Shown here one piece after another: positions 1 through 64,000 of a DNA stretch of 64,000 bases. The translations under genes were made by a program, and so were the position numbers. The stretch comes from Escherichia coli. Lineage in GTDB: Bacteria; Pseudomonadota; Gammaproteobacteria; Enterobacterales; Enterobacteriaceae. Numbering within the stretch: the stretch's first letter is position 1; every line of letters starts with the position of its first letter. Under the pieces are notes generated by a model. It was given only the letters and a program-made list of their open reading frames with translations, was not told where the DNA came from and searched no databases. Location of the stretch: assembly GCF_044324785.1 (NCBI RefSeq), contig NZ_CP172127.1; one strand, written 5' to 3'.

Positions 1-481
1 CCCGGTTGATCAGCACATGGTTGAAGCCCAGCAACTGGATATGGCCGAGGGCATCCAGATGCTCATGCAGCAGTGCGACCAGCGCCGCCACAAACTCGTC
101 ATGGCGGTTGCGCTGTTTGACCTCAACAATCAGCCCCATGCTGTTTTCCACCGCCCAGCGCAGCACGTCCGCCAGCAAGGGGATGCGCGTTCCGGCAAAC
201 GACGGATGGTATTTCACGCCAAAGTCGCACGCCAGCAGCTGCGGGTACGTCATCTGCTCCACAAATCCGTGTCCGGTGGATACCCGGTCGATACGGTGAT
301 CGTGCGTGACCACCAGTTGGTTATCCGCCGTCAGGTGGATATCGATTTCAATACAGTGGGTTCCCGCCAGGCGGGCGGCTTCAAAGGCCGGGAATGTGTT
401 CTCCGGCGCGCAGCTGGAATAACCTCGGTGGCTGTTGGCCAGCACGATCCCCTCTGCCGCCCGGTGAAAGTTAAACGCCAT
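1..481 (-). CDS. Glycerophosphodiester phosphodiesterase family protein (GDPD/UgpQ-like); start at 481, runs off the window start
   Basis: Minus-strand translation from the ATG at 481-479 reads MAFNFHRAAEGIVLANSHRGYSSCAPENTFPAFEAA...HCIEIDIHLTADNQLVVTHDH, typical of the GDPD family; preceded by an RBS-like stretch and an AT-rich promoter region 482-680. The listed + ORF 17..511 is its antisense shadow. Confidence 0.7.
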   Translation of the reverse strand, partial: MAFNFHRAAEGIVLANSHRGYSSCAPENTFPAFEAARLAGTHCIEIDIHLTADNQLVVTHDHRIDRVSTGHGFVEQMTYPQLLACDFGVKYHPSFAGTRIPLLADVLRWAVENSMGLIVEVKQRNRHDEFVAALVALLHEHLDALGHIQLLGFNHVLINR

Positions 482-696
482 CTTCTTTTCCTCTCGAATG
501 TAAGATGGTAATTAACTTTACTACTTAAATTTAAATGTGAAAGATGTTTTTGTTATTTTATGGTTAACCCATTGTTTTATATGCTTTTAATTTGATATTT
601 AGATCATTTTTTAGCTTTAAGGATCTGTGTCACATAAATTTAATGTTTAGTATGTAAATTTAATAATCATCTTTTTAACCGATGGAAGAGAGACTC

Positions 697-1764
697 ATGT
701 CAAAACTGGTTCTGGAACAGGTGACCAAAACCTTCGGCGAATTCTATGCCGCCAGAGAAATCTCGTTCTGCGCCGAAGAGGGGGAGTTCGTGACCCTGCT
801 TGGGCCGAGCGGCTGCGGTAAAACCACCCTGCTGAAAATGATCGGCGGTTTTCACCAGCCGGACAGCGGACGCATTCTTATTGGCGATAAAACGGTCAAC
901 GCCCTGCCGCCAGAAAAGCGCAATACCGCCATGTGTTTCCAGTCCTATGCGCTGTTTCCGCACCTCAACGTGGCACACAACATCTGCTTCGGCCTGAAGC
1001 AGAAAAAAGTCGCTATCAGTGAACAGCAGGACCGGCTGACGGAGGCGCTGAAGCAGGTGGGGCTGGAGAGCCAGCGCCTGAAAATGCCCGCCCAGCTCTC
1101 CGGCGGCCAGCAGCAGCGCGTGGCGCTGGCGCGGGCGATGATCACCCGCCCGGACGTGATCCTGTTCGACGAACCTCTCTCCAACCTTGATGCCAAGCTG
1201 CGCGAAAGCGTGCGTTTTGAAATCAAGGAACTCCAGCGGCAGTATCAGCTCACCTCGATCTACGTCACACACGACCAGGCGGAAGCGCTGGCGATGTCGG
1301 ATAAAATTGTGGTGCTGAACGCCGGTAATGTTGAGCAAATAGGCAAACCGGAAGAGATTTACTACCGTCCGGCCAACCGCTTTGTGGCCGACTTTATCGG
1401 CGCGGCCAATATCGACACCGCGCAGGTCACGCCCTCAGAGCAGCCGGGCTATTACCGGGTACGCTGTGCCCTCGGCGAGTTTTATGTGCATTCCGTACAG
1501 CCGCCACGCACAGAGCACTGCTATATCTGCTGGCGACCGGAAGATGCGCAGTATGTCAGCCAGCCTCAGGCAGGCAACAACCACTTCTCCCTGACGCTCG
1601 ACAAAATGGCCTTTATGGGCAACCTCACCGAAGCCTGGGGCCACAACGACAGCGGGTTATCGGTCCGCTTACAGCTAATTAAAAAGCCGCCCGTCGCCCC
1701 CGGCGAGAGTGCCTGCTTCCGTCTGGCGGAAAACGCCATCCATTTTCTGGAGCCGGTATCATGA
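697..1764 (+). CDS. ABC transporter ATP-binding protein (PotA/FbpC-like, with C-terminal TOBE-like domain)
   Basis: Walker [13 protein letters not shown] signature [14 protein letters not shown], Walker [12 protein letters not shown]; GGAAGAGAG RBS precedes the ATG at 697; stop overlaps the next gene (ATGA at 1761). Confidence 0.85.
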
Positions 1765-2627
1765 AAAACTGGCGCAATGATGCGGTCGCCTGGCTGCTGA
1801 TGCTCAGCGGGCTGGGCACGATCCTACTACTGATGGGATCGACGTTTTATGTGGTGATCGTCCAGAGCCTGGGCTGGTTCAACATCGAAGGCGACAGCAA
1901 TTTCTCGCTGGAATACTGGCGCAATATGTTGCAGGACGAAGTGTTGCAAAGCGCCCTGTTCTACTCAGTGAAAGTGTCACTGCTGGGGGCGTTCGGCTCG
2001 GTGATTTTCGCCTATCCGCTGGCGCTGTGGCTGCGTAAACCGATGGCCTATAAAGAGGGCATTATCGCGGTGCTGCGTGCGCCGATGTTTATCCCCGGTC
2101 TGGTGGCGGCGTTTCTGTTCGTCAATATCGTCGCTTATCACGGCATTATCAACGAACTGCTGCTGGCGCTGGGGATTATCAGCGAGCCGCTGCGGATGCA
2201 GAACGATGACTTCGGCTGGGGCGTGGTTATCCTGCAAATCTGGAAAAACCTGCCCTTCGCCCTGATCCTCGTCGGCGGCGCAGTCAACGCCATCCGTAAC
2301 GACGTGCTGGACGCCGCCAGCAATCTCGGTGCCAGCCGCTGGCGCAGTTTTACCGGCGTGGTGGTGCCGCTGACGCTGCCCGCCGTGCAGGTGACGCTGA
2401 TTCTGGTATTTATCGGCGCGCTGGGCGACTTCGCCTTCTTCTCGGTGGCCGGGCCACGCAACACCTACTCGCTGGCGCGGCTGATGCAGGCCACCGCCAT
2501 GGAGTACGGCGAGTGGAATAACGCGGCGGTGATTGCGGTGATCATTATGGTCACGGCGGCCATCTGCACGTTGCTGATTGCCACACTGATTACCCCGTTC
2601 GCCACCCGCAAAGGAGAGGTCAAATGA
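1761..2627 (+). CDS. ABC transporter permease (PotB-like)
   Basis: 288-aa hydrophobic protein with multiple TM segments; translationally coupled to the flanking genes (overlaps at 1761 and 2624). Confidence 0.85.
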   Translation: MKNWRNDAVAWLLMLSGLGTILLLMGSTFYVVIVQSLGWFNIEGDSNFSLEYWRNMLQDEVLQSALFYSVKVSLLGAFGSVIFAYPLALWLRKPMAYKEGIIAVLRAPMFIPGLVAAFLFVNIVAYHGIINELLLALGIISEPLRMQNDDFGWGVVILQIWKNLPFALILVGGAVNAIRNDVLDAASNLGASRWRSFTGVVVPLTLPAVQVTLILVFIGALGDFAFFSVAGPRNTYSLARLMQATAMEYGEWNNAAVIAVIIMVTAAICTLLIATLITPFATRKGEVK

Positions 2628-3460
2628 GCCACACTGCCAACGGTCGCCGGGTGGTGACGATTTCGCTGATCTTCTTCGTGGTCGCTAATCTGATCTGGCT
2701 GGGTATGCCGTTCGGCATGGCGATCCTCTGGTCGCTGGTTGACCCGGCCCATCCGTGGAGCTACCCGGATATCTTCCCGCCGGTGCTGTCGTTCAGCCGC
2801 TGGCTGCTGGTATGGGAAAAGACTTCGCTTTCCGAGGCGCTGTTCAACAGCTACACCATTGCGCCTGCGGTAGCGGTCGCCAGCCTGCTGCTGTCGCTAC
2901 CCACCGCGTATGCCTTCGGGCGCATGACCTTTCGCGGTAAGGCGGTGGCGGAGATGCTGACGCTGATCCCGCTGGTGATGCCGGGGATGCTGATCGGGAT
3001 TTTTTTCAGCGCCATGCTGATCAACCTCAATATCGACAACGCGTTTATCAGCATTGTTATCGGCCATACGGTACTGACGCTACCCTATTCGATCCGCATT
3101 ATGTCTGCGGGGTTTAAGTCTGTGCCGCAGGATCTGATCGACGCCAGCCGCGACCTGGGCTCCGGCGCGTGGGACACCTTCTGCAATGCCTATCTGCCGC
3201 TGTTAAAACCGAGCTTCCTGGCGGCGCTGATTTTTTGTCTGGTGCGAAGCCTGGAAGAGTTCGGCATCTCATACGTGCTGGGCGCGCCGGACTTTATCAC
3301 CGTTCCGACCATTCTTTACTCTTTCCTTGGCTACTCCTTCGTCCGCCCGGATGCGGCGGTGGTGTCGATGATTCTGGTGATCCCCAATGTCATCCTGATG
3401 GTCATCATTGAGAAGTTGCTGAAGGGGAACTATCTGTCGCAATCCACGGGAAAAGCCTGA
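2624..3460 (+). CDS. ABC transporter permease (PotC-like)
   Basis: 278-aa polytopic membrane protein; operon context. Confidence 0.85.
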   Translation: MSHTANGRRVVTISLIFFVVANLIWLGMPFGMAILWSLVDPAHPWSYPDIFPPVLSFSRWLLVWEKTSLSEALFNSYTIAPAVAVASLLLSLPTAYAFGRMTFRGKAVAEMLTLIPLVMPGMLIGIFFSAMLINLNIDNAFISIVIGHTVLTLPYSIRIMSAGFKSVPQDLIDASRDLGSGAWDTFCNAYLPLLKPSFLAALIFCLVRSLEEFGISYVLGAPDFITVPTILYSFLGYSFVRPDAAVVSMILVIPNVILMVIIEKLLKGNYLSQSTGKA

Positions 3461-3478
3461 CCTTTTACAGGAGATAAT

Positions 3479-4558
3479 GTGATGAAAAAAACAGTGATGA
3501 TTCTGGCGGGCGGCCTGCTGTGCAGCTCGCTGGCAACGGCGGCGGATAGCCCCGACCTGATTGCCCAAGCGAAAAAAGAGGGCAGCGTGACCTTTAACGT
3601 CTGGTACTTACAGCCGCAGTGGCGCAGCTTTGTGAAGGATTTTGAGCAGCAGTACGGCGTTAAGGTGCGCATCCCGGAAGGGAATATCGACGGAAACGTG
3701 AACAAGTTGCTGGCAGAAGCGGGGAAAAAAAGGGGTAAAATAGATGTTATCGCCTTGTCTGTTGCGCAACTGCCAGTGGCAATGGGAGCGAAAGCGCTGG
3801 CGAAGGTGGACGATTTGCCGGGCTATGGCGACGCCATTCACCAGATTCAGAACGTTGACACCCAGGGTTATGCCGTGGCGTTCTGGGGCAACCAGACCGG
3901 ATTTGCTTACGACCCGCAGCAGATGGGTGACCGGGCGCTGCCACAAACGCTGGAGCAGTTGCAGAGCTTTATCGACGCCAACCCGAAAAAGTTCGGCTAT
4001 AACGACCCGAACAACGGCGGCGCGGGGGAAGCCTTTATCCAGCGCATCGTCACTACTCAGGGCGACACGTTTAACAGCGAAGCGGAGAGCGTTGACCCGG
4101 CAGTGGTGAAAAACTGGCAGAAAGGCTGGCAGTGGTTTGCTGCTAATAAGGACAAAATTACCCGCACGGCCTCCGGTGCTGATAGTCTGACACGCCTGAA
4201 TGACGGCGAGCTGATGCTGACACCATCCTGGGAAGACCATCTTGTCGGACTACAAAAAACCGGGGCTATCAATTCGCGGCTGAAATTTTACGTACCGGAG
4301 TTTGGCATGCCTGGCGGCGGTAACATCGCTGCCATTGCCGCCAACAGCCCACATCCGGCGGCATCACGCTTATTCCTCAACTGGCTGATTCAGCCTGAAA
4401 CGCAACATGCACTGAGTAAAGTCTTCGGCTCCACGCCGATGAACAAACAGCTCCGTCCGGATCTGAATGAGATCCCGGAGCCCACGGTGGAGTTTTATGG
4501 CAAAGCGTACAGTACACAGCTCAAAAAAGATTTCGTTCGTGAGGTCATGATGCAGTAA
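3479..4558 (+). CDS. Periplasmic substrate-binding protein of the ABC transporter (PotD/family 1 SBP-like)
   Basis: Signal peptide MMKKTVMILAGGLLCSSLATAADS; 359 aa; operon context. Confidence 0.8.
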   Translation: MMKKTVMILAGGLLCSSLATAADSPDLIAQAKKEGSVTFNVWYLQPQWRSFVKDFEQQYGVKVRIPEGNIDGNVNKLLAEAGKKRGKIDVIALSVAQLPVAMGAKALAKVDDLPGYGDAIHQIQNVDTQGYAVAFWGNQTGFAYDPQQMGDRALPQTLEQLQSFIDANPKKFGYNDPNNGGAGEAFIQRIVTTQGDTFNSEAESVDPAVVKNWQKGWQWFAANKDKITRTASGADSLTRLNDGELMLTPSWEDHLVGLQKTGAINSRLKFYVPEFGMPGGGNIAAIAANSPHPAASRLFLNWLIQPETQHALSKVFGSTPMNKQLRPDLNEIPEPTVEFYGKAYSTQLKKDFVREVMMQ

Positions 4559-4653
4559 GCTTCATTTCGCGCACAGCCATCCCCCTGAAATCTGGCTGAC
4601 TGTTATTTCGCAACAGTTATTGAGTAAATCTTTAACCTGTTAACAGAGGGTTT

Positions 4654-5178
4654 ATGAAACGTAAACTTATTGCCTTTGTGATTCTGGCTACATCATCCTG
4701 TGGATATGCAGCCACCAAAGATGTAACAATGAATCTTGTTGATAGTGACGGAAAAGAGCGAAATATTGGTAAAATAACCATCCAGAAGACACCCTACGGG
4801 CTGCTGTTCACCCCTGATCTTCACTCCTTACCCGCCGGCATTCATGGTTTTCATGTACATGAAAACGCAAGTTGTGCTCCTGCCCTGAAAGATGGAAAAA
4901 CTGTCGCTGCTTTATCTGCAGGTGGTCACTTTGACCCGGAAAAAACAGGGAAGCATCTCGGTCCATGGTCTCCTGATGGCCACCTGGGTGATCTCCCTGC
5001 GCTTTATGTCACTCATGACGGAAAAGCAACCTACCCGGTGCTTGCGCCAAGACTATCTGAATTAAAGGAGCTCGATGGCCGTTCGCTAATGCTCCACGCA
5101 GGAGGTGATAATCATGATGACCATCCTGAACCTCTAGGTGGCGGTGGTGCAAGAATTGCCTGTGGTATCATCCCATAA
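4654..5178 (+). CDS. sodC: Periplasmic Cu/Zn superoxide dismutase, accessory SodC paralogue
   Basis: Signal peptide plus Cu/Zn-SOD motifs [49 protein letters not shown]; clearly diverged from the chromosomal K-12 SodC as recalled. Confidence 0.85.
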
Positions 5179-5185
5179 TCAATCA

Positions 5186-5208
5186 GGTAAGGGATATCCT
5201 CCCTTACC
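5186..5208 (+). terminator. Hairpin downstream of sodC (possible intrinsic terminator)
   Basis: GGTAAGGGA-tatcc-TCCCTTACC perfect 9-bp stem just after the sodC stop; weak U-tract. Confidence 0.35.
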
Positions 5209-5306
5209 CTTAATCTTCCCTGGCTGCATGTGCATATCTTTCAGTTACTGTGAGATACCTGTATTACGGTGTCTTTTTAGCTCACAGAAATATCAGACAG
5301 CCCGTT

Positions 5307-5531
5307 TCAGTGTTTTATTACCTTAATCTTTTTACGGCATTCTTCAGCTCTTGCGCATGCTATTTTTTCACCTGTTTCATAACATTGCTGGCAGCCTAAT
5401 CCAAATTTCATCGCCATATCATAACCTTCCCGAAAACCTCGGAACCACGCGTTACGAAGGTATTCATCATATTCCCCGCAGTCAATAATAACCATTTTAT
5501 TTTCATGGGATTTTCCGGTATTCTCACTCAT
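5307..5531 (-). CDS. Hypothetical small cysteine-rich protein (about 74 aa from MSENTGKSHENK)
   Basis: ORF only; internal Met chosen as start; no recognisable family. Confidence 0.25.
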   Translation of the reverse strand: MSENTGKSHENKMVIIDCGEYDEYLRNAWFRGFREGYDMAMKFGLGCQQCYETGEKIACARAEECRKKIKVIKH

Positions 5532-6360
5532 TTTCGATACCTCAATGCTTACAACAGAAAAGTATACTTTTACGAAGTTCGCCTTTGCAGGACTATATAA
5601 AGTTATCACTGGATGCAAGAGCCGGAAATCCTGTATATCAGGATCAACTTTGTAATTCAATAACATATTATCCAGTGAAAAAGTAAGTATATTTAAGCTG
5701 GGGAAGGAGAAGGGGGACTTGATTTGATATTTTCATCAATAATATTATTTTTCCTCCTCCATTATTCATTCAGACCTGGTTCCGGGCGTAATTCCGATTT
5801 CTCTGTTGAAGCGATGCATTTATATTTAAATATTCACCTGTCATTGAATTTTATTTGAAATAGGAGAAAATCTCCTCCTGTACTACAGATAACCCGGAAT
5901 GTTCCTCGAAAGAAAATTCTGGCGCAGAATTCACGCCCGGTTCTGTTCAACATCATGCAGGATAACGATACCGAAACGTTAAACTCTGGCAATTCTCGTG
6001 TTATACACAGGCAGGAGTGATTACTACGGTAAGAATTGCTGAAAAGGGGAGAACACTGAAGGCCTTATTCGCGAAGAATAAAGGAGACATTTCATGTAAA
6101 TTATTATCAGAGATAACCTTCTCCAGGCGCTTTTGTTCGCTTCCTGAATTGCTACCTGATACATATTTACGGGATGCCAGCCTGGTGACTATAACTCCGA
6201 AAAGACCGATTATTGTATTGCGTGCATCCGGCATGTTTACAATGTACGCTGGTATCTAACGGAGTCTGACACAGATGCACGCAGGTGTATATTTTAACGT
6301 AATTATCCGGAAAGAACAGTATATTTTAATGCGGGAGTTGCATGAGCGGTGGATTTGCCC

Positions 6361-7266
6361 CTATATTTCCAGACACCTGTTATCACTTAACCCATTACTG
6401 GCCTGCTGCCGCAGATATTCCCGTGGCGAGCGATAACCCAGTGCACTATGCGGATGCCATTCGTTATAATGCTCGAACGCCTCTGCAAGGTTCTTTGCTG
6501 CCGTTAACCCGTCTGGTTTAGGCATGATACTGATGTAGTCACGCTTTATCGTTTTCACGAAGCTCTCTGCTATGCCGTTACTCTCCGGACTCCGCACCGC
6601 CGTGTTCTTCGGTTCAAGCCCCAACATCCGGGCAAACTGCCGTGTTTCATTAGCCCGGTAGCATGAACCATTATCCGTCAGCCACTCTACTGGAGACGCC
6701 GGAAGCTCGTTGCCGAAGCGGCGTTCCACCGCTCCCAGCATTACGTCCTGTACTGTTTCACTGTCGAAGCCGCCCGTAGTGACTGCCCAGTGCAGTGCCT
6801 CACGGTCACAGCAGTCCAGCGCGAACGTGACTCGCAGTTTTTCTCCGTTATCACAGCGGAACTCGAACCCGTCAGAGCACCATCGTTGATTGCTTTCTTT
6901 CACGGCCACTTTGCCAGTATGTGCCCGTTTCGATGGCGGTACAGCGGTTTTTCGCTCAAGCAACAGCGCATTCTGGCGCATGATCCGGTAAACACGTTTG
7001 GCATTGATCGCAGGCATACCATCAAGTTCGGCCTGTCTGCGAAGCAGCGCCCATACCCGACGATAACCATACGTGGGCAGCTCTCCGATAACATGGTGTA
7101 TACGGAGAAGCACATCCGTATCATCTGAGTGACGGCTGCGGCGACCATCTTTCCAGTCATCGGTTCGTCTGAGAATTACGTGCAACTGCGCACGCGACAC
7201 CCGGAGACAACGGCTGACTAAGCTTACTCCCCATCCCCGGGCAATAAGGGCGCGTGCGCTATCCAC
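6361..7266 (-). CDS. insD: IS2 transposase OrfB (InsD), DDE domain
   Basis: 301-aa ORF matching IS2 InsD; overlaps insC in the -1 frame, typical of IS3-family elements. Confidence 0.9.
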
Positions 7267-7589
7267 TTTTTTGCACGCCCGTATTCAACGGCTTCTTTAA
7301 GGAGTTCATTTTCCATCGTTTTTTTGCCGAGCAGGCGCTGGAGTTCTTTAATCTGCTTCATGGCAGCAGCAAGTTCAGAGGCAGGAACGACCTGCTCTCC
7401 TGCGGCCACAGCAGTAAGACTTCCCTCCTGGTATTGCTTGCGCCAGAGAAATAACTGGCTGGCTGCCACACCGTGTTGCCGGGCAACAAGGGAGACCGTC
7501 ATTCCCGGTTCAAAACTCTGCTGAACAATAGCGATCTTTTCCTGTGTAGTACGCCGTCTGCGTTTCTCCGGTCCTAAGACATCAATCAT
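7224..7589 (-). CDS. insC: IS2 transposase OrfA (InsC)
   Basis: [56 protein letters not shown]... matches IS2 InsC. Confidence 0.9.
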
Positions 7590-7681
7590 CTGCTCTCCAA
7601 TGACTAGTCTAAAAACTAGTATTAAGACTATCACTTATTTAAGTGATATTGGTTGTCTGGAGATTCAGGGGGCCAGTCTAA

Positions 7682-8499
<818 letters not shown>

Positions 8500-8745
8500 T
8501 AATTACACTGTGGGTTGACGCCGGAAGAATCAGAGAACAGATACCGTTCTTACTGTAAAACGTGGCTAATATTAATTGAGCACTGCAGTGTTCAGAGCAC
8601 AAAGAAGAAAAAAGATGTGTGCGAATGCCTGTAATGTGTTAAAAGAATGTTCCGCGTTTCCGGTACGCTTTTCGTAACTAACAATGCAGGGTGACGTAAC
8701 GCTGGTTGTGCCGGAAACGCGTCCCTCCCCCTATCTTTCCTGTTT

Positions 8746-8765
8746 GGATTTGCCCCTATATTTCT
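8746..8765 (+). repeat. Solo IS2 terminal-repeat fragment
   Basis: TGGATTTGCCCCTATATTTC is identical to the first 20 nt of the IS2 end at 6350; the sequence diverges afterwards. Confidence 0.5.
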
Positions 8766-9108
8766 GGATTATCCGACAAAACCGGCGTGAAGTATTACTC
8801 TCGTCGCCCAGCACCATAAGGATAACGCCCATAAAATCATGAAACTTTTCTTCCAGATTGGATACAATCAGGCCGAAACGGTGATGAATATTATCCAAAT
8901 CTGATGGTTCGTAGCGTTTTCAGCCCCCAGATTCTGAGTTGCCTGTAGGGATGATTTCAATTCCCGATTTGTCTATCGCATAGAGAAAAAGAATTTCATT
9001 TCTGTTCACCAGAACCCATGTAACCCACTCCAATTCGTTATTTATCTCACTGATTGCCCTTCATTTATCTCATTGATGCACCGAAAGGTAAAACTGCCAT
9101 CCGGTGCA

Positions 9109-10038
9109 TCACGCTCGATGCATCAAATCCTGATAAATCCCCGTCAGTATTCCTTGTAAGCTAAATTCTCTTTTTATCCACTGAGTGACTTGACCGCTTG
9201 CCGAATGCCTGGTTGCCAACAGCATTCGTGAATCCTGACGTGGGTTGCGGATCTGCCGTGTCACCAGCAATGACTTTTCCATCGCTTCACGCACCATATA
9301 GTCTGGCAGAAAACCGATTCCCTCCCCCAGGATCTGGCACTGAAGCTTAGTATTAAAGTCGGGAACCAGAATCGACTCTTGCCCGTGTAACAGCCAGCCG
9401 ACTTTTTTGTTTATAGTGTTTGCAGTGTCTTCCACCATGATGTTCGGGTACAGACGTAACTGACTCTCAGAAATGGGCTCAGGAATAAACGCCAGCGGAT
9501 GAGCCGGAGAAATCGCGAACAACCAACGAATCATGCCGATTTCAATGTAATCAATTCCACCACCGTCCAGTAACGTATCGGGCGCGCCAATGGCGATATC
9601 AGCCTGGTTATTAATGAGTGAATCCCAGACGCCATTATACACCTCTGTAGTAATAGCTATCTGGCAGGTTGGAAAGTGTTCCCTGAGCACTTGCAGAAGC
9701 CGAGCTGTATGCTGAGGGGTATACAACAGTTGATTAATACAAATGCGCACCCGGGATTTAATTCCCTGAGCGATGGCATCAACTCTACGTATGATGGAGT
9801 GGTAATCGTTGAGCAGGTCAGTTGCTTTGCAAAAAAGGTAGTGCCCGGGCTCGGTCAGCTCAATGCTACGGGTAGTTCGGGTAAAAAGCACCACGTCAAG
9901 CCCCATTTCCATACGCTTGATAGTGTAACTAATTGCCGATGTGGTTAAGCCCAGTTCCTTCGCCGCCTTGCTGAAACTTCTATAGCGGGCAGCCATAGTA
10001 AATGCCAGTAAGTTTTCTTCCGTAAATATTGAATTCAT
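9109..10038 (-). CDS. LysR-family transcriptional regulator (YahB-like), divergent from the downstream cluster
   Basis: N-terminal HTH MNSIFTEENLLAFTMAARYRSFSKAAKELGLTTSAISYTIKRME; start set at the Met that gives a LysR-type N-terminus (ORF track extends to 10167). Confidence 0.8.
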   Translation of the reverse strand: MNSIFTEENLLAFTMAARYRSFSKAAKELGLTTSAISYTIKRMEMGLDVVLFTRTTRSIELTEPGHYLFCKATDLLNDYHSIIRRVDAIAQGIKSRVRICINQLLYTPQHTARLLQVLREHFPTCQIAITTEVYNGVWDSLINNQADIAIGAPDTLLDGGGIDYIEIGMIRWLFAISPAHPLAFIPEPISESQLRLYPNIMVEDTANTINKKVGWLLHGQESILVPDFNTKLQCQILGEGIGFLPDYMVREAMEKSLLVTRQIRNPRQDSRMLLATRHSASGQVTQWIKREFSLQGILTGIYQDLMHRA

Positions 10039-10424
10039 CTTTCTTTCCTCTGGCGACAATACACATACACAACATGATGATTGTTGAATGTATTTGTAAT
10101 TCTTATAACCGGCAATCAGTTTTGAAAAAATTAACACCGTATTTACATTTAATTTGAAGGAAATCACACATCTGAATTTTAATTACAGGCAGCTATCCGT
10201 GCTGCAGACCACCTTTATTTATATGACTGCGGATTAATGGCTAAAATATCCCAGCTATAATAGAAATATTGCACTATATCACACTCTCTTATTATTGTTA
10301 ATTTTGTTTCAATAATTCATGGTCTAATGATGAGTAAATTTTAAATGGATGGTGCTCTATGCATTCTGTTGCTATTCTTGGCTTGTTATATTTGTAAAAT
10401 CTTAAAAAGAGCAGGAGATCGATT

Positions 10425-11030
10425 ATGTCCAATAAAGAACTCATTACAGAATTTCTGCTGGCGGCAGAACAAGGTAATGCCGATGGATTAAAATCATGCC
10501 TTGATAAAAAGGTTGATATTAATGCGACTAACCGCGAGGGGCGTACTGCAATTATTATTGCCAGTCTGAATAAACATTATGACTGCGTTTCTTTATTGAT
10601 TTCCGCAGGTGCTGATATTAATAAACAAGATCAAACTTGTTTTAATCCCTTCCTGATTGGCTGCCTGAATAATGATTTAACACTGTTGCGTACGGTATTA
10701 CCGGCTAACCCCGACCTTAATTGCCTAACCCGTTTTGGCGGTGTTGGTATTACACCTGCCTGCGAAAAAGGCCATGTCGAGATTGTACGTGAATTGCTGA
10801 TGCGTACTGATATCAATGTCAACCATACTAATTTTGTTGGCTGGACGCCGCTCCTAGAGGCCATCGTGCTGAATGACGGCGGTGAAAAGCAGCAGGAGAT
10901 CGTCAAACTGTTGCTTGAGCATGGCGCAAACCCGCACATGACGGATAAATACGGTAAAACCCCGCTGGAGCTGGCGCGAGAAAAAGGCTACCACAAAATT
11001 GCCGAGTTGCTGATTTCGGCTGGAGCCTGA
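10425..11030 (+). CDS. Ankyrin-repeat protein (YahD-like)
   Basis: Repeated ANK-type motifs (GRTAIIIASLNKHYDCVSLLISAGADIN; GWTPLLEAIVLN...LLLEHGANPH; GKTPLELAREKGYHKIAELLISAGA). Confidence 0.8.
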   Translation: MSNKELITEFLLAAEQGNADGLKSCLDKKVDINATNREGRTAIIIASLNKHYDCVSLLISAGADINKQDQTCFNPFLIGCLNNDLTLLRTVLPANPDLNCLTRFGGVGITPACEKGHVEIVRELLMRTDINVNHTNFVGWTPLLEAIVLNDGGEKQQEIVKLLLEHGANPHMTDKYGKTPLELAREKGYHKIAELLISAGA

Positions 11031-11115
11031 CAACAGGAGCACGATTATCGCTATATTATCACGGCAATCTTTTCGGGCACTAACCGCAGACTGCGCGTTT
11101 CTCACTTTTCGGGGA

Positions 11116-11964
11116 ATGGGCCAGGTTGAACAGGTTTTTTCCCATGCGGTAAATCTGTTAATACCTGAACAGCAGCGACTGCTGACGTTACTGAGTGAGG
11201 ATTGTGATAACGCACCTAACAGTTGTCGTTTAGCACTGACACATTATGAAGACCTTTTTCACCCCGGTGAACAGGTCAATTTTAGCGGGTCTGGAATAAC
11301 TGTTGGAAATGATAAATGGATAGAAATAACCGGTTGTCAGATGTGGCGAATACCACGGTGGACATCTGATTCAGCAAGCCTTGCCAAAGTCGGCTGGCAG
11401 CATTGGGAAGAGTTTATCCGCCAACAACTAAGAAGCAACGACACATTATTTCTGTACCAGGGTGACAATCCATTTTATCAGGAAATTTCTCGCCAATTAC
11501 TCAACCGCCGAAAAAATTTGCTGAAGGCGTTGTGTACAGGAGAAAACATCACTGCGGCAGTCAACCAGTTAATTGGTCTTGGAATAGGGCTGACGCCATC
11601 ATCGGATGATTATTTAGTAGGTTTAAGCACTATTTTATTTATTCAAGGACATCCACTAAGGAAGTATAGATACGATTTCTTAGCAGCATTACAACTTGCA
11701 GGAAATAACATAACGCTTCTCAGCAAAATAACGTTAGAGGAAGCATTTAATCAGCGTTATCGGGAAAGAGTCGGACGGCTACTGAACCAATTTATTACTG
11801 AGCCACAACCCATTTCTACGCAATATGTTACTGACATAAAAAATATAGGCTCAAGTTCTGGATGCGACATGCTGTATGGCATGGCGGATGCCTGCGCCCT
11901 GAGCCACAGGTCCGGAGGTAATTATGTCAATCAGGATAGTTGTAAAAAAAAACACGTATTTTGA
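11116..11964 (+). CDS. Conserved hypothetical protein (YahE-like, DUF2877-type)
   Basis: 282-aa ORF; position between the ankyrin and FdrA-like genes mirrors the K-12 yahD-yahE-yahF order as recalled. Confidence 0.55.
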   Translation: MGQVEQVFSHAVNLLIPEQQRLLTLLSEDCDNAPNSCRLALTHYEDLFHPGEQVNFSGSGITVGNDKWIEITGCQMWRIPRWTSDSASLAKVGWQHWEEFIRQQLRSNDTLFLYQGDNPFYQEISRQLLNRRKNLLKALCTGENITAAVNQLIGLGIGLTPSSDDYLVGLSTILFIQGHPLRKYRYDFLAALQLAGNNITLLSKITLEEAFNQRYRERVGRLLNQFITEPQPISTQYVTDIKNIGSSSGCDMLYGMADACALSHRSGGNYVNQDSCKKKHVF

Positions 11965-13471
11965 TTCTGTTTCACTGATGTCTATCTCCACGCGCGCAAA
12001 TAAGCTTGATGGAGTTGAGCAGGCATTTGTTGCTATGGCGACAGAGATGAATAAGGGGGTGCTGAAGAATCTCGGTCTGCTGACCCCTGAGCTGGAAGAG
12101 GCGAAAAGTGGCGATCTGATGATTGTCATTAAAGGTACCAGCGAGGAGGCGAACGAGCGGACGCTAATAGCGATTGATGAGCTGTTTGCGCATAAAGAAC
12201 AGGGAGGCCAGCACGAAGCACGCTATGCCACGATTGCCAGTGCGAAGAAGCATGCTCCAGAGAGTAATCTGGCGGTGATCTCTGTCAATGGCCTGTTTGC
12301 TGCTCGTGAAGCTCGTCAGGCACTACAAAATAACCTCAATGTTATGCTGTTTTCTGACAACGTCTCTCTTGAGGACGAGCTGGAACTCAAGCATCTGGCA
12401 CATGAAAAAGGGTTGTTGATGATGGGGCCTGATTGTGGAACCGCCATCATTAACGGCGCAGCGTTGTGTTTTGGCAATGCAGTGCGTCGCGGCAACATCG
12501 GAATCATTGGTGCCTCCGGTACGGGTAGCCAGGAGCTGAGCGTACGCATTCACGAATTTGGCGGCGGGATTTCCCAGCTGATTGGGACAGGTGGACGCGA
12601 TATGAGTGAAAAAATTGGCGGCCTGATGATGCTTGACGCGATTAGCATGCTGGAGGCCGATCCACAAACTGAGATCATTACGCTTATATCCAAACCTCCT
12701 GCACCAGCGGTAGCCCGTAAGGTGCTGGAACGTGCGCGCACCTGTCACAAGCCTGTGGTGGTGTGTTTCCTCGGACGTGAGTCCACCCCTGCGGATGAAG
12801 AAGGCCTACAGTTTGCCCGCGGTACTAAAGAGGCTGCCTTGAAAGCGGTACTGTTGACTGGTGTGAAAAAAGAGAGTCTGGATTTGCATCCGCTCAACTG
12901 GCAGCTGATTGAAGAGGTTCGCTCCCGTCTGACTCCACAACAAAAGTATATCCGTGGCCTGTTCTGTGGTGGCACGTTATGCGATGAAGCGATGTTTACT
13001 GCCATGGAAAAACTCTCGGATGTGTATAGCAATATTCACCCGAATCCGGCGTTCCGCCTTACAGATCTCAACCGTAGCGTGGCGCATACCTTCCTCGATT
13101 TCGGCGATGATTATTTTACCAACGGCAAACCACATCCGATGATCGATCCCACCAATCGCATTACCCGGCTCTTGCAGGAAGCACAGGATCCTGAAGTTGG
13201 CGTGATCGTGATGGACTTCATTCTTGGATTTGGATCACATGAAGATCCGGTTGGAGTGATGCTGGATACAATTGTTGAAGCCAAAGAAATTGCTGCCGCA
13301 GACGGTCGCCCGCTTGAGATCCTCGGCTATGTGCTGGGAACCGACCTTGATACACCGTCGCTGAAAAAACAGTGTCAGATGTTGACCGATGCCGGGGTTA
13401 TTTGGGCAAGCAGTAGCACCAACACCGGATTACTGGCACGTGAATTTATATTTAAAGGGGAGGAAGGCTGA
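11924..13471 (+). CDS. FdrA/YahF-like protein (CoA-binding, succinyl-CoA synthetase alpha-like fold)
   Basis: N-terminus MSIRIVVKKNTYFDSVSLMSIS resembles the FdrA family; 515 aa; glycine-rich loops GASGTGSQE. Confidence 0.75.
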   Translation: MSIRIVVKKNTYFDSVSLMSISTRANKLDGVEQAFVAMATEMNKGVLKNLGLLTPELEEAKSGDLMIVIKGTSEEANERTLIAIDELFAHKEQGGQHEARYATIASAKKHAPESNLAVISVNGLFAAREARQALQNNLNVMLFSDNVSLEDELELKHLAHEKGLLMMGPDCGTAIINGAALCFGNAVRRGNIGIIGASGTGSQELSVRIHEFGGGISQLIGTGGRDMSEKIGGLMMLDAISMLEADPQTEIITLISKPPAPAVARKVLERARTCHKPVVVCFLGRESTPADEEGLQFARGTKEAALKAVLLTGVKKESLDLHPLNWQLIEEVRSRLTPQQKYIRGLFCGGTLCDEAMFTAMEKLSDVYSNIHPNPAFRLTDLNRSVAHTFLDFGDDYFTNGKPHPMIDPTNRITRLLQEAQDPEVGVIVMDFILGFGSHEDPVGVMLDTIVEAKEIAAADGRPLEILGYVLGTDLDTPSLKKQCQMLTDAGVIWASSSTNTGLLAREFIFKGEEG

Positions 13472-14889
13472 TGAGCCAGACACTGTTTAATCAGCCGCTG
13501 AACGTTATTAATGTCGGTATCGAAATGTTCAGCGATGACATGAAAAAGCAGAATGTACCGGTAACCCAACTTGACTGGACACCGCCAGGCCAAGGAAACA
13601 TACAAGTGGTAACGGCACTGGACGACATTGCCGCTTCACCACTGGCAGACAAAATTGCAGCTGCTAATCAGCTGGCGCTGGAACGCATTATCCAGTCGCA
13701 TCCTGTGCTAATTGGCTATGATCAGGCGATCAACGTCGTGCCGGGTATGACCCGTAACACTATCCTTCACGCCGGGCCGCCAATCCACTGGGAAAAAATG
13801 TGCGGCGCAATGAAGGGCGCAGTAACCGGGGCTCTGGTATTTGAAGGACTGGCGAAAGATCTGGATGATGCCGCCGAACTAGCTGCTTCAGGTGAAATCA
13901 TCTTCTCTCCGTGCCACGAACATGACTGTGTCGGCTCAATGGCGGGTGTCACGTCTGCATCGATGTTTATGCACATCGTCGAGAACAAAACCTATGGAAA
14001 CCGCGCATATACCAATATGAGCGAGCAGATGGCAAAGATCCTGCGTATGGGCGCTAACGACCAGAGCGTTATAGAGCGTCTTAACTGGATGCGAGATGTA
14101 CTGGGACCTATGTTGCGCGATGCTATGAAGCTGGCGGGCGAAATCGATCTGCACTTGATGTTAGCGCAGGCGCTGCATATGGGCGATGAGTGCCATAACC
14201 GCAACAACGCCGGGACGGCGCTGCTGATTCAGACGCTGACGCCGTGGATTATTCAGACTGGCTACCCTGTTGAGCAGCAGCGTGAGGTGTTCGAGTTTGT
14301 CCTCAGTAGTGATTACTTCTCAGGACCAACATGGATGGCAATGTGTAAAGCCGCAATGGACGCTGCGCACGGCATTGAATACAGCACCGTGGTGACAACG
14401 ATGGCACGCAATGGTGTTGAGTTCGGTCTTCGTATTAGCGGTTTGCCGGGCAAGTGGTTTACCGGTCCGGCGCAGCAGGTGATTGGGCCGATGTTTGCGG
14501 GCTATAAGCTAGAGGATTCCGGACGTGATATCGGTGATAGTGCAATTACCGAAACCTACGGCGTTGGCGGTTTCGCTATGGCGACGGCACCAGCTATTGT
14601 GTCACTGGTGGGCGGAACAGTTGAGGAAGCTATTGATTTCTCACGTAAAATGAGAGAAATCACTCTCGGAGAAAACCCCAACGTCACCATTCCCCTGCTT
14701 GGTTTTATGGGCGTACCGACCGCTATCGATATTACGCGTGTAGGCAGTACAGGCATTCTGCCGGTAATTAACACAGCCATTGCGCACAAAGACGCAGGGA
14801 TCGGCATGATCGGCGCAGGAATTGTTCACCCGCCGTTCACTTGTTTTGAAAAGGCGATCCTCAACTGGCGTGACCACTACTGCCAATAA
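13471..14889 (+). CDS. DUF1116-type protein (YahG/YlbE-like)
   Basis: 472-aa ORF whose ATG overlaps the FdrA-like stop (ATGA); family assignment from operon context and recalled similarity. Confidence 0.65.
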   Translation: MSQTLFNQPLNVINVGIEMFSDDMKKQNVPVTQLDWTPPGQGNIQVVTALDDIAASPLADKIAAANQLALERIIQSHPVLIGYDQAINVVPGMTRNTILHAGPPIHWEKMCGAMKGAVTGALVFEGLAKDLDDAAELAASGEIIFSPCHEHDCVGSMAGVTSASMFMHIVENKTYGNRAYTNMSEQMAKILRMGANDQSVIERLNWMRDVLGPMLRDAMKLAGEIDLHLMLAQALHMGDECHNRNNAGTALLIQTLTPWIIQTGYPVEQQREVFEFVLSSDYFSGPTWMAMCKAAMDAAHGIEYSTVVTTMARNGVEFGLRISGLPGKWFTGPAQQVIGPMFAGYKLEDSGRDIGDSAITETYGVGGFAMATAPAIVSLVGGTVEEAIDFSRKMREITLGENPNVTIPLLGFMGVPTAIDITRVGSTGILPVINTAIAHKDAGIGMIGAGIVHPPFTCFEKAILNWRDHYCQ

Positions 14890-15001
14890 CAATAACCGGG
14901 GCTAACGCAGTTAGCCCCACAGTAGCGGAAAACGTTGTTTACCTTCAGGGCTGGGCGATCTCCATGATCGCAAACGATGCTTAACCTGTTAAGGAGATTC
15001 C

Positions 15002-16552
15002 ATGAACAGCATAAAACTAGAATGGAAACGTGGTGACTGGGCGGCTTACTTTGGACTGATGACCAACAATCTGACTAACCTGCTGACAATGATGGGTCTG
15101 CTAATTTTTGTCGTCGGAATCCCTACTGAAATTGTCTATGGACGCATTGCGCCTGCCTTTGGTCTTGCAGTGCTGGCGGCCAGTGTCTGCTACTCCTGGT
15201 TTGGTCTACAGATGGTGAAGAAAACCGGTCGTAGCGATGTAACGGCGCTGCCGTCTGGACCGAGCGCACCCTCAATCTTTACCGTGACATTCCTGGTGCT
15301 GATGCCGGTTTATCAGCAAACCAAAGATGCCAACTTTGCTATTCAGATAGGATTGGTGTGGTGCTTTGTCGAAGCGTTGATCCTGGTCGGTGGCTCCTTC
15401 CTGGGTGAGACTATCCGCAAGATGATCCCGCGTACAGTGCTGCTTTCTTGTCTGTCCGGACTGGGGTTATTACTGCTGGCAATGAACCCGATGCTGCAAG
15501 CGTTCGAAGCGCCGACAGTTTCTTTCATCGTCCTGTTATTGATCTTCATTAACTGGTTCGGTAAGAAGCCGATTTTTCCCCATATTCCTACCGGTTTGCT
15601 GTTGCTGATTGCTGGTACGTCCCTAGCGTGGATATCCGGTTTACAAAGCCCGGAAGACATTAAAGCGTCGATGTCTTCCTTCGGCTTCAACCCGCCGGAA
15701 ATTCATGTAAGGAGCTTCCTGCAAGGTTTGCCGCACGCTCTGCCATATCTGGCTTCTGCAGTTCCTTTGGGCCTGGCTAACTACATTTTTGACCTCGAGA
15801 ACATTGAAAGTGCGCACGCGGCTGGTGATGAATACAACACCCGTAAGGTCATGATGGCGAACGGCTTTGCCTCCATGCTCGGTTGCATGCTGGGTAATCC
15901 GTTCCCGGTAACCGTATATGTTGGGCATGCAGGCTGGAAAGCTATGGGCGCTAGTATCTGCTATACCCTCGCATCAGGCATCACTATGTTTCTGGTGCCA
16001 TTGTTTGGGTTGGGCGCGTTTATGCTCGCCATTATTCCCATGACTGCTATAGTGCCAATTCTGGTTTTTATCGGTGTGGTAACCGCCAATCAGGTGGTGC
16101 GAGAAACTCCTAAAGTCGAGGTTCCCGTCATTTTCATCTGTCTGTTCCCATGGGTCGCCAACTGGGCATTGACCATCGTTAACAGCGTGATGGGCGCAGC
16201 CGGAACATCCGCTGAGAAACTTGGTAGCGACCTGTTGCACAGCAAAGGCGTCTATTACGATGGACTGATGCATCTGGGAAGCGGTGCACCGCTGGCCAGC
16301 ATGCTGTGGGGATGCATTGCTATCTTTGCCATTATGAATAAGCCGCTGCGCGGGGCGATAGCTGCATCCTTTGGAGCACTGTTATCGCTGTTTGGCGTGA
16401 TTCACTCCCCAGCGGTTGGCTTTGCGGAAGGCAGCTCGATTGTGTTTGTTGTGGCCTACCTGATGATGCTTGCTATGTTTGCCCTCAAGCATGTTATTGA
16501 TAGCCGTGAAACAGTGGCTGCGTCTGAGCAGGAAGAGACTAAAACGACCTGA
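15002..16552 (+). CDS. Polytopic membrane transporter (putative nucleobase/ureide-type permease), not part of the K-12 yah cluster
   Basis: 516 aa, at least 10 hydrophobic segments; RBS AAGGAGA before the ATG; family unresolved without a search. Confidence 0.65.
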   Translation: MNSIKLEWKRGDWAAYFGLMTNNLTNLLTMMGLLIFVVGIPTEIVYGRIAPAFGLAVLAASVCYSWFGLQMVKKTGRSDVTALPSGPSAPSIFTVTFLVLMPVYQQTKDANFAIQIGLVWCFVEALILVGGSFLGETIRKMIPRTVLLSCLSGLGLLLLAMNPMLQAFEAPTVSFIVLLLIFINWFGKKPIFPHIPTGLLLLIAGTSLAWISGLQSPEDIKASMSSFGFNPPEIHVRSFLQGLPHALPYLASAVPLGLANYIFDLENIESAHAAGDEYNTRKVMMANGFASMLGCMLGNPFPVTVYVGHAGWKAMGASICYTLASGITMFLVPLFGLGAFMLAIIPMTAIVPILVFIGVVTANQVVRETPKVEVPVIFICLFPWVANWALTIVNSVMGAAGTSAEKLGSDLLHSKGVYYDGLMHLGSGAPLASMLWGCIAIFAIMNKPLRGAIAASFGALLSLFGVIHSPAVGFAEGSSIVFVVAYLMMLAMFALKHVIDSRETVAASEQEETKTT

Positions 16553-16578
16553 ATAGCCTGCAAACGGAAGATAATTCT

Positions 16579-17541
16579 ATGAAAGAACTTGTGGTCGTTG
16601 CCATTGGTGGCAACAGCATTATCAAAGATAACGCCAGCCAGTCGATTGAGCATCAGGCGGAGGCGGTGAAGGCCGTCGCCGATACGGTTCTGGAAATGCT
16701 GGCTTCCGATTACGACATTGTGCTGACCCACGGCAACGGGCCGCAGGTCGGTCTGGATTTACGCCGCGCGGAGATAGCCCACGAGCGCGAAGGGCTACCC
16801 TTAACGCCGCTGGCGAACTGTGTGGCGGATACGCAAGGCGGCATTGGCTATCTGATCCAGCAGGCGCTGAACAACCGGCTGGCGCCTCTCGGCGAGAAAA
16901 AAGCCGTCACCGTGGTGACTCAGGTGGAAGTGGATAAAAACGATCCGGGGTTTGTCCATCCCACCAAGCCCATCGGTGCATTCTTTAGTGAAAACCAGCG
17001 TGATGAACTACAAAAGGCAAACCCTGACTGGCGTTTTGTTGAAGATGCCGGACGGGGCTATCGCCGCGTGGTCGCCTCGCCGGAACCGAAACGTATTGTC
17101 GAAGCACCTGCCATTAAGACTCTGATCCAGCAAGGCTTTGTGGTGATTGGCGCGGGCGGCGGTGGCATTCCGGTGGTGCGTACTGACGCAGGGGATTACC
17201 AAAGCGTGGACGCGGTTATCGACAAAGATCTCTCTAGCGCGCTACTGGCTCGCGAAATTCACGCCGACATTCTGGTGATCACCACCGGCGTGGAAAAAGT
17301 GAGTATTCATTTTGGGAAACCCAACCAGCATGCACTGGATACAGTGGATGTCCTAACGATGGCCCGTTACATGCAGGAGGGTCACTTCCCGCCTGGGAGT
17401 ATGTTACCGAAGATTCTTGCCAGTCTGGAGTTCCTGGAACGTGGAGGTAAAAGAGTGATTATCACCACGCCTGAATGCCTGTCCGCGGCACTGCGTGGCG
17501 AAACAGGCACCCATATTATCCACTCCCAAGAGGAGACGTAA
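16579..17541 (+). CDS. Carbamate kinase-like protein (YahI/ArcC-like)
   Basis: MKELVVVAIGGNSI...VLTHGNGPQVG matches the carbamate kinase / amino-acid kinase family. Confidence 0.8.
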   Translation: MKELVVVAIGGNSIIKDNASQSIEHQAEAVKAVADTVLEMLASDYDIVLTHGNGPQVGLDLRRAEIAHEREGLPLTPLANCVADTQGGIGYLIQQALNNRLAPLGEKKAVTVVTQVEVDKNDPGFVHPTKPIGAFFSENQRDELQKANPDWRFVEDAGRGYRRVVASPEPKRIVEAPAIKTLIQQGFVVIGAGGGGIPVVRTDAGDYQSVDAVIDKDLSSALLAREIHADILVITTGVEKVSIHFGKPNQHALDTVDVLTMARYMQEGHFPPGSMLPKILASLEFLERGGKRVIITTPECLSAALRGETGTHIIHSQEET

Positions 17542-18639
17542 ATTAAGGAAAGCGACCGCCGCCGTGAATTTTTAATGTTCATTGCAGATTATCGTGGGCT
17601 GGAAATGATAACGGTTGGGGAGTTATTGTTTAGTTGCTAAAACAGAACGATAACCAACCCCAACCGTTCTCAATTTCGAATACTATCTTTTCCATTTATC
17701 TCTGGATAGGCTTTGACGTCGTCCCTACTGAGTAAAATCCCCCTCATCATCCACCTAAAACCGATTGAAAACGGTCATTACTCTTGTGGCAAACAGGCTA
17801 AAGCCGTTCACGATGCTTCACTTCGCACCTTATCGTAATGAACAATACTGGTATTTCCAGTTCAGTTACGCCTACCCGTCTACCGCATTCTTTGCCCTAA
17901 CTGCGGCATAGTTCGGGATTATATCAGCTGGCTAAAGCCTTATGCTCATCAGACCACATGACTCATTGAGCATGTTGAGGCGTTACTCAAAATCTTGCCG
18001 ATTAAACATATTTCGTAATTTCTTACCCTGCACTAACATATCATCAATACTATCGACAAACGTCAGTTGCAAATAGAGGTCACAGGGTCTGATTGATGTA
18101 CTGTCAAGGCCGGGTCATGAAAGAGTTTGCCCTGTTCAAAGCTCATCGTTACGCACCGTCGTAGCCGATGCGGATACTCATCAATCCTCTGGATAGGTGA
18201 GGTGCGTAGTAGAGAAGCTCGGTCGTTTTTCGTTAATCTGAATCAGTACTGTCAACATATTCAAGTCGTTAATATGGATATGAATACCTCCTTTGACCTA
18301 GAGGTACAGATGCACTACCCCCCAAGCTGTCAACGACGGATGAAAAGTGGCTCTTCCGCAACCTGGATGGAGATTTTCATGCCAGTGGACTCATGACCCT
18401 CTGCCTGAGTAGTTCAAATCCGGCTCGACCATACATCTGGCCTTTCAGCATTTTTAGCCAATTTACATGACTTTCGACCACCCCCCATTATTCCAGCGAC
18501 TGCTGATTGCCTCACATATAGCCGCAGCATCAGCTACCATCCTTGCAGCCACGCGCCGAAGTTACCACTTTCTCGTTGCTCTTTTAACCACTCCCTCCAT
18601 GGGTCCAGAAGTCCTCGCTCTGGAGGCCGGGTTGACATT

Positions 18640-19539
18640 TCAGGGAATGTTCCTGAACACACCCAGAGACTGACTGTCACACGTGATAAGCCTGTAATAC
18701 GGGATAAGCCTGTAATACGGGATAAGCCTGTAATACGGGATATTTCCCCTGAACCCACATCCCTTGTTATGTAGTGCCATAACCTCTGTCCAACGCTGAT
18801 GCCGTTTTTGGCGGGTTTGCTGTTTAAGGCGTTCCGGACGACGGAGCGATGCTACAGGCACAGACAGTACTGGCTTAGGTGATTTCTTTGGTGACAACCC
18901 ACTGGCAACAAGACGTATCAGAGGCATCTGTCTGTACATCATTCGTTCAGGCGCATCGCCAATATTTTTTAGCAGGTGCCATCGATCAGCTATCTGTCTG
19001 GCCTGAGGTGCACCTTCACGTGCTGCTGTCGCATAGACTCCGCCACGGTCACGTGAGACAACCTGTATTTCCGGATATTTTCTGAACCAGGTCGCCAGCG
19101 TACTCTGATCGCAACCGGGAAGCAGGACGAGGGGACGGTGAGTATCAAGATTGACAATTAACGTGCCGTAATGGTGGCCCCGATGCCACGCCCACTCATC
19201 AATACCGACATGAGGCGCGCCCGACTGTTTCGTCTCCGGGGTATTAATAACCCTGCGAAGAAGAGTATCAGCACTGCAACGGAGCCCCACTGCCGTTGCT
19301 GCCTGTTTCCCGGCCTCACCTCCGGCTATTAATCCCAGTTGATGTTGTAAATTTTGTAACACCTGTGAAGAATGCTGGGAGTGAACCGGCGAAGGGGGCA
19401 AGCGACCCGGCAAAAATTTTACGTGAACAAGCCGGGTTACGGCAGTACCAGTGGCGGACGGAAAATACAAGCCATAGCGTCTGCCCTGAGCAGGGTAGAT
19501 GCTGTATCCGGCGCCGACGATAACTATGAACAGAGTCAC
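18640..19539 (-). pseudogene. ISL3-family transposase fragment, 5'-truncated at the IS1 insertion, with repeat-containing C-terminus
   Basis: ...HVGIDEWAWHRGHHYGTLIVNLDTHRPLVLLPGCDQSTLATWFRKYPEIQVVSRDRGGVYATAAREGAPQARQIADRWHLLKNIGDA resembles the ISL3 transposase core; the N-terminal part is missing. Confidence 0.55.
18685..18738 (+). repeat. 18-bp perfect tandem repeat x3 (GATAAGCCTGTAATACGG)
   Basis: Three identical 18-bp units, read in the minus-strand ORF as (IPYYRL)x3. Confidence 0.9.
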
Positions 19540-19716
19540 TACGCTTAAAGCATTCAGGACTTGTGCTGTTTTGCGTTTTCCGTGGAGATGGAGGGTTATA
19601 CCGTCAGAGCTAATAATTTGTCGACTGCATCTCCATCCGCAAGGTAACTGTAGAAGTGTCTGGTGATGCTGCCAACTTACTGATTTAGTGTATGATGGTG
19701 TTTTTGAGGTGCTCCA

Positions 19717-19992
19717 GTGGCTTCTGTTTCTATCAGCTGTCCCTCCTGTTCAGCTACTGACGGGGTGGTGCGTAACGGCAAAAGCACCGCCGGACATCAG
19801 CGCTATCTCTGCTCTCACTGCCGTAAAACATGGCAACTGCAGTTCACTTACACCGCTTCTCAACCCGGTACGCACCAGAAAATCATTGATATGGCCATGA
19901 ATGGCGTTGGATGCCGGGCAACTGCCCGCATTATGGGCGTTGGCCTCAACACGATTTTACGTCACTTAAAAAACTCAGGCCGCAGTCGGTAA
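19717..19992 (+). CDS. insA: IS1 InsA
   Basis: [43 protein letters not shown]... matches IS1 InsA. Confidence 0.9.
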
Positions 19993-20414
19993 CCTCGCGC
20001 ATACAGCCGGGCAGTGACGTCATCGTCTGCGCGGAAATGGACGAACAGTGGGGCTATGTCGGGGCTAAATCGCGCCAGCGCTGGCTGTTTTACGCGTATG
20101 ACAGTCTCCGGAAGACGGTTGTTGCGCACGTATTCGGTGAACGCACTATGGCGACGCTGGGGCGTCTTATGAGCCTGCTGTCACCCTTTGACGTGGTGAT
20201 ATGGATGACGGATGGCTGGCCGCTGTATGAATCCCGCCTGAAGGGAAAGCTGCACGTAATCAGCAAGCGATATACGCAGCGAATTGAGCGGCATAACCTG
20301 AATCTGAGGCAGCACCTGGCACGGCTGGGACGGAAGTCGCTGTCGTTTTCAAAATCGGTGGAGCTGCATGACAAAGTCATCAGGCATTATCTGAACATAA
20401 AACACTATCAATAA
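19911..20414 (+). CDS. insB: IS1 InsB frame (expressed as InsAB' by -1 frameshifting)
   Basis: ORF carrying the IS1 InsB sequence ...[47 protein letters not shown]...; coordinates are the open frame, not a defined start. Confidence 0.8.
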
Positions 20415-20429
20415 GTTGGAGTCATTACC

Positions 20430-20578
20430 GTGTTCCCGACAGACGACTCGGTGAAAAAAGTGGTGTGGCTGGCAATCCAGTCTGCGTCCCAGAAATGGAC
20501 GATGCCGTTGAAGGACTGGCGAATGGCAATGAGCCGCTTTATTATCGAGTTCGGTGACCGCCTGGACGGTCACTTCTG
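20430..20578 (+). pseudogene. C-terminal fragment of an IS256/Mutator-family transposase, cut at the IS1 boundary
   Basis: VFPTDDSVKKVVWLAIQSASQKWTMPLKDWRMAMSRFIIEFGDRLDGHF followed by a stop; resembles IS256-family transposase C-termini as recalled; begins right at the IS1 end. Confidence 0.5.
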
Positions 20579-20848
20579 AGAAAAGGCATTTACACAGAAT
20601 CCTAAACAGGCTCATTCAGACAGCTTTTTATTTCACTATGGCTATCCCAGAACAATCAGTACAAATAATAAAAGACATATCACAGCAACACTCCACACTG
20701 ACAGCGCAAAAATAAATGCCGCCTTTGTTATCTTCATATACAAGCAACCTGTCCTGATAATCACCAGCTCATGTTTTATTCTTAACCATTCGTCACAAAT
20801 ACAACAAAAAATAACAGCAGCAGCACCGATATCACAATATAAGATACA

Positions 20849-21304
20849 TTATTCAACACCTGAATCCCCCGCCGCTTCTCTCCCCTTTATAAAACGCCCC
20901 TTCCGGAATCCAGACCGCTGCAGTGCACGACGAAGATGACCGTATACCGTCTTGTCATTCTGCCCCGTCTCTTCTGTAATCTCCGCAATACTTAAACCTC
21001 TGTAATACCGGTTCAGTAACGCTCTGCGCTCTTCCAGCGTCAACACACCTCCGGCCGCTCTCAGATTCAGCATCGACTTATTCAGAATACAGCAGGCCTC
21101 TCCGGTAAAAAGAATACGAACAATATCTGTATACTCATCATCACAGAATACAAAATAATATCTGAATGACCTGCCTGACTGCACCCTTCTTCTGTCTGAT
21201 ATGGCATCTTCTATATATCTGATTCGACTGCTTACGGTTCCAAATACCTCTCGCAGGGCTTTTTCAAAATAAATATCTCTCGTCGCCAGGATTATATCCA
21301 GCAT
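20849..21304 (-). CDS. Putative HTH transcriptional regulator (LuxR/sigma-70 region-4-like C-terminus)
   Basis: C-terminal LTLEERRALLNRYYRGLSIAEITEETGQNDKTVYGHLRRALQR resembles a GerE/region-4 HTH; lies immediately upstream of the adhesin gene on the same strand. Confidence 0.5.
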   Translation of the reverse strand: MLDIILATRDIYFEKALREVFGTVSSRIRYIEDAISDRRRVQSGRSFRYYFVFCDDEYTDIVRILFTGEACCILNKSMLNLRAAGGVLTLEERRALLNRYYRGLSIAEITEETGQNDKTVYGHLRRALQRSGFRKGRFIKGREAAGDSGVE

Positions 21305-21365
21305 CTCTGTACCTCATTATATCCCGGGGGACTCCCCCCGGGACAGATATCTAAATCCTGACCTG

Positions 21366-22631
21366 TCAGAACTCAAAATTCACACCAGCATTCCACGATG
21401 CGGATGACCCACCTGCAGCAACTGCAACTTTTCCTGCCACATTCTCTGTGAAACGGTAGCCCACGCCCACCGCAATGGCCTGCTCATCACGGTAACCACC
21501 AACGGCTGCTGTCGCGTTAAATTTTCCAACACTGTATGGCTGGAAAAGACCGGCCAGTGCCGCGCTCTGGGCTGCACTCTCCCTTAACTCCTTCCGGTTC
21601 TCTTTAATCTGCTCCTGCATATTATTCATTCTCTCTGTCGCCATCTTCTGCCAGGCTTCCGTCAAATCCAGACGATGACTGTTATTCCTTATCGCTGCTG
21701 TATTTGAGGCTATTGCTGCATCCGTCTGCGCCCTGTTCTTCACAAGCACATCGCTGAGATGTTCTGCCTGGCTTTTCGCTTCTTTACGGGCATCCCGTAC
21801 ACTTTTATCTGTATAAGCCCGGGAAACCTGAACTGTTTCATCCGCTTTTTCTTTTATTTCATCCTGAAGAGCAAGAGAAGATGCATCCGTATACGCCACC
21901 GCTGCCGATGTGCCTGCAATAATATCCCTGCTGAGTTCATCACGTACTGCTGTAACCTGACTGTCAGTATGAGCACGGGCATCTCTGTATACACCGCCTA
22001 TCTCACCGCGCAGGGCATCCCCCGACACCCGTACAGCATCTGCAATGGCGTTGTCCATCTGTCCTTTTGTGGCCGCATCACTATCCTTAACACCATCTGA
22101 AACATTTATAATCCGGCGGGTTTCCGGTGCTCCTTTGACACTCTCTCCATATCCCTCAGGCCCGGCACCAACAGATACCACGTTATTTTCTCCCGACACC
22201 TGTGAGCCATGGCCCAGAGCTACAGAACTGGTAGAATCCTGCACAGATGAAAACGCACCAATTGCCGAGCTCTGACGAGAAGAAATAAGTGACGCTTCTT
22301 TTCCTGCAACAGTCCCCCATTCAGAGTCAGCAATAAGTGCATCATGCCCCAGACTCACACTTCCCGGAGAGTTCACAACACCAGAATTATTCCCCAAAAG
22401 CACAGTCCTGTTTGAGTCTAATAAAAAAGAATCATCACCAATCAACCATACATTTCTTACTTTATCAATCGAACGGCCAGCTACTGATTCTCCAACAAGA
22501 AAGCTATTATCTTCGCCAGGTTCAATCGGTCCGATTAAAATATCCTGAGCCTGAGCCTGAGCCGAGAGCAGCAGGGCCACACTCACTGCCAGCGCGCTTT
22601 TCTTTAAAAAAGCATCACGTCTTTTAAGCAT
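21366..22631 (-). CDS. Trimeric autotransporter adhesin (YadA-like C-terminal anchor; Eib/Saa-like)
   Basis: Signal peptide [28 protein letters not shown]; repetitive head, long coiled-coil stalk; C-terminal anchor ...[35 protein letters not shown]; RBS AGGAGA before the ATG at 22631. Confidence 0.7.
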
Positions 22632-23118
22632 TCTGTTATTCTCCTGTATTATTACTTCACCAGCCAGAACGGTAGTGCGGAGCAAAAATACAGTGATAAG
22701 AATCCTCTTTTATTAATTTAATAATGCCAGGAATATTATTGTGTATAATATGCGCCCTCAATTTAAGCAGCAGAAAAGCAATGACGAGAAAATCATTAAA
22801 ATACATAAAGATAAAACATCATAACTATAATTATAATAAGCGCGCTTATTTTAGCATCTGAACATTTAAAGTACTGCTATCACAAAACAATAAAAATCCT
22901 GGGTAATATCTCTGATGATTGAATGAGAAATTCACGATGTCTGGTGAGAATTCTGTTCAAAACGAGGAATGCAGACATACATGTGGCAGGCATGGACTTC
23001 CACCGATTTAACTTTTTTCCTTCCTTGTATTTACACATCACACATTTTGCGCTACAAAAATTTCACGTGGCACGCACCACGTGATCCGTAGAAAAGCCTC
23101 TTGTTACGAATTTCGTAA

Positions 23119-23150
23119 ACCGCACGTCTGTCTGGTCGTGCGGATTTTTT
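23119..23150 (+). terminator. Orphan intrinsic-terminator-like hairpin with U-tract
   Basis: CCGCACG-tctgtctggt-CGTGCGG followed by ATTTTTTAT; no + strand CDS upstream. Confidence 0.4.
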
Positions 23151-23343
23151 ATCCGTCAACTTCACATGAAACCGCCAGATCACTGTTTCCGGATTCAGAC
23201 ATCAGGCATATTATCATCCACAATGTCGTGAACAAGATCACACTTTTGCAATTCCTTTATTGATCGAAAGCAGTTAATCACGGAAATTAATTACCGGAGT
23301 GAAAGCATTACTGCATCGTAAATATCTACCATTTTTGACTACA

Positions 23344-23373
23344 CCCTCTGACAGAATTTTCAGAGGGTTTTTT
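23344..23373 (+). terminator. Orphan intrinsic-terminator-like hairpin with U-tract
   Basis: CCCTCTGA-cagaattt-TCAGAGGG followed by TTTTTTAT. Confidence 0.45.
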
Positions 23374-23827
23374 ATCAGTTTCACCATCCAACCCTGTACG
23401 CCAGAATGGTTTCACTGTCACTCAGTTCTGCTATTGCCTTTTTCATCTCCCTTTACCTTACGTTCTGCCAGAGTCTGAGCCATTTGAACAGGAGGTTATC
23501 ATTGATATCGTGTTCCCGGGCAATACGGGCAACAGAGGCTCCTGGTTGCAAAACCAGTTTAACCATTTGAAGTTTAACTCATTTGAAAATGATCTGCGGG
23601 GTTCTGCGGATAATGTTTTTGCTCCATAACAGGCGCCCACCAGTTTGAAAAGGTGGGCACCTACGTTACCAATACTGGCTTAATGGATACATACGGCGGT
23701 CGGTTCTTACGGTAAAACGACACAACCAAACGCTTCTTATCCTGCAATGAACTGCTTTATTACCGAGTTTAGTGACCGCACAGACACTCACTTTTAAGAA
23801 AAACAGAATGGTAAACAAACTCCATGA

Positions 23828-24007
23828 ATTACAATAGCTCTCTGGCTGCCGCCACAATAGCTTGCGCGGTTAACCCGTACTCTCTCTGTAAAAAGTCCTG
23901 AGTTTCAACCTGGCCATACCGCTCTTTAACCCCCACCCGACGCATGGGCACAGGACAAGTTTCTACAAGCACTTCAGCAACTGCTGAACCTAATCCATTA
24001 TGAATAC
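23828..24007 (-). pseudogene. 3' remnant of a transketolase C-terminal-subunit gene, truncated by the IS1-like element
   Basis: Minus-strand translation ...IHNGLGSAVAEVLVETCPVPMRRVGVKERYGQVETQDFLQREYGLTAQAIVAAARELL* resembles transketolase C-terminal domains; the upstream coding sequence is replaced by the IS1-like element at 24008. Confidence 0.5.
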
Positions 24008-24770
24008 GGTAATGACTCCAATTAGTTGAATTAGGAGTATAATAGCCACTTTTAAGGTTCTTTCATGGTCACAGTTAACCTTCATTGCTCCTGTTGCCAG
24101 TCCGTTCAGGTTTACCGTCACGGGAAGAACCCAAAGGACATGATCGATTTCGCTGCCGTGACTGTCATCGAGTGCTTCAGCTCACTTACCGTTACGAGGC
24201 CCGTAAACCGGGAGTTAAAGAGCAAATCACTGAAATGGCTTTCAACGGTGCCGGAGTTCGCGATACTGCCCGTACGCTGAAAATCGGCATTAATACTGTC
24301 ATCCGGACTTTAAAAAACTCTCGCCACGAAGAATAACGTCATACCCGGTCGCTCATGCTGATATGGCACTCATCTGCGAACTTGATGAGCAATGGAGTTT
24401 TGTCGGCAGTAAAGCGCGACAGCACTGGCTCTGGTACACGTACAACACGAAAACTGGTGGCGTTCTGGCCTACACTTTTGGCCTACGGACTGATTAAACC
24501 TGTCGTGAATTGCTGGCGCTGCTTGCCCTTTTACCATCGGTATGTTGACCACTGACGAATGGGGTAGTTACACCAGAGAGTTACCGAAGGAGAAGCATCT
24601 GACTGGTAAGATTTTTACTCAGCGCATTGAGCGCAACATCTACCTCTGAGAACCCGAATCAAACGTCTGGCCCGCAGAACTATCTGTTTCACGCGCTCTG
24701 TAGAACTTCATGAAAAAGTCATCGGTGCCTTTATCGAAAAATATATGTTCTACTAATTGGAGTCACCACC
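24008..24770 (+). mobile_element. Degenerate IS1-family element (divergent from canonical IS1, disrupted reading frames)
   Basis: IS1-like termini GGTAATGACTCCAA ... TTGGAGTCACCACC; InsA-like ...RFRCRDCHRVLQLTYRYEARKPGVKEQITEMAFNGAGVRDTARTLKIGINTVIRTLKN and InsB-like fragments split across frames. Confidence 0.7.
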
Positions 24771-25321
24771 TTCGTTTGTTTAAAGAACCTGCTGGTCCTG
24801 CCATTAATATTACCTGCTGATTGCTTCACATCCGGATTCCTCGCACTGCGCGCGGGTTATTGTTTCGTTTTCGGCCACGGGGTCGCCAGGGCTCTGTTTG
24901 CAGGCCATGATGGCCTGACCTGTACTGTTTCTCAGGCACTGAGATGTCCGTTTACGCCATTTGTTCCCGGATATCCTTAACCTCTGACGTTTGTTCCCTG
25001 CCCCTCTGTCTGATAACGAATACGCTCACAACGCACAGTACTGAACAATACCGACAACAACATGTCTTACATGAAATTCGCTGTAACATCCACCGGAAAA
25101 CATTTTCAGATATCGGATGAGGTACTACTTCCATTGACAGCGCGAGGTAACAAAATTGATGGTAACTCTGACCATTAACCGTAAACCGCAGGGTATTTTC
25201 AGTAAATCACCGGCAACGCCGCTGCAGAATAAAACGGACACAGCATACAAAATGAAGGCCGGTGACCAGATACCACAGTTGAACGATAAACAGAAACCTG
25301 CTGATAAAACACCGTGGCGAC

Positions 25322-25667
25322 ATGACAAAACGCCAGAGCAAAAACCGTAAGCGCATTATTCGTCTTGTGGAACTCTGGCCTGAGTCATTCAACCGGGAAA
25401 AAAACAAAACCACTTAAAGTGGGGATACCTGACGACCTGATACAGGATATCGCCATCCGAGAACTGGCGTTTGGCGCTGGTACATTACATGCAGCAGTGG
25501 CGTCTTATGTGCAGTCTCCGCGCTATTACCGTGCGTTAATAGCAGGTGGCGCCCGTTACAACCTGAACGGTCAGCCGTGCGGGGAAGTGACACCACAGGA
25601 ACAGAAAGAGGCAGAGACCCGTTTAATGATGCTGAATGACCGACGAAAAGACAGAAAACCTCGTTGA
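25322..25667 (+). pseudogene. FinO/ProQ-family RNA-chaperone-like gene interrupted by a frameshift in an A7 tract
   Basis: Frame 1 MTKRQSKNRKRIIRLVELWPESFNREKNKTT* stops at 25415-25417; the +1 frame continues ...KPLKVGIPDDLIQDIAIRELAFGAGTLHAAVASYVQSPRYYRALIAGGARYNLNGQPCGEVTPQE (FinO-like); junction at GGGAAAAAAACAAAACC (25395-25411). Confidence 0.55.
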
Positions 25668-25684
25668 CTGCACAACAGCGCTGT

Positions 25685-26437
25685 TCACTGAGCTGTAATC
25701 AATGTACAGCGCTGTACCGGGCGATGGGTAATACCGGTCACAACCGGTAACCCCAGAGACAATGCAACTGTTTTTAACGCAATATACTGGCCGGATGTAT
25801 CACCCCGGGCAGCCTGAAAACACCTTTCCACCCGGCATTGTCCGTCAGCACTTATCACCCGCCATGTCTGTTGCAATAAATCCACCCGTTGCGAACATTC
25901 TTCATCAACCGTGGCACTGACCCGTGGATGGCAAATGCTCGTCTGGCTGAGCAGCAACAGGCATCGCATTGTTGCTCCTCCATGTTGTTCCCGCAACCAG
26001 CGTAATACCACCGGTGGTGCTGGACTGGCCGTGTGATTACGTTCAGTAATACGCTCGTGCACCTGTCGGTAAAAGGAAGTACAGAATGCATGAATCTGTT
26101 GTCCGTTGATGTTTCCTTCTGCCGAATGGAGTGTGAAGTGGACGGCCAGCAGACGCGGCCAGTGATCCACCGCCTGCTGAATAAAACGCCGGATTTCCAC
26201 CGGCTCTGAAAGTACGGTTTCGGTTATTTGCACGATTTGATCCCCTTGAATGTTGCTGAACCGGTGTCGGTACGCAGGAAAGCACGCCGAGACCGGTACG
26301 ATGCCTGTTACAGCGAAGAACGAGGAATGACAGACGGGGGCAGCAGGTCGCCAGCACCAGGGACAGGGCTGATTTCCACAATACCAACGCTGGTATTTTG
26401 CACATTGCCAGCGTACCGGCATTACAACACGTTTCAT
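25685..26437 (-). CDS. Hypothetical protein, start overlapping the alpA stop
   Basis: ORF with ATGA overlap to alpA; cysteine/tryptophan-rich N-terminus (MKRVVMPVRWQCAKYQRWYCGNQPCPWCW); no family recognised. Confidence 0.4.
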   Translation of the reverse strand: MKRVVMPVRWQCAKYQRWYCGNQPCPWCWRPAAPVCHSSFFAVTGIVPVSACFPAYRHRFSNIQGDQIVQITETVLSEPVEIRRFIQQAVDHWPRLLAVHFTLHSAEGNINGQQIHAFCTSFYRQVHERITERNHTASPAPPVVLRWLREQHGGATMRCLLLLSQTSICHPRVSATVDEECSQRVDLLQQTWRVISADGQCRVERCFQAARGDTSGQYIALKTVALSLGLPVVTGITHRPVQRCTLITAQ

Positions 26438-26670
26438 GCGGCGACTCCCCGTGATGCTTCGATGCGCTGCTGCATCCACTGCTCCACTTCGCTTCTGTAC
26501 CAGCGGCTGCTGCGGCCCAGTTTGATGGGTTTAGGGAAATGGCCTTCACTGATCAGCTTGTAAAACCATTTGTCGGTCATACCAGTGAAGCTGGTGATGT
26601 AGTTCATGTCGATCAGGGGATCGTCGGCACGCAGCAATACGCTGTCGTGACCTGTCATTGAGGTCAACAT
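26434..26670 (-). CDS. alpA: AlpA-family phage/island transcriptional regulator
   Basis: 78 aa; ...LIDMNYITSFTGMTDKWFYKLISEGHFPKPIKLGRSSRWYRSEVEQWM matches the AlpA HTH family. Confidence 0.8.
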   Translation of the reverse strand: MLTSMTGHDSVLLRADDPLIDMNYITSFTGMTDKWFYKLISEGHFPKPIKLGRSSRWYRSEVEQWMQQRIEASRGVAA

Positions 26671-26738
26671 GGTCAGAATGTCCTCTGTGAGATTTATGAA
26701 TGTTGGGCAAATGCGGGTGAATCTGCTGAGCTGAGCTT

Positions 26739-27311
26739 TCAGAGCTGGCCTGCTACGGGATACCAGGGATTACCGGCGAGGTAACGGGCTTCCGGATCGC
26801 GCACACCACGACGATCGCGGGCGAAATCACTGAACGCCCATATCAGCTCTTTGAGTCTCTCTTCGCAGTCCGGTGAACGGGGATCCAGCAGCACATCCCG
26901 GGTAATCTGCTTCTGGTACGGTGCCGCTTCACCCGGTGACGCGAAGCCCAGTACGTTGCTCCAGGCATCCAGAATCAGCCGATCCAGTTCAGGGCCGTCG
27001 AAATATTCCTCCCTGACGCACAGCACCACGTGGTATTCCGGTTTTTCAGGATGACGAGTCAGGAGCCAGCAGAGATCACGTCCGGGGGTTGCATTCATCA
27101 GCGCACTGACGGTTTCGATAAAGGCCATACCGAACCAGGTTTTTCTGTCGCTGAAGATGTTGCCATGTTCCCCCGGCAGACGAAGCAGGATCCGCCGTAT
27201 TCGGGAGCAGGGCTGCTCACGCAGCGCACGCTCAAGGACACCGATAACTTTGCTCTGATAAGATGGCCAGAAGGGCGCCATGCTATAGTCGAAATAAGGG
27301 ATAGCATTCAT
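26739..27311 (-). CDS. YagK/YfjJ-family protein (inovirus Gp2-type), apparently 5'-truncated relative to its paralogue
   Basis: Similar to the 27668..28399 paralogue (YHVVLCVREEYF vs YHVILLLNKDTW); the paralogue's conserved 5' leader motif lies about 160 bp upstream of this gene. Confidence 0.55.
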   Translation of the reverse strand: MNAIPYFDYSMAPFWPSYQSKVIGVLERALREQPCSRIRRILLRLPGEHGNIFSDRKTWFGMAFIETVSALMNATPGRDLCWLLTRHPEKPEYHVVLCVREEYFDGPELDRLILDAWSNVLGFASPGEAAPYQKQITRDVLLDPRSPDCEERLKELIWAFSDFARDRRGVRDPEARYLAGNPWYPVAGQL

Positions 27312-27667
27312 AAGATATGTTCCGTTATACGCAGCCCACAACGCGTCCTGCCCGTGGATGCGCTGACGTGTTATGGCTTGCGTATGGGGTTGATGGAATA
27401 AGTGAAAAACCGCGGCAGAACGGGAAGATCAGGTAACCGACAAGGGACAGAACACCGGATGCAGGTTCAGAATGAATGATCTCCGTTGACTTCGGTTCAC
27501 ATCATTAAGCAGGACAGTAAGGTTTTACCGACGGAGTGTTTCCAGGAGCGAAAGCAGAGAAAAATACCGTTGCATGACTTCAGGACGACTTTTTCAGAAA
27601 ACGAGCTAAGGGCGTCAGCCAACGTCCTGTAGCATAAGCTCAGGCACCGGATGTCGTTTTACAGGGC

Positions 27668-28399
27668 TCACCTGCCATCCAGTAGACGCCCCGGCCCACG
27701 ACTGCAACCATAATTACGTTGCCCGGAACCGTTATGCAACTTCGTTTCATATTTCACGAGATAACTGGCTCTGTTCCGGGCTTTCTGCATCGCTTCCACA
27801 TCACCACGCTTGACCCAGAGCACAGCGGATTCACCCGGCTTTTTGTCTGAAGCCTTCCTGGTATCAGAACATCCACCCGACAAAGGCGTATCATCGGAAG
27901 AAGGGCGAGCATCAGATGATGTCGGTTTACGGAAAGGCGTCCGCCTGGAAAAATGAACCAGTCCATTACCCTGCCAGGGCTCAAGATGCAGAGCACTACA
28001 CCATGCCAGCTTGATCAGTGTCGCCAGCGAAGAAGGAACGGTGAAATCCCCTGGCGAGCACCAGGTATCTTTGTTGAGCAGCAATATCACGTGATAATGT
28101 TTCCTGCCTTTTTCCTTGCCAAACTCCCGGCACCAGAAATAACGCAGAGTGGTTGCACGCACACGCTTGTTGGCACGTCGTTTTTTCCGCTGGTAAGCCT
28201 GAATTTTGGCTTTCAGGGATGCAAAAAAACGAGAAATCACCGCTGAATCCGGATCGGGATCCATGATGGTGACAGGCATATACTCAGGGAAACGTAAATC
28301 CACCCGGATTAACGAGACGGCACGGTGCTGCGCCAGGGCACTGTCGAGAAGGCTGTCAAAACGGGATAACCAGTAAGCATTATGTATTGGTTGATTCAT
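27668..28399 (-). CDS. YagK/YfjJ-family protein (inovirus Gp2-type)
   Basis: 243-aa ORF; RBS GGAG about 10 nt upstream of the ATG; family assignment from recalled CP4-type island proteins. Confidence 0.6.
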   Translation of the reverse strand: MNQPIHNAYWLSRFDSLLDSALAQHRAVSLIRVDLRFPEYMPVTIMDPDPDSAVISRFFASLKAKIQAYQRKKRRANKRVRATTLRYFWCREFGKEKGRKHYHVILLLNKDTWCSPGDFTVPSSLATLIKLAWCSALHLEPWQGNGLVHFSRRTPFRKPTSSDARPSSDDTPLSGGCSDTRKASDKKPGESAVLWVKRGDVEAMQKARNRASYLVKYETKLHNGSGQRNYGCSRGPGRLLDGR

Positions 28400-29319
28400 G
28401 ATGAGAGATCTCCGTTGATTTGGATTGACTTCACATCATTAATCACCGCAGTAAAACTTTACGGCGTCCTGTCATTAAGCAACACCAGTGGCTCCTGATT
28501 AGAACAGAATGAGTTTCCCACGAACAAAAAGACAAACCTACACGCAGGGTAAAAACACGCAACAACAGCATGAATGGATTTGAAAACAATATGGATGACG
28601 AAAAATGTCAAAAGTGAAACGGATCAACAGAACGTGCAAACAAAACGTCAGAAACGCAATCAGAGCACTTTCTGGCGCTGTGAATCAACAACAACACCAA
28701 AACCTACAGCTTAACCACATTACTCAATCACGAATGCGAATGACACGTTTAAAACCTGTTTACAGATAACGCCGTAACACGATCATCCCCATCACCATCA
28801 GAATCGATTTTCTCATCCCGAAAATGTTACGTTTCACTACGCACCATAAAAACGATTAACCATCGATAACGTAAATCTCATCTGAATCAAAAAACCAAAA
28901 CCAATCATCACACTTTCGCAATGCAAGAAGAAAAACCACATCATGACGAAAACAATGACCTTACATGAAAAAGCAAAACGTCAGGAATCGTTAATGCCTC
29001 AATCTGATTGTTATCAAAACATCCAGAAAGTCGTTTAACAGAATCGTCGTAAGCACATCGAAAAGAACGTCAGATCACCTCAGGAAAGTTCGGGTTGATT
29101 TAGCGTAAAGATACTTTTCTCAGCTTAACGTCGAAACACAAACCAAAAACCACAAACAACCAAAGCTCAGGAAAGGTTAAACGTCACATCAGTAAAATCG
29201 AATAGCAGATTGATTGCTTAAACAGAAAGGTTTTACAGCAGCTTTAAACTGATTTTAGCTAACGTAAAGATTTACTAAACTGGATGAGTTTCAGACAAAG
29301 CAATGTGTACAGCAATGCT

Positions 29320-29500
29320 TAATGAAAACACTTATAGGGCTGTTTATGAAAACACGTGTATGTCTGGTAAAACACTTAGTAGAAAATACGTGTATAACAC
29401 TTACTGAAATGCTTAGTAAAAATACTTAGTAAAATATGTGTAGAATTATCTATTTAAAAAGATATGTATATAACACTTAATAAAAACATGTGTATATAGT
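29320..29500 (+). repeat. Cluster of at least 7 degenerate 11-bp direct repeats (AAAA[CT]A[CT][GT]T[AG][TG]); iteron-like
   Basis: aaaacacttat, aaaacacgtgt, aaaacacttag, aaaatacgtgt, aaaatacttag, aaaatatgtgt, aaaacatgtgt within about 180 bp of an ORF-free AT-rich stretch. Confidence 0.6.
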
Positions 29501-30138
29501 ATCATACCGACATTCTCAACATCTTCAGACTTCCATACATACTGGGTGTTGATTTCTCACTTTTACAGCCAGCATGGAGTTTTCTGTCCTAAAAACAGAG
29601 CAGATTTACTCTGGAATTATTTTTCTGCCCCCGTATTTCAGGCCCCAGAAAAGACAATCCGAAGCAAACCGTTTGTCAGCCTCCATATCATCTTTTACCC
29701 CCGGAAAGTGATCGCGTTTTACAACCAGAATGACAGCCATACTGATTATGTCGTCTCCCGGCCCCCTTCACATATAACATGCATGTCTGTCATTGCTTAC
29801 TGCTCCACATGACCGGATTTCACATACAGGATGCACATTCAGTGTTTTTATCGCCACTATAACAGACAGATTACTGTCGTCTTTACTCTTCAGATTGTTA
29901 ATCTGACCACAAGAACAGCCGAACGGCAAAACGCCCTCCACAAGGGGCACATGAACCATAGTTGATAGCATGTTTTTCCTAATCAAGGAATAGTTCAGGA
30001 ATATTTTATTGCATTAATAACTGGCGAATAATCGTTCTGTGAACACAAAATGCTTTTATTTGTAAATTTTATTGCATTGCACTCGTTTTATTGATATGGG
30101 GTTTAATAACAGATAACCCGGAAAGAAGGAGAAAACAG

Positions 30139-30930
30139 ATGACATTACGGATTAACGATCAGGGGCGAGATAAACAGAATCAATTTTTATCGAAAAATGG
30201 AGAAAATCTGAATTCGTTAAAATCGCGTCATGTGCAGGATAGGCATTTACCTGAATGGCTTAAGGATAAAGTTGCAGCATTCTGGTTTTGTCTGGTGATA
30301 AAGGATATGAAAGTGTCAGGGAGCAGTTACTATGAACTTACCATGCAACTTCCCACTTCTGAAGAATCTGTTTGCATCAGTAAGCTGTCATCCTCAACCC
30401 ATGAGATTCGGCTGGAGATCATCAGGCGATGGATTGATAGTGTAGCACAGATAGAAACGGAAGCTTTTACTAAAAATCTCGTTGATGCCATCTATAAAAA
30501 CTGGAAGGAAATCGGGAACAAAAACCAGGCTACATGGCTTAAAAAAAATCCGGAACAACTCGAGTGGGCATGGAAATATATTAACATTCGTATTCCCGAG
30601 TCACATTTAACCTGGTTTTGCCCCGTCAATAACGAAGAGAAACGCATTGCCATCTTAGCATTGCTTAAAATACTGTATCCCGGAGATATACCATGCCAGT
30701 ACAACGACAAAGAGTTTCATGTCGGGATCTGCGCTGAAGAACATTTTTACAGAAGAATGCACGACGCTTTCAGAAAACAGTTTATCGACGGGAAAAAAGA
30801 TAAACGGGTACAAATTAACGTAAAGATATCACCGTCCGCAAAAAGCGCTCTGGACAGACTGACCAGAGCGAGGAAAACAACACAGCAGGCTATTCTGGAA
30901 CAACTGATTCTGAACGGTAGACTGGATTAA
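30139..30930 (+). CDS. Hypothetical protein (263 aa), possible ribbon-helix-helix-like C-terminus
   Basis: RBS AAGGAG 8 nt before the ATG at 30139; no recognisable catalytic motif; C-terminal ...KISPSAKSALDRLTRARKTTQQAILEQLI. Confidence 0.5.
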   Translation: MTLRINDQGRDKQNQFLSKNGENLNSLKSRHVQDRHLPEWLKDKVAAFWFCLVIKDMKVSGSSYYELTMQLPTSEESVCISKLSSSTHEIRLEIIRRWIDSVAQIETEAFTKNLVDAIYKNWKEIGNKNQATWLKKNPEQLEWAWKYINIRIPESHLTWFCPVNNEEKRIAILALLKILYPGDIPCQYNDKEFHVGICAEEHFYRRMHDAFRKQFIDGKKDKRVQINVKISPSAKSALDRLTRARKTTQQAILEQLILNGRLD

Positions 30931-31928
30931 CTTTCACTACTTCCACTCCTGGCAGTTTTCCTCTTTTTGTAGTGTCTCCCGGCTGCAGGCATCAGGTACT
31001 TTTCCGTCATTTCGTTGCAGAACTCTTCAATGTAGTTAATCAGCTTCTGGTGTGCTTTCACCTTTTCTTCCCCGGGGGACGCTTTCAGATAAATGTCCTC
31101 CTTTTCCACAAGTGTATTTATAAACTCTCCCGGACATCCCTGGTTATAAAGCAACGTGAAAAACAACACATTCCCCAGTCTCTCCAGTAACTGCGATTTA
31201 ACCCTGTATTGTTGTTTGCTGAGGATTGATTGTTTTATAAAGCTTAGTCTTGTTAAAAGTTGTTCAAATCCCGGTTCCAGTTTAAAAACAGATTTTAATA
31301 CCAGGGACTGATACTCCTGATAAAAAAGTTCAAACGTCGGGGATGCAGACTGACGAACAGATTTGGCTACAACCCATGGACTAAATCCCATGATTGGGAT
31401 TTCCTTCGCTCCCTCCAGCGCACTCAGAGGTAGTCCAGCAATCCATGCGTCCAGCTTAGCCGAATCAATATCCCCGCTCAAAACCTCATACAAACTGCCC
31501 GTGAACGGTTGAGTCGGTTTTTTTGTTGTTTTACCTTCTGATTGCCTGAATCCATCCACTTTTCTCCGGATATTACGCGGAATCAGCATAAAAGGCGGGA
31601 CATTAAGTGATAAACGTTTACCCGTCATACGATACCAGTGGCCCACCTCAACCTTAATCCGTGTATCTGGCCTTGTATCTGGCCTTGTATCTGGCCTTAG
31701 CTCAAGTGCTATTATGTTAAGCAGGTACAGATAACGCACCGTATAACAGTCAAAATGTTTCTCCGGATCAAACGGCTCTGATCGTTCTCTGCACACAAGT
31801 CCGCTGCGCTTCAGTATTCGCTGGGTATCTTTCCAGGCCTTACTCTGAAGAATGGTGGTAACTCTGGCTTTATTAGCAATCTCACGCAGCGCATCACTTT
31901 GTTGTGCCGTCATCTCTTCCCTCCACAC
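30927..31928 (-). CDS. Hypothetical protein (333 aa) with internal (TRPD)x3 repeat, divergent from the YfjP-like GTPase gene
   Basis: ORF convergent with the previous gene (stop codons overlap); in-frame 12-bp tandem repeat; no family recognised. Confidence 0.5.
   Translation of the reverse strand: MWREEMTAQQSDALREIANKARVTTILQSKAWKDTQRILKRSGLVCRERSEPFDPEKHFDCYTVRYLYLLNIIALELRPDTRPDTRPDTRIKVEVGHWYRMTGKRLSLNVPPFMLIPRNIRRKVDGFRQSEGKTTKKPTQPFTGSLYEVLSGDIDSAKLDAWIAGLPLSALEGAKEIPIMGFSPWVVAKSVRQSASPTFELFYQEYQSLVLKSVFKLEPGFEQLLTRLSFIKQSILSKQQYRVKSQLLERLGNVLFFTLLYNQGCPGEFINTLVEKEDIYLKASPGEEKVKAHQKLINYIEEFCNEMTEKYLMPAAGRHYKKRKTARSGSSES
31663..31698 (+). repeat. 12-bp perfect tandem repeat x3 (GTATCTGGCCTT), in-frame within the 333-aa gene
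   Basis: Three identical units encoding RPDTRPDTRPDTR on the minus strand. Confidence 0.9.
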
Positions 31929-32019
31929 TTTGTCACTCCAGATTTTTTCACGTCCATATTACCTGAATGATAAACCGGATTAGTGTGATCCGGTTCAGCG
32001 AAATCAACAGGATACCGGT

Positions 32020-32904
32020 ATGTCATTCAGCCATTCTTCCCTCTCTGCACAAGTGAAATCATATCTGACGTTTCTTCCTGAAGAAATTCGCCAGAAAATC
32101 CTTGAACATCTCCACGGTGTTATTCATTACGAGCCCGTGATTGGCATTATGGGTAAATCCGGCACAGGCAAAAGCAGCCTGTGTAATGCCATTTTTCAGT
32201 CCCATATCTGCGCCACGCATCCCCTGAACGGCTGCACCCGCCAGGCTCATCACCTCACCCTGCAGATCGGTGAACGCAGAATGACGCTGGTCGATCTGCC
32301 CGGCATTGGTGAGACACCGCAGCATGATCAGGAATACCGGGCACTTTATCATCAGTTGCTACCGGAACTGGATCTGATTATCTGGATCCTGCGGGCTGAT
32401 GAACGTGCGTATGCTGCCGATATTGCCATGCATCAGTTTTTACTGAATGAAGATGCCGATCCCTCGCGTTTTCTGTTTGTTCTCAGCCATGCCGATCGCG
32501 TGTTTCCTGCTGAAGAATGGAACGACACAGAAAAATGCCCGTCCCGTCAGCAGGAACTCTCACTGGCGACAGTAACAGCCCGGGTGGCCACCCTGTTCCC
32601 GTCATCATTTCCGGTACTCTCCGTTGCAGCGCCTGTCGGCTGGAATCTTCAGGCACTGGTGTCACTGATGATCCACGCACTGCCACCACAGGCAACCAGC
32701 GCGGTTTATTCGCATATCCGGAATGAAAAGCGCACTGCGCAGGATCAGCAACACGCACAGCAGGCTTTTGGTGACGCCATCGGCCAGAGTTTTGACGCTG
32801 CCATTGCCCGGTTCAGCTTTCCGGCCTGGATGCTGCAGCTTCTGCGCAAAGCCCGTGATCGCATTATCCGCCTGCTGATCACACTGTGGGATCGCCTGTT
32901 CTGA
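32020..32904 (+). CDS. YfjP/YeeP/YkfA-family GTPase (50S ribosome-binding GTPase domain)
   Basis: P-loop GIMGKSGTGKSSLCNAIF, then DLPGIGE (G3); conserved first gene of the CP4-type island terminal module. Confidence 0.8.
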   Translation: MSFSHSSLSAQVKSYLTFLPEEIRQKILEHLHGVIHYEPVIGIMGKSGTGKSSLCNAIFQSHICATHPLNGCTRQAHHLTLQIGERRMTLVDLPGIGETPQHDQEYRALYHQLLPELDLIIWILRADERAYAADIAMHQFLLNEDADPSRFLFVLSHADRVFPAEEWNDTEKCPSRQQELSLATVTARVATLFPSSFPVLSVAAPVGWNLQALVSLMIHALPPQATSAVYSHIRNEKRTAQDQQHAQQAFGDAIGQSFDAAIARFSFPAWMLQLLRKARDRIIRLLITLWDRLF

Positions 32905-33013
32905 ATGTCCCCGCTTTTTGACCGGCCCCGGCGATAACCAGGAAACGCATTTCCGGTTGCGTCACCACAATGCTGAAGGGCTTCGGTAAACCCTCATTCA
33001 TTTCATCCATCAG

Positions 33014-33044
33014 GCCGCGTCTTCTCCGTGAGACGCGGCTTTTT
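33014..33044 (+). terminator. Intrinsic terminator after the GTPase gene
   Basis: GCCGCGTCT-tctccgtg-AGACGCGGC followed by TTTTTC. Confidence 0.55.
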
Positions 33045-33089
33045 CATTGATTACGTCATTCAGTCTTAACCACTGATAAGGAGCAAAGT

Positions 33090-33908
33090 ATGCGATTAGC
33101 CAGTCGTTTTGGTTATGCGAACCAGATACGCCGTGACCGTCCGCTGACCCGTGAAGAGCTGATGCACCATGTGCCCGGGATTTTCGGGGAAGATAAACAC
33201 ACCTCCCGGAGCCGGAACTATACATACATCCCCACCATCACCGTGCTGGAAAGCCTGCAGCGGGAAGGCTTTCAGCCATTCTTCGCCTGCCAGACCCGCG
33301 TACGTGACCCGGGCCGCCGGGGGTATACCAAACACATGCTGCGTCTGCGCCGTGACGGGGAGATAAACGGACAACATGTCCCTGAAATCATCCTGCTGAA
33401 CTCCCATGACGGTACCTCCAGCTACCAGATGCTGCCGGGTTACTTCAGGTTCGTCTGCCAGAACGGATGCGTCTGCGGTCAGTCTCTGGGGGAAGTGCGT
33501 GTTCCGCACCGGGGAAATGTGGTGGACAGAGTCATTGAAGGGGCTTACGAGGTGGTGGGCGTGTTTGACCGGATAGAGGAGAAGCGTGATGCCATGCAGT
33601 CGCTGGTCCTGCCGCCACCGGCACGCCAGGCGCTGGCACAGGCGGCACTGACTTACCGTTATGGTGACGAACATCAGCCCGTCACCACCGCCGACATTCT
33701 GACACCACGACGCCGGGAGGATTACGGTAAGGACCTGTGGAGTGCTTATCAGACCATCCAGGAGAATATGCTGAAAGGCGGGATTTCCGGTCGCAGTGCA
33801 AAAGGAAAACGTATCCATACCCGGGCCATTCACAGCATTGATACCGATATAAAACTCAACCGCGCATTGTGGGTGATGGCAGAAACGCTGCTGGAGAGCA
33901 TGCGCTGA
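33090..33908 (+). CDS. DUF932-family protein (YfjQ-like)
   Basis: 272 aa; position and size match the YfjQ slot of CP4-type islands; recalled similarity only. Confidence 0.7.
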   Translation: MRLASRFGYANQIRRDRPLTREELMHHVPGIFGEDKHTSRSRNYTYIPTITVLESLQREGFQPFFACQTRVRDPGRRGYTKHMLRLRRDGEINGQHVPEIILLNSHDGTSSYQMLPGYFRFVCQNGCVCGQSLGEVRVPHRGNVVDRVIEGAYEVVGVFDRIEEKRDAMQSLVLPPPARQALAQAALTYRYGDEHQPVTTADILTPRRREDYGKDLWSAYQTIQENMLKGGISGRSAKGKRIHTRAIHSIDTDIKLNRALWVMAETLLESMR

Positions 33909-33999
33909 TGCTGTTTCCCTGAAAGTGCAGCCCTGACTCACGTCTGTACCAGTCCCCAGGCATTCTTCCATTCATTTACTTTTTATAAGGAATCATCTC

Positions 34000-34485
34000 A
34001 TGACAACCTTTTCGCATAGCTCCACCACACCTTCTGTTTCCGTAACTACTGCATCAGGGAATAACCAGTCTCAACTGGTTGCCACTCCCGTCCCTGATGA
34101 ACAGCGCATCAGCTTCTGGCCGCAGCATTTTGGCCTCATTCCACAGTGGGTGACCCTGGAGCCCCGTGTCTTCGGCTGGATGGACCGTCTGTGCGAAGAC
34201 TACTGCGGTGGTATCTGGAATCTGTACACCCTGAACAACGGCGGGGCATTTATGGCCCCCGAACCGGATGATGATGATGACGAAACATGGGTACTGTTCA
34301 ATGCCATGAACGGTAACCGCGCTGAAATGAGCCCGGAAGCCGCCGGCATTGCTGCCTGTCTGATGACGTACAGTCATCACGCCTGCCGTACGGAGTGTTA
34401 TGCCATGACGGTTCATTATTACCGTCTGCGGGATTACGCCCTGCAGCATCCGGAATGCAGCGCCATTATGCGCATCATTGACTGA
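34000..34485 (+). CDS. Antirestriction protein (ArdB/KlcA-like; YfjX/YafX family)
   Basis: 161 aa with acidic stretch PEPDDDDDETW and ...GGIWNLYTLNNGGAFMAPE, typical of KlcA/ArdB-like island proteins. Confidence 0.7.
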   Translation: MTTFSHSSTTPSVSVTTASGNNQSQLVATPVPDEQRISFWPQHFGLIPQWVTLEPRVFGWMDRLCEDYCGGIWNLYTLNNGGAFMAPEPDDDDDETWVLFNAMNGNRAEMSPEAAGIAACLMTYSHHACRTECYAMTVHYYRLRDYALQHPECSAIMRIID

Positions 34486-34500
34486 AAGGGGGCCGGAACA

Positions 34501-34977
34501 ATGCAACAGATTTCCTTTCTGCCCGGAGAAATGACAACCAGAGAGCGCAGCCTCATTCAGCGGGCCCTGAAAGCCCTGGACCGCCATCTTCATGAACCCG
34601 GCGTGGCCTTCACCTCCACCCGTGCGGCACGGGAATGGCTGATTCTGAACATGGCGGGACTGGAGCGTGAAGAATTCCGGGTGCTGTATCTGAACAACCA
34701 GAATCAGCTGATTGCCGGTGAAACCCTCTTCACCGGCACCATCAACCGCACGGAAGTCCATCCCCGGGAAGTGATTAAACGCGCCCTGTACCACAATGCC
34801 GCTGCCGTGGTGCTGGCACACAATCACCCGTCCGGTGAAGTCACACCCAGTAAGGCAGACCGCCTTATTACGGAACGTCTGGTACAGGCACTGGCCCTGG
34901 TGGATATCCGGGTGCCGGACCATCTGATAGTCGGTGGCAGCCAGGTTTTCTCCTTTGCCGAACATGGTCTGCTTTAA
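34501..34977 (+). CDS. RadC-like JAB/MPN-domain protein (YeeS/YfjY/YkfG family)
   Basis: JAMM motif HNHPSGEVTPSKADRLITERL; 158 aa. Confidence 0.85.
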   Translation: MQQISFLPGEMTTRERSLIQRALKALDRHLHEPGVAFTSTRAAREWLILNMAGLEREEFRVLYLNNQNQLIAGETLFTGTINRTEVHPREVIKRALYHNAAAVVLAHNHPSGEVTPSKADRLITERLVQALALVDIRVPDHLIVGGSQVFSFAEHGLL

Positions 34978-35039
34978 CCCGTCACAACCACATCACACCT
35001 GTTTTCACTTTTATCTTCTGTCTTCAGAGGTATCCCATT

Positions 35040-35261
35040 ATGAAAATCATCACCCGTGGTGAAGCCATGCGTATTCACCAACAGCATCCTGCATCCCGTC
35101 TTTTTCCGTTCTGTACCGGCAAATACCGCTGGCACGGTGGCACTGAAGCGTATACCGGTCGTGAAGTGCAGGATATTCCCGGTGTGCTGGCCGTGTTTGC
35201 AGAACGCCGTAAGGACAGTTTTGGTCCGTATGTCCGGCTGATGAGCGTCACCCTGAACTGA
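35040..35261 (+). CDS. DUF987-family small protein (YeeT/YkfH/YpjJ-like)
   Basis: 73 aa; conserved slot between the radC-like gene and the TA pair. Confidence 0.6.
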   Translation: MKIITRGEAMRIHQQHPASRLFPFCTGKYRWHGGTEAYTGREVQDIPGVLAVFAERRKDSFGPYVRLMSVTLN

Positions 35262-35275
35262 GTCAGGGCATTCTG

Positions 35276-35920
35276 ATGAGCAGAATTATCACCATCACAG
35301 TGTATACGCTGGATGAACTTTCCTGCCCGGCACGGGAAAAAGCCCGCGACGGGTACCGTCAGCATCATGCTGACAGCAGCTGGTATGAAAACGTGTATGA
35401 GGACTTCAGGGCGGTCTGTGACATTGTCGGGATTGCCCTCCGCCAGCGAGTTATCCGGCTCAGCAGCGGCAGGTTTATGGAAGAGCCGTGCATCTGGTTC
35501 AGCGGCTTCAGCAGCCAGGGGGACGGAGCCTGTTTTGACGGGCGCTGGCACTGGCAGCCGGCAACAGCCAGGAAAATCCGGGAATATGCCCCGCAGGACC
35601 GTGAGCTTCATCGTATCGCGGATGCCCTGCAGGCGGTGCAGAAGCGTAACTTCCGGCAGCTTCAGGCTGAAATCCGCCACCGGGGACGCTACTGCCATCC
35701 GTACAGCATGGATATCACCGTCACCCGGGACAGTCCGACTGGTCAGGCTATGACAGCCGATGCGGAAGCCGCTGTCAGCGAAGCCCTGCGCGACCTGGCC
35801 TTCTGGCTGTACCGTCAACTGGAAAACGAGTACGACCAGATGACCTCAGACGCCGCTGTGGATGAGGCCATTCTCATCAATGCATACATCTTCACCGAAA
35901 CCGGTCAGCGCACCGGCTGA
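35276..35920 (+). CDS. Hypothetical protein (214 aa) in the variable slot between the DUF987 gene and cbeA
   Basis: ORF with consistent coding composition; no motif recognised; the overlapping antisense ORF 35075..35818 is rejected. Confidence 0.5.
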   Translation: MSRIITITVYTLDELSCPAREKARDGYRQHHADSSWYENVYEDFRAVCDIVGIALRQRVIRLSSGRFMEEPCIWFSGFSSQGDGACFDGRWHWQPATARKIREYAPQDRELHRIADALQAVQKRNFRQLQAEIRHRGRYCHPYSMDITVTRDSPTGQAMTADAEAAVSEALRDLAFWLYRQLENEYDQMTSDAAVDEAILINAYIFTETGQRTG

Positions 35921-35969
35921 CCTGTCATCGTTAAACCATTCTTAACCACTTTTCAGAGAGGATTTTATC

Positions 35970-36338
35970 GTGTCAGACACACTCTCCGGGATAACTCATC
36001 CCGACGACAATCACGACCGCCCCTGGTGGGGGCTTCCCTGCACAGTGAGGCCCTGTTTTGGCGCCCGTCTGGTGCAGGAGGGTAACCGGTTGCATTACCT
36101 TGCCGACCGCGCCGGCATCAGAGGCCGGTTCAGCGATGCGGATGCATACCATCTGGACCAGGCCTTTCCGCTGCTGATGAAACAACTGGAACTCATGCTC
36201 ACCAGCGGTGAACTGAATCCCCGCCATCAGCATACCGTCACGCTGTATGCAAAAGGGCTGACCTGCGAAGCCGACACCCTCGGCAGTTGTGGTTACGTTT
36301 ATCTGGCTGTTTATCCGACGCCCGAAACGAAAAAGTAA
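35970..36338 (+). CDS. cbeA: CbeA/YeeU/YfjZ-family type IV antitoxin
   Basis: MSDTLSGITHPDDNHDRPWWGLPCTVRPCFGARLVQEGNRLHYLADRAGIRGRF...YVYLAVYPTPE matches the family. Confidence 0.8.
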   Translation: MSDTLSGITHPDDNHDRPWWGLPCTVRPCFGARLVQEGNRLHYLADRAGIRGRFSDADAYHLDQAFPLLMKQLELMLTSGELNPRHQHTVTLYAKGLTCEADTLGSCGYVYLAVYPTPETKK

Positions 36339-36428
36339 ACCACCGGAATAACCTTCTGCTCCGGCCAGGTGTTTTCACCACGCCACTCTCCCCATAATTT
36401 AATCTCTCATATCAGGAAAATCTTCAGT

Positions 36429-36839
36429 ATGAAATTATTACCCGACACACATGTACGGGAGGCATCGTGCTGCCCGTCTCCCGTCACCATCTGGCAGACA
36501 CTGCTCATCCGTCTGCTGGACCAGCACTATGGCCTCACACTGAATGACACACCGTTCGCTGATGAACGTGTGATTGAGCAGCATATTGAGGCCGGCATTT
36601 CACTGTGCGATGCGGTGAACTTTCTCGTTGAAAAATACGCACTGGTACGTACCGACCAGCCGGGATTCAGCGCAGGAGCCCCGTCGCAGTTAATCAACAG
36701 CATCGATATTCTCCGGGCCCGCCGGGCAACAGGCCTGATGACACGTAATAACTACAGAATGGTAAATAACATTACCCTGGGTAGCATCCGGGGGCGAAAC
36801 GATGAAACTTTCCCTGACGCTGGAAGCCGACAGCGTTAA
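36429..36839 (+). CDS. cbtA: CbtA/YeeV/YpjF-family toxin (cytoskeleton-binding toxin)
   Basis: ...[67 protein letters not shown]...[16 protein letters not shown] matches the CbtA family; start set at MKLLPDTH. Confidence 0.75.
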
Positions 36840-37227
36840 CGTACAGGCGCTGAACATGGGGCGAATTGTCGTTGACATTGATGGTGTTGAGCTCACTGAA
36901 CTGATTAACAAGGTCGCTGAAAACGGTTATTCACTCCGCGTGGTGGATGAACGTGACGCTACCGAAACACCGGCGACTTCTGCCAGCTCTCATCAGTTGC
37001 CGGAAGACAATACAGTGATACAGAGCGTGATGCCATTAACCACTGAAACAGCGCTGGATATCCTCATTGCGTGGCTGCAGGACAATATCGACTGCGGGTC
37101 CGGAATTATTTTCGACAACGATGAGGATAAAACGGATTCGGCAGCACTGCTGCCCTGTATCGAACAGGCCAGAGCAGATATCCGCACCCTGCGCCAGCTG
37201 CAGCAGCTTCTGCAACAGAACCGGTGA
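36802..37227 (+). CDS. YeeW-like hypothetical protein
   Basis: 141-aa ORF in the slot occupied by yeeW downstream of cbtA in CP4-44 (recalled); overlaps the cbtA 3' end. Confidence 0.45.
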
Positions 37228-37323
37228 GTCTTACTCATCATCTCACTCACCAGACTTCATTCCACTGACACCAGCCTGAACAGGGCTGGCGTTTTCATTT
37301 ATCTGCAAAAAGGAATATCGATT

Positions 37324-38190
37324 ATGTCTAAAATCACAGTCTCCCGTCCGGAAGTGGTCAACGGGCATACGGACGTTATCTGTTCCACCTCAATCTGCCA
37401 CATTCTGGCTGTACGAAAGAATACACTGCTGCAAATCGACACACTTATCCGGCAACTGGCTGAAATCTCGGTGCTGACGGAAAGCATCGGAGGTAAAACT
37501 GCCCCGGACTGGGCCATGAAACAGGATTTTCGCTGCGGATGCTGGCTCATGGAGAAACCTGAAACGGCAATGAAAGCCATTACCCGGAATCTTGACCGCG
37601 AAATCTGGCGTGACCTGATGCAACGTTCAGGGATGCTTTCCTTAATGGATGCACAGGCCCGTGATACATGGTACCGATCACTGGAATACGATAATTTTCC
37701 GGAAATCAGTGAAGCGAACATTCTGAGCACATTTGAACAACTGCACCAGAATAAGGATGAGGTGTTTGAGCGAGGGGTGATCAACGTCTTCAGGGGACTG
37801 AGCTGGAATTACAAAACCAATTGCCCCTGCAAATTTGGCAGTAAAATTATCGTCAACAACCTGGTGAGGTGGGACCGGTGGGGGTTTCATCTGAACAACG
37901 GCCCACAGGCCGATCGACTTGCCGATCTGGAAAGAATGCTGCACCTGTTCAGCGGCAAACCGATCCCCGACAACCGGGAAAACATCACCATTCATCTGGA
38001 TGATCACATCCAGTCTGTTCAGGGTAAAGAGGACTATGAAGATGAGATGTTCAGCATCAGATACTTTAAGAAGGGCTCCGCGCACATCACGTTCAGGAAA
38101 CCAGAGCTGGTTGACAGGCTTAATGATATTATTGCCAGACACTACCCGGAAGCCCTGGCAAGCACAGTGAACAAAAGCCGCAAGGCATAA
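37324..38190 (+). CDS. Hypothetical protein (288 aa), conserved-looking island protein of unknown function
   Basis: Long ORF with the GGAATATCGATTATG start context; no catalytic motif recognised. Confidence 0.5.
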   Translation: MSKITVSRPEVVNGHTDVICSTSICHILAVRKNTLLQIDTLIRQLAEISVLTESIGGKTAPDWAMKQDFRCGCWLMEKPETAMKAITRNLDREIWRDLMQRSGMLSLMDAQARDTWYRSLEYDNFPEISEANILSTFEQLHQNKDEVFERGVINVFRGLSWNYKTNCPCKFGSKIIVNNLVRWDRWGFHLNNGPQADRLADLERMLHLFSGKPIPDNRENITIHLDDHIQSVQGKEDYEDEMFSIRYFKKGSAHITFRKPELVDRLNDIIARHYPEALASTVNKSRKA

Positions 38191-38261
38191 AAGAGGTATT
38201 TTACAATTCGCGAATATTAACTATTATTAATTGATAGTAATCAATCGGCGAGAAAATAACC

Positions 38262-38525
38262 ATGCCTACCAGTGTATCCCTCAGTCCTTACTTTGAAACG
38301 TTTATCCGCGAACAAATAGAAAGTGGTCGGTACAACAATACAAGTGAAGTCATTCGTGCCGGACTTCGTGCGCTGGAAGAACGGGAACAGCAGATAAAGC
38401 TTGAATCACTCCAGAGCGCCGTGACCGCAGGCATCAACAGCGGTGAAAGTAAAAGTGCTGAAGAGGTATTCGGGCGACTGACGCACAAATACAAAAAGAT
38501 GGCAGAAGGTGAACAGCCAATATGA
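38262..38525 (+). CDS. parD: ParD-family type II antitoxin (ribbon-helix-helix)
   Basis: 87 aa; ...SEVIRAGLRALEEREQQIKLESLQSAVTAGINSGES... typical of ParD; stop overlaps the toxin start (ATGA at 38522). Confidence 0.75.
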   Translation: MPTSVSLSPYFETFIREQIESGRYNNTSEVIRAGLRALEEREQQIKLESLQSAVTAGINSGESKSAEEVFGRLTHKYKKMAEGEQPI

Positions 38526-38848
38526 AACTGACTGTTTCACCATTAGCAGAACACGATCTTGAAGCTATAGGTGACTGGATCGCTCAGGATAATCCTGTCC
38601 GTGCAATCAGTTTTACCGAAGAGCTTTACCAACAATGTCTGTTGATAGCCGAATCGCCAGTACTCTACAGAGAAAGACCCGAGTTAGGGGCTGGGATCAG
38701 AGGTTGTTCGTATGGTCGTTACCTTCTGCTGTTCAGGGTACTGGATACTGAAGTTCGTATCGAACGTATCGTTCATGGTTCCCGGGATATCAACAGGGTA
38801 CTTGCAGAGCCAGACGACAAACCATCAGATCATTTCTGGCAGCCATAA
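38522..38848 (+). CDS. parE: ParE/RelE-family type II toxin
   Basis: 108 aa, ...LLLFRVLDTEVRIERIVHGSRD... ParE-like; translationally coupled to parD. Confidence 0.75.
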   Translation: MKLTVSPLAEHDLEAIGDWIAQDNPVRAISFTEELYQQCLLIAESPVLYRERPELGAGIRGCSYGRYLLLFRVLDTEVRIERIVHGSRDINRVLAEPDDKPSDHFWQP

Positions 38849-39095
38849 ACAAAATCTGTGCGTTAACGCTCCCTAACACAGGTAGCCAGGTATTTTATAA
38901 ATCTCTGTATTTTGTTGTCACTTCGATTCCGCGATTCAGCATATCGAACCAGATAAAATGATTACAACAAACCACAAGAAAGAGGGATTATAGCGTCAAA
39001 AGAATTCGAATTGCACATGGGGGCCTCATTGGTGGCCTCAAAAATAACAAACACAAAACAATCAATATAAAACAACTTGTTATACAACCAGTTTC

Positions 39096-39114
39096 ATTCC
39101 GAGTCCGGGCACCA
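39096..39114 (+). repeat. 19-nt direct repeat of the tRNA-Phe 3' end (attR-like island boundary)
   Basis: ATTCCGAGTCCGGGCACCA equals the 3' terminal 19 nt of E. coli tRNA-Phe (pheU/pheV) as recalled; upstream sequence does not fold as a tRNA; followed by the tRNA-type terminator. Confidence 0.7.
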
Positions 39115-39126
39115 AATTCATATAAA

Positions 39127-39151
39127 CGGACCTCCACGGAGGTCCGTTTTT
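39127..39151 (+). terminator. Intrinsic terminator (native pheU-downstream type)
   Basis: CGGACCTCC-ac-GGAGGTCCG followed by TTTTT. Confidence 0.6.
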
Positions 39152-39730
39152 CGTTTCAGGACGCCACAATTTAAGCGTTCTGCCTAAAAATCATTTCTAC
39201 CGAACTCAACCAGATTCTCCCCACATCACCAGCAATTTGCGGGCATATCCCAATTCGGGGAAATGTGTTCCTGAGCTATAGCACTGACTGACGTGAAATG
39301 TCGTGCGGCCCCGTGATGCTGTTGAACGTCAAATGACGTCATCAGGAGCGTAACGCATCCATAAAGCACAACATCGGGCAGAACGCCGACTGATAAGATT
39401 TTCTGAATGAGAACAAAGAGAAATGTATCAGTCCGCTTGCTCATGCAAAGACTAACAATCCATTAAAATAGTAAGCGCTCCGGGCAATTTTCCATGGATT
39501 ATTTTCTGAACATTTTTCTTTGGCAAAGATGATGAATTTTGATGGTAAGGAATATTACTTCTGGTTCTCAGTAAAATCCTTTCGTAATACTATGTGATCA
39601 AGAAGTTTATGGCTGGTAAAAATAACGTCTTGCATTCACCAATAATATGTAAATAAACCCATCTATAGATGGTAAAAATAGGTTGTGGCAATTATCATTG
39701 CATCATTCCCTTTTCGAATGAGTTTCTATT

Positions 39731-41269
39731 ATGCAACAACCTGTAGTTCGCGTTGGCGAATGGCTTGTTACTCCGTCCATAAACCAAATTAGCCGCAATG
39801 GGCGTCAACTTACCCTTGAGCCGAGATTAATCGATCTTCTGGTTTTCTTTGCTCAACACAGTGGCGAAGTACTTAGCAGGGATGAACTTATCGATAATGT
39901 CTGGAAGAGAAGTATTGTCACCAATCACGTTGTGACGCAGAGTATCTCAGAACTACGTAAGTCATTAAAAGATAATGATGAAGATAGTCCTGTCTATATC
40001 GCTACTGTACCAAAGCGCGGCTATAAATTAATGGTGCCGGTTATCTGGTACAGCGAAGAAGAGGGAGAGGAAATAATGCTATCTTCGCCTCCCCCTATAC
40101 CAGAGGCGGTTCCTGACACAGCTTCTCCCTCCCACAGTCTTAACATTCAAAACACCGCAACACCACCTGAACAATCCCCTGTTAAAAGCAAACGATTCAC
40201 TACCTTTTGGGTATGGTTTTTTTTCCTGTTGTCGTTAGGTATCTGTGTAGCACTGGTAGCGTTTTCAAGTCTTGATACACGTCTTCCTATGAGCAAATCG
40301 CGTATTTTGCTCAATCCACGCGATATTGACATTAATATGGTTAATAAGAGTTGTAACAGCTGGAGTTCTCCGTATCAGCTCTCTTACGCGATAGGCGTGG
40401 GTGATTTGGTGGCGACATCACTTAACACCTTCTCCACCTTTATGGTGCATGACAAAATCAACTACAACATTGATGAACCGAGCAGTTCCGGTAAAACATT
40501 ATCTATTGCGTTTGTTAATCAGCGCCAATACCGTGCTCAACAATGCTTTATGTCGGTAAAATTGGTAGACAATGCAGATGGTTCAACCATGCTGGATAAA
40601 CGTTATGTCATCACTAACGGTAATCAGCTGGCGATTCAAAATGATTTACTCCAGAGTTTATCAAAAGCGTTAAACCAACCATGGCCACAACGAATGCAGG
40701 AGATGCTCCAGCAAATTTTGCCGCATCGTGGTGCGTTATTAACTAATTTTTATCAGGCACATGATTATTTACTGCATGGTGATGATAAATCATTGGATCG
40801 TGCCAGTGAATTATTAGGTGAGATTGTTCAATCATCCCCAGAATTTACCTACGCGAGAGCAGAAAAAGCATTAGTTGATATCGTGCGCCATTCTCAACAT
40901 CCTTTAGCCGAAAAACAATTAGCAGCACTGAACACAGAAATAGATAACATTGTTACACTGCCGGAATTGAACAACCTGTCCATTATATATCAAATAAAAG
41001 CGGTCAGTGCCCTGGTAAAAGGTAAAACAGATGAGTCTTATCAGGCGATAAATACTGGCATTGATCTTGAAATGTCCTGGCTAAATTATGTGTTGCTTGG
41101 CAAGGTTTATGAAATGAAGGGGATGAACCGGGAAGCAGCTGATGCATATCTCACCGCCTTTAATTTACGCCCAGGGGCAAACACCCTTTACTGGATTGAA
41201 AATGGTATATTCCAGACTTCTGTTCCTTATGTTGTACCTTATCTCGACAAATTTCTCGCTTCAGAATAA
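39731..41269 (+). CDS. cadC: CadC, membrane-integrated ToxR-like activator of cadBA
   Basis: 512 aa, MQQPVVRVGEWLVTPSINQISRNGRQLTLEPRLIDLLVFF...; single TM segment (FTTFWVWFFFLLSLGICVALVAF); matches K-12 CadC. Confidence 0.95.
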   Translation: MQQPVVRVGEWLVTPSINQISRNGRQLTLEPRLIDLLVFFAQHSGEVLSRDELIDNVWKRSIVTNHVVTQSISELRKSLKDNDEDSPVYIATVPKRGYKLMVPVIWYSEEEGEEIMLSSPPPIPEAVPDTASPSHSLNIQNTATPPEQSPVKSKRFTTFWVWFFFLLSLGICVALVAFSSLDTRLPMSKSRILLNPRDIDINMVNKSCNSWSSPYQLSYAIGVGDLVATSLNTFSTFMVHDKINYNIDEPSSSGKTLSIAFVNQRQYRAQQCFMSVKLVDNADGSTMLDKRYVITNGNQLAIQNDLLQSLSKALNQPWPQRMQEMLQQILPHRGALLTNFYQAHDYLLHGDDKSLDRASELLGEIVQSSPEFTYARAEKALVDIVRHSQHPLAEKQLAALNTEIDNIVTLPELNNLSIIYQIKAVSALVKGKTDESYQAINTGIDLEMSWLNYVLLGKVYEMKGMNREAADAYLTAFNLRPGANTLYWIENGIFQTSVPYVVPYLDKFLASE

Positions 41270-41634
41270 GTAACTCCCGGGTTGATTCATACTCGGGAAT
41301 ATTTGTTGTTGAGCTTTTGTATGTTTCTGTTGGTATAATATGTTGCGGCAATTTATTTGCCGCATAATTTTCATTACATAAATTTAACCAAAGAATGTTC
41401 CGCAATCCATTGTAAACATTGAATGTTTATCTTTTCATGATATCAACTTGCGATCCTGATGTGTTAATAAAAAACCTCAAGTTCTCACTTACAGAAACTT
41501 TTGTGTTATTTCACCTAATCTTTAGGATTAATCCTTTTTTCGTGAGTATTCTTAGCGCCAGTTTGGTCTGGTCAGGAAATAGTTATACATCATGACCCGG
41601 ACTCCAAATTCAAAAATGAAATTAGGAGAAGAGC
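41270..41634 (+). promoter_or_regulatory. cadC-cadB intergenic region containing the Pcad promoter and CadC binding region
   Basis: AT-rich 365-bp region upstream of cadB; Pcad and CadC sites are described for this interval in K-12 (established knowledge); exact sites not mapped here. Confidence 0.55.
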
Positions 41635-42969
41635 ATGAGTTCTGCCAAGAAGATCGGGCTATTTGCCTGTACCGGTGTTGTTGCCGGTAATATGATGGGG
41701 AGCGGTATTGCATTATTACCTGCGAACCTAGCAAGTATCGGTGGTATTGCTATCTGGGGTTGGATTATCTCTATTATTGGTGCAATGTCGCTGGCATATG
41801 TATATGCCCGACTGGCAACAAAAAACCCGCAACAAGGTGGCCCAATTGCTTATGCCGGAGAAATTTCCCCTGCATTTGGTTTTCAGACAGGTGTTCTTTA
41901 TTACCATGCTAACTGGATTGGTAACCTGGCGATTGGTATTACCGCTGTATCTTATCTTTCCACCTTCTTCCCAGTATTAAATGATCCTGTTCCGGCGGGT
42001 ATCGCCTGTATTGCTATCGTCTGGGTATTTACCTTTGTAAATATGCTCGGCGGTACCTGGGTAAGCCGTTTAACCACTATTGGTCTGGTGCTGGTTCTTA
42101 TTCCTGTGGTTATGACTGCTATTGTTGGCTGGCATTGGTTTGATGCTGCGACTTATGCCGCTAACTGGAATACTGCGGATACCACCGATGGTCATGCGAT
42201 CATTAAAAGTATTCTGCTCTGCCTGTGGGCCTTCGTGGGTGTTGAATCCGCAGCTGTAAGTACTGGTATGGTTAAAAACCCGAAACGTACCGTTCCGCTG
42301 GCAACCATGCTGGGTACTGGTTTAGCAGGTATTGTTTATATCGCTGCGACTCAGGTGCTTTCCGGTATGTATCCGTCTTCTGTAATGGCAGCTTCCGGTG
42401 CTCCGTTTGCAATCAGTGCTTCAACTATCCTCGGTAACTGGGCTGCGCCGCTGGTTTCTGCATTCACCGCCTTTGCGTGCCTGACTTCTCTGGGCTCCTG
42501 GATGATGTTGGTAGGCCAGGCAGGTGTACGTGCCGCTAACGACGGTAACTTCCCGAAAGTTTATGGTGAAGTCGACAGCAACGGTATTCCGAAAAAAGGT
42601 CTGCTGCTGGCTGCAGTGAAAATGACTGCCCTGATGATCCTCATCACTCTGATGAACTCTGCCGGTGGTAAAGCATCTGACCTGTTCGGTGAACTGACCG
42701 GTATCGCAGTACTGCTGACTATGCTGCCGTACTTCTACTCTTGCGTTGACCTGATTCGTTTTGAAGGCGTTAACATCCGCAACTTTGTCAGCCTGATCTG
42801 CTCTGTACTGGGTTGCGTGTTCTGCTTCATCGCGCTGATGGGCGCAAGCTCCTTCGAGCTGGCAGGTACCTTCATCGTCAGCCTGATTATCCTGATGTTC
42901 TACGCTCGCAAAATGCACGAGCGCCAGAGCCACTCAATGGATAACCACACAGCGTCTAACGCACATTAA
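41635..42969 (+). CDS. cadB: CadB lysine:cadaverine antiporter
   Basis: 444 aa APC-family transporter, [43 protein letters not shown]... Confidence 0.95.
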   Translation: MSSAKKIGLFACTGVVAGNMMGSGIALLPANLASIGGIAIWGWIISIIGAMSLAYVYARLATKNPQQGGPIAYAGEISPAFGFQTGVLYYHANWIGNLAIGITAVSYLSTFFPVLNDPVPAGIACIAIVWVFTFVNMLGGTWVSRLTTIGLVLVLIPVVMTAIVGWHWFDAATYAANWNTADTTDGHAIIKSILLCLWAFVGVESAAVSTGMVKNPKRTVPLATMLGTGLAGIVYIAATQVLSGMYPSSVMAASGAPFAISASTILGNWAAPLVSAFTAFACLTSLGSWMMLVGQAGVRAANDGNFPKVYGEVDSNGIPKKGLLLAAVKMTALMILITLMNSAGGKASDLFGELTGIAVLLTMLPYFYSCVDLIRFEGVNIRNFVSLICSVLGCVFCFIALMGASSFELAGTFIVSLIILMFYARKMHERQSHSMDNHTASNAH

Positions 42970-43048
42970 TTAAAAGTATTTTCCGAGGCTCCTCCTTTCA
43001 TTTTGTCCCATGTGTTGGGAGGGGCCTTTTTTACCTGGAGATATGACT

Positions 43049-45196
43049 ATGAACGTTATTGCAATATTGAATCACATGGGGGTTTATTTTAAAGAAGAAC
43101 CCATCCGTGAACTTCATCGCGCGCTTGAACGTCTGAACTTCCAGATTGTTTACCCGAACGACCGTGACGACTTATTAAAACTGATCGAAAACAATGCGCG
43201 TCTGTGCGGCGTTATTTTTGACTGGGATAAATATAATCTCGAGCTGTGCGAAGAAATTAGCAAAATGAACGAGAACCTGCCGTTGTACGCGTTCGCTAAT
43301 ACGTATTCCACTCTCGATGTAAGCCTGAACGATCTGCGTTTACAGATTAGCTTCTTTGAATATGCGCTGGGTGCTGCTGAAGATATTGCTAATAAGATCA
43401 AGCAGACCACTGACGAATATATCAACACTATTCTGCCTCCGCTGACCAAAGCACTGTTTAAATATGTTCGTGAAGGTAAATATACTTTCTGTACTCCTGG
43501 TCACATGGGCGGTACTGCATTCCAGAAAAGCCCGGTAGGTAGCCTGTTCTATGATTTCTTTGGTCCGAACACCATGAAATCTGATATTTCCATTTCAGTA
43601 TCTGAACTGGGTTCTCTGCTGGATCACAGTGGTCCACACAAAGAAGCAGAACAGTATATCGCTCGCGTCTTTAACGCAGACCGCAGCTACATGGTGACCA
43701 ACGGTACTTCCACTGCGAACAAAATTGTTGGTATGTACTCTGCTCCGGCAGGCAGCACCATTCTGATTGACCGTAACTGCCACAAATCGCTGACCCACCT
43801 GATGATGATGAGCGATGTTACGCCAATCTATTTCCGCCCGACCCGTAACGCTTACGGTATTCTTGGTGGTATCCCACAGAGTGAATTCCAGCACGCTACC
43901 ATTGCTAAGCGCGTGAAAGAAACACCAAACGCAACCTGGCCGGTACATGCTGTAATTACCAACTCTACCTATGATGGTCTGCTGTACAACACCGACTTCA
44001 TCAAGAAAACACTGGATGTGAAATCCATCCACTTTGACTCCGCGTGGGTGCCTTACACCAACTTCTCACCGATTTACGAAGGTAAATGCGGTATGAGCGG
44101 TGGCCGTGTAGAAGGGAAAGTGATTTACGAAACCCAGTCTACTCACAAACTGCTGGCGGCGTTCTCTCAGGCTTCCATGATCCACGTTAAAGGTGACGTA
44201 AACGAAGAAACCTTTAACGAAGCCTACATGATGCACACCACCACTTCTCCGCACTACGGTATCGTGGCGTCCACTGAAACCGCTGCGGCGATGATGAAAG
44301 GCAATGCAGGTAAGCGTCTGATCAACGGTTCCATTGAACGTGCGATCAAATTCCGTAAAGAGATCAAACGTCTGAGAACGGAATCTGATGGCTGGTTCTT
44401 TGATGTATGGCAGCCGGATCATATCGATACGACTGAATGCTGGCCGCTGCGTTCTGACAGCACCTGGCACGGCTTCAAAAACATCGATAACGAGCACATG
44501 TATCTTGACCCGATCAAAGTCACCCTGCTGACTCCGGGGATGGAAAAAGACGGCACCATGAGCGACTTCGGTATTCCGGCCAGCATCGTGGCGAAATACC
44601 TCGACGAACATGGCATCGTTGTTGAGAAAACCGGTCCGTATAACCTGCTGTTCCTGTTCAGCATCGGTATCGATAAGACCAAAGCACTGAGCCTGCTGCG
44701 TGCTCTGACAGACTTCAAACGTGCGTTCGATCTGAACCTGCGTGTGAAAAACATGCTGCCGTCTCTGTATCGTGAAGATCCTGAATTCTATGAAAACATG
44801 CGTATTCAGGAACTGGCTCAGAATATCCACAAACTGATTGTTCACCACAATCTGCCGGATCTGATGTATCGCGCATTTGAAGTTCTGCCGACCATGGTAA
44901 TGACTCCGTATGCTGCGTTCCAGAAAGAGCTGCACGGTATGACCGAAGAAGTTTACCTCGACGAAATGGTAGGTCGTATTAACGCCAATATGATCCTTCC
45001 GTATCCGCCGGGAGTTCCTCTGGTAATGCCGGGTGAAATGATCACCGAAGAAAGCCGTCCGGTTCTGGAGTTCCTGCAGATGCTGTGTGAAATCGGCGCT
45101 CACTATCCGGGCTTTGAAACCGATATTCACGGTGCATACCGTCAGGCTGATGGCCGCTATACCGTTAAGGTATTGAAAGAAGAAAGCAAAAAATAA
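43049..45196 (+). CDS. cadA: CadA inducible lysine decarboxylase
   Basis: 715 aa from MNVIAILNHMGVYFKEEPIREL...; PLP-dependent fold-III decarboxylase motifs (STHKLL); intact reading frame. Confidence 0.95.
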   Translation: MNVIAILNHMGVYFKEEPIRELHRALERLNFQIVYPNDRDDLLKLIENNARLCGVIFDWDKYNLELCEEISKMNENLPLYAFANTYSTLDVSLNDLRLQISFFEYALGAAEDIANKIKQTTDEYINTILPPLTKALFKYVREGKYTFCTPGHMGGTAFQKSPVGSLFYDFFGPNTMKSDISISVSELGSLLDHSGPHKEAEQYIARVFNADRSYMVTNGTSTANKIVGMYSAPAGSTILIDRNCHKSLTHLMMMSDVTPIYFRPTRNAYGILGGIPQSEFQHATIAKRVKETPNATWPVHAVITNSTYDGLLYNTDFIKKTLDVKSIHFDSAWVPYTNFSPIYEGKCGMSGGRVEGKVIYETQSTHKLLAAFSQASMIHVKGDVNEETFNEAYMMHTTTSPHYGIVASTETAAAMMKGNAGKRLINGSIERAIKFRKEIKRLRTESDGWFFDVWQPDHIDTTECWPLRSDSTWHGFKNIDNEHMYLDPIKVTLLTPGMEKDGTMSDFGIPASIVAKYLDEHGIVVEKTGPYNLLFLFSIGIDKTKALSLLRALTDFKRAFDLNLRVKNMLPSLYREDPEFYENMRIQELAQNIHKLIVHHNLPDLMYRAFEVLPTMVMTPYAAFQKELHGMTEEVYLDEMVGRINANMILPYPPGVPLVMPGEMITEESRPVLEFLQMLCEIGAHYPGFETDIHGAYRQADGRYTVKVLKEESKK

Positions 45197-45209
45197 TTAG
45201 CTCGTACAA

Positions 45210-45238
45210 GGGAAGTGGCTTGCCACTTCCCTTTTTTG
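45210..45238 (+). terminator. cadA intrinsic terminator
   Basis: GGGAAGTGG-cttg-CCACTTCCC followed by TTTTTTG. Confidence 0.8.
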
Positions 45239-45254
45239 CTCATAAGGAGAACAC

Positions 45255-46712
45255 ATGAAAACACCCTCACAGCCGCGCGCGATATACTATATCGTGGCGA
45301 TCCAAATCTGGGAGTACTTCAGTTTTTACGGCATGCGTGCCTTACTCATTCTCTATCTCACCCATCAGCTTGGTTTTGATGATAACCATGCCATCAGCCT
45401 GTTCAGCGCATATGCTTCTCTGGTTTACGTTACCCCTATTCTCGGCGGCTGGCTTGCCGACCGCCTGCTCGGCAACCGCACTGCAGTGATTGCCGGCGCG
45501 CTGTTAATGACCCTTGGCCATGTGGTGCTGGGCATTGATACAAATTCAACTTTTAGCCTGTATCTGGCGCTGGCTATCATTATTTGTGGCTACGGTTTAT
45601 TCAAATCAAACATCAGCTGTTTACTTGGCGAGCTCTACGACGAGAACGATCATCGACGTGATGGCGGTTTTTCGCTGCTGTATGCTGCAGGCAATATCGG
45701 TTCTATCGCCGCCCCCATCGCCTGCGGCCTGGCTGCTCAGTGGTATGGATGGCATGTTGGCTTTGCCCTTGCGGGTGGCGGCATGTTTATCGGTTTGTTG
45801 ATTTTCTTAAGCGGTCATCGTCATTTCCAGTCCACGCGTAGTATGGATAAGAAAGCGCTCACTAGCGTCAAATTTGCCTTACCAGTATGGAGCTGGTTAG
45901 TGGTGATGCTCTGTTTAGCCCCAGTATTTTTTACCCTGCTGCTGGAGAACGACTGGTCCGGATATTTGCTGGCGATCGTTTGCCTCATTGCAGCACAAAT
46001 CATTGCCCGCATGATGATCAAATTCCCCGAACACCGCCGTGCTCTTTGGCAAATTGTATTGTTGATGTTTGTCGGGACGTTGTTCTGGGTACTGGCACAA
46101 CAGGGCGGCAGTACCATCAGCTTGTTTATCGATCGCTTTGTGAATCGTCAGGCATTCAATATTGAAGTACCTACAGCACTATTCCAGTCGGTGAATGCCA
46201 TTGCGGTGATGCTCGCTGGGGTTGTTCTGGCCTGGCTGGCGTCGCCAGAAAGCCGCGGCAATTCAGCATTGCGCGTCTGGCTGAAGTTTGCCTTTGGCTT
46301 ACTGCTGATGGCTTGTGGCTTTATGTTGCTGGCATTTGATGCCCGACATGCAGCGGCTGGCGGTCAAGCGTCAATGGGCGTGATGGTATCCGGGCTGGCG
46401 CTAATGGGCTTTGCTGAACTCTTTATTGACCCGGTGGCGATTGCGCAAATCACGCGTCTGAAAATGTCTGGCGTATTAACCGGTATTTATATGCTGGCAA
46501 CAGGCGCGGTCGCCAACTGGCTGGCAGGCGTCGTGGCACAGCAGACGACAGAGTCGCAAATTAGCGGTATGGCAATTGCCGCTTACCAGCGATTCTTTTC
46601 TCAGATGGGAGAGTGGACGTTGGCTTGTGTCGCGATCATCGTGGTATTGGCCTTTGCTACCCGTTTTCTGTTTAGCACGCCGACGAATATGATACAGGAG
46701 AGCAACGATTAA
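45255..46712 (+). CDS. dtpC: DtpC (YjdL) di/tripeptide permease, POT family
   Basis: 485 aa, [36 protein letters not shown]...; POT/PTR2 signature region. Confidence 0.9.
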
Positions 46713-46948
46713 CTGTCGTAAAAACAATTGGTTATGAATAAATTAACTTTCAGTTTATCACACTAGCAAATCGAGATTAATAAGTCATTTAAACCATTTT
46801 TATGGTTATTTATTAGTGATATCAACTTGAGGTAAGCGTTAGTTTCGATAAGATAAACTGAGTTATTAATAGTCGAGGCAGATAATACAGTGTACCGATC
46901 TGTCTCTTTATCTACGCTAAATTGAAAGCTGGATTTAGAGGAACCAAA

Positions 46949-48466
46949 ATGTCTGAACGAGAAACACGGGGAGCCAATGAGGCTATTGATTTTAACGATG
47001 AACTGAGAAATCGCCGCGAAAAACTGGCGGCACTACGTCAGCAAGGTGTGGCGTTTCCCAATGATTTTCGCCGCGACCATACCTCTGACAAGTTGCACGA
47101 AGAGTTTGATGCGAAGGATAACCAGGAACTGGAATCCTTAAACATTGAAGTCTCGGTTGCTGGCCGAATGATGACCCGTCGTATCATGGGGAAAGCCTCC
47201 TTTGTAACGTTGCAGGATGTCGGTGGCCGTATTCAACTGTACGTTGCAAGAGATAGCCTGCCAGAAGGTGTTTATAACGATCAGTTTAAAAAATGGGATC
47301 TGGGTGACATTATCGGTGCCCGCGGTACGCTGTTTAAGACGCAAACGGGTGAGCTTTCCATTCACTGTACTGAGCTGCGCCTGCTGACTAAAGCACTACG
47401 TCCTTTACCAGATAAATTCCATGGTCTGCAGGATCAGGAAGTCCGTTATCGTCAACGTTATCTGGACCTCATCGCTAACGATAAATCCCGTCAAACGTTT
47501 GTTGTCCGTTCAAAAATTCTGGCCGCTATCCGTCAGTTCATGGTCGCGCGCGGCTTTATGGAAGTAGAAACCCCGATGATGCAGGTAATTCCAGGTGGGG
47601 CATCTGCTCGCCCGTTTATTACCCATCATAACGCTCTGGATTTAGATATGTACCTGCGTATCGCGCCGGAGCTGTATCTGAAACGTCTGGTTGTAGGCGG
47701 TTTTGAACGGGTATTCGAAATCAACCGTAACTTCCGTAATGAAGGTATTTCTGTTCGCCATAATCCTGAGTTCACAATGATGGAACTCTACATGGCGTAT
47801 GCGGATTACCACGATTTGATTGAACTGACGGAGTCACTGTTCCGCACCCTGGCACAAGAGGTTCTGGGTACCACTAAAGTCACTTATGGCGAGCATGTGT
47901 TTGATTTCGGCAAACCGTTTGAAAAACTCACCATGCGCGAAGCAATCAAAAAATATCGTCCAGAAACCGATATGGCCGACCTGGATAATTTTGATGCTGC
48001 TAAAGCATTAGCTGAATCTATCGGAATTACGGTAGAGAAAAGCTGGGGTCTGGGACGTATTGTTACGGAGATCTTTGATGAAGTGGCAGAAGCACATCTG
48101 ATTCAGCCAACCTTTATTACGGAATATCCGGCAGAAGTGTCCCCGCTGGCGCGCCGTAATGATGTTAACCCGGAAATCACCGACCGTTTTGAATTCTTCA
48201 TCGGTGGTCGTGAAATCGGTAATGGTTTTAGCGAATTAAACGATGCAGAAGATCAGGCTGAACGTTTCCAGGAACAGGTTAACGCTAAAGCTGCAGGTGA
48301 CGACGAAGCCATGTTCTATGACGAAGATTACGTGACTGCGCTGGAATATGGTCTGCCGCCAACCGCTGGTCTGGGTATTGGTATCGACCGAATGATTATG
48401 CTGTTTACAAACAGTCATACTATTCGCGACGTTATTCTCTTCCCGGCGATGCGCCCACAGAAATAA
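46949..48466 (+). CDS. lysU: LysU lysine--tRNA ligase (heat-inducible)
   Basis: 505 aa from [40 protein letters not shown]...; class II aaRS motifs; the track ORF starts 27 nt upstream at an in-frame Met. Confidence 0.95.
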
Positions 48467-48479
48467 ATTTCACTTTAAT

Positions 48480-48509
48480 GAACGAAGCAGTCAGGCGACT
48501 GCTTCGTTC
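48480..48509. terminator. Hairpin between convergent lysU and ghoT (probable bidirectional terminator)
   Basis: GAACGAAGCAGTC-aggc-GACTGCTTCGTTC, a perfect 13-bp stem; A/T-rich flank on the ghoT side. Confidence 0.55.
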
Positions 48510-48584
48510 GTCGTTCCGCAAATCCAGTTTTGAGGAGAGACGCTTCGTTTCACGATAACCAGCGGGTCCACTCAACTACAGCTC

Positions 48585-48758
48585 CTAAAAGAGAGAAAAA
48601 AGTAATGCCACAGGCAGACTCATTGGCCAGGTTATTCCTACCAGGAATGCACTAAGTAAACGAATATGTGTTTTCTCATGTGAGATAAACCAGATAATGA
48701 CAAAGGATATGTTCACACCAATCACATAAAAAATTAATATTTTAGAGAATAGTGCCAT
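48585..48758 (-). CDS. ghoT: GhoT type V toxin (small membrane-lytic peptide), 57 aa, below the ORF-track size cut-off
   Basis: Minus-strand translation MALFSKILIFYVIGVNISFVIIWFISHEKTHIRLLSAFLVGITWPMSLPVALLFSLF*; two hydrophobic helices; immediately downstream of ghoS. Confidence 0.8.
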   Translation of the reverse strand: MALFSKILIFYVIGVNISFVIIWFISHEKTHIRLLSAFLVGITWPMSLPVALLFSLF

Positions 48759-48785
48759 TTTTTATGTTCTTCTTATCCTTCCTGG

Positions 48786-49082
48786 CTACTTGTAAAACTG
48801 ACGGAAATAGTCATCAACTGTCATAATGTTGAGGTCAAAGTCAATATCCGGTAAGTCTAAGCATTTAAGCCTGATTAAATCTTCGATTTCACTTGCGGCT
48901 AATGATGTCGTTATTGCGAAGGAATTTTCATTCAATTGTCGTGGTATCCCATATTCATCAGCCACGATAGAGGAGAAATTCATATCATGCATCAATGATC
49001 TTAACCTTAAGAACACTGAGGAATAAGATGATGGATAATCAAAAGAAACAACATAAGTATTGAACTTGTTTTTACCTTCCAT
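48786..49082 (-). CDS. ghoS: GhoS type V antitoxin (sequence-specific endoribonuclease; YjdK)
   Basis: 98 aa MEGKNKFNTYVVSFDYPSSYSSVFLRLRSLMHDMNFSSIVADEYGIPRQLNENSFAITTSL... matches GhoS as recalled. Confidence 0.85.
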   Translation of the reverse strand: MEGKNKFNTYVVSFDYPSSYSSVFLRLRSLMHDMNFSSIVADEYGIPRQLNENSFAITTSLAASEIEDLIRLKCLDLPDIDFDLNIMTVDDYFRQFYK

Positions 49083-49310
49083 AATATGACTCCTATCAAT
49101 TTTAAACGCTCTGGGGACGCAAAACTTATTAACCCCGAATGATGATTCTCATATAGGAGATATTCTTTTTTTTTTGCTCAGTAAAGGGGATGACTTGGGA
49201 CAAAAAAACGCTCTCTCTGACCATTCTTTGTGCATCCCCCTACCCTTCAGATGCTCACCTGCATCACACCGCGGAGAGCATGAAAAATATCGTGACTCTG
49301 TACTCTCCCA

Positions 49311-49583
49311 TCAACTGCGAATATCATCATACTCCCGTGTTTTATCAAATTCGTGTTTCGCAAATGGGCATAGTGGGATAATTTTTCGTTTTTCCCGACG
49401 CATTTTTTCCACGACTTTCGCAACCAGCTGTTTACCAATCCCCTGCCCTTTCAGGCTTTCATCGACATCGGTATGTTCGATAATCGCTAAATTCTCTCCG
49501 GTCGGCACAAAGACAATTTCAGCGATTTGCTTGCCCTGTTCGTCATTAATGTAAAATTTATTGTGGCCTTCGCGTATTTCCAT
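49311..49583 (-). CDS. yjdJ: YjdJ GNAT-family N-acetyltransferase
   Basis: 90 aa with acetyl-CoA binding motif [14 protein letters not shown]. Confidence 0.8.
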
Positions 49584-49594
49584 TTTACCCTCGC

Positions 49595-49825
49595 TTATTT
49601 ATGACGGTATTTCAGCGCGCCGCTCGGGCACGTATCAATCACTTTAACCACAGTGGCAACGTCGACTTCATCCGGCATGATCCACGGCTTTCGTTTGAGA
49701 TTAAATAACTTGCCGTTGCCACGTACGCAATTGCCAGAATGCTGACATATCGCAGTATTGAAATAGACATCGATCTTTTCGCCGGTATAACAGCGATAAC
49801 CCCCGTCCAGTAGCGCCCGATCCAT
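49595..49825 (-). CDS. yjdI: YjdI small cysteine-containing protein
   Basis: 76 aa with CxxxxCxxxC...C spacing ([12 protein letters not shown]...CPSGAL). Confidence 0.75.
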
Positions 49826-50005
49826 GACCTTCCCTCTCTCATCAGTATGATTATCGCTATAAGCATAGCCCCGGAATCTTCATACAGCACTGGCAGTTTC
49901 CGTTGCCAGAGTCTCTTCCCCTATATAGCCAATCATTCTTACTCCCTTTGAATTACCCGCCTCATCAGAGATAATGCTTAAGAAATTTGTCACACAAGGA
50001 AGCTG

Positions 50006-51637
50006 ATGAGACATTCATTGCCCTACCGCATGTTACGCAAACGTCCGATGAAATTGAGTACCACAGTGATCTTAATGGTCAGCGCGGTACTGTTCTCGGT
50101 GCTATTGGTGGTGCATCTGATTTACTTCTCGCAAATCAGTGATATGACGCGAGACGGGCTAGCCAACAAGGCACTGGCAGTAGCGCGTACCCTCGCCGAC
50201 TCGCCGGAAATCCGTCAGGGCTTGCAGAAAAAACCGCAGGAGAGTGGAATCCAGGCCATCGCGGAAGCCGTGCGCAAACGCAACGATCTGCTATTTATTG
50301 TCGTTACCGATATGCAAAGTCTTCGCTACTCGCATCCTGAAGCCCAGCGTATTGGTCAGCCATTTAAAGGTGATGACATCCTTAAAGCGCTGAATGGCGA
50401 AGAAAATGTCGCTATCAATCGCGGTTTTCTGGCGCAGGCTTTACGCGTATTTACCCCCATCTACGATGAAAATCATAAACAAATTGGCGTGGTGGCGATC
50501 GGCCTTGAGTTAAGTCGCGTGACCCAACAGATCAATGACAGTCGCTGGAGCATTATCTGGTCGGTACTATTTGGCATGCTGGTCGGACTGATTGGCACTT
50601 GCATTCTGGTTAAGGTACTGAAAAAAATCCTTTTCGGCCTGGAACCCTACGAAATCTCCACGCTGTTTGAGCAACGCCAGGCCATGTTGCAGTCTATCAA
50701 AGAAGGCGTCGTTGCCGTGGACGATCGCGGCGAGGTCACGCTAATCAACGATGCCGCACAAGAATTGCTGAATTACCGTAAGTCGCAGGACGATGAGAAA
50801 CTGTCGACGCTAAGCCACTCGTGGTCACAGGTGGTAGATGTCTCGGAAGTGTTACGCGACGGTACCCCGCGCCGCGACGAAGAGATTACGATTAAAGATC
50901 GGCTATTACTGATCAACACCGTTCCGGTGCGCAGTAATGGCGTTATCATCGGTGCCATTTCAACCTTCAGGGACAAAACTGAAGTACGTAAACTGATGCA
51001 GCGACTCGACGGTCTGGTCAACTATGCTGACGCACTTCGTGAACGATCCCACGAATTTATGAATAAATTGCATGTGATTCTCGGATTATTGCATCTGAAG
51101 AGTTATAAGCAGTTGGAAGATTACATTCTCAAAACAGCCAATAACTATCAGGAAGAGATTGGCTCTCTGCTGGGTAAGATCAAATCTCCGGTTATCGCTG
51201 GTTTTTTAATCAGCAAGATTAACCGCGCGACCGATTTAGGCCATACGCTGATTTTAAACAGTGAAAGCCAGCTGCCAGACAGCGGCAGTGAGGACCAGGT
51301 CGCGACGCTGATTACCACATTGGGAAATCTGATAGAAAACGCGCTGGAAGCATTAGGGCCGGAACCCGGTGGCGAAATTAGCGTAACATTGCACTACCGT
51401 CACGGCTGGCTGCACTGTGAAGTTAACGATGATGGACCGGGGATCGCACCCGATAAAATCGATCACATTTTTGACAAAGGTGTCTCGACAAAAGGAAGCG
51501 AGCGAGGCGTCGGTTTAGCACTTGTCAAACAACAGGTAGAAAATCTCGGCGGCAGCATCGCCGTGGAATCGGAACCCGGGATTTTCACACAATTTTTTGT
51601 CCAGATACCCTGGGACGGGGAGAGGTCGAACAGATGA
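50006..51637 (+). CDS. dcuS: DcuS C4-dicarboxylate sensor histidine kinase
   Basis: 543 aa; two TM segments flanking a periplasmic domain, PAS, HisKA/HATPase (GVGLALVKQQVENLGGSIAV). Confidence 0.95.
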   Translation: MRHSLPYRMLRKRPMKLSTTVILMVSAVLFSVLLVVHLIYFSQISDMTRDGLANKALAVARTLADSPEIRQGLQKKPQESGIQAIAEAVRKRNDLLFIVVTDMQSLRYSHPEAQRIGQPFKGDDILKALNGEENVAINRGFLAQALRVFTPIYDENHKQIGVVAIGLELSRVTQQINDSRWSIIWSVLFGMLVGLIGTCILVKVLKKILFGLEPYEISTLFEQRQAMLQSIKEGVVAVDDRGEVTLINDAAQELLNYRKSQDDEKLSTLSHSWSQVVDVSEVLRDGTPRRDEEITIKDRLLLINTVPVRSNGVIIGAISTFRDKTEVRKLMQRLDGLVNYADALRERSHEFMNKLHVILGLLHLKSYKQLEDYILKTANNYQEEIGSLLGKIKSPVIAGFLISKINRATDLGHTLILNSESQLPDSGSEDQVATLITTLGNLIENALEALGPEPGGEISVTLHYRHGWLHCEVNDDGPGIAPDKIDHIFDKGVSTKGSERGVGLALVKQQVENLGGSIAVESEPGIFTQFFVQIPWDGERSNR

Positions 51638-52353
51638 TCAATGTATTAATTATCGATGACGACGCAATGGTCGCGGAGCTGAATCGCCGATACGTAGCAC
51701 AAATCCCAGGCTTTCAATGCTGTGGAACAGCCTCGACGCTGGAGAAAGCCAAAGAGATTATCTTCAATAGCGATACGCCTATCGACCTGATATTGCTCGA
51801 TATCTATATGCAAAAAGAGAACGGGCTCGATTTACTGCCTGTCCTGCATAACGCGCGTTGCAAAAGTGATGTGATTGTCATCTCCTCCGCAGCCGATGCG
51901 GCAACCATTAAAGATTCGCTGCATTACGGTGTCGTGGATTACCTGATCAAACCCTTCCAGGCTTCCCGCTTTGAAGAGGCGCTCACCGGCTGGCGGCAAA
52001 AGAAAATTGCGCTGGAAAAACATCAGTATTATGACCAGGCCGAGCTTGATCAGCTAATCCACGGCAGCAGCTCCAACGAGCAGGATCCTCGTCGCTTGCC
52101 AAAAGGCTTAACGCCGCAGACGTTACGCACGCTGTGCCAGTGGATTGACGCGCATCAGGACTATGAGTTTTCAACCGACGAGCTGGCCAACGAGGTTAAC
52201 ATATCGCGTGTTTCCTGCCGTAAATACCTCATCTGGCTGGTCAACTGCCACATCTTGTTCACCAGTATCCATTATGGCGTTACGGGGCGTCCGGTTTACC
52301 GTTACCGTATTCAGGCAGAACACTACTCACTGCTGAAACAATATTGCCAATAA
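51634..52353 (+). CDS. dcuR: DcuR response regulator
   Basis: 239 aa, receiver domain (LIIDDD...D) plus C-terminal HTH; overlaps the dcuS stop. Confidence 0.95.
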   Translation: MINVLIIDDDAMVAELNRRYVAQIPGFQCCGTASTLEKAKEIIFNSDTPIDLILLDIYMQKENGLDLLPVLHNARCKSDVIVISSAADAATIKDSLHYGVVDYLIKPFQASRFEEALTGWRQKKIALEKHQYYDQAELDQLIHGSSSNEQDPRRLPKGLTPQTLRTLCQWIDAHQDYEFSTDELANEVNISRVSCRKYLIWLVNCHILFTSIHYGVTGRPVYRYRIQAEHYSLLKQYCQ

Positions 52354-52923
52354 CGGATCGCTGGTTATCTGTAAGTAATAATTATTACTGTAATGCAAAA
52401 TATTCCTGGCACAAGTTACATTCTTCATCAGTAAAACTTGTGCCAGATCAAATATAATTATCCCTCCATCATCGTTAAAAATTAATATCTCTTCAGATGA
52501 ACGGTGTTTTTAATTTCAAAACGCTAACAAAAGTTAATTAACTATTATGTCACCCGCATTATGTGTATTTTTACCCACAAATGGGTAGATCAGATTAATC
52601 TATAAACCTAATGACATCTGCCCTGAGAACAAAAAATAGACCAATAAATATCAATAAGATAGAAGCAAACAAAACATTAACATCTGCGCAGTACAAACTA
52701 TAAACCCATCGCCAGAGAGTCATTCTCTCTGAAAAAGCCGCTTATCACAGTGCATAAATTTGCCGCTGCTTTAATCAGCCAATATTCACTGTGAGGTATT
52801 TGCTAAAGCCGGTAACGACCAAACGGATATTTAGTCAGGCTCTGAAAACAGTTCATACAAAACAGAACGTGACTGTGATCTATTCAGCAAAAATTTAAAT
52901 AGGATTATCGCGAGGGTTCACAC
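52354..52923 (+). promoter_or_regulatory. dcuB upstream regulatory region (DcuR/FNR/CRP-controlled promoter in K-12)
   Basis: 570-bp AT-rich intergenic region; includes the inverted repeat CTGGCACAAGTT...AACTTGTGCCAG (52406-52446); sites not individually mapped. Confidence 0.5.
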
Positions 52924-54264
52924 ATGTTATTTACTATCCAACTTATCATAATACTGATATGTCTGTTTTATGGTGCCAGAAAGGGTGGTATCGCGCTGGG
53001 TTTATTAGGCGGTATCGGTCTGGTCATTCTGGTCTTCGTCTTCCACCTTCAGCCAGGTAAACCACCGGTTGATGTCATGCTGGTTATCATTGCGGTGGTG
53101 GCGGCATCGGCGACCTTGCAAGCTTCGGGCGGTCTTGATGTCATGCTGCAAATTGCCGAGAAGCTGCTGCGCCGCAACCCGAAATATGTCTCAATTGTCG
53201 CGCCGTTTGTGACCTGTACGCTGACCATTCTTTGCGGTACGGGTCATGTGGTTTACACCATTCTGCCGATCATCTACGACGTTGCTATTAAGAACAACAT
53301 CCGTCCGGAACGTCCAATGGCGGCAAGTTCTATTGGTGCACAGATGGGGATTATCGCCAGTCCGGTGTCGGTTGCGGTCGTATCTCTGGTTGCGATGCTG
53401 GGTAATGTCACCTTTGATGGTCGCCATCTTGAGTTCCTCGACCTGCTGGCAATCACCATTCCATCGACGTTAATCGGTATCCTGGCGATCGGTATCTTCA
53501 GCTGGTTCCGCGGTAAAGATCTGGATAAAGACGAAGAGTTCCAGAAATTCATCTCCGTACCGGAAAACCGTGAGTATGTTTACGGTGATACCGCGACGCT
53601 GCTGGATAAAAAACTGCCGAAAAGCAACTGGCTGGCAATGTGGATCTTCCTCGGGGCAATCGCTGTAGTCGCCCTTCTTGGTGCTGATTCGGACCTGCGT
53701 CCATCCTTCGGCGGCAAACCGCTGTCGATGGTACTGGTTATTCAGATGTTTATGCTGCTGACCGGGGCGCTGATTATTATCCTGACCAAAACCAATCCCG
53801 CGTCTATCTCAAAAAACGAAGTCTTCCGTTCCGGTATGATCGCCATCGTGGCGGTGTACGGTATCGCATGGATGGCAGAAACCATGTTCGGTGCGCATAT
53901 GTCTGAAATTCAGGGCGTACTGGGCGAAATGGTGAAAGAGTATCCGTGGGCCTATGCCATTGTTCTGCTGCTGGTTTCCAAGTTTGTAAACTCTCAGGCT
54001 GCGGCGCTGGCGGCGATTGTTCCGGTCGCGCTGGCGATCGGCGTTGATCCGGCATACATCGTGGCTTCAGCACCGGCTTGCTACGGTTATTACATCCTGC
54101 CGACTTATCCGAGCGATCTGGCAGCGATTCAGTTTGACCGTTCCGGCACCACCCACATCGGTCGCTTCGTCATCAACCACAGCTTTATTCTGCCGGGGTT
54201 GATTGGTGTGAGCGTATCGTGCGTCTTCGGCTGGATCTTCGCCGCGATGTACGGGTTCTTATAA
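52924..54264 (+). CDS. dcuB: DcuB anaerobic C4-dicarboxylate antiporter
   Basis: 446-aa polytopic membrane protein, [30 protein letters not shown]... Confidence 0.95.
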
Positions 54265-54341
54265 ATGCACTTTGCGTGCCGCCCGTGACTACGCGGCACG
54301 CCATTTTCGAATAACAAATACAGAGTTACAGGCTGGAAGCT

Positions 54342-55988
54342 ATGTCAAACAAACCCTTTATCTACCAGGCACCTTTCCCGATGGGGAAAGACAATACCGA
54401 ATACTATCTACTCACTTCCGATTACGTTAGCGTTTCCGACTTCGACGGCGAAACCATTCTGAAAGTGGAACCAGAAGCCCTGACCCTGCTGGCGCAGCAA
54501 GCCTTTCACGACGCTTCTTTCATGCTCCGCCCGGCCCACCAGAAACAGGTCGCGGCTATTCTTCACGATCCAGAAGCCAGCGAAAACGACAAGTACGTGG
54601 CGCTGCAATTCTTAAGAAACTCCGAAATCGCCGCCAAAGGCGTACTGCCGACCTGCCAGGACACCGGCACCGCGATCATCGTCGGTAAAAAAGGCCAGCG
54701 CGTGTGGACCGGTGGCGGTGATGAAGAAGCGCTGTCGAAAGGCGTCTATAACACCTATATCGAGGATAACCTGCGCTATTCACAGAACGCGCCGCTGGAC
54801 ATGTATAAAGAGGTCAACACCGGCACGAACCTGCCTGCGCAAATCGACCTGTACGCGGTAGATGGCGATGAGTACAAATTCCTTTGCGTTGCGAAAGGCG
54901 GCGGCTCTGCCAACAAAACCTATCTCTACCAGGAAACCAAAGCCCTGCTGACTCCCGGCAAACTGAAAAACTTCCTCGTTGAGAAAATGCGTACCCTCGG
55001 TACTGCAGCCTGCCCGCCGTACCATATCGCGTTTGTGATTGGCGGTACGTCTGCGGAAACCAACCTGAAAACCGTCAAGTTAGCAAGCGCTCACTATTAC
55101 GATGAACTGCCGACGGAAGGGAACGAACATGGTCAGGCGTTCCGCGATGTCCAGCTGGAACAGGAACTGCTGGAAGAGGCCCAGAAACTCGGTCTTGGCG
55201 CGCAGTTTGGCGGTAAATACTTCGCGCACGACATTCGCGTTATCCGTCTGCCACGTCACGGCGCATCCTGCCCGGTAGGCATGGGCGTCTCCTGCTCCGC
55301 TGACCGTAACATTAAAGCGAAAATCAACCGCGAAGGTATCTGGATCGAAAAACTGGAACACAATCCAGGCCAGTACATTCCACAAGAACTGCGTCAGGCC
55401 GGTGAAGGCGAAGCGGTGAAAGTCGACCTTAACCGCCCGATGAAAGAGATCCTCGCCCAGCTTTCGCAATACCCGGTATCCACCCGCTTGTCGCTCACCG
55501 GCACCATTATCGTGGGTCGAGATATTGCACACGCCAAGCTGAAAGAGCTGATTGACGCCGGTAAAGAACTGCCGCAGTACATCAAAGATCACCCGATCTA
55601 CTACGCGGGTCCGGCGAAAACGCCTGCCGGTTATCCATCAGGTTCACTTGGCCCAACCACCGCAGGTCGTATGGACTCCTACGTGGATCTGCTGCAATCC
55701 CACGGCGGCAGCATGATCATGCTGGCGAAAGGCAACCGCAGCCAGCAGGTTACCGACGCGTGCCATAAACACGGCGGCTTTTACCTCGGTAGCATCGGCG
55801 GTCCAGCGGCGGTACTGGCGCAGCAGAGCATCAAGCATCTGGAATGCGTCGCTTATCCGGAGCTGGGTATGGAAGCTATCTGGAAAATCGAAGTAGAAGA
55901 TTTCCCGGCGTTTATCCTGGTCGATGACAAAGGTAACGACTTCTTCCAGCAAATCGTCAACAAACAGTGCGCGAACTGCACTAAGTAA
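54342..55988 (+). CDS. fumB: FumB class I fumarate hydratase (anaerobic)
   Basis: 548 aa, [31 protein letters not shown]...; Fe-S class I fumarase family. Confidence 0.95.
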
Positions 55989-56110
55989 CCTCTTCGGCCC
56001 AGCGCCTGGCAGCATGCTGCCAGGTGATCCCCCTGGGCCACCTCTTTTGCGATTGTAATTTCACGCTTGCTGGTGAATAGTCAGTATTTTCCCTGACTTG
56101 CGAACTCACC

Positions 56111-56761
56111 ATGACCCGCACACTCAAGCCGTTAATTCTTAACACCGGCGCACTGGCGCTAACGTTAATCCTGATTTATACCGGCATTTCGGCCCATGAC
56201 AAACTCACCTGGCTGATGGAAGTGACACCGGTGATTATTGTCGTGCCGCTACTGCTTGCCACCGCCAGACGTTATCCGTTAACGCCGCTGCTCTATACGC
56301 TCATTTTCTTTCACGCCATCATCCTGATGGTCGGCGGACAATACACCTACGCGAAAGTCCCCGTTGGTTTTGAGGTGCAGGAATGGCTGGGGTTGAGTCG
56401 TAATCCGTATGACAAGCTGGGGCACTTTTTCCAGGGGCTGGTGCCTGCACTGGTGGCACGAGAAATTCTCGTTCGCGGGATGTACGTGCGCGGACGTAAA
56501 ATGGTGGCGTTCCTGGTCTGCTGCGTGGCGCTGGCGATAAGCGCGATGTATGAATTAATCGAGTGGTGGGCGGCGCTGGCAATGGGCCAGGGAGCGGATG
56601 ATTTTCTCGGCACCCAGGGCGACCAGTGGGACACGCAATCCGATATGTTCTGCGCGCTGCTTGGCGCATTAACGACGGTGATATTCCTCGCTCGCTTTCA
56701 TTGCCGCCAGCTACGGCGCTTTGGCTTAATCACCAGAGCGCCGGAAGCGATTACCCCTTAA
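56111..56761 (+). CDS. yjdF: YjdF inner-membrane protein (DUF2238)
   Basis: 216-aa hydrophobic ORF, MTRTLKPLILNTGALALTLILIYTGISAHDK...; the true start may lie upstream; the stop overlaps the melA stop. Confidence 0.8.
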   Translation: MTRTLKPLILNTGALALTLILIYTGISAHDKLTWLMEVTPVIIVVPLLLATARRYPLTPLLYTLIFFHAIILMVGGQYTYAKVPVGFEVQEWLGLSRNPYDKLGHFFQGLVPALVAREILVRGMYVRGRKMVAFLVCCVALAISAMYELIEWWAALAMGQGADDFLGTQGDQWDTQSDMFCALLGALTTVIFLARFHCRQLRRFGLITRAPEAITP

Positions 56762-58113
56762 CGGTGCAACCAGCCAGGCAGCCAGTCGCCGTGGGCAGCA
56801 ATCAAGTCGTCAACAAGAGCATATATTTCGTCAATGCCCAGCACGGCGGCAGTATGCGGGTCCATCATCGCGGCGTGGTAAACACGGTCGCGATTTTCCG
56901 TAAGAATGGCTTCGGTCAGCAGCGTCTGTACGTTGATGTTGGTTTGCATCAGAGCGGCCAGATGCGAAGGTAGCGTACCGACTTTGGTCGGCTGAATGCC
57001 ATTAGCATCAACCAGACAGGCTACTTCCACGCAACATCCTTGTGGCAGGTTATCAATCAAACCATCGTTACGGACGTTGCCGTAAATCACACTCGGCTCG
57101 CCAGTCCAGATAGCGTTCATGATTGTGCTGGCATATTCCCGTGACGGTTTAATATCAATCCGGGAGGCGTTTTTATACTCCTCCAGCTCTTTATGCCAGT
57201 TCGCCAGCTGCTCGACGCAGCGTTTCGGGTACTCATCCAGCGGTACTTTATAACGCTCAATCAAATCCTCACGACCTGGCTTAATAAACCACGGTGTGTA
57301 CTCAGCAAAATGTTCTGACGATTCCGTGACGAAGTAGCCCAGCTTTTTGAACATTTCGTAGCGCACAATATTCTGGCAGCGAGTATTGCCATGAATATTC
57401 GGCTTCGGTGCCTGCCCTGCTTCATAAGCCGCCAGCAGTTCCGGGTAGAGATTCACGTAACTGCCGTCGGCGGTTTTGCGCTCCAGTTCCAGGTAAAACG
57501 CCATATGGTTGATACCTGCGCAACGGTAACGTAGCGTAGCCGGGTCGATATTGAGGTCACGCGCCAGCTCTTCCGCCGTTCCCTGCACCGAATGGCACAA
57601 CCCTACCTGTTTGATATGCGGATAGTGGGCATACATCGCCCAGGTATTCATCGCCATTGGGTTAACGTAGTTGAGCATGGTGGCATCGGGGCAGACTTCC
57701 GTCATGTCCTCGCAAATTTGCCACAGATGCGGAATGGTACGTAGCGCGCGCATAATACCGCCCGGCCCCAACGTATCGGCAATGGTTTGTTCCAGACCAT
57801 GCCGCTTACAGACCTCGAAATCAGTCACCGTGCAAGGTTCATAACCGCCAATCTGAAATGCCACCACCACAAAATCGGCATCCTGTAAGGCTTCTTTCTG
57901 TTGGGTGTGGCAGGTGATTTTGCCGCTGGCCCCTGCTGAATCCATCAGCTTACGCACCACAATGTGCGACTCTTCCAGGCGGGTGGGATCAATGTCCATC
58001 AGGGCAATATGCGCCGTTTTCAGCGCCTCGCGATGGAACACATCACCAAGAATATTTTTAACGAAAATCGTCGAACCAGCGCCGATAAATGTAATTTTGG
58101 GTGCAGACATCAT
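56758..58113 (-). CDS. melA: MelA alpha-galactosidase (NAD/Mn-dependent, GH4)
   Basis: 451 aa, MMSAPKITFIGAGSTIFVKNILGDVFHREAL... ...AAHGDWLPGWLHR; intact. Confidence 0.95.
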   Translation of the reverse strand: MMSAPKITFIGAGSTIFVKNILGDVFHREALKTAHIALMDIDPTRLEESHIVVRKLMDSAGASGKITCHTQQKEALQDADFVVVAFQIGGYEPCTVTDFEVCKRHGLEQTIADTLGPGGIMRALRTIPHLWQICEDMTEVCPDATMLNYVNPMAMNTWAMYAHYPHIKQVGLCHSVQGTAEELARDLNIDPATLRYRCAGINHMAFYLELERKTADGSYVNLYPELLAAYEAGQAPKPNIHGNTRCQNIVRYEMFKKLGYFVTESSEHFAEYTPWFIKPGREDLIERYKVPLDEYPKRCVEQLANWHKELEEYKNASRIDIKPSREYASTIMNAIWTGEPSVIYGNVRNDGLIDNLPQGCCVEVACLVDANGIQPTKVGTLPSHLAALMQTNINVQTLLTEAILTENRDRVYHAAMMDPHTAAVLGIDEIYALVDDLIAAHGDWLPGWLHR

Positions 58114-58395
58114 GCAGATCTCCTGGCTTGCTTGAATAACTTCATCATGGCAGGCGAATCTGCAGAAAACCTCCGGCTTCCAGGTTGAGCATTCCCATAA
58201 ACTCAGATCCTGCGTGAAGCGGCAGTAAATCTAAGTTTATGGGAATAATTTACCTGAAAAGCAGAGTTTTCGGCCTCATGATGCTCGGACAGTCCCCTCG
58301 CCGCTGTGGGAAGAGGGTGAAAACCGTGCTCCCACTCGCAGTCATCCTCCCTCACTCCTGCCATAATTCTGATATTCCAGGAAAGAGAGCCATCC
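58114..58395. promoter_or_regulatory. melA-melR divergent control region (MelR and CRP sites in K-12)
   Basis: 282-bp intergenic region between divergent melA and melR; binding sites known from K-12 were not mapped individually. Confidence 0.55.
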
Positions 58396-59304
58396 ATGAA
58401 TACAGATACGTTTATGTGCAGCAGCGACGAAAAACAGACCCGCAGCCCGCTGTCGCTGTATTCGGAATACCAGCGGATGGAGATTGAGTTTCGCGCACCG
58501 CATATCATGCCCACCAGCCACTGGCATGGTCAGGTCGAAGTGAATGTGCCTTTCGATGGCGATGTGGAATACCTGATCAACAATGAAAAAGTGAATATCA
58601 ATCAGGGTCATATCACGCTGTTCTGGGCCTGTACACCGCACCAACTAACAGATACCGGAACCTGTCAGAGCATGGCGATTTTTAATCTGCCGATGCATCT
58701 GTTTCTCTCCTGGCCGCTGGATAAAGACCTGATTAACCACGTCACTCACGGCATGGTGATCAAATCACTGGCCACACAGCAACTTAGCCCGTTTGAAGTG
58801 CGCCGCTGGCAGCAGGAATTGAACAGTCCGAACGAGCAAATTCGCCAGCTCGCCATTGATGAAATTGGCCTGATGCTCAAGCGATTTAGCCTCTCTGGCT
58901 GGGAACCGATTCTGGTCAATAAAACCTCGCGCACACACAAAAACAGCGTCTCGCGCCATGCGCAATTTTATGTCAGCCAGATGCTGGGCTTTATTGCCGA
59001 AAACTATGATCAGGCGCTGACCATCAACGATGTGGCTGAGCACGTCAAACTTAACGCCAACTATGCAATGGGGATATTCCAGCGGGTCATGCAATTGACG
59101 ATGAAACAGTACATAACCGCGATGCGCATCAACCACGTTCGCGCGTTACTGAGCGATACCGATAAAAATATTCTCGATATTGCCCTGACGGCAGGCTTTC
59201 GTTCAAGTAGTCGTTTTTACAGCACGTTCGGCAAATATGTCGGCATGTCGCCGCAACAATACCGCAAACTTAGCCAACAGCGCCGCCAGACGTTTCCCGG
59301 CTAA
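58396..59304 (+). CDS. melR: MelR AraC-family melibiose operon activator
   Basis: 302 aa; C-terminal AraC-type HTH (...DILDIALTAGFRSSSRFYSTFGKYVGMSPQQYR). Confidence 0.95.
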   Translation: MNTDTFMCSSDEKQTRSPLSLYSEYQRMEIEFRAPHIMPTSHWHGQVEVNVPFDGDVEYLINNEKVNINQGHITLFWACTPHQLTDTGTCQSMAIFNLPMHLFLSWPLDKDLINHVTHGMVIKSLATQQLSPFEVRRWQQELNSPNEQIRQLAIDEIGLMLKRFSLSGWEPILVNKTSRTHKNSVSRHAQFYVSQMLGFIAENYDQALTINDVAEHVKLNANYAMGIFQRVMQLTMKQYITAMRINHVRALLSDTDKNILDIALTAGFRSSSRFYSTFGKYVGMSPQQYRKLSQQRRQTFPG

Positions 59305-59502
59305 AGACGATATCAGTATCAGCCAAAAAAATAGTTTAGCCGTCGATAATAAGCAGTGAAAATAATTTAAAATAATCACATAACATATTGTTTATAAAAA
59401 CAAATATTTCAAAAATGTTTGTTTTTCACGCGCTTTACAGCCCGAAAAGGCCGGAAGATACTTGCCCGCAACGAAGATTCCTTCATAACCGGGTAAGCAA
59501 TG

Positions 59503-61770
59503 ATGAAAGTATTAATTGTTGAAAGCGAGTTTCTCCATCAAGACACCTGGGTCGGTAACGCCGTTGAGCGTCTGGCAGATGCTTTAAGCCAGCAAAATGT
59601 TACCGTGATTAAATCCACCTCCTTTGATGATGGTTTTGCCATTCTCTCTTCAAACGAAGCCATTGACTGCCTGATGTTCAGCTATCAAATGGAACATCCG
59701 GACGAACATCAAAACGTCAGACAATTGATCGGTAAGCTTCATGAGCGTCAACAAAACGTGCCGGTCTTCCTGTTGGGCGATCGGGAAAAAGCCCTCGCCG
59801 CAATGGACCGGGATCTGCTGGAGCTTGTCGATGAATTCGCCTGGATTCTGGAAGATACCGCCGACTTTATCGCCGGACGCGCCGTTGCCGCGATGACCCG
59901 CTACCGCCAGCAACTGTTGCCGCCACTGTTCAGCGCGCTGATGAAATATAGCGACATCCATGAATATTCCTGGGCAGCGCCAGGCCACCAGGGTGGCGTT
60001 GGTTTTACCAAAACACCCGCCGGACGTTTCTACCATGACTACTATGGTGAAAATCTGTTCCGCACCGACATGGGCATCGAACGAACTTCCCTCGGTTCTT
60101 TGCTTGACCATACTGGCGCATTTGGCGAAAGCGAAAAATATGCCGCACGCGTATTTGGTGCCGATCGCTCCTGGTCGGTAGTCGTCGGTACTTCCGGCTC
60201 TAACCGCACCATCATGCAGGCTTGCATGACCGATAACGATGTCGTGGTCGTTGACCGTAACTGCCATAAATCCATCGAACAAGGCTTGATGCTGACAGGC
60301 GCGAAACCGGTCTACATGGTGCCAAGCCGCAACCGCTACGGCATTATCGGGCCAATCTATCCGCAGGAAATGCAACCTGAAACCTTGCAGAAGAAAATCA
60401 GTGAAAGCCCGCTGACTAAAGACAAAGCCGGGCAAAAACCGTCTTACTGCGTAGTGACCAACTGTACCTATGACGGCGTGTGTTATAACGCTAAAGAAGC
60501 GCAGGATCTGCTGGAAAAAACCTCCGATCGTCTGCACTTTGACGAAGCCTGGTACGGCTATGCACGTTTCAACCCGATCTATGCCGATCACTATGCCATG
60601 CGCGGCGAACCTGGCGATCACAACGGTCCTACCGTTTTCGCCACCCACTCCACCCACAAACTACTGAATGCACTGTCACAGGCCTCTTATATTCATGTAC
60701 GTGAAGGTCGTGGGGCGATTAACTTCTCCCGCTTCAACCAGGCCTACATGATGCATGCCACCACCTCCCCGCTGTATGCCATCTGTGCATCCAACGACGT
60801 GGCAGTGTCGATGATGGACGGCAACAGCGGCCTGTCACTGACCCAGGAAGTGATCGACGAAGCGGTTGATTTCCGTCAGGCGATGGCGCGGCTGTATAAA
60901 GAGTTCACCGCTGACGGTAGCTGGTTCTTCAAACCGTGGAACAAAGAAGTCGTCACCGACCCACAAACCGGCAAAACCTATGACTTTGCTGACGCACCAA
61001 CCAAACTGCTGACCACCGTTCAGGACTGCTGGGTCATGCATCCGGGCGAAAGCTGGCACGGCTTCAAAGATATTCCGGATAACTGGAGTATGCTCGACCC
61101 GATTAAAGTCAGCATCCTTGCTCCGGGAATGGGTGAAGATGGTGAACTGGAAGAAACCGGTGTTCCGGCGGCGCTGGTCACTGCCTGGCTTGGTCGCCAC
61201 GGCATTGTGCCTACCCGCACCACTGACTTCCAAATCATGTTCCTGTTCTCTATGGGCATAACCCGTGGGAAATGGGGGACTCTGGTTAACACCCTTTGCT
61301 CCTTCAAACGCCACTATGACGCCAACACACCGCTGGCGCAGGTGATGCCGGAACTTGTTGAACAATATCCTGACACTTACGCGAACATGGGGATTCACGA
61401 TCTGGGTGACACCATGTTTGCCTGGCTGAAAGAAAACAACCCTGGCGCACGGTTGAACGAAGCCTATTCCGGCCTGCCGGTGGCGGAAATCACCCCGCGT
61501 GAAGCGTACAACGCGATTGTCGACAACAATGTCGAACTGGTATCCATTGAAAATCTGCCAGGACGCATCGCGGCAAACTCAGTTATCCCGTATCCGCCAG
61601 GAATCCCGATGCTGCTGTCTGGTGAAAACTTCGGCGATAAAAACAGTCCGCAAGTAAGTTATTTACGCTCGCTGCAATCCTGGGACCATCATTTCCCTGG
61701 ATTTGAACACGAAACAGAAGGGACAGAAATTATTGACGGTATTTACCACGTTATGTGTGTGAAAGCGTAA
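59503..61770 (+). CDS. adiA: AdiA biodegradative arginine decarboxylase
   Basis: 755 aa from MKVLIVESEFLHQDTWVGNAVERLADAL...; PLP fold-III decarboxylase paralogous to CadA. Confidence 0.95.
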   Translation: MKVLIVESEFLHQDTWVGNAVERLADALSQQNVTVIKSTSFDDGFAILSSNEAIDCLMFSYQMEHPDEHQNVRQLIGKLHERQQNVPVFLLGDREKALAAMDRDLLELVDEFAWILEDTADFIAGRAVAAMTRYRQQLLPPLFSALMKYSDIHEYSWAAPGHQGGVGFTKTPAGRFYHDYYGENLFRTDMGIERTSLGSLLDHTGAFGESEKYAARVFGADRSWSVVVGTSGSNRTIMQACMTDNDVVVVDRNCHKSIEQGLMLTGAKPVYMVPSRNRYGIIGPIYPQEMQPETLQKKISESPLTKDKAGQKPSYCVVTNCTYDGVCYNAKEAQDLLEKTSDRLHFDEAWYGYARFNPIYADHYAMRGEPGDHNGPTVFATHSTHKLLNALSQASYIHVREGRGAINFSRFNQAYMMHATTSPLYAICASNDVAVSMMDGNSGLSLTQEVIDEAVDFRQAMARLYKEFTADGSWFFKPWNKEVVTDPQTGKTYDFADAPTKLLTTVQDCWVMHPGESWHGFKDIPDNWSMLDPIKVSILAPGMGEDGELEETGVPAALVTAWLGRHGIVPTRTTDFQIMFLFSMGITRGKWGTLVNTLCSFKRHYDANTPLAQVMPELVEQYPDTYANMGIHDLGDTMFAWLKENNPGARLNEAYSGLPVAEITPREAYNAIVDNNVELVSIENLPGRIAANSVIPYPPGIPMLLSGENFGDKNSPQVSYLRSLQSWDHHFPGFEHETEGTEIIDGIYHVMCVKA

Positions 61771-61877
61771 CCACTATTCCGCTGAAGGCGTAATTGTTAA
61801 ATAACATTACGCCGCCTGGCTTGAGGCCTTTTAAGTATGGCAACGTTTTCATAAAAATTGCTGCAAACAAAAAATGT

Positions 61878-61904
61878 CATGCTTTTTGCGCGGTCCCACC
61901 CCGC
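61878..61904 (+). terminator. Intrinsic terminator downstream of adiA
   Basis: GCGCGG-tcccac-CCGCGC followed by TTTTTTTT. Confidence 0.7.
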
Positions 61905-62105
61905 GCTTTTTTTTGCCTGTTATTTATCCTTTTTTTAGCCTGTAAAAAAATATGTACATGAGAAATTACTATAAAAATTTGTAATATTAGTAAAACTCGT
62001 TATTTTTATGCATGTTTATATTCATCATACAATTATATAACCATTTCCCGGTATCGCTTCGCTTTAGCGAGAACTGGTCTTTTATTCGCACTCAGGAGTA
62101 CATGT

Positions 62106-62867
62106 ATGAGGATTTGCAGCGACCAACCTTGTATTGTTTTATTGACTGAAAAAGATGTCTGGATAAGGGTGAATGGGAAAGAACCTATTAGCCTTAAAGC
62201 TAACCATATGGCGTTATTAAATTGTGAAAATAATATTATCGACGTCTCCTCTCTTAATAACACTTTGGTTGCTCATATTAGTCACGACATCATCAAAGAT
62301 TACCTCCGGTTTCTGAATAAAGATCTCTCGCAAATACCAGTATGGCAACGTAGCGCTACGCCCATCCTCACCCTTCCATGCCTGACGCCAGACGTCTTTC
62401 GCGTTGCCGCGCAACATAGCATGATGCCCGCTGAAACTGAGTCAGAAAAGGAACGAACACGTGCATTATTATTCACTGTGCTATCCCGTTTTCTCGACAG
62501 TAAAAAATTCCTTTCGCTAATGATGTATATGTTACGTAATTGTGTAAGTGACAGCGTTTATCAAATTATTGAAAGCGATATCCACAAAGACTGGAATCTT
62601 AGTATGGTAGCCAGTTGTTTATGTCTTAGCCCAAGTCTGTTAAAGAAAAAGCTGAAAAGCGAAAACACCAGCTATAGCCAAATAATCACCACCTGCCGCA
62701 TGCGTTATGCCGTAAATGAATTAATGATGGACGGTAAAAATATCTCTCAGGTATCACAGTCCTGCGGCTACAACAGTACGTCTTACTTTATTTCTGTCTT
62801 TAAAGACTTCTACGGTATGACGCCGCTGCATTATGTTAGTCAGCACAGAGAACGCACTGTCGCCTGA
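62106..62867 (+). CDS. adiY: AdiY AraC-family regulator of the arginine decarboxylase system
   Basis: 253 aa, MRICSDQPCIVLLTEKDVWIRVNGKEPISL...; C-terminal AraC HTH. Confidence 0.9.
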   Translation: MRICSDQPCIVLLTEKDVWIRVNGKEPISLKANHMALLNCENNIIDVSSLNNTLVAHISHDIIKDYLRFLNKDLSQIPVWQRSATPILTLPCLTPDVFRVAAQHSMMPAETESEKERTRALLFTVLSRFLDSKKFLSLMMYMLRNCVSDSVYQIIESDIHKDWNLSMVASCLCLSPSLLKKKLKSENTSYSQIITTCRMRYAVNELMMDGKNISQVSQSCGYNSTSYFISVFKDFYGMTPLHYVSQHRERTVA

Positions 62868-63003
62868 TTTTTAACCTTAACGAAGAGCTATATTAATAAC
62901 GGCATCAGCGATAACCCGGTCGATAATAATTCAACTATCGAATGCAGGCGTATGATATGACGTAATTTATTGTCACGAAGCTCGCCTTCGCAGGAGTTTA
63001 ATT

Positions 63004-64000
63004 ATGTCTTCGGATGCTGATGCTCACAAAGTGGGCTTAATCCCCGTCACCCTGATGGTGTCGGGGAATATTATGGGGTCAGGTGTTTTTCTGTTACCTG
63101 CAAACCTGGCCTCCACTGGCGGGATTGCCATTTATGGATGGTTGGTGACGATTATCGGTGCGCTGGGGCTCTCGATGGTATACGCCAAAATGTCGTTCCT
63201 CGACCCAAGTCCTGGTGGTTCTTACGCTTACGCCCGCCGCTGCTTTGGGCCGTTTCTCGGTTATCAAACCAACGTCCTCTACTGGCTGGCCTGCTGGATC
63301 GGCAATATCGCCATGGTGGTCATTGGCGTAGGATATTTAAGTTACTTCTTCCCGATTCTGAAAGATCCACTGGTATTAACCATCACCTGCGTCGTGGTGC
63401 TGTGGATCTTCGTCCTGCTGAACATTGTCGGTCCGAAAATGATCACCCGCGTGCAGGCCGTTGCCACTGTGCTGGCGCTGATCCCCATCGTCGGGATTGC
63501 CGTATTTGGCTGGTTCTGGTTCCGTGGTGAAACCTATATGGCGGCATGGAACGTCAGCGGCCTGGGCACCTTCGGCGCGATTCAAAGTACCCTTAACGTT
63601 ACGCTGTGGTCGTTCATCGGTGTGGAAAGTGCCTCCGTTGCCGCAGGTGTGGTGAAAAACCCGAAACGCAACGTCCCTATCGCCACCATTGGTGGGGTAT
63701 TGATTGCCGCCGTTTGCTATGTGCTCTCCACCACCGCGATTATGGGGATGATCCCTAATGCCGCACTGCGCGTTTCTGCCTCGCCATTCGGTGATGCCGC
63801 ACGGATGGCGTTGGGTGACACCGCCGGGGCCATTGTTTCCTTCTGCGCAGCTGCGGGTTGCTTAGGTTCACTGGGCGGCTGGACGTTGCTGGCGGGTCAA
63901 ACGGCGAAAGCCGCTGCCGATGACGGACTGTTCCCACCGATTTTTGCCCGTGTAAATAAAGCGGGTACGCCAGTGGCAGGGCTGATTATCGTCGGTATTT
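63004..64000 (+). CDS. adiC: AdiC arginine:agmatine antiporter, 5' part (runs off the window end)
   Basis: [64 protein letters not shown]...; APC family; open to the window end. Confidence 0.9.

Follow-up and report, generated by a model that had tools for sequence, protein, structure and literature searches.

A transporter–phosphodiesterase gene set joined to a phage-type sodC in an Escherichia coli pheU island

The PotABCD importer takes up spermidine and putrescine and is placed in a wider polyamine/opine/phosphonate uptake family. The acc (agrocinopine) operon of Agrobacterium comprises an ABC importer for sugar phosphodiesters, the cytoplasmic GDPD-family enzyme AccF, and a sugar-type repressor. 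The acc operon has an oligopeptide-type (cluster C) binding protein and a regulator outside the ROK family; we liken the present locus to it by description. In E. coli, UgpBAEC, an ABC importer dependent on a substrate-binding protein (SBP), is genetically coupled to UgpQ, a cytoplasmic enzyme of the glycerophosphodiester phosphodiesterase (GDPD) family. [quoted passage not shown]

Here, we analyze a window of 64,000 nucleotides from E. coli (contig NZ_CP172127.1), which opens with two unrelated pieces of imported DNA: an uptake gene set (module 1) and a mobile, phage-type periplasmic SOD gene (module 2). The whole region sits within the pheU island. A remnant of a tRNA-Phe 3' end (21/23; 39092-39114, plus strand) forms the distal direct repeat of the island, and cadC starts at 39731, ~620 bp downstream; there is no intact tRNA in the window. 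These positions bear out the pheU/cadC context proposed in an earlier, sequence-only reading. That reading had also taken the region to be accessory and not conserved core, and the full 1-5700 stretch indeed occurs in only 20 of 5426 complete E. coli genomes. We propose, with a probability of roughly 0.7, that the two modules were acquired independently and fused at 4581-4645 inside the island, module 1 being an uptake system of the Ugp/UgpQ kind and module 2 a sodC detached from a prophage.

Gene content and proposed regulation of the uptake module

Module 1 extends to position 4580 and consists of six genes in two opposing groups: those for a ROK regulator and a GDPD run one way, and those for an ATPase, two permeases, and an SBP run the other way. 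The ROK gene, co-directional with the GDPD gene, lies immediately past the left edge of the window. Only the 5' part of the GDPD gene (160 of 276 codons; 1-481, minus strand, start codon at 481) falls inside it. The ROK gene and the rest of the GDPD gene are known from a locus of AR_0085 (L001) that is 100% identical over window positions 1-6350. The arrangement given in the sequence-only reading, a GDPD gene divergent from a four-gene ABC importer, holds with open reading frames intact.

The 160 in-window residues match PF03009 with 91 bits (cutoff 23.6), and the complete GDPD, taken from L001, hits solved structures of the family (E=2e-22). Its HRG, PEN, ExD, HD, and E motifs all align with 2PZ0 and with UgpQ (2OTD), and the catalytic His-Arg, the Glu/Asp metal ligands, and the second His are all retained. 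No signal peptide was found in the GDPD sequence, and the enzyme is predicted to be cytoplasmic. UgpQ is its best NCBIfam match, at 107 bits against a cutoff of 264 for the UgpQ equivalog PRK09454.

The transporter operon, on the plus strand, begins with an ABC ATPase that carries a C-terminal TOBE-like domain (697-1764; Pfam ABC_tran, 125 bits). Orthologues keep the start at 697 but not the ATG further upstream at 682. Two permeases follow, both matching Pfam BPD_transp_1: a PotB-like protein (1761-2627), with a 4-bp overlap between its start and the stop of the ATPase gene, and a PotC-like protein (2624-3460), with a start that overlaps the first permease gene, again by 4 bp. The last gene encodes a periplasmic SBP with a signal peptide (3482-4558; Pfam SBP_bac_8, 109 bits). 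One ABC_tran protein, two BPD_transp_1 proteins, and one secreted SBP in a single operon make this a type I binding-protein-dependent ABC importer.

The SBP is a member of the cluster-D (FbpA/PotD/PhnS/AfuA) superfamily, and its family is widespread across Gammaproteobacteria. In an AF2 model (pLDDT 87), the hydrophobic leader (N-terminal residues 1-22) is disordered. A Foldseek search with the SBP yielded relatives of only 13-19% identity, among them PotD, PhnS, the G6P-binding VcA0625, and the PLP-binding P5PA, and no close liganded structural relative. We found no paper on this transporter family.

The two transcription units diverge from a spacer at 482-696, a 215-bp region of 25% GC that fits the AT-rich stretch of about 200 bp described earlier; the flanking genes have 55-60% GC. 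An alignment of nine Enterobacterales spacers reveals two phylogenetically conserved blocks (~510-537 and ~627-665). Within these blocks, whose conservation reaches Proteus, Providencia, and Pantoea, lie three copies of a palindromic core, TAAATTTA (526-533, 635-642, and 655-662). In a shuffle test, this recurrence gave P=5e-5 for TAAATTTA and 0.0016 for any palindromic 8-mer at three or more copies. The motif tracks close ROK orthologues only. We therefore regard the palindromes, from their conservation, as candidate operators for the ROK regulator. The product of the regulator gene is 370 aa long, with HTH_24 and ROK domains in both L001 and the Salmonella locus, and reaches neither the Mlc nor the NagC equivalog cutoff. 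A search of the window for a Pho box that allowed 3 mismatches found none, and the spacer has no CRP site. With no Pho box, and with a ROK protein as regulator, whose gene was out of sight of the sequence-only reading, the earlier suggestion of scavenging, taken as a response to phosphate starvation, is not supported.

In the mechanism that we propose, the periplasmic SBP would capture a phosphodiester, as in the Ugp/UgpQ system, and the transporter would bring it inward, the direction that we infer for it. The signal-less GDPD would then split the phosphodiester in the cytoplasm into a phosphomonoester and an alcohol. The ROK protein would repress both divergent promoters through the TAAATTTA palindromes, with derepression on a substrate-derived effector that is probably sugar- or polyol-like.

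Cargo and persistence of the uptake module

The genes of module 1 stay together in Salmonella, Buttiauxella, Yersinia, Pantoea, Vibrio, and Pasteurellaceae, and the module is also carried as integrative-element cargo in Salmonella. Nucleotide identity of the ROK-GDPD/ABC block is 72-93% in Salmonella, Buttiauxella, Escherichia sp., and Yersinia, and the GDPD-ABC pairing is maintained down to ~47% SBP identity. We counted phosphodiesterase partners in 65 usable loci with a full ABC operon. Twenty-nine have GDPD only, 14 have a 2H-phosphodiesterase only, and 6 have both; the 16 without an adjacent phosphodiesterase are mainly from Haemophilus and Aggregatibacter. Loci that lack GDPD usually hold a 2H-family phosphodiesterase in its stead. 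Two unrelated phosphodiesterase families are thus paired with the transporter, and its cargo is therefore probably a phosphodiester. The pairing supports phosphodiester-type uptake, in line with the sequence-only reading.

Some variants carry additional genes. In some Vibrio these encode a phosphohexomutase (PGM_PMM) and a GT1 glycosyltransferase, and in an actinobacterial (Acidimicrobiales) variant an inositol-monophosphatase-family (Inositol_P) protein. These extra genes point to a sugar- or inositol-type cargo over classical glycerophosphodiesters.

The cargo might accordingly be a phosphorylated sugar or polyol monoester (as for AfuABC), a cyclic phosphate, or an inositol or sugar phosphodiester; GDPD would cleave the diester through a cyclic phosphate, and the 2H enzyme would open the ring. 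We consider this possible but unlikely, although it is the alternative that survives best. It agrees with the Vibrio and Acidimicrobiales genes, with a ROK (sugar-responsive) regulator in nearly all lineages, with seven-gene forms that hold both the 2H-phosphodiesterase and GDPD, and with VcA0625 and P5PA as fold relatives of the SBP. However, the form in E. coli, Salmonella, and Klebsiella has GDPD alone, most similar to UgpQ-type enzymes, and the accessory genes vary among lineages.

A second alternative concerns the fate of the module in E. coli: the transporter genes could be passive, decaying cargo beside a sodC that alone is maintained, the two having become neighbors by chance as the island was assembled. 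What persists and spreads in E. coli is indeed the sodC side of the junction, while transporter genes are progressively deleted. Among the 5426 complete genomes, 20 have an intact module, ~55 have truncated remnants, and ~125 have sodC. The breakpoints lie at IS elements or a truncated hsdM, and in Y. pestis the ATPase gene is broken by a 700-bp insertion. Nevertheless, all five genes here are full-length and of equal length to the orthologues in Salmonella, intact copies in E. coli share 99.5-100% identity and have no annotated frameshifts, and the operator motifs are intact. We judge passive decay to be doubtful, and slightly less plausible than the sugar or cyclic-phosphate cargo.

An importer of polyamines (PotABCD-like) or of 2-aminoethylphosphonate (PhnSTUV-like), with GDPD as a mere neighbor, is improbable. 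This explanation would account for a gene order equal to that of potABCD, for permeases that best match PotB and PotC, for an ATPase that best matches PhnT2 (followed by UgpC and PotA), and for an SBP that weakly matches PhnS and has PotD and PhnS among its fold matches. However, scores fall well under the NCBIfam equivalog cutoffs, both for the Pot system (PotA, 330 bits vs 482; PotB, 80 vs 348; PotC, 82 vs 326; no PotD match) and for the Phn system (PhnT2, 362 vs 458; PhnS, 33 vs 310). The SBP reaches no NCBIfam equivalog. Furthermore, what stays with the transporter across phyla is a phosphodiesterase, of one or the other of two unrelated folds, and such importers would not need one. Of the “PotABCD-type” label in the sequence-only reading, gene order and superfamily stand, but scores stay below every Pot, Phn, and Ugp equivalog threshold. 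Its phosphonate option is unsupported, given the low PhnS score and the absence of phn catabolic genes (phnW/phnX-type) from the examined neighborhoods.

A phage-type sodC beyond the junction

Downstream of the transporter operon lies an intact accessory gene for a periplasmic Cu,Zn-SOD of the phage SodC-F/SodCI type (4654-5178, plus strand; PF00080, 111 bits). The protein exceeds the cutoff of the NCBIfam SodC model NF007628 (218 bits vs 165) and has an N-terminal signal sequence. H67, H69, H92, H101, H110, D113, H148, C74, C170, and R167 are invariant in the SodC alignment; the Cu ligands (three His and a bridging His), the Zn ligands (two His and an Asp), the two cysteines of the disulfide, and the catalytic Arg are all kept. 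In its signal peptide, Cys16 belongs to a “TSSC” motif that falls where SodC-F has its “AASC” lipobox (PMC2569942). The enzyme would be periplasmic, possibly partly lipid-anchored, and would remove exogenous superoxide.

The sequence-only reading had recognized a second, diverged sodC with a signal peptide, of the kind linked to oxidative-burst resistance. Both parts are upheld, the gene being of the phage-borne, virulence-linked type. Core sodC is present in 5425 of the 5426 genomes, and its K-12 product is 57% identical to the protein encoded here. The comparison with prophage-borne genes proposed in that reading sets the protein apart from the core enzyme and closer to prophage SodCs, with 80% identity to the Stx2a-phage SodC and 62% to Gifsy-2 SodCI and to SodCIII. 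The best PDB match is Salmonella SodCI (1EQW/6D52), and the protein matches PHROG 1975, a “moron” family, with 299 bits. Phage copies of sodC are located between tail-assembly and host-specificity genes. Here, homology to phage DNA is confined to 4646-5218, and the flanks are the ABC operon and IS elements, with no lambdoid tail genes around the gene. Module 2 would thus be a phage-moron-type sodC detached from its prophage.

Directly 3' of the sodC stop, a terminator scan detected a stable hairpin with a 9-bp stem and no U-run (5186-5208, plus strand; RNA fold -14.4 kcal/mol, z = -2.3), possibly a weak or bidirectional terminator. A small ORF of 119 aa (5307-5666, minus strand; 74 aa at 5307-5531 in RefSeq) accompanies sodC in ~105 E. 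coli genomes. It has no Pfam, NCBIfam, or PHROG match, and all members of its cluster are named “hypothetical”.

The modules meet at 4581-4645, as delimited by blastn boundaries and a drop in GC3. Homology to the Salmonella and Buttiauxella modules stops at 4580, phage sodC homology starts at 4646, and GC3 falls from 0.67-0.80 in module 1 to 0.35 in sodC. Neither a terminator nor a convincing promoter was found in 4559-4653. Because no terminator lies upstream, read-through from the ABC operon probably accounts for at least part of sodC transcription.

More than 100 genomes have sodC without the transporter, and plasmids also carry it. The gene spreads in poultry E. coli, including on plasmids that bear the final 80 bp of the SBP gene. 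Plasmid-borne or IS-flanked copies start at 4479, 4498, 4590, or 3484, and thus carry remnants of the SBP gene. Hence sodC does not belong to the uptake system; it is a separate mobile segment of different composition. The notion that it serves the ABC/GDPD system, for instance by protecting or cooperating with uptake, has in its favor a shared strand and adjacency across a 95-bp gap that lacks a terminator, but is effectively refuted by distribution, with linkage in 0 of 75 loci outside Escherichia. The end of module homology at 4580 and the different GC3 also speak against it.

Comparison with described systems

[quoted passage not shown] In contrast to these, the gene here is not between phage tail genes; it sits on a tRNA island and, with IS elements on its flanks, on IncF plasmids.

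The sugar-phosphate importers AfuABC and VcA0625, and P5PA, belong to the same SBP superfamily as module 1. Proteins of this superfamily that were formerly annotated as iron- or polyamine-binding proved to bind phosphorylated organic ligands. However, identity is only 14%, gene context is not shared, and their cargo is a monoester, for which a phosphodiesterase is not needed. PotABCD resembles module 1 in its gene order, in the permeases, and in an ATPase with a TOBE-like C-terminus. It differs in that PotB and PotC scores here are a quarter of the cutoffs, PotD has no counterpart, and phosphodiesterase coupling is absent from Pot systems.

UgpBAEC-UgpQ is alike in coupling an SBP-dependent ABC importer to a cytoplasmic GDPD-family enzyme. 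The ATPase here scores 334 bits against the UgpC model (cutoff 432), and UgpQ is the best match of the GDPD. In contrast, the SBP of module 1 comes from the FbpA/PotD/PhnS branch and does not match UgpB, the operon runs from the ATPase through the two permeases to the SBP, with a divergent GDPD, and a ROK regulator takes part where the Ugp system has a Pho box. All Ugp equivalog cutoffs are missed. Module 1 is therefore not a Ugp system by membership, but it shares with Ugp/UgpQ the pairing of import with a phosphodiesterase.

Gene layout and genomic setting

All genes named in the sequence-only reading are present according to the ORF listing, Pfam, and NCBIfam. A glycerophosphodiester phosphodiesterase (GDPD) gene starts at 481 on the minus strand and continues past the left edge of the window, with 160 of its 276 codons within it. 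Divergent from it lie genes for an ABC ATPase (697-1764), two permeases (1761-2627 and 2624-3460, each overlapping the preceding gene by 4 bp), and a secreted substrate-binding protein (SBP; 3482-4558), followed by a Cu,Zn superoxide dismutase gene, sodC (4654-5178). The divergent spacer (482-696) measures 215 bp at 25% GC, compared with 55-60% in the flanking genes, in agreement with the AT-rich promoter region of some 200 bp described earlier. The ATPase start is assigned to the ATG at 697, which is kept in orthologues together with its GGAAGAG ribosome-binding site; no conservation in orthologues was seen for an upstream ATG at 682. The GDPD retains every catalytic motif; lacking a signal peptide, it would cleave its substrate in the cytoplasm, like UgpQ. 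A small ORF (5307-5666) had no match in Pfam, NCBIfam, or PHROG.

The metabolic genes and sodC are distinct in composition and homology. Loci in Salmonella diarizonae and Buttiauxella share 90-93% nucleotide identity from the GDPD gene through the SBP gene, and this homology ceases at 4580, 22 bp beyond the SBP stop codon. The part homologous to Stx-phage sodC (76.6%) spans 4646-5218. GC3 falls from 0.67-0.80 in the ABC genes to 0.35 in sodC. Furthermore, none of 75 loci of other species that encode an SBP relative has a sodC nearby, a distribution that effectively rules out sodC as a functional part of the ABC operon. It is a separate, mobile, phage-type gene.

The whole stretch from 1 to 5700 occurs in only 20 of 5426 complete E. 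coli genomes, so the alternative that it is conserved core sequence fails and its accessory status is upheld. The metabolic part (1-4580) is intact in those 20 genomes, mostly chicken isolates and some human ones, at an identity of at least 99.5%, and truncated remnants persist in ~55 E. coli genomes. Two further E. coli genomes, the human isolates Z1323HEC0067 and Z1323HEC0423 (H108/H109), carry the whole GDPD/ABC module as a second lineage that is 77.5% identical to the window. Their match stops at 4558 and they lack the sodC junction, which, together with the low identity, indicates an independent acquisition.

A tRNA-Phe 3'-end remnant (21/23) lies at 39092-39114, ~620 bp upstream of cadC, with cadBA next, in line with the pheU/cadC setting proposed from sequence. 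This remnant marks the distal end of a pheU island, and the window from 1 to ~39114 is thus the distal portion of a pheU-type island. A tRNA scan found no intact tRNA gene across the 64-kb window. The literature on pheU and sodC yielded only an unrelated STEC paper.

Strain AR_0085 is 100% identical to the window over 1-6350. There, a 370-aa ROK-family regulator is encoded 3' of the GDPD gene on the same strand, followed by a YebF pseudogene, an AbgT transporter, an S6 (SPATE) autotransporter, and IS66 copies. At its other extremity, the AR_0085 island (locus L085, 2962000-3010000) carries an lsr-like operon and sitABCD, and has no tRNA at that end. The island ends at a tyrosine integrase adjoining ulaD with no tRNA-Phe at that spot, and thus the AR_0085 island or chromosome appears rearranged relative to the K-12 order.

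Other contents of the window include a YadA-like trimeric autotransporter adhesin gene (21366-22685, minus strand). In AR_0085, an 80-nt segment of this gene (21934-22013) aligns at four sites with a 99-bp spacing, and the two strains thus differ in their count of 99-bp repeats. The stretch 9109-17541 begins with an AllS/PunR-like LysR regulator gene (9109-10167), followed by six plus-strand ORFs annotated in AR_0085 as ankyrin-repeat, DUF2877, FdrA, DUF1116, hypothetical, and carbamate kinase. K-12 has a similar fdrA-to-carbamate-kinase cluster, which would make 9109-17541 an island-borne second copy. The sequence-only reading is thus confirmed in what it observed and largely borne out in what it concluded. 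Overall, the region is an ordinary accessory island segment, and its modest interest comes from an uncharacterised yet widespread transporter family.

The transporter family, its partners, and its likely cargo

No module protein attained the NCBIfam equivalog thresholds for Pot, Phn, or Ugp. The earlier PotABCD label is not supported, with PotB and PotC scores at about a quarter of their cutoffs and PotD unmatched; nor is the phosphonate-type label (PhnS, 33 bits vs. a cutoff of 310). UgpC scored 334 against a cutoff of 432, and UgpQ 107 against 264. The top subfamily match of the SBP was weak (PRK11622 model, 60 bits vs. 203). Its AlphaFold (AF2) model is confident (pLDDT 87, pTM 0.82), and all matches that Foldseek gave for this model were binding proteins of cluster D sharing 13-19% identity with it, namely ferric-binding proteins, PotD, PhnS, VcA0625 (which binds G6P), and P5PA (which binds PLP). 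With no specific relative among these generic matches, the ligand cannot be read from the structure. Invariant residues of the SBP are W42, Y43, R49, W136, D176, W213, W217, W219, D235, R239, D242, E244, W251, D253, H254, and Y271. A PDB sequence search gave weak matches only (4EDP, HitA, and 3PU5), and a search of the literature on this transporter family, including DUF1868 and glycerophosphocholine or -inositol transporters, found nothing.

Members of the family occur in Gamma- and Alphaproteobacteria, as well as in some MAGs of actinobacteria and spirochaetes. SBP relatives are common in Gammaproteobacteria, with identities of 91% in Salmonella, 82-85% in Klebsiella, 77-78% in Serratia, Yersinia pestis, and E. 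fergusonii, 61-65% in Providencia and Proteus, ~56% in Pantoea, and 45-51% in Vibrionaceae and Pasteurellaceae. In Salmonella, an integrative element that encodes a TraI_2 relaxase and an integrase carries the six module genes as cargo. In Yersinia pestis NCTC5923 (locus L011, 6820-7519), a 700-bp insertion breaks the orthologous ATPase gene, with a 10-bp duplication on either side of it (window positions 999-1008). The size of the insertion suggests a small IS, and the interruption means that the module is probably inactivated there.

We searched the 75 loci with each E. coli protein by tblastn and scanned neighbouring genes with Pfam. In Enterobacterales, and in many Vibrionaceae and Pasteurellaceae, the gene immediately upstream of the ABC operon is a divergent GDPD gene, usually with a ROK gene adjacent. 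At loci lacking GDPD, the neighbours include a 2H-phosphodiesterase (PF08975, formerly DUF1868), whose gene comes immediately after that of the SBP in Rhizobium, Roseibium, and an Acidimicrobiales MAG; in the Vibrio coralliilyticus group it lies close to the operon. Of the 65 loci in which the operon is complete and over 12 kb of sequence is available, 29 have GDPD only, 14 the 2H enzyme only, 6 both, and 16 neither. The fullest form, seen in Pantoea and Vibrio ouci, has seven genes: 2H, ROK, and GDPD on one strand, with ATPase, permease, permease, and SBP on the opposite, divergent arm. A V. coralliilyticus locus (L082, 3636-14392), of a type conserved in 6 Vibrio species, keeps the same ABC operon without GDPD; its neighbours encode a 2H-phosphodiesterase, a phosphohexomutase, a ROK protein, a 533-aa protein with no Pfam match, and a GT1 glycosyltransferase.

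Phosphate-starvation control is a hallmark of ugp. Across the 64 kb there are no Pho boxes within 3 mismatches, which leaves scavenging under Pho control unsupported. Nor does the spacer contain a CRP site within 2 mismatches, and the count of such sites across the window is at chance level. The regulator is a ROK protein, whose gene lies outside the window. Alignment of the spacers of nine Enterobacterales revealed two conserved blocks amid otherwise divergent AT-rich DNA. Across these blocks the palindromic core TAAATTTA occurs three times, at 526, 635, and 655 (P = 5e-5), and the probability of any palindromic 8-mer in at least three copies is 0.0016 (both from dinucleotide-preserving shuffles of the spacer). 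The core is present wherever the ROK protein is at least 59% identical and absent in Vibrio, where that protein is only ~30-37% identical. From this pattern we infer that the copies are candidate ROK operators, of which one lies close to the promoter of the GDPD gene and the other two cover that of the ABC operon. The proposal is limited to Enterobacterales, because TAAATTTA is not conserved in Vibrio and Pasteurellaceae spacers.

The pairing of one transporter family with GDPD, with an unrelated 2H fold, or with both is the strongest available evidence for a phosphodiester cargo. Of the uptake system first proposed, phosphodiester import gains independent support from phosphodiesterase displacement across taxa; the Pot and phosphonate labels are unsupported, as is phosphate-scavenging regulation. 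For the GDPD-only form, the simplest candidate cargoes are classical glycerophosphodiesters from phospholipid turnover (GPC, GPE, GPG, and GPI). The alternative, kept here as a rival, is a phosphodiester of sugar or inositol type, suggested by the sugar-type (ROK) regulator, by the additional phosphohexomutase and glycosyltransferase at some Vibrio loci, by an inositol-monophosphatase-family gene at an actinobacterial MAG locus, and by the co-occurrence of GDPD with the 2H enzyme. 2H enzymes belong to a family that opens cyclic phosphates.

Taken together, these observations allow a joint reading to which we give roughly a one-in-four chance. An uncharacterised ABC family would import a non-classical phosphodiester of sugar, inositol, or cyclic-phosphate type, to be cleaved by interchangeable or sequential GDPD and 2H (DUF1868) enzymes under ROK control, and in E. 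coli a phage sodC would have been captured under the same nutrient-responsive control. If true, this would represent a new phosphodiester catabolic pathway and the first function for DUF1868 2H enzymes. If the more general inference of a phosphodiester cargo is right, the module would make a host- or diet-derived phosphodiester accessible to a few, mostly poultry-associated E. coli, and to many Salmonella, Klebsiella, Yersinia, Vibrio, and Pasteurellaceae, and the transporter pairing would give DUF1868 a first functional context. With this pairing of phosphodiesterases and ROK regulators, what was annotated as a "generic ABC transporter" becomes the subject of a testable hypothesis.

History and spread of the ABC-sodC junction

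The window sodC allele (at least 99% identity) occurs in ~125 genomes, and its other copies start inside the ABC operon region. One form, in O111:H8 and APEC strains, starts at 3484 in a fusion with a truncated hsdM. Others start at 2020, adjoining an IS3-family element; at 4159; at 4498, adjoining IS66; and at 4590, adjoining IS5. A form starting at 4479 is plasmid-borne, both in poultry E. coli (IncF plasmids) and in E. albertii, and on one of these IncF plasmids an autotransporter gene lies ~1.8 kb from sodC. The plasmid copies thus retain the final 80 bp of the SBP gene. Most simply, the junction arose once and every copy of the allele would descend from that event, with IS-mediated deletions having removed the transporter and left sodC.

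On CP099079.1 (locus L086, 1-9704), a 208-kb conjugative IncF plasmid from a UK poultry farm, the cassette corresponds to window 4479-5402. It lies ~600 bp from yacAB toxin-antitoxin genes, near repA, with an IS3-family element and a 1165-aa autotransporter gene on its other side. E. albertii plasmids from poultry carry identical cassettes. The window itself contains a 1.33-kb IS3-family (IS2-like) element at 6351-7680 (ORFs 6361-7266 and 7224-7634, minus strand). AR_0085 lacks this element but is otherwise 100% identical, and an element of the same IS family borders the plasmid sodC copies directly.

This history shows how a phage moron can leave its prophage: sodC became fixed beside a metabolic operon on a tRNA island and then, through IS-mediated events, reached IncF plasmids of E. 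coli and E. albertii. This spread bears on how avian and extraintestinal strains resist oxidative stress. Neither the transporter nor the sodC findings upset current understanding.

The accessory SodC compared with prophage and core enzymes

The encoded SodC passes the equivalog cutoff (218 bits vs. 165) and has the full set of Cu and Zn ligands along with the conserved disulfide and catalytic Arg. Between the SBP stop codon and sodC we found neither a terminator-like structure nor a convincing sigma-70 promoter, the sole promoter-like match overlapping the sodC start codon. Transcription by read-through from the ABC operon is therefore plausible on the basis of the sequence. A stable hairpin follows 3' of sodC (5186-5208).

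Core sodC is present in 5425 of 5426 E. coli genomes, and the window gene is thus an extra copy. At 57% identity to K-12 SodC, its product is the diverged second paralogue that had been proposed. Among solved structures, Salmonella SodCI scores highest (221 bits), above E. coli SodC (191 bits), and the protein matches the PHROG "moron" SOD family. Comparison with prophage-borne enzymes places it closest to the SodC of Stx2a-converting phages (80% identity), followed by Gifsy-2 SodCI and Fels-1 SodCIII (62%). A prophage allele, 76.6% identical, occurs in ~570 additional genomes. The O157 prophage SodC enzymes are dimeric, exceed the core enzyme in stability and protease resistance, are expressed in log phase and anaerobically, and are partially lipid-anchored via an AASC motif (D'Orazio et al., PMC2569942). 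At the position equivalent to this AASC, the predicted window SodC instead carries TSSC.

Follow-up and report, generated by a model that had tools for sequence, protein, structure and literature searches.

Gene content of the cassette

The analysed window, a stretch of 64,000 nucleotides from Escherichia coli (contig NZ_CP172127.1), carries a cassette of seven intact, closely packed genes at positions 9109-17541. These encode, in order, a LysR regulator, an ankyrin-repeat protein, AllH-like (DUF2877), AllF/FdrA-like and AllG-like (DUF1116) proteins (below H, F and G), a 516-aa permease and a carbamate kinase (Table 1). A compact seven-gene unit with a divergent LysR regulator had been reported in a preliminary description, and a check of the reading frames confirmed the position of each ORF, as well as the overlaps and spacing. 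The H and F genes overlap by 41 nt and the F and G genes share an ATGA overlap; gaps of 112 nt (G-permease) and 26 nt (permease-kinase) follow. Compared to Citrobacter braakii, all seven genes showed dN/dS values of 0.03-0.21 (ankyrin 0.064, H 0.21, LysR regulator 0.086, permease 0.056), indicating that they are real and under purifying selection.

Table 1 Features of the cassette and its surroundings (window coordinates)
Feature	Position	Strand	Basis or remark
IS-bounded mobile module around the cassette, 12.4 kb	7681-20070		near-identity to IncFIC plasmid NZ_CP019909.1
LysR-type regulator, YahB-like	9109-10038	-	divergent to operon; 309 aa from PGAP start
Control region between LysR gene and operon	10039-10424		blocks conserved across genera
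Ankyrin-repeat protein, YahD-like, cytoplasmic, 201 aa	10425-11030	+	ankyrin-repeat matches
AllH-like (DUF2877) protein	11116-11964	+	Pfam PF11392
AllF/FdrA-like subunit	11924-13471	+	NCBIfam PRK06091
AllG-like (DUF1116) subunit	13471-14889	+	Pfam AllG PF06545
G+C-rich palindrome, G gene/permease gene interval	14897-14919		10-bp stem, terminator scan
Permease, 516 aa, 14-helix	15002-16552	+	predicted fold; outside Pfam/NCBIfam models
Carbamate kinase, YahI-like	16579-17541	+	NCBIfam PRK12352
yahJ 5' stump, first 11 codons	17542-17575	+	end of homology with complete operons

Profile searches bore out the domain assignments made earlier, including the ankyrin repeats. The F protein scored 490 bits against NCBIfam model FdrA PRK06091 (cut-off 433) and consists of an HMA-like N-terminus, a CoA-binding domain and a CoA-ligase domain; its best match in the PDB was 3DMY (FdrA, E 1e-83), followed by succinyl-CoA synthetase alpha chains. 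The H and G proteins matched Pfam families AllH (PF11392, E 2e-22) and AllG (PF06545, E 1e-89), respectively. The kinase scored 625 bits against carbamate kinase model PRK12352 (cut-off 266) and 344 bits against TIGR00746 (arcC), slightly below the cut-off of 358. These Pfam and NCBIfam matches rule out that the H, F and G proteins lack the assumed domains or that the final gene encodes something other than a carbamate kinase. The top NCBIfam models for the LysR protein were AllS (269 bits) and PunR (229 bits), both scores lying below the cut-offs of these models. The longest ORF of the LysR gene extends to 10167, beyond the PGAP start.

An alignment of 10 orthologous intergenic regions, that of Aeromonas among them, revealed invariant blocks in the control region, which are candidate operator sites. 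One of these blocks contains in most orthologues the inverted repeat TGATT-N7-AATCA, represented in the window by TAATT-N7-AATCA (~10150-10166). Shuffled sequence gave promoter-like matches at least as often as the control region.

No Pfam or NCBIfam model matched the permease in profile searches. Its confident AlphaFold2 model (pLDDT 83.6) has 14 helices, in agreement with the polytopic permease described earlier, and Foldseek related it to the UraA/SVCT/AZG/SLC26 fold at 11-18% identity. The permease is thus predicted to have a 14-helix UraA/SLC26 fold, which does not separate nucleobase carriers from anion carriers. Motif-level likeness to the AzgA-type carrier GhxQ was not significant (hhalign probability 5.9%).

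The eighth gene of the cassette, yahJ, encoding an amidohydrolase, is severed after 11 codons, a truncation missed in the preliminary description. Colinearity with C. braakii extends up to 17575, with YahJ residues 1-11 aligning at 17542-17574, and besides this 5' stump no YahJ-like sequence was found elsewhere in the window. Among proteins of solved structure, YahJ is most closely related to AtzC (E 2e-43) and to cytosine deaminases.

Relationship to the yah locus and conservation of the operon

The gene families of the cassette and their order are those of the E. coli K-12 locus yahB-yahD-yahE-yahF-yahG-(yahH)-yahI-yahJ. Amino acid identities to YahB, YahD, YahE, YahF, YahG and YahI are 84, 72, 53, 83, 90 and 93%, respectively (about 52-93%), and nucleotide identity is about 79-89%, values which rule out near-identical, relocated K-12 genes. 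Judged from these comparisons the cassette is a diverged second yah copy, a paralogue of the K-12 genes as had been proposed. In K-12, REP elements (yahH) occupy the position of the permease gene, yahC is inserted beside yahB and yahJ is kept, whereas the window cassette encodes the permease but has neither yahC nor, beyond its 5' stump, yahJ. The yah locus, its yahH filled with REP elements, is still part of the y-ome, with its function unassigned (PMC11551758), and a literature search yielded no paper giving the yah genes a function.

When one genome per species was scanned, the permease turned up in 168 species, with orthologues 65-95% identical across phyla. The 83 loci examined come from Proteobacteria and Firmicutes, and all complete ones link the permease to the ankyrin, F, G and kinase genes. 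The permease is an ancestral operon member that was lost from the Escherichia chromosomal locus; it is indeed absent from K-12, as stated earlier, but it is not an extra gene. A YahJ gene follows in 69 of the 83 loci, and 70 contain a LysR gene. Other gene families are each common to at most 18 loci, showing that the Yah-type operon is a self-contained module of many Proteobacteria and Firmicutes. Firmicute and Bosea versions carry PucR-family regulators. The Brevibacillus locus additionally harbours a CDA-fold deaminase, an allantoin-permease-like NCS1 carrier and an Asp/Glu (hydantoin) racemase-family gene, and a CDA-fold deaminase is also encoded in the Neobacillus locus.

The ankyrin protein, sharing 86% identity with its Aeromonas and 63% with its Brevibacillus counterpart, was recovered by clustering in 74 of the 83 loci, a count in which ankyrin-TPR fusions fall into separate clusters. 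It had been called unusual in enterobacterial metabolism, but it is not peculiar to the cassette: K-12 has yahD, and the Yah-type F/G lineage comes with an ankyrin or ankyrin-TPR protein in Proteobacteria and Firmicutes alike. The ankyrin protein is a conserved core component of the Yah-type operon. The AllH-like protein is the least conserved component (27% identity to the Brevibacillus or Janthinobacterium protein), and its gene is missing from a clade of Enterobacter, Leclercia and Lelliottia; ~24 otherwise intact operons lack it.

Mobile context and distribution

Over 8.5 kb the cassette is colinear with Citrobacter at ~85% (85.5%) nucleotide identity, and is nearer to Citrobacter than to the E. 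coli yah locus. It lies within a 12.4-kb module that matches IncFIC plasmid NZ_CP019909.1 at 99.7% identity over 12,391 nt, flanked by an IS3-family fragment at the left and by an ISL3 pseudogene and IS1 at the right. This near-identity and the IS-rich surroundings substantiate the horizontally acquired island suggested earlier: the cassette represents a copy of the Yah-type operon that was acquired horizontally, is bounded by IS elements and lacks its 3' end. The module was found in 141 of 5426 complete E. coli genomes, mainly on IncF plasmids and with poultry as a frequent source.

Such a truncated fragment might be useless to E. coli and merely hitch-hike on plasmid or island DNA. Besides the severed yahJ, the IS2, IS3, ISL3 and IS1 elements and pseudogenes all round the cassette are consistent with passive cargo. 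The 147 E. coli records all share at least 99% identity, so their spread is recent, and the low dN/dS values date from before the transfer. However, neither the seven ORFs nor the control region is disrupted, the cassette is kept at no fewer than 106 plasmid and 45 chromosomal sites, and natural operons without yahJ occur in Aeromonas, Janthinobacterium, Pantoea sp. A4 and Providencia rustigianii. We regard a passive role as quite unlikely.

Comparison with the AllFGH-AllK system

The preliminary description had noted kinship with fdrA-ylbE-ylbF and a kinase gene of the allantoin region. This kinship holds at 38-46% protein identity, and fdrA-ylbE-ylbF-ybcF were shown in 2024 to encode an oxamic transcarbamylase and a carbamate kinase, YbcF/AllK being the catabolic carbamate kinase (PMC11326118, PMC9843812). 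Oxalurate arises in allantoin breakdown and is converted by this system into ATP and ammonia. Purified AllFGH interconverts oxalurate plus Pi and oxamate plus carbamoyl phosphate, and AllH is required for its full activity (PMC11326118). The cassette shares with this system the families AllF, AllG and AllH followed by a carbamate kinase, an AllS-type LysR regulator and, presumably, a common logic in which a ureide plus Pi yields carbamoyl phosphate and subsequently ATP. Identities to AllS, AllF and AllK/YbcF are nevertheless only 39, 38 and 38%, the gene order is H-F-G instead of F-G-H, the boundary between the F and G genes differs by ~50 residues, and the cassette lies outside an allantoin gene setting. 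It has in addition an ankyrin protein and a dedicated permease (and, in complete operons, YahJ). The absence of the H gene from intact operons, where the AllH-type subunit is dispensable, indicates subunit requirements different from those of AllFGH.

The shared Pfam families and carbamate kinase, and the regulator nearest to AllS, would suit a second oxamic transcarbamylase, an AllFGH-AllK isozyme of the same old chemistry with its own importer for external oxalurate (e.g. from parabanate or oxidised urate). The permease fold also includes the small-carboxylate carriers SLC26Dg (fumarate) and SiSulT (solved with oxalate bound). Yah-type proteins, however, are 67-90% identical from E. coli to Brevibacillus and only 38-46% identical to AllF/G/K, the two being old, separate lineages, and All and Yah genes coexist in E. 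coli and Citrobacter freundii (PMC11326118). Furthermore, K-12 allF and allG deletion mutants produced zero oxamate although yahEFG is present (PMC11326118), showing that Yah is no simple duplicate of All under those conditions; this result could equally mean that yah was not expressed. The ankyrin protein, the YahJ deaminase and the CDA-fold deaminase would have no role in oxalurate cleavage. A second oxamic transcarbamylase is considered unlikely.

Proposed function

We consider it fairly probable that the cassette serves ureide import and phosphorolysis to carbamoyl phosphate, followed by formation of ATP and ammonia, with an N-heterocycle-derived substrate related to oxalurate. The 14-helix permease would import a small N-carbamoyl (ureido) compound, from which the F/G enzyme would cleave the ureido group with phosphate, yielding carbamoyl phosphate and the de-carbamoylated amine. 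The AllH-like protein would assist this enzyme and the ankyrin protein probably organises F/G. Carbamate kinase would then convert carbamoyl phosphate and ADP into ATP, NH3 and CO2, and the divergent AllS/PunR-like regulator would induce the operon when the substrate is present. Homology with AllFGH-AllK is the basis on which we infer the reaction and its direction, the class of substrate and the ankyrin role; as this homology amounts to just 38-46% identity to AllF and AllG, it counts against the proposal, as does the truncation of yahJ in the cassette.

Rather than oxalurate, the substrate is probably a ureide related to it that stems from purine or pyrimidine breakdown. An N-heterocyclic origin is supported by the LysR protein being closest to AllS and PunR, by the PucR-family regulators of the Firmicute and Bosea versions, by the kinship of YahJ with AtzC and cytosine deaminases, and by the extra Brevibacillus genes and the Neobacillus deaminase. 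No ring-opening hydrolase was found in the Yah-type module, so the link to heterocycles requires an imported linear ureide or putative YahJ chemistry. In complete operons, the AtzC/cytosine-deaminase-like YahJ may make the ureide from an amino/imino precursor or deaminate the amine product. A yah locus that includes yahJ and lacks the permease gene is present on most E. coli chromosomes, so the cassette may complete the pathway in trans. Having kept its own transporter, unlike the K-12 copy, the cassette offers a good start for identifying the yah substrate.

Catabolic carbamoyl transfer might also be absent altogether, the F/G proteins acting as a succinyl-CoA-synthetase-like acyl-CoA/acyl-phosphate enzyme, or the pathway running biosynthetically from carbamoyl phosphate to a ureido compound for export by the permease. 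The CoA-binding and CoA-ligase domains of F, its succinyl-CoA synthetase matches and its database name ('acyl-CoA synthetase FdrA') fit the former, and the AllFGH reaction is reversible and was assayed in the synthetic direction (PMC11326118). However, that assay did not require CoA (PMC11326118), and the phosphohistidine of succinyl-CoA synthetase aligns with Tyr in Yah and Phe in All proteins, in an alignment that crosses a large insertion. The kinase clearly belongs to the carbamate kinase family, and the accompanying deaminases and PucR/AllS-type regulators suggest catabolism. Both variants are, in our view, improbable.

In the arginine and agmatine deiminase pathways an antiporter, a deiminase, a catabolic ornithine or putrescine carbamoyltransferase and carbamate kinase act together. 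The proposed catabolic route would follow an analogous logic in complete Yah operons (transporter, deaminase, carbamoyl transfer, kinase, ATP), with a carbamoyltransferase of the AllFGH type instead of the unrelated ATCase/OTCase fold, a deaminase of the AtzC/CodA amidohydrolase branch and a transporter of UraA/SLC26 fold. A third, likewise accessory set of F/G/H and carbamate kinase genes, accompanied by a separate permease and LysR regulator, is the ExPEC tkt1 island/'GR29' cluster, which encodes an isochorismatase-like hydrolase, yahE/F/G-like genes, a kinase, an NCS1 permease and LysR (PMC3349570, PMC12928451). It lacks an ankyrin gene, and a cytosine-permease-like NCS1 carrier and the isochorismatase-family hydrolase replace the 14-helix permease and YahJ; its G protein is ~46% identical to YahG (PMC12928451). 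This cluster was not found within the window, but lies ~8 kb away from the cassette on IncF plasmid NZ_CP019909.1.

Gene content of the cassette

The seven reading frames listed in the preliminary description were all found in the window (see table). Its domain assumptions for the FdrA-like/DUF1116/DUF2877 trio, here F, G and H, were confirmed by Pfam and NCBIfam profile searches, and the last gene indeed encodes a carbamate kinase. The H and F genes overlap by 41 nt, the F and G genes share the overlap ATGA, and the remaining gaps measure 26-112 nt. The profiles nearest to the LysR regulator were those of AllS and PunR, and the product of the second gene (Ank) gave ankyrin matches. The kinase reached 344 bits with the arcC equivalog model TIGR00746, below its cut-off of 358, and is best regarded as a member of the carbamate kinase family and not as an ArcC equivalog. 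The genes of the cassette are already annotated in many genomes.

Features of the cassette and of the adjacent IS2-like element (positions in the window)
Feature	Position	Strand	Remarks
IS2-like element	6351-7680		1330 bp
IS2-like orfB	6361-7266	minus
IS2-like orfA	7224-7634	minus
LysR regulator	9109-10038	minus	309 aa from RefSeq start
Ankyrin-repeat protein (Ank)	10425-11030		201 aa
DUF2877/AllH-like protein (H)	11116-11964		Pfam AllH PF11392, E 2e-22
FdrA/AllF-like protein (F)	11924-13471		NCBIfam FdrA PRK06091, 490 bits, above cut-off
DUF1116/AllG-like protein (G)	13471-14889		Pfam AllG PF06545, E 1e-89
Palindrome in G-permease gap	14897-14919		G+C-rich, 10-bp stem
Polytopic permease	15002-16552		516 aa
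Carbamate kinase	16579-17541		PRK12352, 625 bits, cut-off 266
yahJ stump	17542-17574		first 11 codons

All three subunit signatures of an AllFGH-type carbamoyltransferase are present, namely AllF (HMA_AllF_N, CoA_binding and Ligase_CoA), AllG and AllH, and the kinase gene is adjacent to and co-oriented with the F, G and H genes. Three subunits with an adjacent kinase place the cassette among the AllFGH-type carbamoyltransferases in the broad sense, and it would encode such an enzyme together with a carbamate kinase, a chemistry that we infer from sequence. The relatives of F are the solved FdrA structure and the alpha chains of succinyl-CoA synthetase. A phosphohistidine mechanism for F was tentatively rejected, as the catalytic His of SucD aligns to Tyr or Phe in an alignment with a large insertion. 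G is not succinyl-CoA synthetase beta-like: its sole structural relative is the unannotated Enterococcus structure 3CLQ (64% identity).

The divergent control region carries conserved blocks that are candidate operators. Scans for consensus promoters and terminators gave no more hits than shuffled sequence. The palindrome in the 112-nt gap between G and the permease gene may serve in RNA processing or attenuation, or belong to the REP-like elements.

Relation to the yah and allantoin genes

The yah genes are long-standing unknowns of the E. coli genome, and in a 2024 survey they were still uncharacterised members of the y-ome (PMC11551758). Literature searches found no function for them and no account of this plasmid/island cassette. 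The preliminary description had called the cassette paralogous and yah-like, and had linked fdrA-ylbE-ylbF to a proposed oxamate carbamoyltransferase. This link has since been shown: purified protein was found to be an oxamic transcarbamylase (oxalurate + Pi <-> oxamate + carbamoyl phosphate), and the genes were renamed allFGH (PMC11326118). Furthermore, ybcF (allK) encodes a catabolic carbamate kinase (PMC11326118; PMC9843812).

The cassette proteins share 84, 72, 53, 83, 90 and 93% amino acid identity with K-12 YahB, YahD, YahE, YahF, YahG and YahI, respectively, as against 39, 38, 46 and 38% with AllS, AllF, AllG and AllK. H gave no BLAST match with AllH, and orthologue-level similarity to AllF, AllG and AllH is thus absent. 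A K-12 yah copy that was simply relocated would be near-identical to the Yah proteins and is ruled out by the 53-93% range, with YahE at its lower end; a duplicate of the allantoin region is ruled out by the 38-46% range. These values argue that the cassette is a second yah locus that has diverged from that of K-12, a paralogue as described. The allFGH genes of oxamic transcarbamylase proper form part of the allantoin regulon, where they follow allECD, unlike the cassette, in or near which no all genes were found and which is flanked by IS elements. The gene order is that of Yah-type operons, with LysR divergent from Ank-H-F-G-(permease)-kinase, an order common to at least 31 enterobacterial loci. 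The space between yahG and yahI of K-12 is designated 'yahH' and described as filled with REP elements (PMC11551758). A search of this spacer found no remnant of the permease gene.

The C-terminal ~45 residues of AllF (positions 18200-18348 of L009, a locus carrying AllF) are homologous to the N-terminal ~50 residues of the Yah-type G protein (13471-13620), and the summed length of F and G is nearly equal in the Yah-type and All systems (987 vs 974 aa). The F/G gene boundary has moved between the two systems, which argues for an intimate F-G complex.

At synonymous sites the kinase gene lies unusually near chromosomal yahI, with a dS of 0.41. The corresponding values of Ank, H, F and G are 1.4-3.3, and the kinase gene has a dS of 0.99 to Citrobacter. 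The low value to yahI points to gene conversion with the resident yah locus or to a 3' end of mosaic origin.

The IncFIC plasmid NZ_CP019909.1, which also carries a copy of the cassette, has a third cluster of the FdrA/DUF1116/carbamate kinase kind (locus L010, 1-5135) some 8 kb away from that copy. This third cluster includes an NCS1 'cytosine permease' gene and a LysR gene of its own and is of the type of the tkt1-island/GR29 cluster of ExPEC. A second F/G/kinase cluster was not found in the window. From these gene contents E. coli can hold three paralogous modules of F/G and kinase.

The permease

The permease matched no Pfam family even at E<=10, no NCBIfam model and no PDB sequence. An AlphaFold2 model (pLDDT 83.6) has 14 helices with short strands at residues 85-87 and 303-305. 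Foldseek assigned it the 7+7 inverted repeat fold of UraA, UapA, SVCT1, AZG and SLC26 at 11-18% identity (probability 1.0, TM about 0.5), the SLC26 anion carriers and SVCT1 scoring level with UraA, UapA and AZG. The NCS2/AzgA family (PF00860) gave no profile match, nor was there significant similarity to its characterised members. In hhalign the probability was 5.9% with GhxQ and 1% with XanQ; the matches are not significant, with the aligned segments lying on the expected helices. The label 'xanthine permease' that some records give is thus unproven: it finds no support in Pfam or NCBIfam, in the PDB sequence search or in hhalign, and the resemblance is one of fold alone. The permease orthogroup corresponds to approximately one cluster in a 50%-identity representative library, the next similarity being at most 38%, and the cassette defines an unannotated transporter family.

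Conservation of the operon

Homologues of the permease, 65-95% identical, occur across Entero-, Beta- and Alphaproteobacteria and Firmicutes, and the gene was detected in 168 species when one genome of each species was scanned. Wherever the flank sufficed among 83 loci examined, it is linked to Ank, F, G and the kinase. Clustering of all neighbouring ORFs in these loci yielded eight conserved families: the permease (80 of 83 loci), F (79), G (77), Ank (74), the kinase (73), LysR (70), the amidohydrolase YahJ (69) and H (55). No further family is common to more than 18 of the 83 loci, so the cassette represents one copy of a self-contained module that is widespread. The commonest layout is a divergent LysR gene followed by Ank, H, F, G, permease, kinase and YahJ, all in one direction. 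Compared with Citrobacter, the seven cassette genes are under purifying selection (dN/dS 0.03-0.21), with H the least constrained.

The preliminary description was right that the permease is absent from the K-12 yah locus, but 'extra' it is not. The best 80 permease matches, all at least 69% identical, include no Escherichia or Salmonella species representative, and an Escherichia orthologue would be expected near the top, which argues that the permease is an ancestral operon part lost from the Escherichia chromosomal locus. Likewise, an ankyrin protein is present as noticed, but it is not special to this copy, K-12 YahD being its counterpart. Ank is 63-86% identical from Brevibacillus to Aeromonas, and the versions of Bosea, Paenibacillus, Neobacillus and Trichococcus are fusions with TPR repeats. 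It is a core part of the operon, a rare case of an ankyrin-repeat protein kept inside a bacterial metabolic operon.

The H gene is absent from the Enterobacter/Leclercia/Lelliottia/Silvania clade and from Huaxiibacter, where Ank abuts F. The otherwise intact loci of the survey that lack it are L023, L026-L029, L031-L033, L038-L040, L042-L046, L048, L050, L053 and L070, and tblastn searches of 20-kb loci (L023, L027, L028 and L045) detected no H. This absence fits the finding that an allH deletion has a leaky phenotype and that about 7% of oxamate formation returns when only allFG are supplied (PMC11326118).

YahJ belongs to the AtzC/cytosine-deaminase branch of the amidohydrolases, its nearest solved relatives being AtzC (E 2e-43) and then CodA. 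In Firmicute versions (Brevibacillus, Neobacillus) a CDA-fold deaminase replaces or supplements it. Brevibacillus additionally has an allantoin-permease-like NCS1 carrier and a gene of the Asp/Glu (hydantoin) racemase family, and Trichococcus has RidA-like proteins. The regulator is AllS/PunR-like LysR in enterics and of the PucR family outside them. The ~393-aa proteins encoded beside Firmicute clusters are not one family: that of Neobacillus is an ankyrin-TPR protein, those of Trichococcus and Enterococcus are membrane proteins related to each other, and that of Paenibacillus is secreted and unrelated.

Origin and mobility

Citrobacter braakii is colinear with 9081-17575 of the window at 85.5% nucleotide identity. 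Homology stops 34 nt after the stop codon of the kinase gene, within the first 11 codons of yahJ, and beyond this stump the window holds no YahJ-like sequence; neither does it hold a yahC remnant. These observations argue that the cassette is a fragment of a complete operon of which the last gene was cut off. The cassette thus lacks yahJ, which is also missing from some natural operons.

An IS-bordered block of 12.4 kb (7681-20070), within which the cassette lies, is 99.7% identical to the IncFIC plasmid. The permease gene was found in 141 of 5426 complete E. coli genomes, every copy at >=99% identity, with 106 sites on plasmids and 45 on chromosomes. Poultry was the origin of 18 of 40 evenly sampled records, APEC ColV-type plasmids among them. 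The native yah locus without permease occurs in ~94% of E. coli genomes (~82% nucleotide identity). The cassette is often found on conjugative IncF plasmids of E. coli from poultry and extraintestinal sources, which suggests that it is a niche-adaptive metabolic trait that travels with virulence and resistance plasmids.

Proposed function

By homology with AllFGH-AllK, the permease would import a ureide, F/G would move its carbamoyl group to phosphate with H assisting and Ank probably organising, and the kinase would make ATP, NH3 and CO2. Complete operons share the logic of transporter, deaminase, catabolic carbamoyltransferase and carbamate kinase with the arginine and agmatine deiminase pathways. 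The module contains no ring-opening enzyme, so either a linear ureide would be imported or YahJ would act before or after the transfer step. If YahJ is an optional step, its loss in several natural operons and in the cassette is easier to understand. As the E. coli chromosome usually has yahJ without the permease and the cassette the opposite, each could supply what the other lacks.

Both the accessory deaminases and the PucR/AllS-type regulators favour a substrate that originates from a purine, a pyrimidine or another N-heterocycle. K-12 allF and allG deletion mutants form no oxamate with yahEFG present (PMC11326118). This result and the deep divergence of the All and Yah lineages speak against oxalurate itself without being decisive.

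A broader proposal is put forward only tentatively. The Yah-type module would be an unrecognised, self-contained, ATP-yielding pathway for one particular ureide from the breakdown of a purine or other N-heterocycle, with a phosphorolytic carbamoyltransferase of the AllFGH type that depends on Ank as scaffold and with a new transporter family. The K-12 yah genes would have appeared functionless in every screen through loss of the transporter. With the island/plasmid copy the pathway would be complete again, and poultry and extraintestinal E. coli would benefit in niches rich in urate (bird gut, urine).

Overall, the first interpretation of the cassette was essentially right, with corrections to three parts: the ankyrin protein is a conserved operon part, the permease ancestral and yahJ truncated. 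If the inferred chemistry is right, AllFGH is the first known member of a broader enzyme family that cleaves various ureides by phosphorolysis and conserves energy. Modules of this kind number at least three in E. coli strains. K-12 is perhaps the wrong organism for the study of yah, since it misses the transporter with which the module is equipped everywhere else. Tractable alternatives are at hand: Citrobacter has complete operons, and E. coli plasmids bear copies with the permease. The analysis thereby opens an old y-gene problem to experiment.

Genomic setting

The window is a chromosomal island adjoining cadCBA, at the pheU hotspot. The part from 38100 to 64000 is core chromosome (cadC-cadB-cadA, dtpC, lysS, dcuSR, dcuB, fumB, melAR and adiA) and has an integrase remnant in front of it in the closest genome, which places the island at the cadC/pheU integration hotspot. 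ARAGORN found no tRNA in the window. The island resembles, but is not identical to, that of strain CFSAN061770; the IS2-like element is extra relative to the otherwise >99.9% identical CFSAN061770 island. The window is thus from another strain, for which the CFSAN061770 annotation holds only in part. By similarity to CFSAN061770 (82-97% nucleotide identity), the region 20800-38000 encodes a YadA-like adhesin together with a small sigma-like HTH protein, and likewise carries CP4-type cargo (antirestriction protein, RadC, YeeU/CbtA toxin-antitoxin and DUF4942). Left of the IS elements (1-6350) lie an ABC transporter operon (ATPase, two permeases and binding protein), a glycerophosphodiester phosphodiesterase gene and sodC, and CFSAN061770 has the same accessory region.

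Follow-up and report, generated by a model that had tools for sequence, protein, structure and literature searches.

The tandem array at positions 18685-18738 of the 64,000-nucleotide stretch of Escherichia coli DNA analysed here (the window) is best understood as a neutral minisatellite (VNTR) that would have arisen by replication slippage within an insertion sequence that was already dead, a reading to which we assign a probability of about 0.85. The plus strand consists at these positions of exactly three copies of the 18-bp unit GATAAGCCTGTAATACGG, and a partial fourth unit reaches 18742. No strand is assigned to the array; read on the minus strand, it comprises three copies of CCGTATTACAGGCTTATC. 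Including the flanking microhomology (TATC preceding the first unit and ACGT following the last one, on the minus strand), the whole periodic array of 3.4 units spans 18681-18742, for which Tandem Repeats Finder returned a period of 18, 97% matches and a score of 117, the joint highest in the window together with the period-36 row of the same array. The periodicity is far above chance, the run of self-matches at lag 18 (18685-18742) being 40 bases long, whereas 100 shuffles of the window gave runs of 13 at most. A search of both strands found no further copy of GATAAGCCTGTAATACGG elsewhere in the window. An earlier note, made from the sequence alone, had reported three identical units and had stated that they do not form a CRISPR array. 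Direct inspection and Tandem Repeats Finder confirm both points: the units directly abut, with none of the unique spacers of similar length that separate the repeats of a CRISPR array, and they are arranged head to tail between conserved unique flanks, in line with a minisatellite.

A sequencing or assembly artefact has a practically negligible probability as an explanation. With 54 bp the array is shorter than an ordinary read, and the identical three-unit array is found in four independent complete E. coli assemblies, originating from Brazil, China, Japan and Switzerland, so that it can be considered real.

The array resides in a dead, ISEc38-like element of the ISL3 family, which occupies 18328..19661 on the minus strand; its right inverted repeat ends at 18328 and its 5' end is cut by IS1. 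In the PGAP annotation of a collinear record the gene appears as the pseudogene 'ISL3 family transposase, frameshifted' (18377..19617, minus strand). The longest residual open reading frame (18640..19539, minus strand; 299 aa, GTG start) covers the DDE_Tnp_ISL3 domain in its N-terminal half, and the repeat appears in it as IPYYRL three times. Its match to the Pfam family DDE_Tnp_ISL3 (PF01610; E=4e-17, 63 bits, cut-off 23) identifies the transposase as one of the ISL3-type DDE enzymes and is confined to profile positions 1-137 of 240. With the same profile ISEc38, the intact relative, reaches 121 bits; it also contains Zn_ribbon_ISL3. As ISEc38 reference we used the copy on plasmid pE1246_1 (NZ_CP025574.1 5614-7233), which PGAP names 'ISL3-like element ISEc38 family transposase' and which was the closest intact element found. 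The identity between the two elements is 93.3% at the nucleotide level over 1,294 aligned bases, with large indels present; by the ISfinder convention isoforms share at least about 90% DNA identity with the reference. The Pfam match, the PGAP label in the collinear genomes and the identity to ISEc38 bear out the placement of the repeat, in the earlier note, inside an ISL3-type transposase remnant. The type of right inverted repeat (TGTCAACGACGGATGAAAAGTGG...), the DDE_Tnp_ISL3 domain and the gene order are all shared between ISEc38 and the window copy, whereas ISEc38 has one unit instead of three, and the window copy is frameshifted and lacks the left inverted repeat and the start codon.

The decay of the element is extensive. 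An IS1A copy on the plus strand (19662..20429) truncates it: IS1 abuts at 19661/19662, and the left inverted repeat of the ISL3 element has been removed together with about the first 8 codons. The left inverted repeat of the IS1A copy itself (GGTGATGCTGCC...) begins at 19662 and its annotated CDS runs from 19717 to 20414; its end is presumably at 20429, a coordinate that we take from the 768-bp length of IS1 and the position of the CDS. Compared to ISEc38, there is a -1 frameshift near 19560, a +1 frameshift near 19380, a further +1 frameshift caused by one extra G on the minus strand at 18746..18749 (GGGG, or CCCC on the plus strand, versus GGG in ISEc38) and a +2 frameshift near 18486. In addition, the element has two 18-bp units more than ISEc38, and an internal deletion of 349 bp relative to it (about codons 363-479), with its junction at 18561..18562 on the minus strand. 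Of the two terminal inverted repeats of a complete IS only the right one is thus present, the left one having been lost to IS1, and the reading frame is not intact, given the four frameshifting indels, the 349-bp deletion and the lost start codon. The window element is a remnant, unable to encode a transposase or to transpose on its own.

Directly next to the right inverted repeat, in the flank and outside the repeat-bearing element, lies part of a second, different transposase gene of the ISL3 family (18115..18322, plus strand). Its match to DDE_Tnp_ISL3 (E=1.3e-4) falls under the Pfam cut-off, and it is labelled 'transposase, incomplete' on p1ColV5155. Apparently, one ISL3 element was inserted into or beside another.

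The earlier note had the repeat encode (IPYYRL)x3 in frame with the remnant. This is correct for the longest residual reading frame, but it is not the native frame of the transposase. The IPYYRL frame results from the 1-bp insertion at 18746-18749, just 5' of the repeat on the translated (minus) strand; the ancestral frame in the window (18534..18758) reads ISR-ITGLSR-ITGLSR-ITGLSR-VTV. In ISEc38 the homologous DNA is present once and encodes ...C-S-F-R-E-I-S-R-I-T-G-L-S-R-V-T-V-S-R-W.... Four helix-turn-helix families of Pfam converge on residues 293-338 of ISEc38 (E=2e-4 to 2e-3, all under the gathering cut-offs), and a helix-turn-helix nature of the repeat-homologous segment (FRE-ISRITGLSR-VTV) is plausible, though not proven.

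The residual reading frame of 299 aa starts with GTG and spans the repeat, and the length of the unit is a multiple of three, as one would expect if a transposase-derived protein with (IPYYRL)x3 or (ITGLSR)x3 were made and active. Such a role at the protein level is nevertheless highly improbable. The frame is a frameshift product, from which the native N-terminus is missing together with the Zn-ribbon frame; it contains only the first part of the DDE domain profile and terminates 30 codons past the repeat. The ancestral frame is closed on both sides of the repeat, on one by the insertion of 1 bp and on the other by the deletion of 349 bp. Moreover, PGAP calls a pseudogene in every genome examined, and the unit number varies freely between near-identical strains. 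A functional (IPYYRL)x3 peptide can be discarded, its frame having been made by a 1-bp insertion and the open reading frame being a fragment. Because the gene was already dead, neither the IPYYRL nor the ITGLSR peptide is likely to matter.

The number of units was compared across 5,426 complete E. coli genomes, using exact-allele queries of one, two, three and, synthetically, four units, each with 150-bp flanks. The resulting counts are BLAST identity bins for the best place per record, and hence approximate; in ten fetched loci the units were counted directly. One unit was found in about 80-85 records, and two units in about 106 records at 99% identity or more, mostly ColV-type plasmids (the query span was exact in 60 of the 60 two-unit records listed). 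Three units were found in four records, those of strains 135, TUM9803, Br_112_kylling and GF60, with a second locus in GF60. A four-unit allele was absent from the 5,426 genomes, the best matches of the synthetic query being three-unit loci with an 18-nt gap. Two units also predominate in PLSDB, among others in NC_007675.1 (a record of pAPEC-O2-ColV size) and in K. pneumoniae plasmids; one unit occurs there in six records, and no PLSDB plasmid has three. The comparison of copy number across strains for which the earlier note had asked thus bears out its expectation that the repeat is prone to change, since alleles of one, two and three units exist in otherwise near-identical E. coli loci.

A single unit is also what is found at the homologous site in ISEc38 and in the ISL3 relatives on plasmids of E. 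tarda and K. oxytoca. Copies of the ISEc38 type, at 91-93.5% identity, occur in about 2,970 further records. The copies sampled across the ranking of these records (56) align just as far as the deletion junction, over a span equal to the length of the query minus the extra G, so that each of them has one unit; none (0 of 56) has the extra G. The earlier note had considered that its view would fail if the repeat were an invariant feature of a known IS. This is not the case, as ISEc38, its relatives and all of the sampled copies have one unit. Comparison of these sequences establishes the single unit as the ancestral state.

The order of events can be read from the lesions. Every allele, in each of the three genomic contexts described below, has the extra G together with the 349-bp deletion. 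As these gene-killing lesions are common to all alleles, the death of the gene preceded the diversification in unit number, and for this reason unit variation cannot act through the transposase. We infer the neutrality of the array from this pseudogene status.

The one-unit allele itself points to the way in which the duplication would have started. On the minus strand it reads AAA-TATCCCGT-ATTACAGGCT-TATCACGT-GTG, in which TATCCCGT and TATCACGT are 8-bp motifs, located exactly 18 bp apart and different in one base (TATC(C/A)CGT), both of which encode Ser-Arg after ATA or TTA. The junction within the array, where ...GGCTTATC is followed by CCGTATT..., is the product expected from misalignment at the TATC motif. 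The ancestor would have been an ISEc38-like ISL3 element with one ATA TCC CGT ATT ACA GGC TTA TCA CGT (I-S-R-I-T-G-L-S-R, the helix-turn-helix-like segment), which in this context would already have lost its 5' end and whose transposase gene would already have acquired the frameshifts and the 349-bp deletion. Mispairing of the nascent strand between TATCCCGT and TATCACGT would then have duplicated the intervening 18 bp. Once two perfect units were in place, slippage or unequal recombination could have added or removed whole units, giving rise to the alleles of one, two and three units. As the unit number would be without effect on any protein, there would have been no selection in either direction.

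The window belongs to the chromosome of E. coli, is collinear with strain Br_112_kylling, and covers an island by glnPQ that bears ColV-plasmid-like cargo. At least its first 50 kb (collinear with NZ_CP182371.1 4157410-4207409) make up a composite genomic island next to glnPQ. The ColV-plasmid-like cargo comprises fdrA, a ylbE-like gene, a permease gene and a carbamate kinase gene; the island also contains many fragments of IS elements (IS1, IS3, IS4, IS256 and ISL3) as well as a YadA-like adhesin pseudogene and a CP4-type module (antirestriction, RadC, YeeU/CbtA).

The dead element, with identical lesions, was found in three contexts. Context A is the window-type chromosomal arrangement (carbamate kinase, ISL3, IS1A), in which one, two and three units were seen. 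Context B is formed by the ColV plasmids, with one or two units (one in locus L011, two in L004), and context C by the chromosomal region beside shiF-iucA (aerobactin), with one or three units (one in L010, three in L009). The sequence common to the contexts begins exactly at the end of the right inverted repeat (18328) and extends to about +600 past the repeat. Beyond about +600 the copy in the aerobactin context is markedly more divergent (window 18328-19338 compared to L009 and L010), which suggests that its 5' part is mosaic.

The window (three units), L002 (one) and L003 (two) show no difference other than the unit number in an alignment of 1.8 kb, and a few SNPs over 6 kb. As is characteristic of a VNTR, the unit number differs between strains at one locus. 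It follows from the identical 1.8-kb flanks that the repeat is no slower to change than the entire flank is to gain substitutions. The locus is not hyper-unstable: about 100 ColV-type plasmids, which come from a variety of hosts and countries, uniformly have two units, and no variation is seen within outbreak-like or clonal sets. This uniformity indicates that the observed pattern stems in part from few inherited events.

That one dead element, lesions included, recurs in three contexts shows that the region has been shuffled by recombination, and each allele may have arisen only once, to be moved by homologous recombination or gene conversion among the paralogous copies on the chromosomal island, the ColV plasmids and the aerobactin island. 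GF60 agrees with such a scheme. It has the dead element twice, in a window-type locus split by IS3 (L014; NZ_CP172185.1 3954014-3962027) and beside shiF-iucA (L009; NZ_CP172185.1 3338981-3347332). Both copies have three units, and the context-C copy has the context-A base at +420, with C-type bases further out. This hints at a short gene-conversion tract between the paralogous remnants; the base at -81 that is unique to the GF60 context-C copy is absent from the GF60 context-A copy, and hence lends no support to conversion. We nevertheless consider it unlikely that recombination alone accounts for the alleles. Going from one unit to two and three units takes a minimum of two changes in unit number even then, the conversion tract in GF60 rests on only two markers, and homogenisation is not general, the unit numbers of chromosome and plasmid being different in strains 135, B771 and GF124.3. 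Recombination or gene conversion among the paralogous copies may contribute, and unequal homologous recombination or gene conversion could yield or spread the same alleles that slippage would produce.

In another reading, the DNA of the array would act in cis, either as a set of iteron-like binding sites or as a phase-variable promoter spacer for a neighbouring gene. Direct repeats of 18 bp are superficially iteron-like, and the RepFII repA gene is about 5.6 kb away from the locus on the ColV plasmids. However, the units come from the coding sequence of an IS in whose ancestor they were single-copy, plasmids exist with one unit as well as with two, and IS1 and IS100 are situated between the array and repA on the ColV plasmids. 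Furthermore, IncFII replicons are controlled by antisense RNA and not by iterons. In the window the locus is chromosomal and its neighbours are the remainder of the pseudogene, which is the nearest sequence downstream on the minus strand, and IS1 on the other side. Plasmid iterons are repeats at an origin beside the cognate rep gene; the region collinear with the window contains no rep gene in its first 50 kb. Neither a promoter-like nor a terminator-like site was detected in the array, nor a promoter-like site next to it. The array does not qualify as a contingency locus either, its unit corresponding to six codons, the gene having been dead before the expansion and the array being devoid of a promoter-like site. 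Altogether, there is only a very slight chance that the array acts in cis.

Comparison with known repeat systems places the array in a well-known class, that of the VNTRs, as an undescribed member located in a dead IS. A close analogue is CVN002 of the generic E. coli MLVA scheme (PMC8143711, PMC3407997), which likewise has head-to-tail units of 18 bp and a low, strain-variable copy number and is absent from many strains. CVN002 was a candidate for the array on account of its 18-bp unit, but the array is neither CVN002 nor any other locus of the generic scheme: none of the primers CVN001-CVN017, taken from PMC8143711, matched the window when up to three mismatches were allowed. The window array, moreover, shows only three alleles. 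The unit GATAAGCCTGTAATACGG was not found in the searchable literature, and the papers on ISEc38 that were found are inventories of mobile elements, without discussion of the repeat. With phase-variable contingency loci the array shares a presumed change of unit number by strand slippage, whereas its unit is a multiple of three and switches no frame, its host gene is dead and no expressed gene is placed such that it could be controlled. CRISPR arrays and plasmid iterons are similar in being short direct repeats, but the window array has no spacers and no functionally associated cas or rep gene, and its units derive from a transposase coding sequence.

Three other repeats were observed in the window. 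A perfect repeat of 12 bp (TGTATCTGGCCT; 3.1 copies, 31662-31698) is located within the coordinates of a 'GTPase family protein' CDS of the collinear record (31504-32388). Tandem Repeats Finder further reported an imperfect AT-rich array of 5.2 copies of 13 bp at 29369-29434, and 3.3 copies of CCTGAG at 22544-22563, in the region of the frameshifted YadA-like pseudogene.

Finally, the biological weight of the array is small; it illustrates in textbook fashion how microhomology can seed a tandem duplication that then varies in copy number inside a pseudogene. It is quite improbable that the unit number, together with the few flanking SNPs, keeps a record of recombination or gene conversion that took place within single cells between the plasmid and chromosome copies, for which GF60 provides a hint, and it is still less likely that a protein binds the array or that the array influences the expression of its neighbours. 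If the former were true, the array would offer a simple marker for the transfer of virulence cargo from plasmid to chromosome in avian and extraintestinal pathogenic E. coli. The practical value is modest, the one use that can be foreseen being that of a marker for sub-typing or recombination in DNA of ColV-type plasmids and islands. Annotators and variant callers should be prepared for lengths of this 'ISL3 family transposase' pseudogene that vary by multiples of 18 bp. The polymorphism of one, two or three units splits otherwise identical copies of the region on ColV virulence plasmids and chromosomal islands, and could therefore help in their sub-typing.

What the first reader, a model, noticed from the sequence alone, without database searches (positions are those of the whole stretch)
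19540..20578. IS1 without target duplication sitting between two unrelated transposase fragments, contrasted with IS2 carrying an intact AGCGG duplication
IS2 (6350-7680) is flanked by perfect 5-bp direct repeats, indicating a simple recent insertion. IS1 (19662-20429) has different 9-bp flanks and is bordered on the left by a 5'-truncated ISL3-type transposase gene (opposite strand) and on the right by only the last 49 codons of an IS256-type transposase. This points to IS1-mediated deletion or recombination that removed intervening DNA.
Basis: seen in the sequence. Interest (0 to 1): 0.35.

Follow-up and report, generated by a model that had tools for sequence, protein, structure and literature searches.

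The report
IS1 scar of an island deletion
An intact IS1 insertion sequence sits where about 10 kb of an E. coli genomic island was deleted; this is an ordinary, well-understood kind of IS-driven rearrangement, although the same IS1 junction also forms one end of a composite transposon found on ColV virulence plasmids.

Summary
IS1 occupies 19662-20429 (768 bp, intact) and its 9-bp flanks differ (GAAGTGTCT / GTGTTCCCG). IS2 occupies 6350-7680 and has a perfect AGCGG duplication.

The left neighbour is an ISEc38-like ISL3 element cut 120 bp from its end. Its transposase gene loses only about 25 nt and was already frameshifted. The right neighbour is the last ~180 bp of IS1414, 100% identical to intact copies.

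Related islands without IS1 run straight through both break points. Between them they carry either 9.7 kb of genes or a ~2.2 kb block of IS debris. None of this DNA is elsewhere in the window.

The ISL3|IS1 junction occurs in 156 of 5,426 complete E. coli genomes and in 88 plasmids. The IS1|IS1414 junction occurs in only about 24 chromosomes. Neither reciprocal junction was found.

On ColV plasmids, window 6170-19661 lies between inverted IS1 copies with a 9-bp duplication (TCCTGCATG), which is a composite transposon.

The best reading is that IS1 inserted into the ISL3 element and then made an adjacent deletion of about 10.8 kb. Recombination between two IS1 copies is not excluded. The phenomenon is textbook, so interest is low.

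The parts
19662..20429 (+). Intact IS1 (IS1A-type), 768 bp. IRL is 19662-19684 and IRR is 20407-20429. insA is 19717-19992, the insB' frame is 19911-20414, and the A6C frameshift site is 19968-19974.
   Evidence: related genomes annotate it as an IS1A family transposase with a programmed frameshift
19653..19661 (.). Left 9-bp flank GAAGTGTCT. It is probably the surviving copy of the original IS1 target duplication, and it lies inside the ISL3 element.
   Evidence: the same junction occurs in 156 genomes and 88 plasmids
20430..20438 (.). Right 9-bp flank GTGTTCCCG, the deletion end point inside the IS1414 transposase gene. It does not repeat the left flank.
18328..19661 (-). ISEc38-like ISL3-family element lacking its terminal 120 bp (one inverted repeat and the first ~25 nt of the transposase ORF). 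The transposase gene is a frameshifted pseudogene.
   Evidence: the full element is 1,417 bp in L010
18681..18742 (.). 18-bp tandem repeat (3.4 copies) inside the ISL3 pseudogene. Copy number differs among relatives.
20430..20613 (+). 3' remnant of IS1414 (IS256 family): the last 49 codons of the transposase plus the right terminal repeat. The element proper ends near 20609. The astA gene is not included.
6350..7680 (-). IS2 (1331 bp), a simple insertion flanked by the AGCGG target duplication at 6345-6349 and 7681-7685.
6170..19661 (.). Island segment (IS3 remnant, LysR, ankyrin, AllH-like, FdrA, YlbE, permease, carbamate kinase, truncated ISL3). Without IS2, this segment is the cargo of an IS1-flanked composite transposon on ColV plasmids.
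20849..22685 (-). Right-hand retained genes: a sigma-70 region-4-like HTH protein (20849-21304) and a YadA-like trimeric autotransporter (21366-22685). Their 3' side faces the IS remnants.

Best explanation
IS1 first inserted into the transposase-start end of a decayed ISEc38-like ISL3 element in a chromosomal genomic island. Its left junction (...GAAGTGTCT|IS1) is the remaining half of that insertion.

Later the right end of the same IS1 promoted an adjacent deletion, that is, an intramolecular transposition into a target inside an IS1414 copy lying to its right. The deletion removed four things:
- the right copy of the 9-bp duplication;
- the last 120 bp of the ISL3 element;
- about 9.7 kb of island genes (MFS transporter, LacI-type regulator, nucleoside hydrolase, MgtC, TRAP and FhuD remnants, PIG-L deacetylase, glycosyltransferase, acetyltransferase, YaiO);
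- about 1,135 bp of IS1414, including astA.

The total is roughly 10.8 kb. IS1 stayed intact at the joint.

In another lineage, the same ISL3|IS1 junction paired with a second, inverted IS1 at window position 6170. The resulting 13.7-kb composite transposon moved into a serine acetyltransferase gene of ColV/IncF plasmids.

Shown directly: the missing duplication, the exact break points, the DNA present in relatives, how the junctions are distributed, and the plasmid transposon with its duplication. Inferred: the order of events, the transposase-mediated (rather than RecA-mediated) mechanism, and the presence of a full IS1414 at this exact site in the ancestor.
For: - **No duplication at exactly mapped IS1 ends**.
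- **Homology to IS1-free islands stops exactly at the IS1 ends.** It ends at 19661 and resumes at about 20610-20614.
- **The intervening DNA exists in relatives.** It is 9,706 bp in L010 and L011, with the gene content listed. It is absent from the whole 64-kb window.
- **Synteny is kept on both sides.** Carbamate kinase lies to the left and the HTH/YadA genes, transposase and transketolase remnants to the right, so the event was internal to the island.
- **The left junction is far more widespread than the right one.** It occurs in 161 records from 156 genomes and 88 PLSDB plasmids, with a different right flank on plasmids. The right junction occurs in about 24 chromosomes and no plasmid. The left junction is therefore the older, retained one.
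- **Neither reciprocal junction was found** in 5,426 complete genomes. These are IS1-right-end + GAAGTGTCT + rest of ISL3 and IS1414...GTGTTCCCG + IS1-left-end.
- **The plasmid structure is a composite transposon.** Inverted IS1 copies have a 9-bp duplication TCCTGCATG, and the two gene halves rejoin into one ORF.
- **Published work.** Missing duplications at IS copies are usually explained by adjacent deletion or IS-IS recombination. In the long-term evolution experiment, all 14 IS-associated deletions were traced to insertion followed by adjacent deletion (PMC11708052).
Against: - No sampled genome holds the proposed intermediates. None has IS1 in the ISL3 element with both duplication copies, and none has a full IS1414 at exactly this site next to the HTH gene. 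The full-length IS1414 copies beside this module sit in other positions or contexts.
- The sequence product is identical to what homologous recombination between two directly repeated IS1 copies would give, so the mechanism cannot be read from the sequence.
- The deletion size depends on which IS1-free island type was ancestral: about 10.8 kb for the L010 type, less for the L001 type.
Confidence: 0.62

Rival explanations
1. Homologous (RecA-dependent) recombination took place between two IS1 copies in direct orientation. One was a simple insertion in the ISL3 element and the other a simple insertion in IS1414. The recombination deleted everything between them and left one hybrid IS1 carrying one flank from each insertion.
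For: It gives exactly the observed product. PMC11708052 names this mechanism as a common cause of missing duplications. In strain SL124 an IS1 abuts a 9%-diverged IS1414-like remnant at the very same nucleotide, so this position may be a preferred IS1 target, which makes a prior simple insertion there plausible.
Against: Neither partner junction exists in 5,426 complete E. coli genomes. The SL124 IS1 also lacks a duplication, so it is not a simple insertion either. The window holds no second IS1A copy.
Confidence: 0.25
2. The junction was made by exchange between replicons. A ColV plasmid carrying the ISL3|IS1 junction integrated into, or recombined with, a chromosome carrying an IS1 next to the IS1414/HTH/YadA module.
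For: The left junction and 12.2 kb to its left are 99.2-99.7% identical to ColV plasmids. Several genomes carry both the plasmid copy and the chromosomal copy (strain 135 and TUM1886).
Against: The chromosome continues leftward past 6170 without the inverted IS1 that bounds the plasmid copy. Both flanks are syntenic with IS1-free chromosomal islands. No plasmid backbone DNA is present. This route would still need an IS1 in IS1414, which was not found.
Confidence: 0.05
3. The event was a single step. IS1 was captured at a double-strand break while the deletion formed, with no prior insertion, as the DNA-break hypothesis of PMC11708052 proposes.
For: There is no duplication and no sampled intermediate.
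Against: The same ISL3|IS1 junction exists independently of this deletion, with a different right flank, as the inner end of a transposed composite element. IS1 was therefore resident at that position, either before this deletion or apart from it.
Confidence: 0.05
4. IS1 is a simple insertion whose duplication decayed by point mutation, or the IS boundaries were placed wrongly.
For: None beyond the prior possibility.
Against: The boundaries are exact: 768 bp with canonical inverted repeats. The two flanks belong to two different IS elements that lie 2.2 to 9.7 kb apart in IS1-free relatives.
Confidence: 0.01

Closest known systems
IS1-promoted adjacent deletions (classic gal/chl deletions starting at IS1, Reif and Saedler 1975, cited from my own knowledge; general treatment in PMC11708052)
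   Same: The IS is retained intact at the joint. One original junction is conserved, the target duplication is lost, and kilobases of neighbouring DNA present in relatives are missing.
   Different: Nothing mechanistic differs. This is a natural instance inside an IS-rich genomic island, and it ends inside another IS (IS1414) rather than in a selectable gene.
IS1-flanked composite transposons such as Tn9 (cat) and Tn1681 (heat-stable toxin), cited from my own knowledge
   Same: On ColV plasmids the segment 6170-19661 lies between two IS1 copies with a 9-bp target duplication.
   Different: The cargo is a 12.2-kb metabolic cluster (FdrA, YlbE, carbamate kinase, permease) plus a dead ISL3 element. 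The arms are inverted. The window itself has only one arm and is not the transposon.
IS1414, the astA/EAST1-carrying IS256-family element (McVeigh et al. 2000, via PMC12585946)
   Same: The remnant is 100% identical to the 3' end of prototype IS1414.
   Different: Only about 180 of about 1,315 bp remain, and astA is lost. PMC12585946 reports that decayed IS1414 copies are common, so this one is typical.

Membership tests
IS1 (IS1A-type) | Element of about 768 bp with imperfect terminal inverted repeats of about 23 bp | tested here: met
   19662-20429 is 768 bp; the inverted repeats are 23 nt and 78% complementary
IS1 (IS1A-type) | insA and insB' frames joined by -1 frameshifting at an A6C motif, with InsA and IS1 DDE domains | tested here: met
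   Zn_ribbon_InsA 1.3e-21, HTH_Tnp_IS1 4.7e-31, DDE_Tnp_IS1 1.1e-76; A6C at 19968-19974
IS1 (IS1A-type) | A 9-bp (sometimes 8-bp) direct target duplication at a simple insertion | tested here: not met
   The flanks are GAAGTGTCT and GTGTTCCCG. This does not bear on whether the element is an IS1. It shows that the copy is not a simple insertion.
IS-mediated adjacent deletion | Relatives without the IS carry continuous DNA across both break points, with extra DNA between them | tested here: met
   9,706 bp in L010 and L011, about 2.2 kb in L001, L003 and L004
IS-mediated adjacent deletion | One IS junction predates the deletion and is shared with lineages that have a different opposite flank | tested here: met
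   The left junction is in 156 genomes and 88 plasmids; the right junction is in about 24 chromosomes
IS-mediated adjacent deletion | Dependence on the transposase rather than on RecA | not testable with these tools
   This needs genetics. The absence of reciprocal junctions is only indirect support.
ISL3 family (ISEc38-like) | DDE_Tnp_ISL3 transposase and terminal inverted repeats | tested here: met
   DDE_Tnp_ISL3 4e-17. One inverted repeat is at 18328-18371; its partner is present only in IS1-free relatives. Identity to annotated ISEc38 is 97.3% over 262 nt.
IS256 family (IS1414) | Sequence identity to the IS1414 transposase and terminal repeat | tested here: met
   184 of 184 nt identical to annotated IS1414; 49 of 49 aa identical to the C-terminus of a 402-aa transposase. 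The 49-aa fragment alone gives no Pfam hit.
IS2 (IS3 family) | A 1331-bp element with a 5-bp target duplication and an empty site elsewhere | tested here: met
   6350-7680 with AGCGG on both sides; empty site in plasmids
IS1 composite transposon | Two IS1 arms around the cargo, with a 9-bp duplication of the target at the outer ends | tested here: met
   Met in pAMSC2 and pAPEC-O2-ColV: TCCTGCATG on both sides, and the target ORF is restored when the element is removed. Not met in the window, which has no IS1 at 6170.

The most novel reading that the evidence does not exclude
The break point inside IS1414 may be a preferred IS1 target rather than a random end point. In strain SL124 an IS1B that also lacks a duplication is joined to a 9%-diverged IS1414-like remnant at exactly the same nucleotide, in an unrelated island next to selC. 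If that is real, IS1 repeatedly cuts IS1414-type elements at one site and removes astA each time. Separately, the IS1 in this window is the chromosomal counterpart of one arm of the composite transposon that carried a chromosomal metabolic cluster onto ColV virulence plasmids.
Probability: 0.35. Interest if true: 0.3.

Novelty: already known. Interest (0 to 1): 0.13.

Why it matters
The practical value lies in annotation and island history.

- It shows that this island variant lost about nine genes and one astA-bearing IS1414 in a single IS1-associated event.
- It dates the IS1/ISL3 junction as older than the IS1/IS1414 junction.
- It ties a 12-kb block of ColV plasmids to a chromosomal island through an IS1 composite transposon.

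None of this changes what is known about IS1. IS copies without target duplications that mark deletions are expected.

Tried and rejected
- **Intermediate with both duplication copies in the ISL3 element.** The query was the IS1 right end + GAAGTGTCT + the rest of ISL3. No record reached 80% coverage.
- **Simple IS1 insertion in IS1414 at GTGTTCCCG.** The only two records with 80% coverage or more were two-piece matches with hundreds of extra bases, so they are not the junction.
- **Full IS1414 at exactly the window's site.** Five genomes have IS1414 next to the HTH/YadA module. They are in other contexts (a prophage, a second island copy), and their IS ends differ by 46 to 130 bp or are aberrant.
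- **L001-type islands as the direct ancestor.** I took them as such at first and then rejected this, because their IS256-family element is only about 72% identical to the window remnant over the compared stretch.
- **Pfam on the 49-aa remnant.** No hit.
- **A second IS1A in the window as a recombination partner.** None found.
- **The same IS2 insertion in other genomes.** None found in one piece.
- **Literature on the ColV composite element.** Nothing specific turned up.
- **Target duplication of the ISL3 element itself.** The flanks showed nothing obvious.

Full report
**1. The observation**

IS1 occupies window 19662-20429. It is exactly 768 bp, beginning GGTGATGCTGCCAACTTACTGAT and ending ATCAATAAGTTGGAGTCATTACC, and the repeat finder recovers these as 23-nt inverted arms. 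Its insA frame (19717-19992) and insB' frame (to 20414) are open. The A6C slippery motif lies at 19968-19974. Pfam gives Zn_ribbon_InsA, HTH_Tnp_IS1 and DDE_Tnp_IS1 with E-values from 1e-21 to 1e-76.

The nine bases outside the ends are GAAGTGTCT on the left and GTGTTCCCG on the right, so there is no target duplication.

IS2 occupies 6350-7680 (1331 bp) and has AGCGG on both sides.

**2. The two neighbours**

*Left.* The minus-strand ORF 18640-19539 carries a DDE_Tnp_ISL3 domain (E = 4e-17). Comparison with IS1-free relatives defines a 1,417-bp element with roughly 40-bp terminal inverted repeats. One repeat is at window 18328-18371; the other is present only in the relatives. IS1 cuts this element 120 bp from its transposase-start end.
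- NCBI's annotation of IS1-free genomes starts the transposase gene 25 nt beyond the break point, so the gene is 5'-truncated only marginally.
- The gene is annotated as frameshifted in every genome examined, with or without IS1.
- The nearest named element is ISEc38, 97.3% identical over the 262 nt tested.

*Right.* Window 20430-20613 is 100% identical to the 3' end of elements annotated as IS1414, an IS256-family element. Its 49 codons equal the C-terminus of a 402-aa IS1414 transposase.
- An intact IS1414 is about 1,315 bp.
- It carries astA (EAST1) 345 bp upstream of the break point (background in PMC12585946).
- The window contains no astA.

**3. What lies between the remnants elsewhere**

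Two kinds of IS1-free island were found. In both, identity to the window stops exactly at 19661 and resumes at about 20610-20614.

- *Type A* (strains PK8566, S51, Ch1). The complete ISL3 element is followed by an MFS transporter, a LacI-type regulator, a nucleoside hydrolase, MgtC, TRAP and FhuD remnants, a PIG-L deacetylase, a glycosyltransferase, an acetyltransferase and YaiO. Then come the HTH and YadA-like genes. That is 9,706 bp between the two break points.
- *Type B* (HCM-25C-3, 2020N21-246, P19_598). The ISL3 end is followed by an IS3-family remnant and a different IS256-family element, about 2.2 kb in all.

None of this DNA is elsewhere in the 64-kb window. Synteny outside the break points is preserved on both sides, so the event was an internal deletion.

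On the right flank, type A is the closer relative: 99.6-99.8% identity against 98.5% for type B.

No sampled genome has a full IS1414 at exactly the window's position. Full copies next to the same HTH/YadA module occur in a prophage and in a second island copy, and their ends are placed differently. An ancestor of "type A plus IS1414" is therefore an inference. Under it, the loss is about 9.7 kb plus about 1.1 kb of IS1414, roughly 10.8 kb.

**4. Which junction is older**

| Junction | Where found |
|---|---|
| ISL3\|IS1 (left) | 161 records from 156 of 5,426 complete E. coli genomes |
| ISL3\|IS1 (left) | 88 PLSDB plasmids, including pAPEC-O2-ColV |
| IS1\|IS1414 (right) | about 24 chromosomes |
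| IS1\|IS1414 (right) | no plasmid |
| IS1 right end + GAAGTGTCT + rest of ISL3 (reciprocal) | none |
| IS1414...GTGTTCCCG + IS1 left end (reciprocal) | none |

The left junction is therefore the retained, older one, and the right junction is the derived one.

**5. The plasmid connection**

In pAMSC2 and pAPEC-O2-ColV, window 6170-19661 (without IS2) lies between two inverted IS1 copies. The right-hand copy is the one at the ISL3 junction, and in these plasmids it is itself interrupted by IS100.

The outer flanks carry a perfect 9-bp duplication, TCCTGCATG. Joining them restores one continuous serine-acetyltransferase-like ORF. This is a composite transposon insertion. The inner-left junction occurs in 103 genomes.

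The window has no IS1 at 6170. It is thus a relative of the donor, not the transposon itself. This result shows that IS1 was resident at the ISL3 position independently of the deletion seen in the window.

**6. Mechanism**

The best-supported account has two steps. IS1 inserted into the ISL3 element, and its right end then made an adjacent deletion that ended in IS1414.
- It fits the asymmetric distribution of the two junctions, the lack of reciprocal junctions and the preserved synteny.
- It matches published experience that IS copies without duplications mark adjacent deletions or IS-IS recombination (PMC11708052).

Recombination between two direct IS1 copies would give the same product and cannot be excluded from sequence alone. 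I give it about 0.25. Plasmid-mediated exchange and one-step capture at a break are less likely (section 5). Decay of a duplication is refuted.

**7. A side observation that bears on mechanism**

In strain SL124, an IS1B next to the selC tRNA gene is joined to an IS1414-like remnant at the same nucleotide (IRR|GTGTTTCCGACAG). That remnant is about 9% diverged, and the surrounding island is unrelated. This IS1 also lacks a duplication.

Because the window's remnant is identical to active IS1414, the two events are probably independent. That hints at a preferred IS1 target or end point in this transposase gene. It rests on a single extra case and has not been tested.

**8. Comparison with what is known, and verdict**

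Everything here belongs to known kinds: an IS1 adjacent deletion, an IS1 composite transposon, a decayed IS1414 and a simple IS2 insertion.

The event is ordinary for an IS-rich E. coli island. The consequences are loss of about nine island genes and one astA copy. No regulatory effect is expected, because the IS debris lies between the 3' ends of convergent genes (carbamate kinase ends at 17541; the HTH gene ends at 20849).

Interest is 0.13, and the novelty class is "already known".

Noticed in passing
L017 (NZ_CM194971.1, strain SL124) 4383-5334; compare window 20429/20430: An IS1B next to tRNA-Sec is joined to a ~9%-diverged IS1414-like remnant at exactly the same nucleotide as in the window, and it too has no target duplication. 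This may be a recurrent IS1 target or break point in IS1414-type transposase genes.
   Followed up: partly
window 6170-19661; L002/L013 (pAMSC2) and L016 (pAPEC-O2-ColV): On ColV/IncF plasmids this island segment is the cargo of an inverted-IS1 composite transposon. It is inserted in a serine acetyltransferase gene with the 9-bp duplication TCCTGCATG. The left junction occurs in 88 PLSDB plasmids.
   Followed up: yes
window 20600-20660; L001 ~10115-10235, L008 ~9440-9620, L009 ~9400-9500, L010 ~13340-13480: Four different IS256-family arrangements abut the HTH/YadA-like module: a canonical IS1414 end, an IS1414 with an aberrant end, a different IS256-family element, and a short solo-end remnant. 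In the island copies they fall within about 80 bp of one another. This looks like an insertion hot spot or a site of repeated turnover.
   Followed up: partly
window 18328-18351 versus L002 10453-10475: The terminal repeat of the ISEc38-like ISL3 element (TGTCAACGACGGATGAAAAGTGGC) shares its first ~21 nt with the left end of IS100, an IS21-family element. I have no explanation for this.
   Followed up: no
window 18681-18742: An 18-bp tandem repeat (3.4 copies) lies inside the ISL3 transposase pseudogene. Alignments to relatives break here, which indicates that copy number varies.
   Followed up: partly
window 6350-7680: The IS2 insertion at this site was not found in one piece in any of 5,426 complete E. 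coli genomes, so it appears private to the source strain and very recent. It sits about 100 bp from an old IS3-family remnant.
   Followed up: partly
window 20849-22685; L008 9838-11902: The sigma-r4-like HTH gene plus YadA-like adhesin module also occurs next to prophage tail-fibre genes and in a second island copy within single genomes (TUM1886, TUM9803, GF60). It therefore appears to move or duplicate as a unit, resembling Eib-type adhesin loci (the Eib comparison is from my own knowledge).
   Followed up: no
NZ_CP023142.1 (strain CFSAN061770), 872286-872669 and 4728628-4733005: This genome holds the IS1-deleted junction at one locus. At a second locus it holds the uninterrupted ISL3 end running into the IS3-family remnant. 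It may therefore carry two copies of at least this part of the island.
   Followed up: no
window ~24066-24757 (equivalent to L001 13522-14213): Relatives annotate a frameshifted 'IS1 family transposase' pseudogene here. It has no blastn similarity to the IS1 at 19662, so it is a distant IS1-family relic and not a recombination partner.
   Followed up: partly

Follow-up and report, generated by a model that had tools for sequence, protein, structure and literature searches.

A predicted short YadA-type trimeric autotransporter adhesin gene trailed by a putative TosE/ORF-156-family regulator gene in Escherichia coli

The window, a 64,000-nucleotide stretch of an Escherichia coli contig (NZ_CP172127.1) that is 99.9% identical to E. 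coli strain GF60, carries two adjacent minus-strand genes between a complete IS1 and a degenerate IS1-like element (Table 1). The first encodes a 421-aa protein, named "YadA-like family protein" by PGAP, whose ORF reads from an ATG at 22631 to a stop at 21366–21368 with AGGAG 9 nt 5' of the ATG; it is undamaged, and its sequence is identical to NCBI protein P0032. The second encodes a 151-aa HTH protein (PGAP: "sigma factor-like HTH DNA-binding protein") with GAGG 7 nt 5' of its ATG. The interval given in the original prediction, 20849–22631, is exact, running from the last stop-codon base of the HTH ORF to the adhesin ATG, and its two flanking elements were rightly named, one being a complete IS1 with insA/insB and the other IS1-like and frameshifted. 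That prediction had also put the HTH gene on the same strand as the adhesin gene, which holds, and upstream of it, which does not: on the minus strand, where both genes lie, it comes 61 bp 3' of the adhesin gene. It is therefore a passenger that trails the adhesin, rather than a regulator gene placed upstream.

Table 1. Features of the adhesin locus and its flanks, in window coordinates or in residues of the encoded proteins.
Feature	Position	Strand	Comment
IS1, complete, 768 bp	19662..20429	+	both inverted repeats, insA/insB
IS1414 3'-end remnant (IS256 family)	20430..20613	+	departure point from module copies elsewhere
Candidate small hydrophobic ORF, 31 aa	20642..20737	-	MKITKAAFIFALSVWSVAVICLLLFVLIVLG; conserved with module
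Gene for 151-aa predicted regulator, TosE/ORF-156 family	20849..21304	-	ATG 21304, stop ends 20849
Truncated receiver-like alpha/beta domain (predicted)	151-aa protein, aa 1-82		
LuxR/GerE/sigma-region-4-type HTH (predicted)	151-aa protein, aa 88-131		
GC-rich hairpin, 11-bp stem CCCGGGGGG/CCCCCGGG	21320..21345	-	between adhesin stop and HTH start
Trimeric autotransporter adhesin gene (predicted)	21366..22631	-	421 aa, intact
Signal peptide (predicted)	adhesin, aa 1-28		read from sequence
Left-handed beta-roll head (predicted)	adhesin, aa ~29-165		
Neck (predicted)	adhesin, aa ~166-200		
Coiled-coil stalk (predicted)	adhesin, aa ~200-362		single copy of 33-aa repeat
YadA anchor (predicted)	adhesin, aa 363-421		Pfam
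Hexamer repeat CTCAGG x3.3, in frame	22544..22563	-	encodes AQAQAQ at signal-peptide cleavage region
Adhesin Shine-Dalgarno sequence AGGAG	~22641-22645	-	
AT-rich non-coding region, 37-42% GC	22632..23400	-	5' of adhesin; kept with module in other genomes
Weak sigma-70-like site	22862-22833	-	promoter scan
IS3-family transposase N-terminus remnant (HTH_Tnp_1)	23438..23613	-	~0.8 kb 5' of adhesin in most copies
Degenerate IS1-like element	24010..24771	+	frameshifts and stops; end coordinates approximate

By its predicted domains, the 421-aa protein is a short trimeric autotransporter adhesin (TAA) of the YadA type (Oca family, type Vc), much as had been proposed, and the expected anchor is present in an intact gene. 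Pfam places PF03895 (YadA_anchor) at residues 363–421 (E=2.6e-16) and YadA_stalk/neck at residues 173–199 (E=1.2e-3), positions 157–458 of the NCBIfam YadA model align with residues 109–420 (E=3e-22), and a PDB sequence search finds the solved YadA anchor 2LME at E=1.3e-17. The head repeats, which the same domain search had been expected to recover, match YadA_head at E=0.24 only. Hydrophobic residues recur with a period of 7.5 in the head, 3.70–3.75 in the stalk (residues 196–300) and 2.1 in the anchor, the stalk value being that of a pentadecad coiled coil, and alignment of alleles reveals the neck motif. The signal peptide, identified by eye rather than by a predictor, has a basic n-region (KRR..KK), a hydrophobic core and an AQA|Q cleavage motif; it is kept across 13 alleles, among which the copy number of the CTCAGG hexamer varies. 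The protein thus resembles the YadA/Oca family in its signal peptide, beta-roll head, neck motif, pentadecad stalk and anchor of four strands per monomer. It differs from Yersinia YadA, to which it is ~29% identical, in its shorter head and in belonging to an E. coli mosaic allele series of its own. We infer that it may confer an adhesive, autoaggregative or serum-resistance phenotype.

That series combines at least three head types, two connectors and one to four 33-aa stalk repeats into proteins of 391–557 aa, of which the window's allele, with one repeat, is the shortest form. While the heads differ, the DNA of the trailing HTH gene is at least 99% conserved, and this gene occurs in up to 6 copies per genome, beside the hypervariable heads. 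The series is enriched in poultry E. coli and could aid colonisation or autoaggregation of APEC/ExPEC-like strains. We found no prior study of it under any name, and the papers on the tkt1 island and on BEN2908 do not mention the adhesin.

The 151-aa protein is, judged by sequence, a diverged member of the TosE/ORF-156 family (phrog_6585), the match being weak yet consistent between methods. We reached this homology via the locus context. Searched directly, the protein had no significant match in PDB sequences, and an exhaustive search of 1.84 billion representatives yielded nothing beyond fragments from E. coli and three borderline HTH matches; a Pfam search of ORF-156D gave zero matches. In pairwise comparison, TosE of CFT073 aligns full-length (residues 2–132) with a BLASTP E=3e-9 at 22% identity, and ORF-156D aligns full-length at E=2e-4, similarity to both TosE and ORF-156 being 22% only. 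In profile comparison, the ORF-156 profile matches the 151-aa protein with an hhalign probability of 93.6% (E=2e-7, 130 columns) and TosE with 99.8% (E=9e-29). All three match phrog_6585, the 151-aa protein over its N-terminal half only (E=3.4e-4). The LT..E … KTV motifs of a C-terminal LuxR/GerE-type HTH are present, and an AF2 model (pLDDT 75.8, pTM 0.73) has four beta/alpha units followed by a three-helix HTH; modelling was usable only with a joint ORF-156 alignment, as the single-sequence run gave a pLDDT of 37.5. The predicted receiver-like domain (aa 1–82) can be set beside the complete receiver of NarL/FixJ response regulators, which has ~120 aa and a phospho-acceptor pocket.

The linkage of the two genes is obligate and the arrangement recurs. 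The HTH gene was found in 183/5426 complete genomes and the junction of anchor, spacer and HTH gene likewise in 183/5426, unbroken in 163; the 61-bp spacing was constant in 9/10 loci read. The same order of adhesin, hairpin and TosE-like gene is seen at eibA/C/D/E, at a prophage TAA, at a plasmid-like TAA and at tosA-tosE. ORF-156, a ~150-aa ORF family, follows every eib gene of ECOR-9, each time after a hairpin. In one sub-lineage of ORF-156 (P0171), the gene is not preceded by an adhesin. TosE is of the same size and fold class as the 151-aa protein and is also encoded just 3' of an adhesin gene and its hairpin, although its partner TosA is an RTX protein whereas the partner here is a TAA. 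The tosRCBDAEF cluster is a UPEC adhesin operon with TosE and TosF (LuxR-family) at its 3' end, and it differs from the window's locus on two further counts: no TosF-like second regulator is found here (TosF itself matches the 151-aa protein at E=0.036, in the HTH only), and no TosR/PapB-type gene lies upstream. Taken on sequence and layout, the window's HTH gene, ORF-156 and TosE form one family with one locus layout.

Between the two genes, the 73-nt spacer folds with an MFE of -28.2 kcal/mol (z = -2.2), and no U-run follows the hairpin; eibD and tosA are also trailed by hairpins, and those of the Eib and Tos loci have U-runs. Upstream of the adhesin, the promoter scan that gave the weak sigma-70-like site was not enriched over shuffles, with fewer sites than shuffled sequence. 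Rfam models had no matches over 19500–25500, and no tRNA genes lie within the window. ORF-60 was considered as a homologue of the small ORF at 20642–20737 and rejected, the likeness being one of hydrophobicity only, with no demonstrable homology.

We think it rather probable that these genes form a module of a short TAA and a TosE/ORF-156-family regulator, expressed by read-through, with motility as the most likely target, and that the module is part of the cargo of an E. coli genomic island of CP4 type, now decayed. TAAs reach the periplasm by the Sec route and export their passengers through a 12-stranded trimeric barrel. Accordingly to this family scheme, the Sec signal peptide would take the adhesin to the periplasm, three C-terminal anchors would form one 12-stranded outer-membrane barrel, and the exported passenger would fold as a lollipop of beta-roll head, neck and a coiled-coil stalk that is first right-handed (pentadecad) and then left-handed. 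Heads would be interchangeable (at least three types), and stalk length would be set by the 1–4 copies of the 33-aa repeat. The two genes are probably co-transcribed, such that read-through from the adhesin promoter, past a hairpin that has no U-tract, would make the regulator, whose level would thereby report adhesin expression. The putative DNA targets of the 151-aa protein would lie in other genes, most likely those of flagellar motility, which it would damp as reported for TosE/TosF, and it may act on the adhesin promoter too. TosE and TosF are associated with motility suppression in passages of two papers (PMC5956150; PMC10392849; both citing Engstrom et al. 2014), the first of which describes TosE as having an "unknown regulatory function" (PMC5956150). 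Against this reading stand that description of TosE, the low (22%) similarity to TosE and ORF-156, the P0171 sub-lineage and the outcome of the promoter scan. Moreover, the hairpin could terminate transcription despite having no U-run, in which case the trailing gene might be expressed at a low level or from a promoter of its own.

The module also has parallels, in proposed role and in position, among other small regulators whose genes neighbour those of adhesins gained by horizontal transfer, such as AutA/AutR of the APEC upaB cluster and PapX/FocX. PapX is a MarR-type, adhesin-linked regulator that ties adhesin expression to other surface traits. The adhesin-adjacent AutA and AutR do the same (PMC4844996), although they are separate transcription units, unlike the probably co-transcribed pair described here.

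It is possible, if doubtful, that the 151-aa protein is instead devoted to autoregulation, acting on the adhesin promoter in the AT-rich region 22632–23400 either as an activator (by positive feedback or against H-NS) or as a negative brake, and is no cross-regulator of motility. The 37–42% GC of that region is typical of H-NS-silenced foreign DNA, the region travels with the module, and the conservation of the regulator amid variable heads would fit a fixed cis target. AutA and AutR, which are of LuxR/GerE type, directly bind and control the upaB promoter (PMC4844996). However, TosE and TosF, the only studied homologues, were tied to motility, and the regulators named for tos are TosR, H-NS and Lrp (PMC5956150). 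Autoregulatory and motility roles are not mutually exclusive.

Both genes were already annotated and amount to rather ordinary cargo for an island; the family link of the trailing gene is a more useful result than the adhesin itself. ORF-156, found behind all eib genes of ECOR-9, was previously uncharacterised and is now joined with TosE of uropathogenic E. coli. The family and layout common to the HTH gene, ORF-156 and TosE provide a testable handle on how poorly expressed adhesins are tied to the surface programme. As a tentative extension, the TosE family (phrog_6585) may be a general "adhesin-trailing" class of E. coli regulators. Hairpin-gated genes of ~150 codons would then have been captured behind no fewer than three mutually unrelated sorts of horizontally acquired adhesin: the RTX protein TosA, the Eib TAAs of prophages, and TAAs carried by islands or plasmids. 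Their dose would report adhesin synthesis and switch cells from a motile to a sessile state, and the window's copy would represent the most diverged branch.

The adhesin had been described as Eib/Saa-like, and we consider it improbable that it is a functional Eib-type protein conferring immunoglobulin binding and serum resistance. Several observations do point that way: NCBI and UniRef call some relatives in its cluster "immunoglobulin-binding protein", an ORF-156-type gene lies downstream as at all eib genes, and the anchor with the membrane-proximal stalk is homologous to that of the Eibs (57–62% identity over residues 304–396). Against it, overall identity to EibC/D/E is only 35–39%, DNA similarity is restricted to the anchor (73%), and in an alignment with EibA/C/D/E the adhesin has no counterpart of the Eib N-terminal domain (~100–130 aa, before the beta-roll head). 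The stalk block common to the same four Eibs of ECOR-9 (…LTRAEGA.KTI.VNDGLVALSGRTDRID.AVG.ID.RVT.NTQ…) is also missing, replaced by unrelated stalk sequence. By our own residue count, this block overlaps the published IgG-binding segment of EibD, residues 384–418. In addition, the PDB sequence search matched nothing but the YadA anchor and a chimera of NadA type, with no EibD structure among the matches, and the eib genes of ECOR-9 lie in lambdoid prophages whereas the window's adhesin is island-borne. Because identity is low and both the N-terminal domain and the four-Eib stalk block are absent, the adhesin would not be an Eib proper. For the Eibs, the predicted kinship therefore stands at the superfamily level and fails at any closer one, so neither immunoglobulin binding nor serum resistance can be assumed.

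For the best relatives on plasmids, identity over comparable spans reaches no more than 38%, a single 59% match spanning residues 1–175 only, and none of the matches listed in that search is named Saa, the STEC autoagglutinating adhesin of plasmid pO113. By description, the adhesin can be likened to the Cla and Yal lineages, EibG-like E. coli TAAs that occur in non-Eib genomic contexts and have no Eib N-terminal domain; Cla does not bind IgG, and a saddle domain, present in Cla and absent from Yal, divides the two (bioRxiv 10.64898/2025.12.25.695649, Dec 2025).

The flanking elements had been thought to suggest a mobilisable virulence cassette, and two IS1-family elements in direct orientation do bracket the adhesin-HTH pair, as in a composite transposon mobilising it from IS1 (19662–20429) to the IS1-like element (24010–24771). 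We regard this as very unlikely. A 9-bp target duplication is absent both from the ends of IS1 and from the outer ends of the composite (flanks GAAGTGTCT and TTCGTTTGT); the right-hand element is dead, frameshifted with internal stops, and its GF60 counterpart is annotated by PGAP as "IS1 family transposase; frameshifted; internal stop". IS1 itself lies within the IS1414 remnant. The IS1-like element stands where strain GF4 has a LacI/PTS/transketolase operon, which has been deleted here. In other genomes, at different chromosomal positions, the pair occurs without these IS1 copies, beside mliC, yaiO, znuA, IS1414 or IS3, and no such segment with a 9-bp duplication was seen at a new site. Position 20614 was considered as a discrete element end and rejected: the alignment shows that IS1414 inserted there, and the sequence of other copies extends ~100 bp further, up to an additional end fragment of IS256 type. 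The carriers of the pair are CP4-type genomic islands, and those of its relatives are lambdoid prophages and a plasmid-like contig.

Finally, the PGAP name of the 151-aa protein might suggest a sigma-factor fragment or minimal sigma factor that would work through RNA polymerase and not in the manner of a classical repressor or activator, a reading we find scarcely credible: Pfam detects sigma-70 region 4 only (Sigma70_r4_2, residues 87–130, E=3e-7) and no region 2, NCBIfam sigma models score 16–20 bits against cut-offs of 43–222, and the N-terminal domain is alpha/beta rather than helical in the AF2 model.

The 421-aa ORF product is identical to the NCBI 'YadA-like family protein' P0032, so the adhesin gene is intact, and the 151-aa ORF matches the PGAP 'sigma factor-like helix-turn-helix DNA-binding protein' WP_000884153.1, annotated at the corresponding position in E. 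coli GF60 (the window is Escherichia coli chromosome, and its bases 15000–32000 match this strain at 99.9%, apart from additional IS insertions in GF60). Both ORF ends agree exactly with the predicted interval of 20849–22631. The helix-turn-helix (HTH) gene, however, had been placed upstream of the adhesin and lies 61 bp downstream of it, both genes being on the minus strand. Generic RefSeq annotation already covers both genes; what is new here is that the trailing gene is assigned to the TosE/ORF-156 family and that the adhesin-hairpin-regulator layout recurs.

Coordinates of the adhesin-HTH pair and neighboring features in the window
Feature	Position	Strand	Remarks
18-bp tandem repeat	18534–18760		In ISL3-family transposase remnant
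IS1	19662–20429		Complete; within IS1414 remnant
IS1414 3' remnant	20430–20613		
31-aa hydrophobic ORF	20642–20737	-	
HTH gene	21304→20849	-	151 aa; GAGG 7 nt 5' of start
Adhesin gene	22631→21366	-	421 aa from ATG; AGGAG 9 nt 5' of start
CTCAGG hexamer repeat	22544–22563	-	In frame
Transketolase C-terminal stub	about 23829–23972		
IS1-like element	about 24010–24771		Degenerate: frameshifted, stops
YeeU/CbtA-type toxin-antitoxin block	36–38 kb		Of CP4-like island
512-aa ORF	39731–41269		

Judged by sequence alone, the 151-aa protein is nearly an orphan: 5.8 billion clusters held only near-identical E. coli and Salmonella copies, and 1.84 billion representatives yielded nothing past fragments and marginal HTH matches. 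Locus context gave the clue, as all four ECOR-9 eib records have the annotated order eib, stem-loop, orf-156, orf-60, and the protein was therefore compared with ORF-156, encoded behind each eib gene (eibA, eibC, eibD and eibE). It aligns end to end with ORF-156D, the one at eibD (22%, E=2e-4), and with a profile of 18 ORF-156 relatives over 130 columns (hhalign probability 93.6%, E=2e-7). Common to the protein and these relatives are an N-terminal ILATR..Y.E motif, an invariant Asp after strand 3 and LT..E…G…KTV, the LuxR/GerE HTH signature. Using the joint ORF-156 alignment, AlphaFold2 gave a pLDDT of 75.8 (single sequence, 37.5) and a pTM of 0.73, with a predicted four-to-five-strand alpha/beta domain followed by three helices. 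The top Foldseek matches to this model (TM 0.65–0.76) are small proteins of the E. coli strains UTI89, CFT073 and ED1a. In CFT073, the tosRCBDAEF adhesin operon ends with two LuxR-type genes, and the first of these encodes TosE, which at 160 aa equals the CFT073 match in length and may be the same protein. TosE matches both the ORF-156 profile (probability 99.8%, E=9e-29) and the 151-aa protein, over its full length (E=3e-9). The PHROG family phrog_6585 ('unknown function') matches ORF-156D (4e-99), TosE (5e-30) and, weakly, the N-terminal half of the 151-aa protein (3e-4). On these comparisons, the 151-aa protein is a TosE/ORF-156 family member. A sigma factor identity was rejected, with region 2 absent and all sigma models far below cut-offs.

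A TosE-family gene lies shortly 3' of an adhesin gene at several loci, with spacers of 61 bp (window), 88 bp (eibD and ORF-156), 82 bp (both a prophage and a plasmid-like trimeric autotransporter adhesin, TAA) and 120 bp (tosA and TosE). A strong hairpin is present in each of the three spacers folded (window, eibD, tosA); at Eib and Tos the stem is followed by a U-run, whereas the 11-bp GC stem of the window is followed by AUAUAAUGAGG, without a U-run. Adhesin pairing is frequent rather than universal, because no adhesin remnant was found upstream of the ORF-156 sub-lineage adjoining hpaBC. At these hpaBC loci (L019–L022), the 164-aa ORF-156 relative P0171, present in >390 collection blocks, is an orphan TosE-family copy with neither an adhesin gene nor an anchor remnant upstream, and a PerC-family gene lies ~3 kb downstream. 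On plasmid-like contigs carrying CcdAB and PIN/MazE (L027–L030), another relative, P0162, lies 82 bp past a 254–367-aa YadA-anchor gene, which is preceded by a 1439-aa TAA and a BamE/OmpA-domain gene. This YadA-anchor gene may vary in length because its repeat number does, possibly in a Saa-like series.

Read-through of the hairpin would account for most expression of the trailing gene, so that regulator levels would follow transcription of the adhesin. We favor a role for the 151-aa protein in coupling adhesion and motility, because of literature statements on the tos regulators TosE and TosF: PMC5956150 links them to suppression of motility, and PMC10392849 names TosEF among the regulators of fliC (each citing Engstrom et al. 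2014). A serious alternative is that the protein directly controls the AT-rich adhesin promoter region, as would be analogous to AutA/AutR at upaB (PMC4844996). The 31-aa ORF (MKITKAAFIFALSVWSVAVICLLLFVLIVLG) lies 110 bp past the HTH gene and is identical in all five aligned module copies reaching that far; at eib loci the corresponding position is held by orf-60, which encodes a transmembrane segment at the C-terminus. The 31-aa ORF could have arisen by chance, or it could encode a small membrane peptide as a third component.

The adhesin was correctly classed as a YadA-type TAA. Pfam places a YadA anchor at residues 363–421 (E=2.6e-16) and a neck/stalk motif at 173–199, the NCBIfam YadA model aligns residues 109–420, and 2LME, a solved YadA anchor structure, matches at E=1.3e-17. 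The head has a hydrophobic periodicity of 7.5 (two core positions for each ~15-residue beta-roll turn), stalk residues 196–300 one of 3.70–3.75 (the pentadecad pattern that marks the right-handed coiled coil of YadA and Eib) and the anchor one of 2.1; A(H/Y)TD motifs are spaced every 26 residues in the stalk. Such proteins are exported by the Sec route; three anchors form a 12-stranded barrel and the passenger folds at the surface as a trimeric lollipop. Thirteen relatives form a modular series of 391 to 557 aa, with a single signal peptide type (cleavage before QD, kept across all alleles compared), at least three unrelated head types, a conserved last head turn and neck, two alternative neck-to-stalk connectors, one to four copies of a 33-aa stalk repeat, and an invariant distal stalk and anchor. 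The window allele is a short form with a single repeat; the GF60 allele at the matching locus is 515 aa, the difference being bounded by the repeat. Variation in the heads and in the number of stalk repeats suggests that the exposed part is under diversifying selection, with the regulator fixed. At the signal-peptide cleavage site, the hexamer repeat codes for AQAQAQ, and alleles vary by one or two AQ units, changing c-region length without a frameshift.

Compared with EibC/D/E, the adhesin is 35–39% identical, a value that climbs to 57–62% solely across the final ~90 residues ahead of the anchor's end, and at the DNA level only its anchor resembles the four ECOR-9 eib loci (73%). In a multiple alignment it lacks both the N-terminal domain of the Eibs and the stalk block common to all four; by our residue count, this block overlaps the IgG-binding segment reported for EibD (384–418). 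Identity over comparable spans does not exceed 38% for plasmid-borne relatives, and it is about 29% for Yersinia YadA. By sequence, then, the adhesin is classed within the Eib/Cla/Yal/Saa superfamily of TAAs rather than as an Eib: the original Eib/Saa-like label stands as superfamily membership, and an Eib-like function was too specific given the low identity and the missing domain and stalk block. A preprint of December 2025 (10.64898/2025.12.25.695649) recognizes three groups of EibG-like adhesins in E. coli: Eib; Cla, which has a saddle and mediates chain-like adhesion but does not bind IgG; and Yal, which lacks the saddle, is closer to Saa and has no assigned function. Like Cla and Yal, as judged from their descriptions rather than their sequences, the adhesin has no N-terminal domain and a non-Eib context.

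Of 5426 complete E. coli genomes, 183 carry the window-type HTH gene (291 copies, all chromosomal, up to six per genome in GF60 and LH50-c), and the best copy is ≥99% identical in 182 of the 183 carriers. The anchor-spacer-HTH junction is present in 183 genomes and unbroken in 163. In 9/10 loci read, the HTH gene starts 61–62 bp past the gene called at the adhesin position; these genes encode 388–581 aa where intact, and a Pfam YadA anchor is recorded for eight. Poultry (chickens or others) was the source of 24 of 40 evenly sampled carriers, which suggests a recent expansion in avian-associated lineages.

The pair sits at one end of a decayed CP4-type island between a carbamate-kinase cluster and glnPQ; island genes include those for ProQ/FinO, AlpA, an inovirus-Gp2-family protein, a YeeP-like GTPase, DUF932, an antirestriction protein, RadC and YeeU/CbtA. 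No 9-bp target duplication was found at the complete IS1, which, within the IS1414 remnant, suggests IS1-mediated adjacent deletion or rearrangement. The IS1-like element takes the place of a 5.3-kb operon (LacI, PTS-ascorbate IIA-IIB-IIC, split transketolase) retained in GF4 (window 23645–24771 versus 19036–24683 of the GF4 locus L001), the transketolase stub being its sole remnant in the window. In other genomes the pair adjoins mliC, yaiO, znuA, IS1414 or IS3, without the window's IS1 copies. The proposed IS-flanked mobilisable cassette, as an IS1 composite transposon, is unsupported because the duplication is absent, the IS1-like element is decayed and the pair occurs without these copies; spread via carrier islands and prophages and recombination between copies explains the module better. 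The corresponding IS1 in GF60 is split by an IS21 element. The 512-aa ORF, missing from the GF60 counterpart, has the size of the ISEc8 (IS66-family) transposase, and the 18-bp tandem repeat reads as ITGLSR x3 and IPYYRL x3 in two frames.
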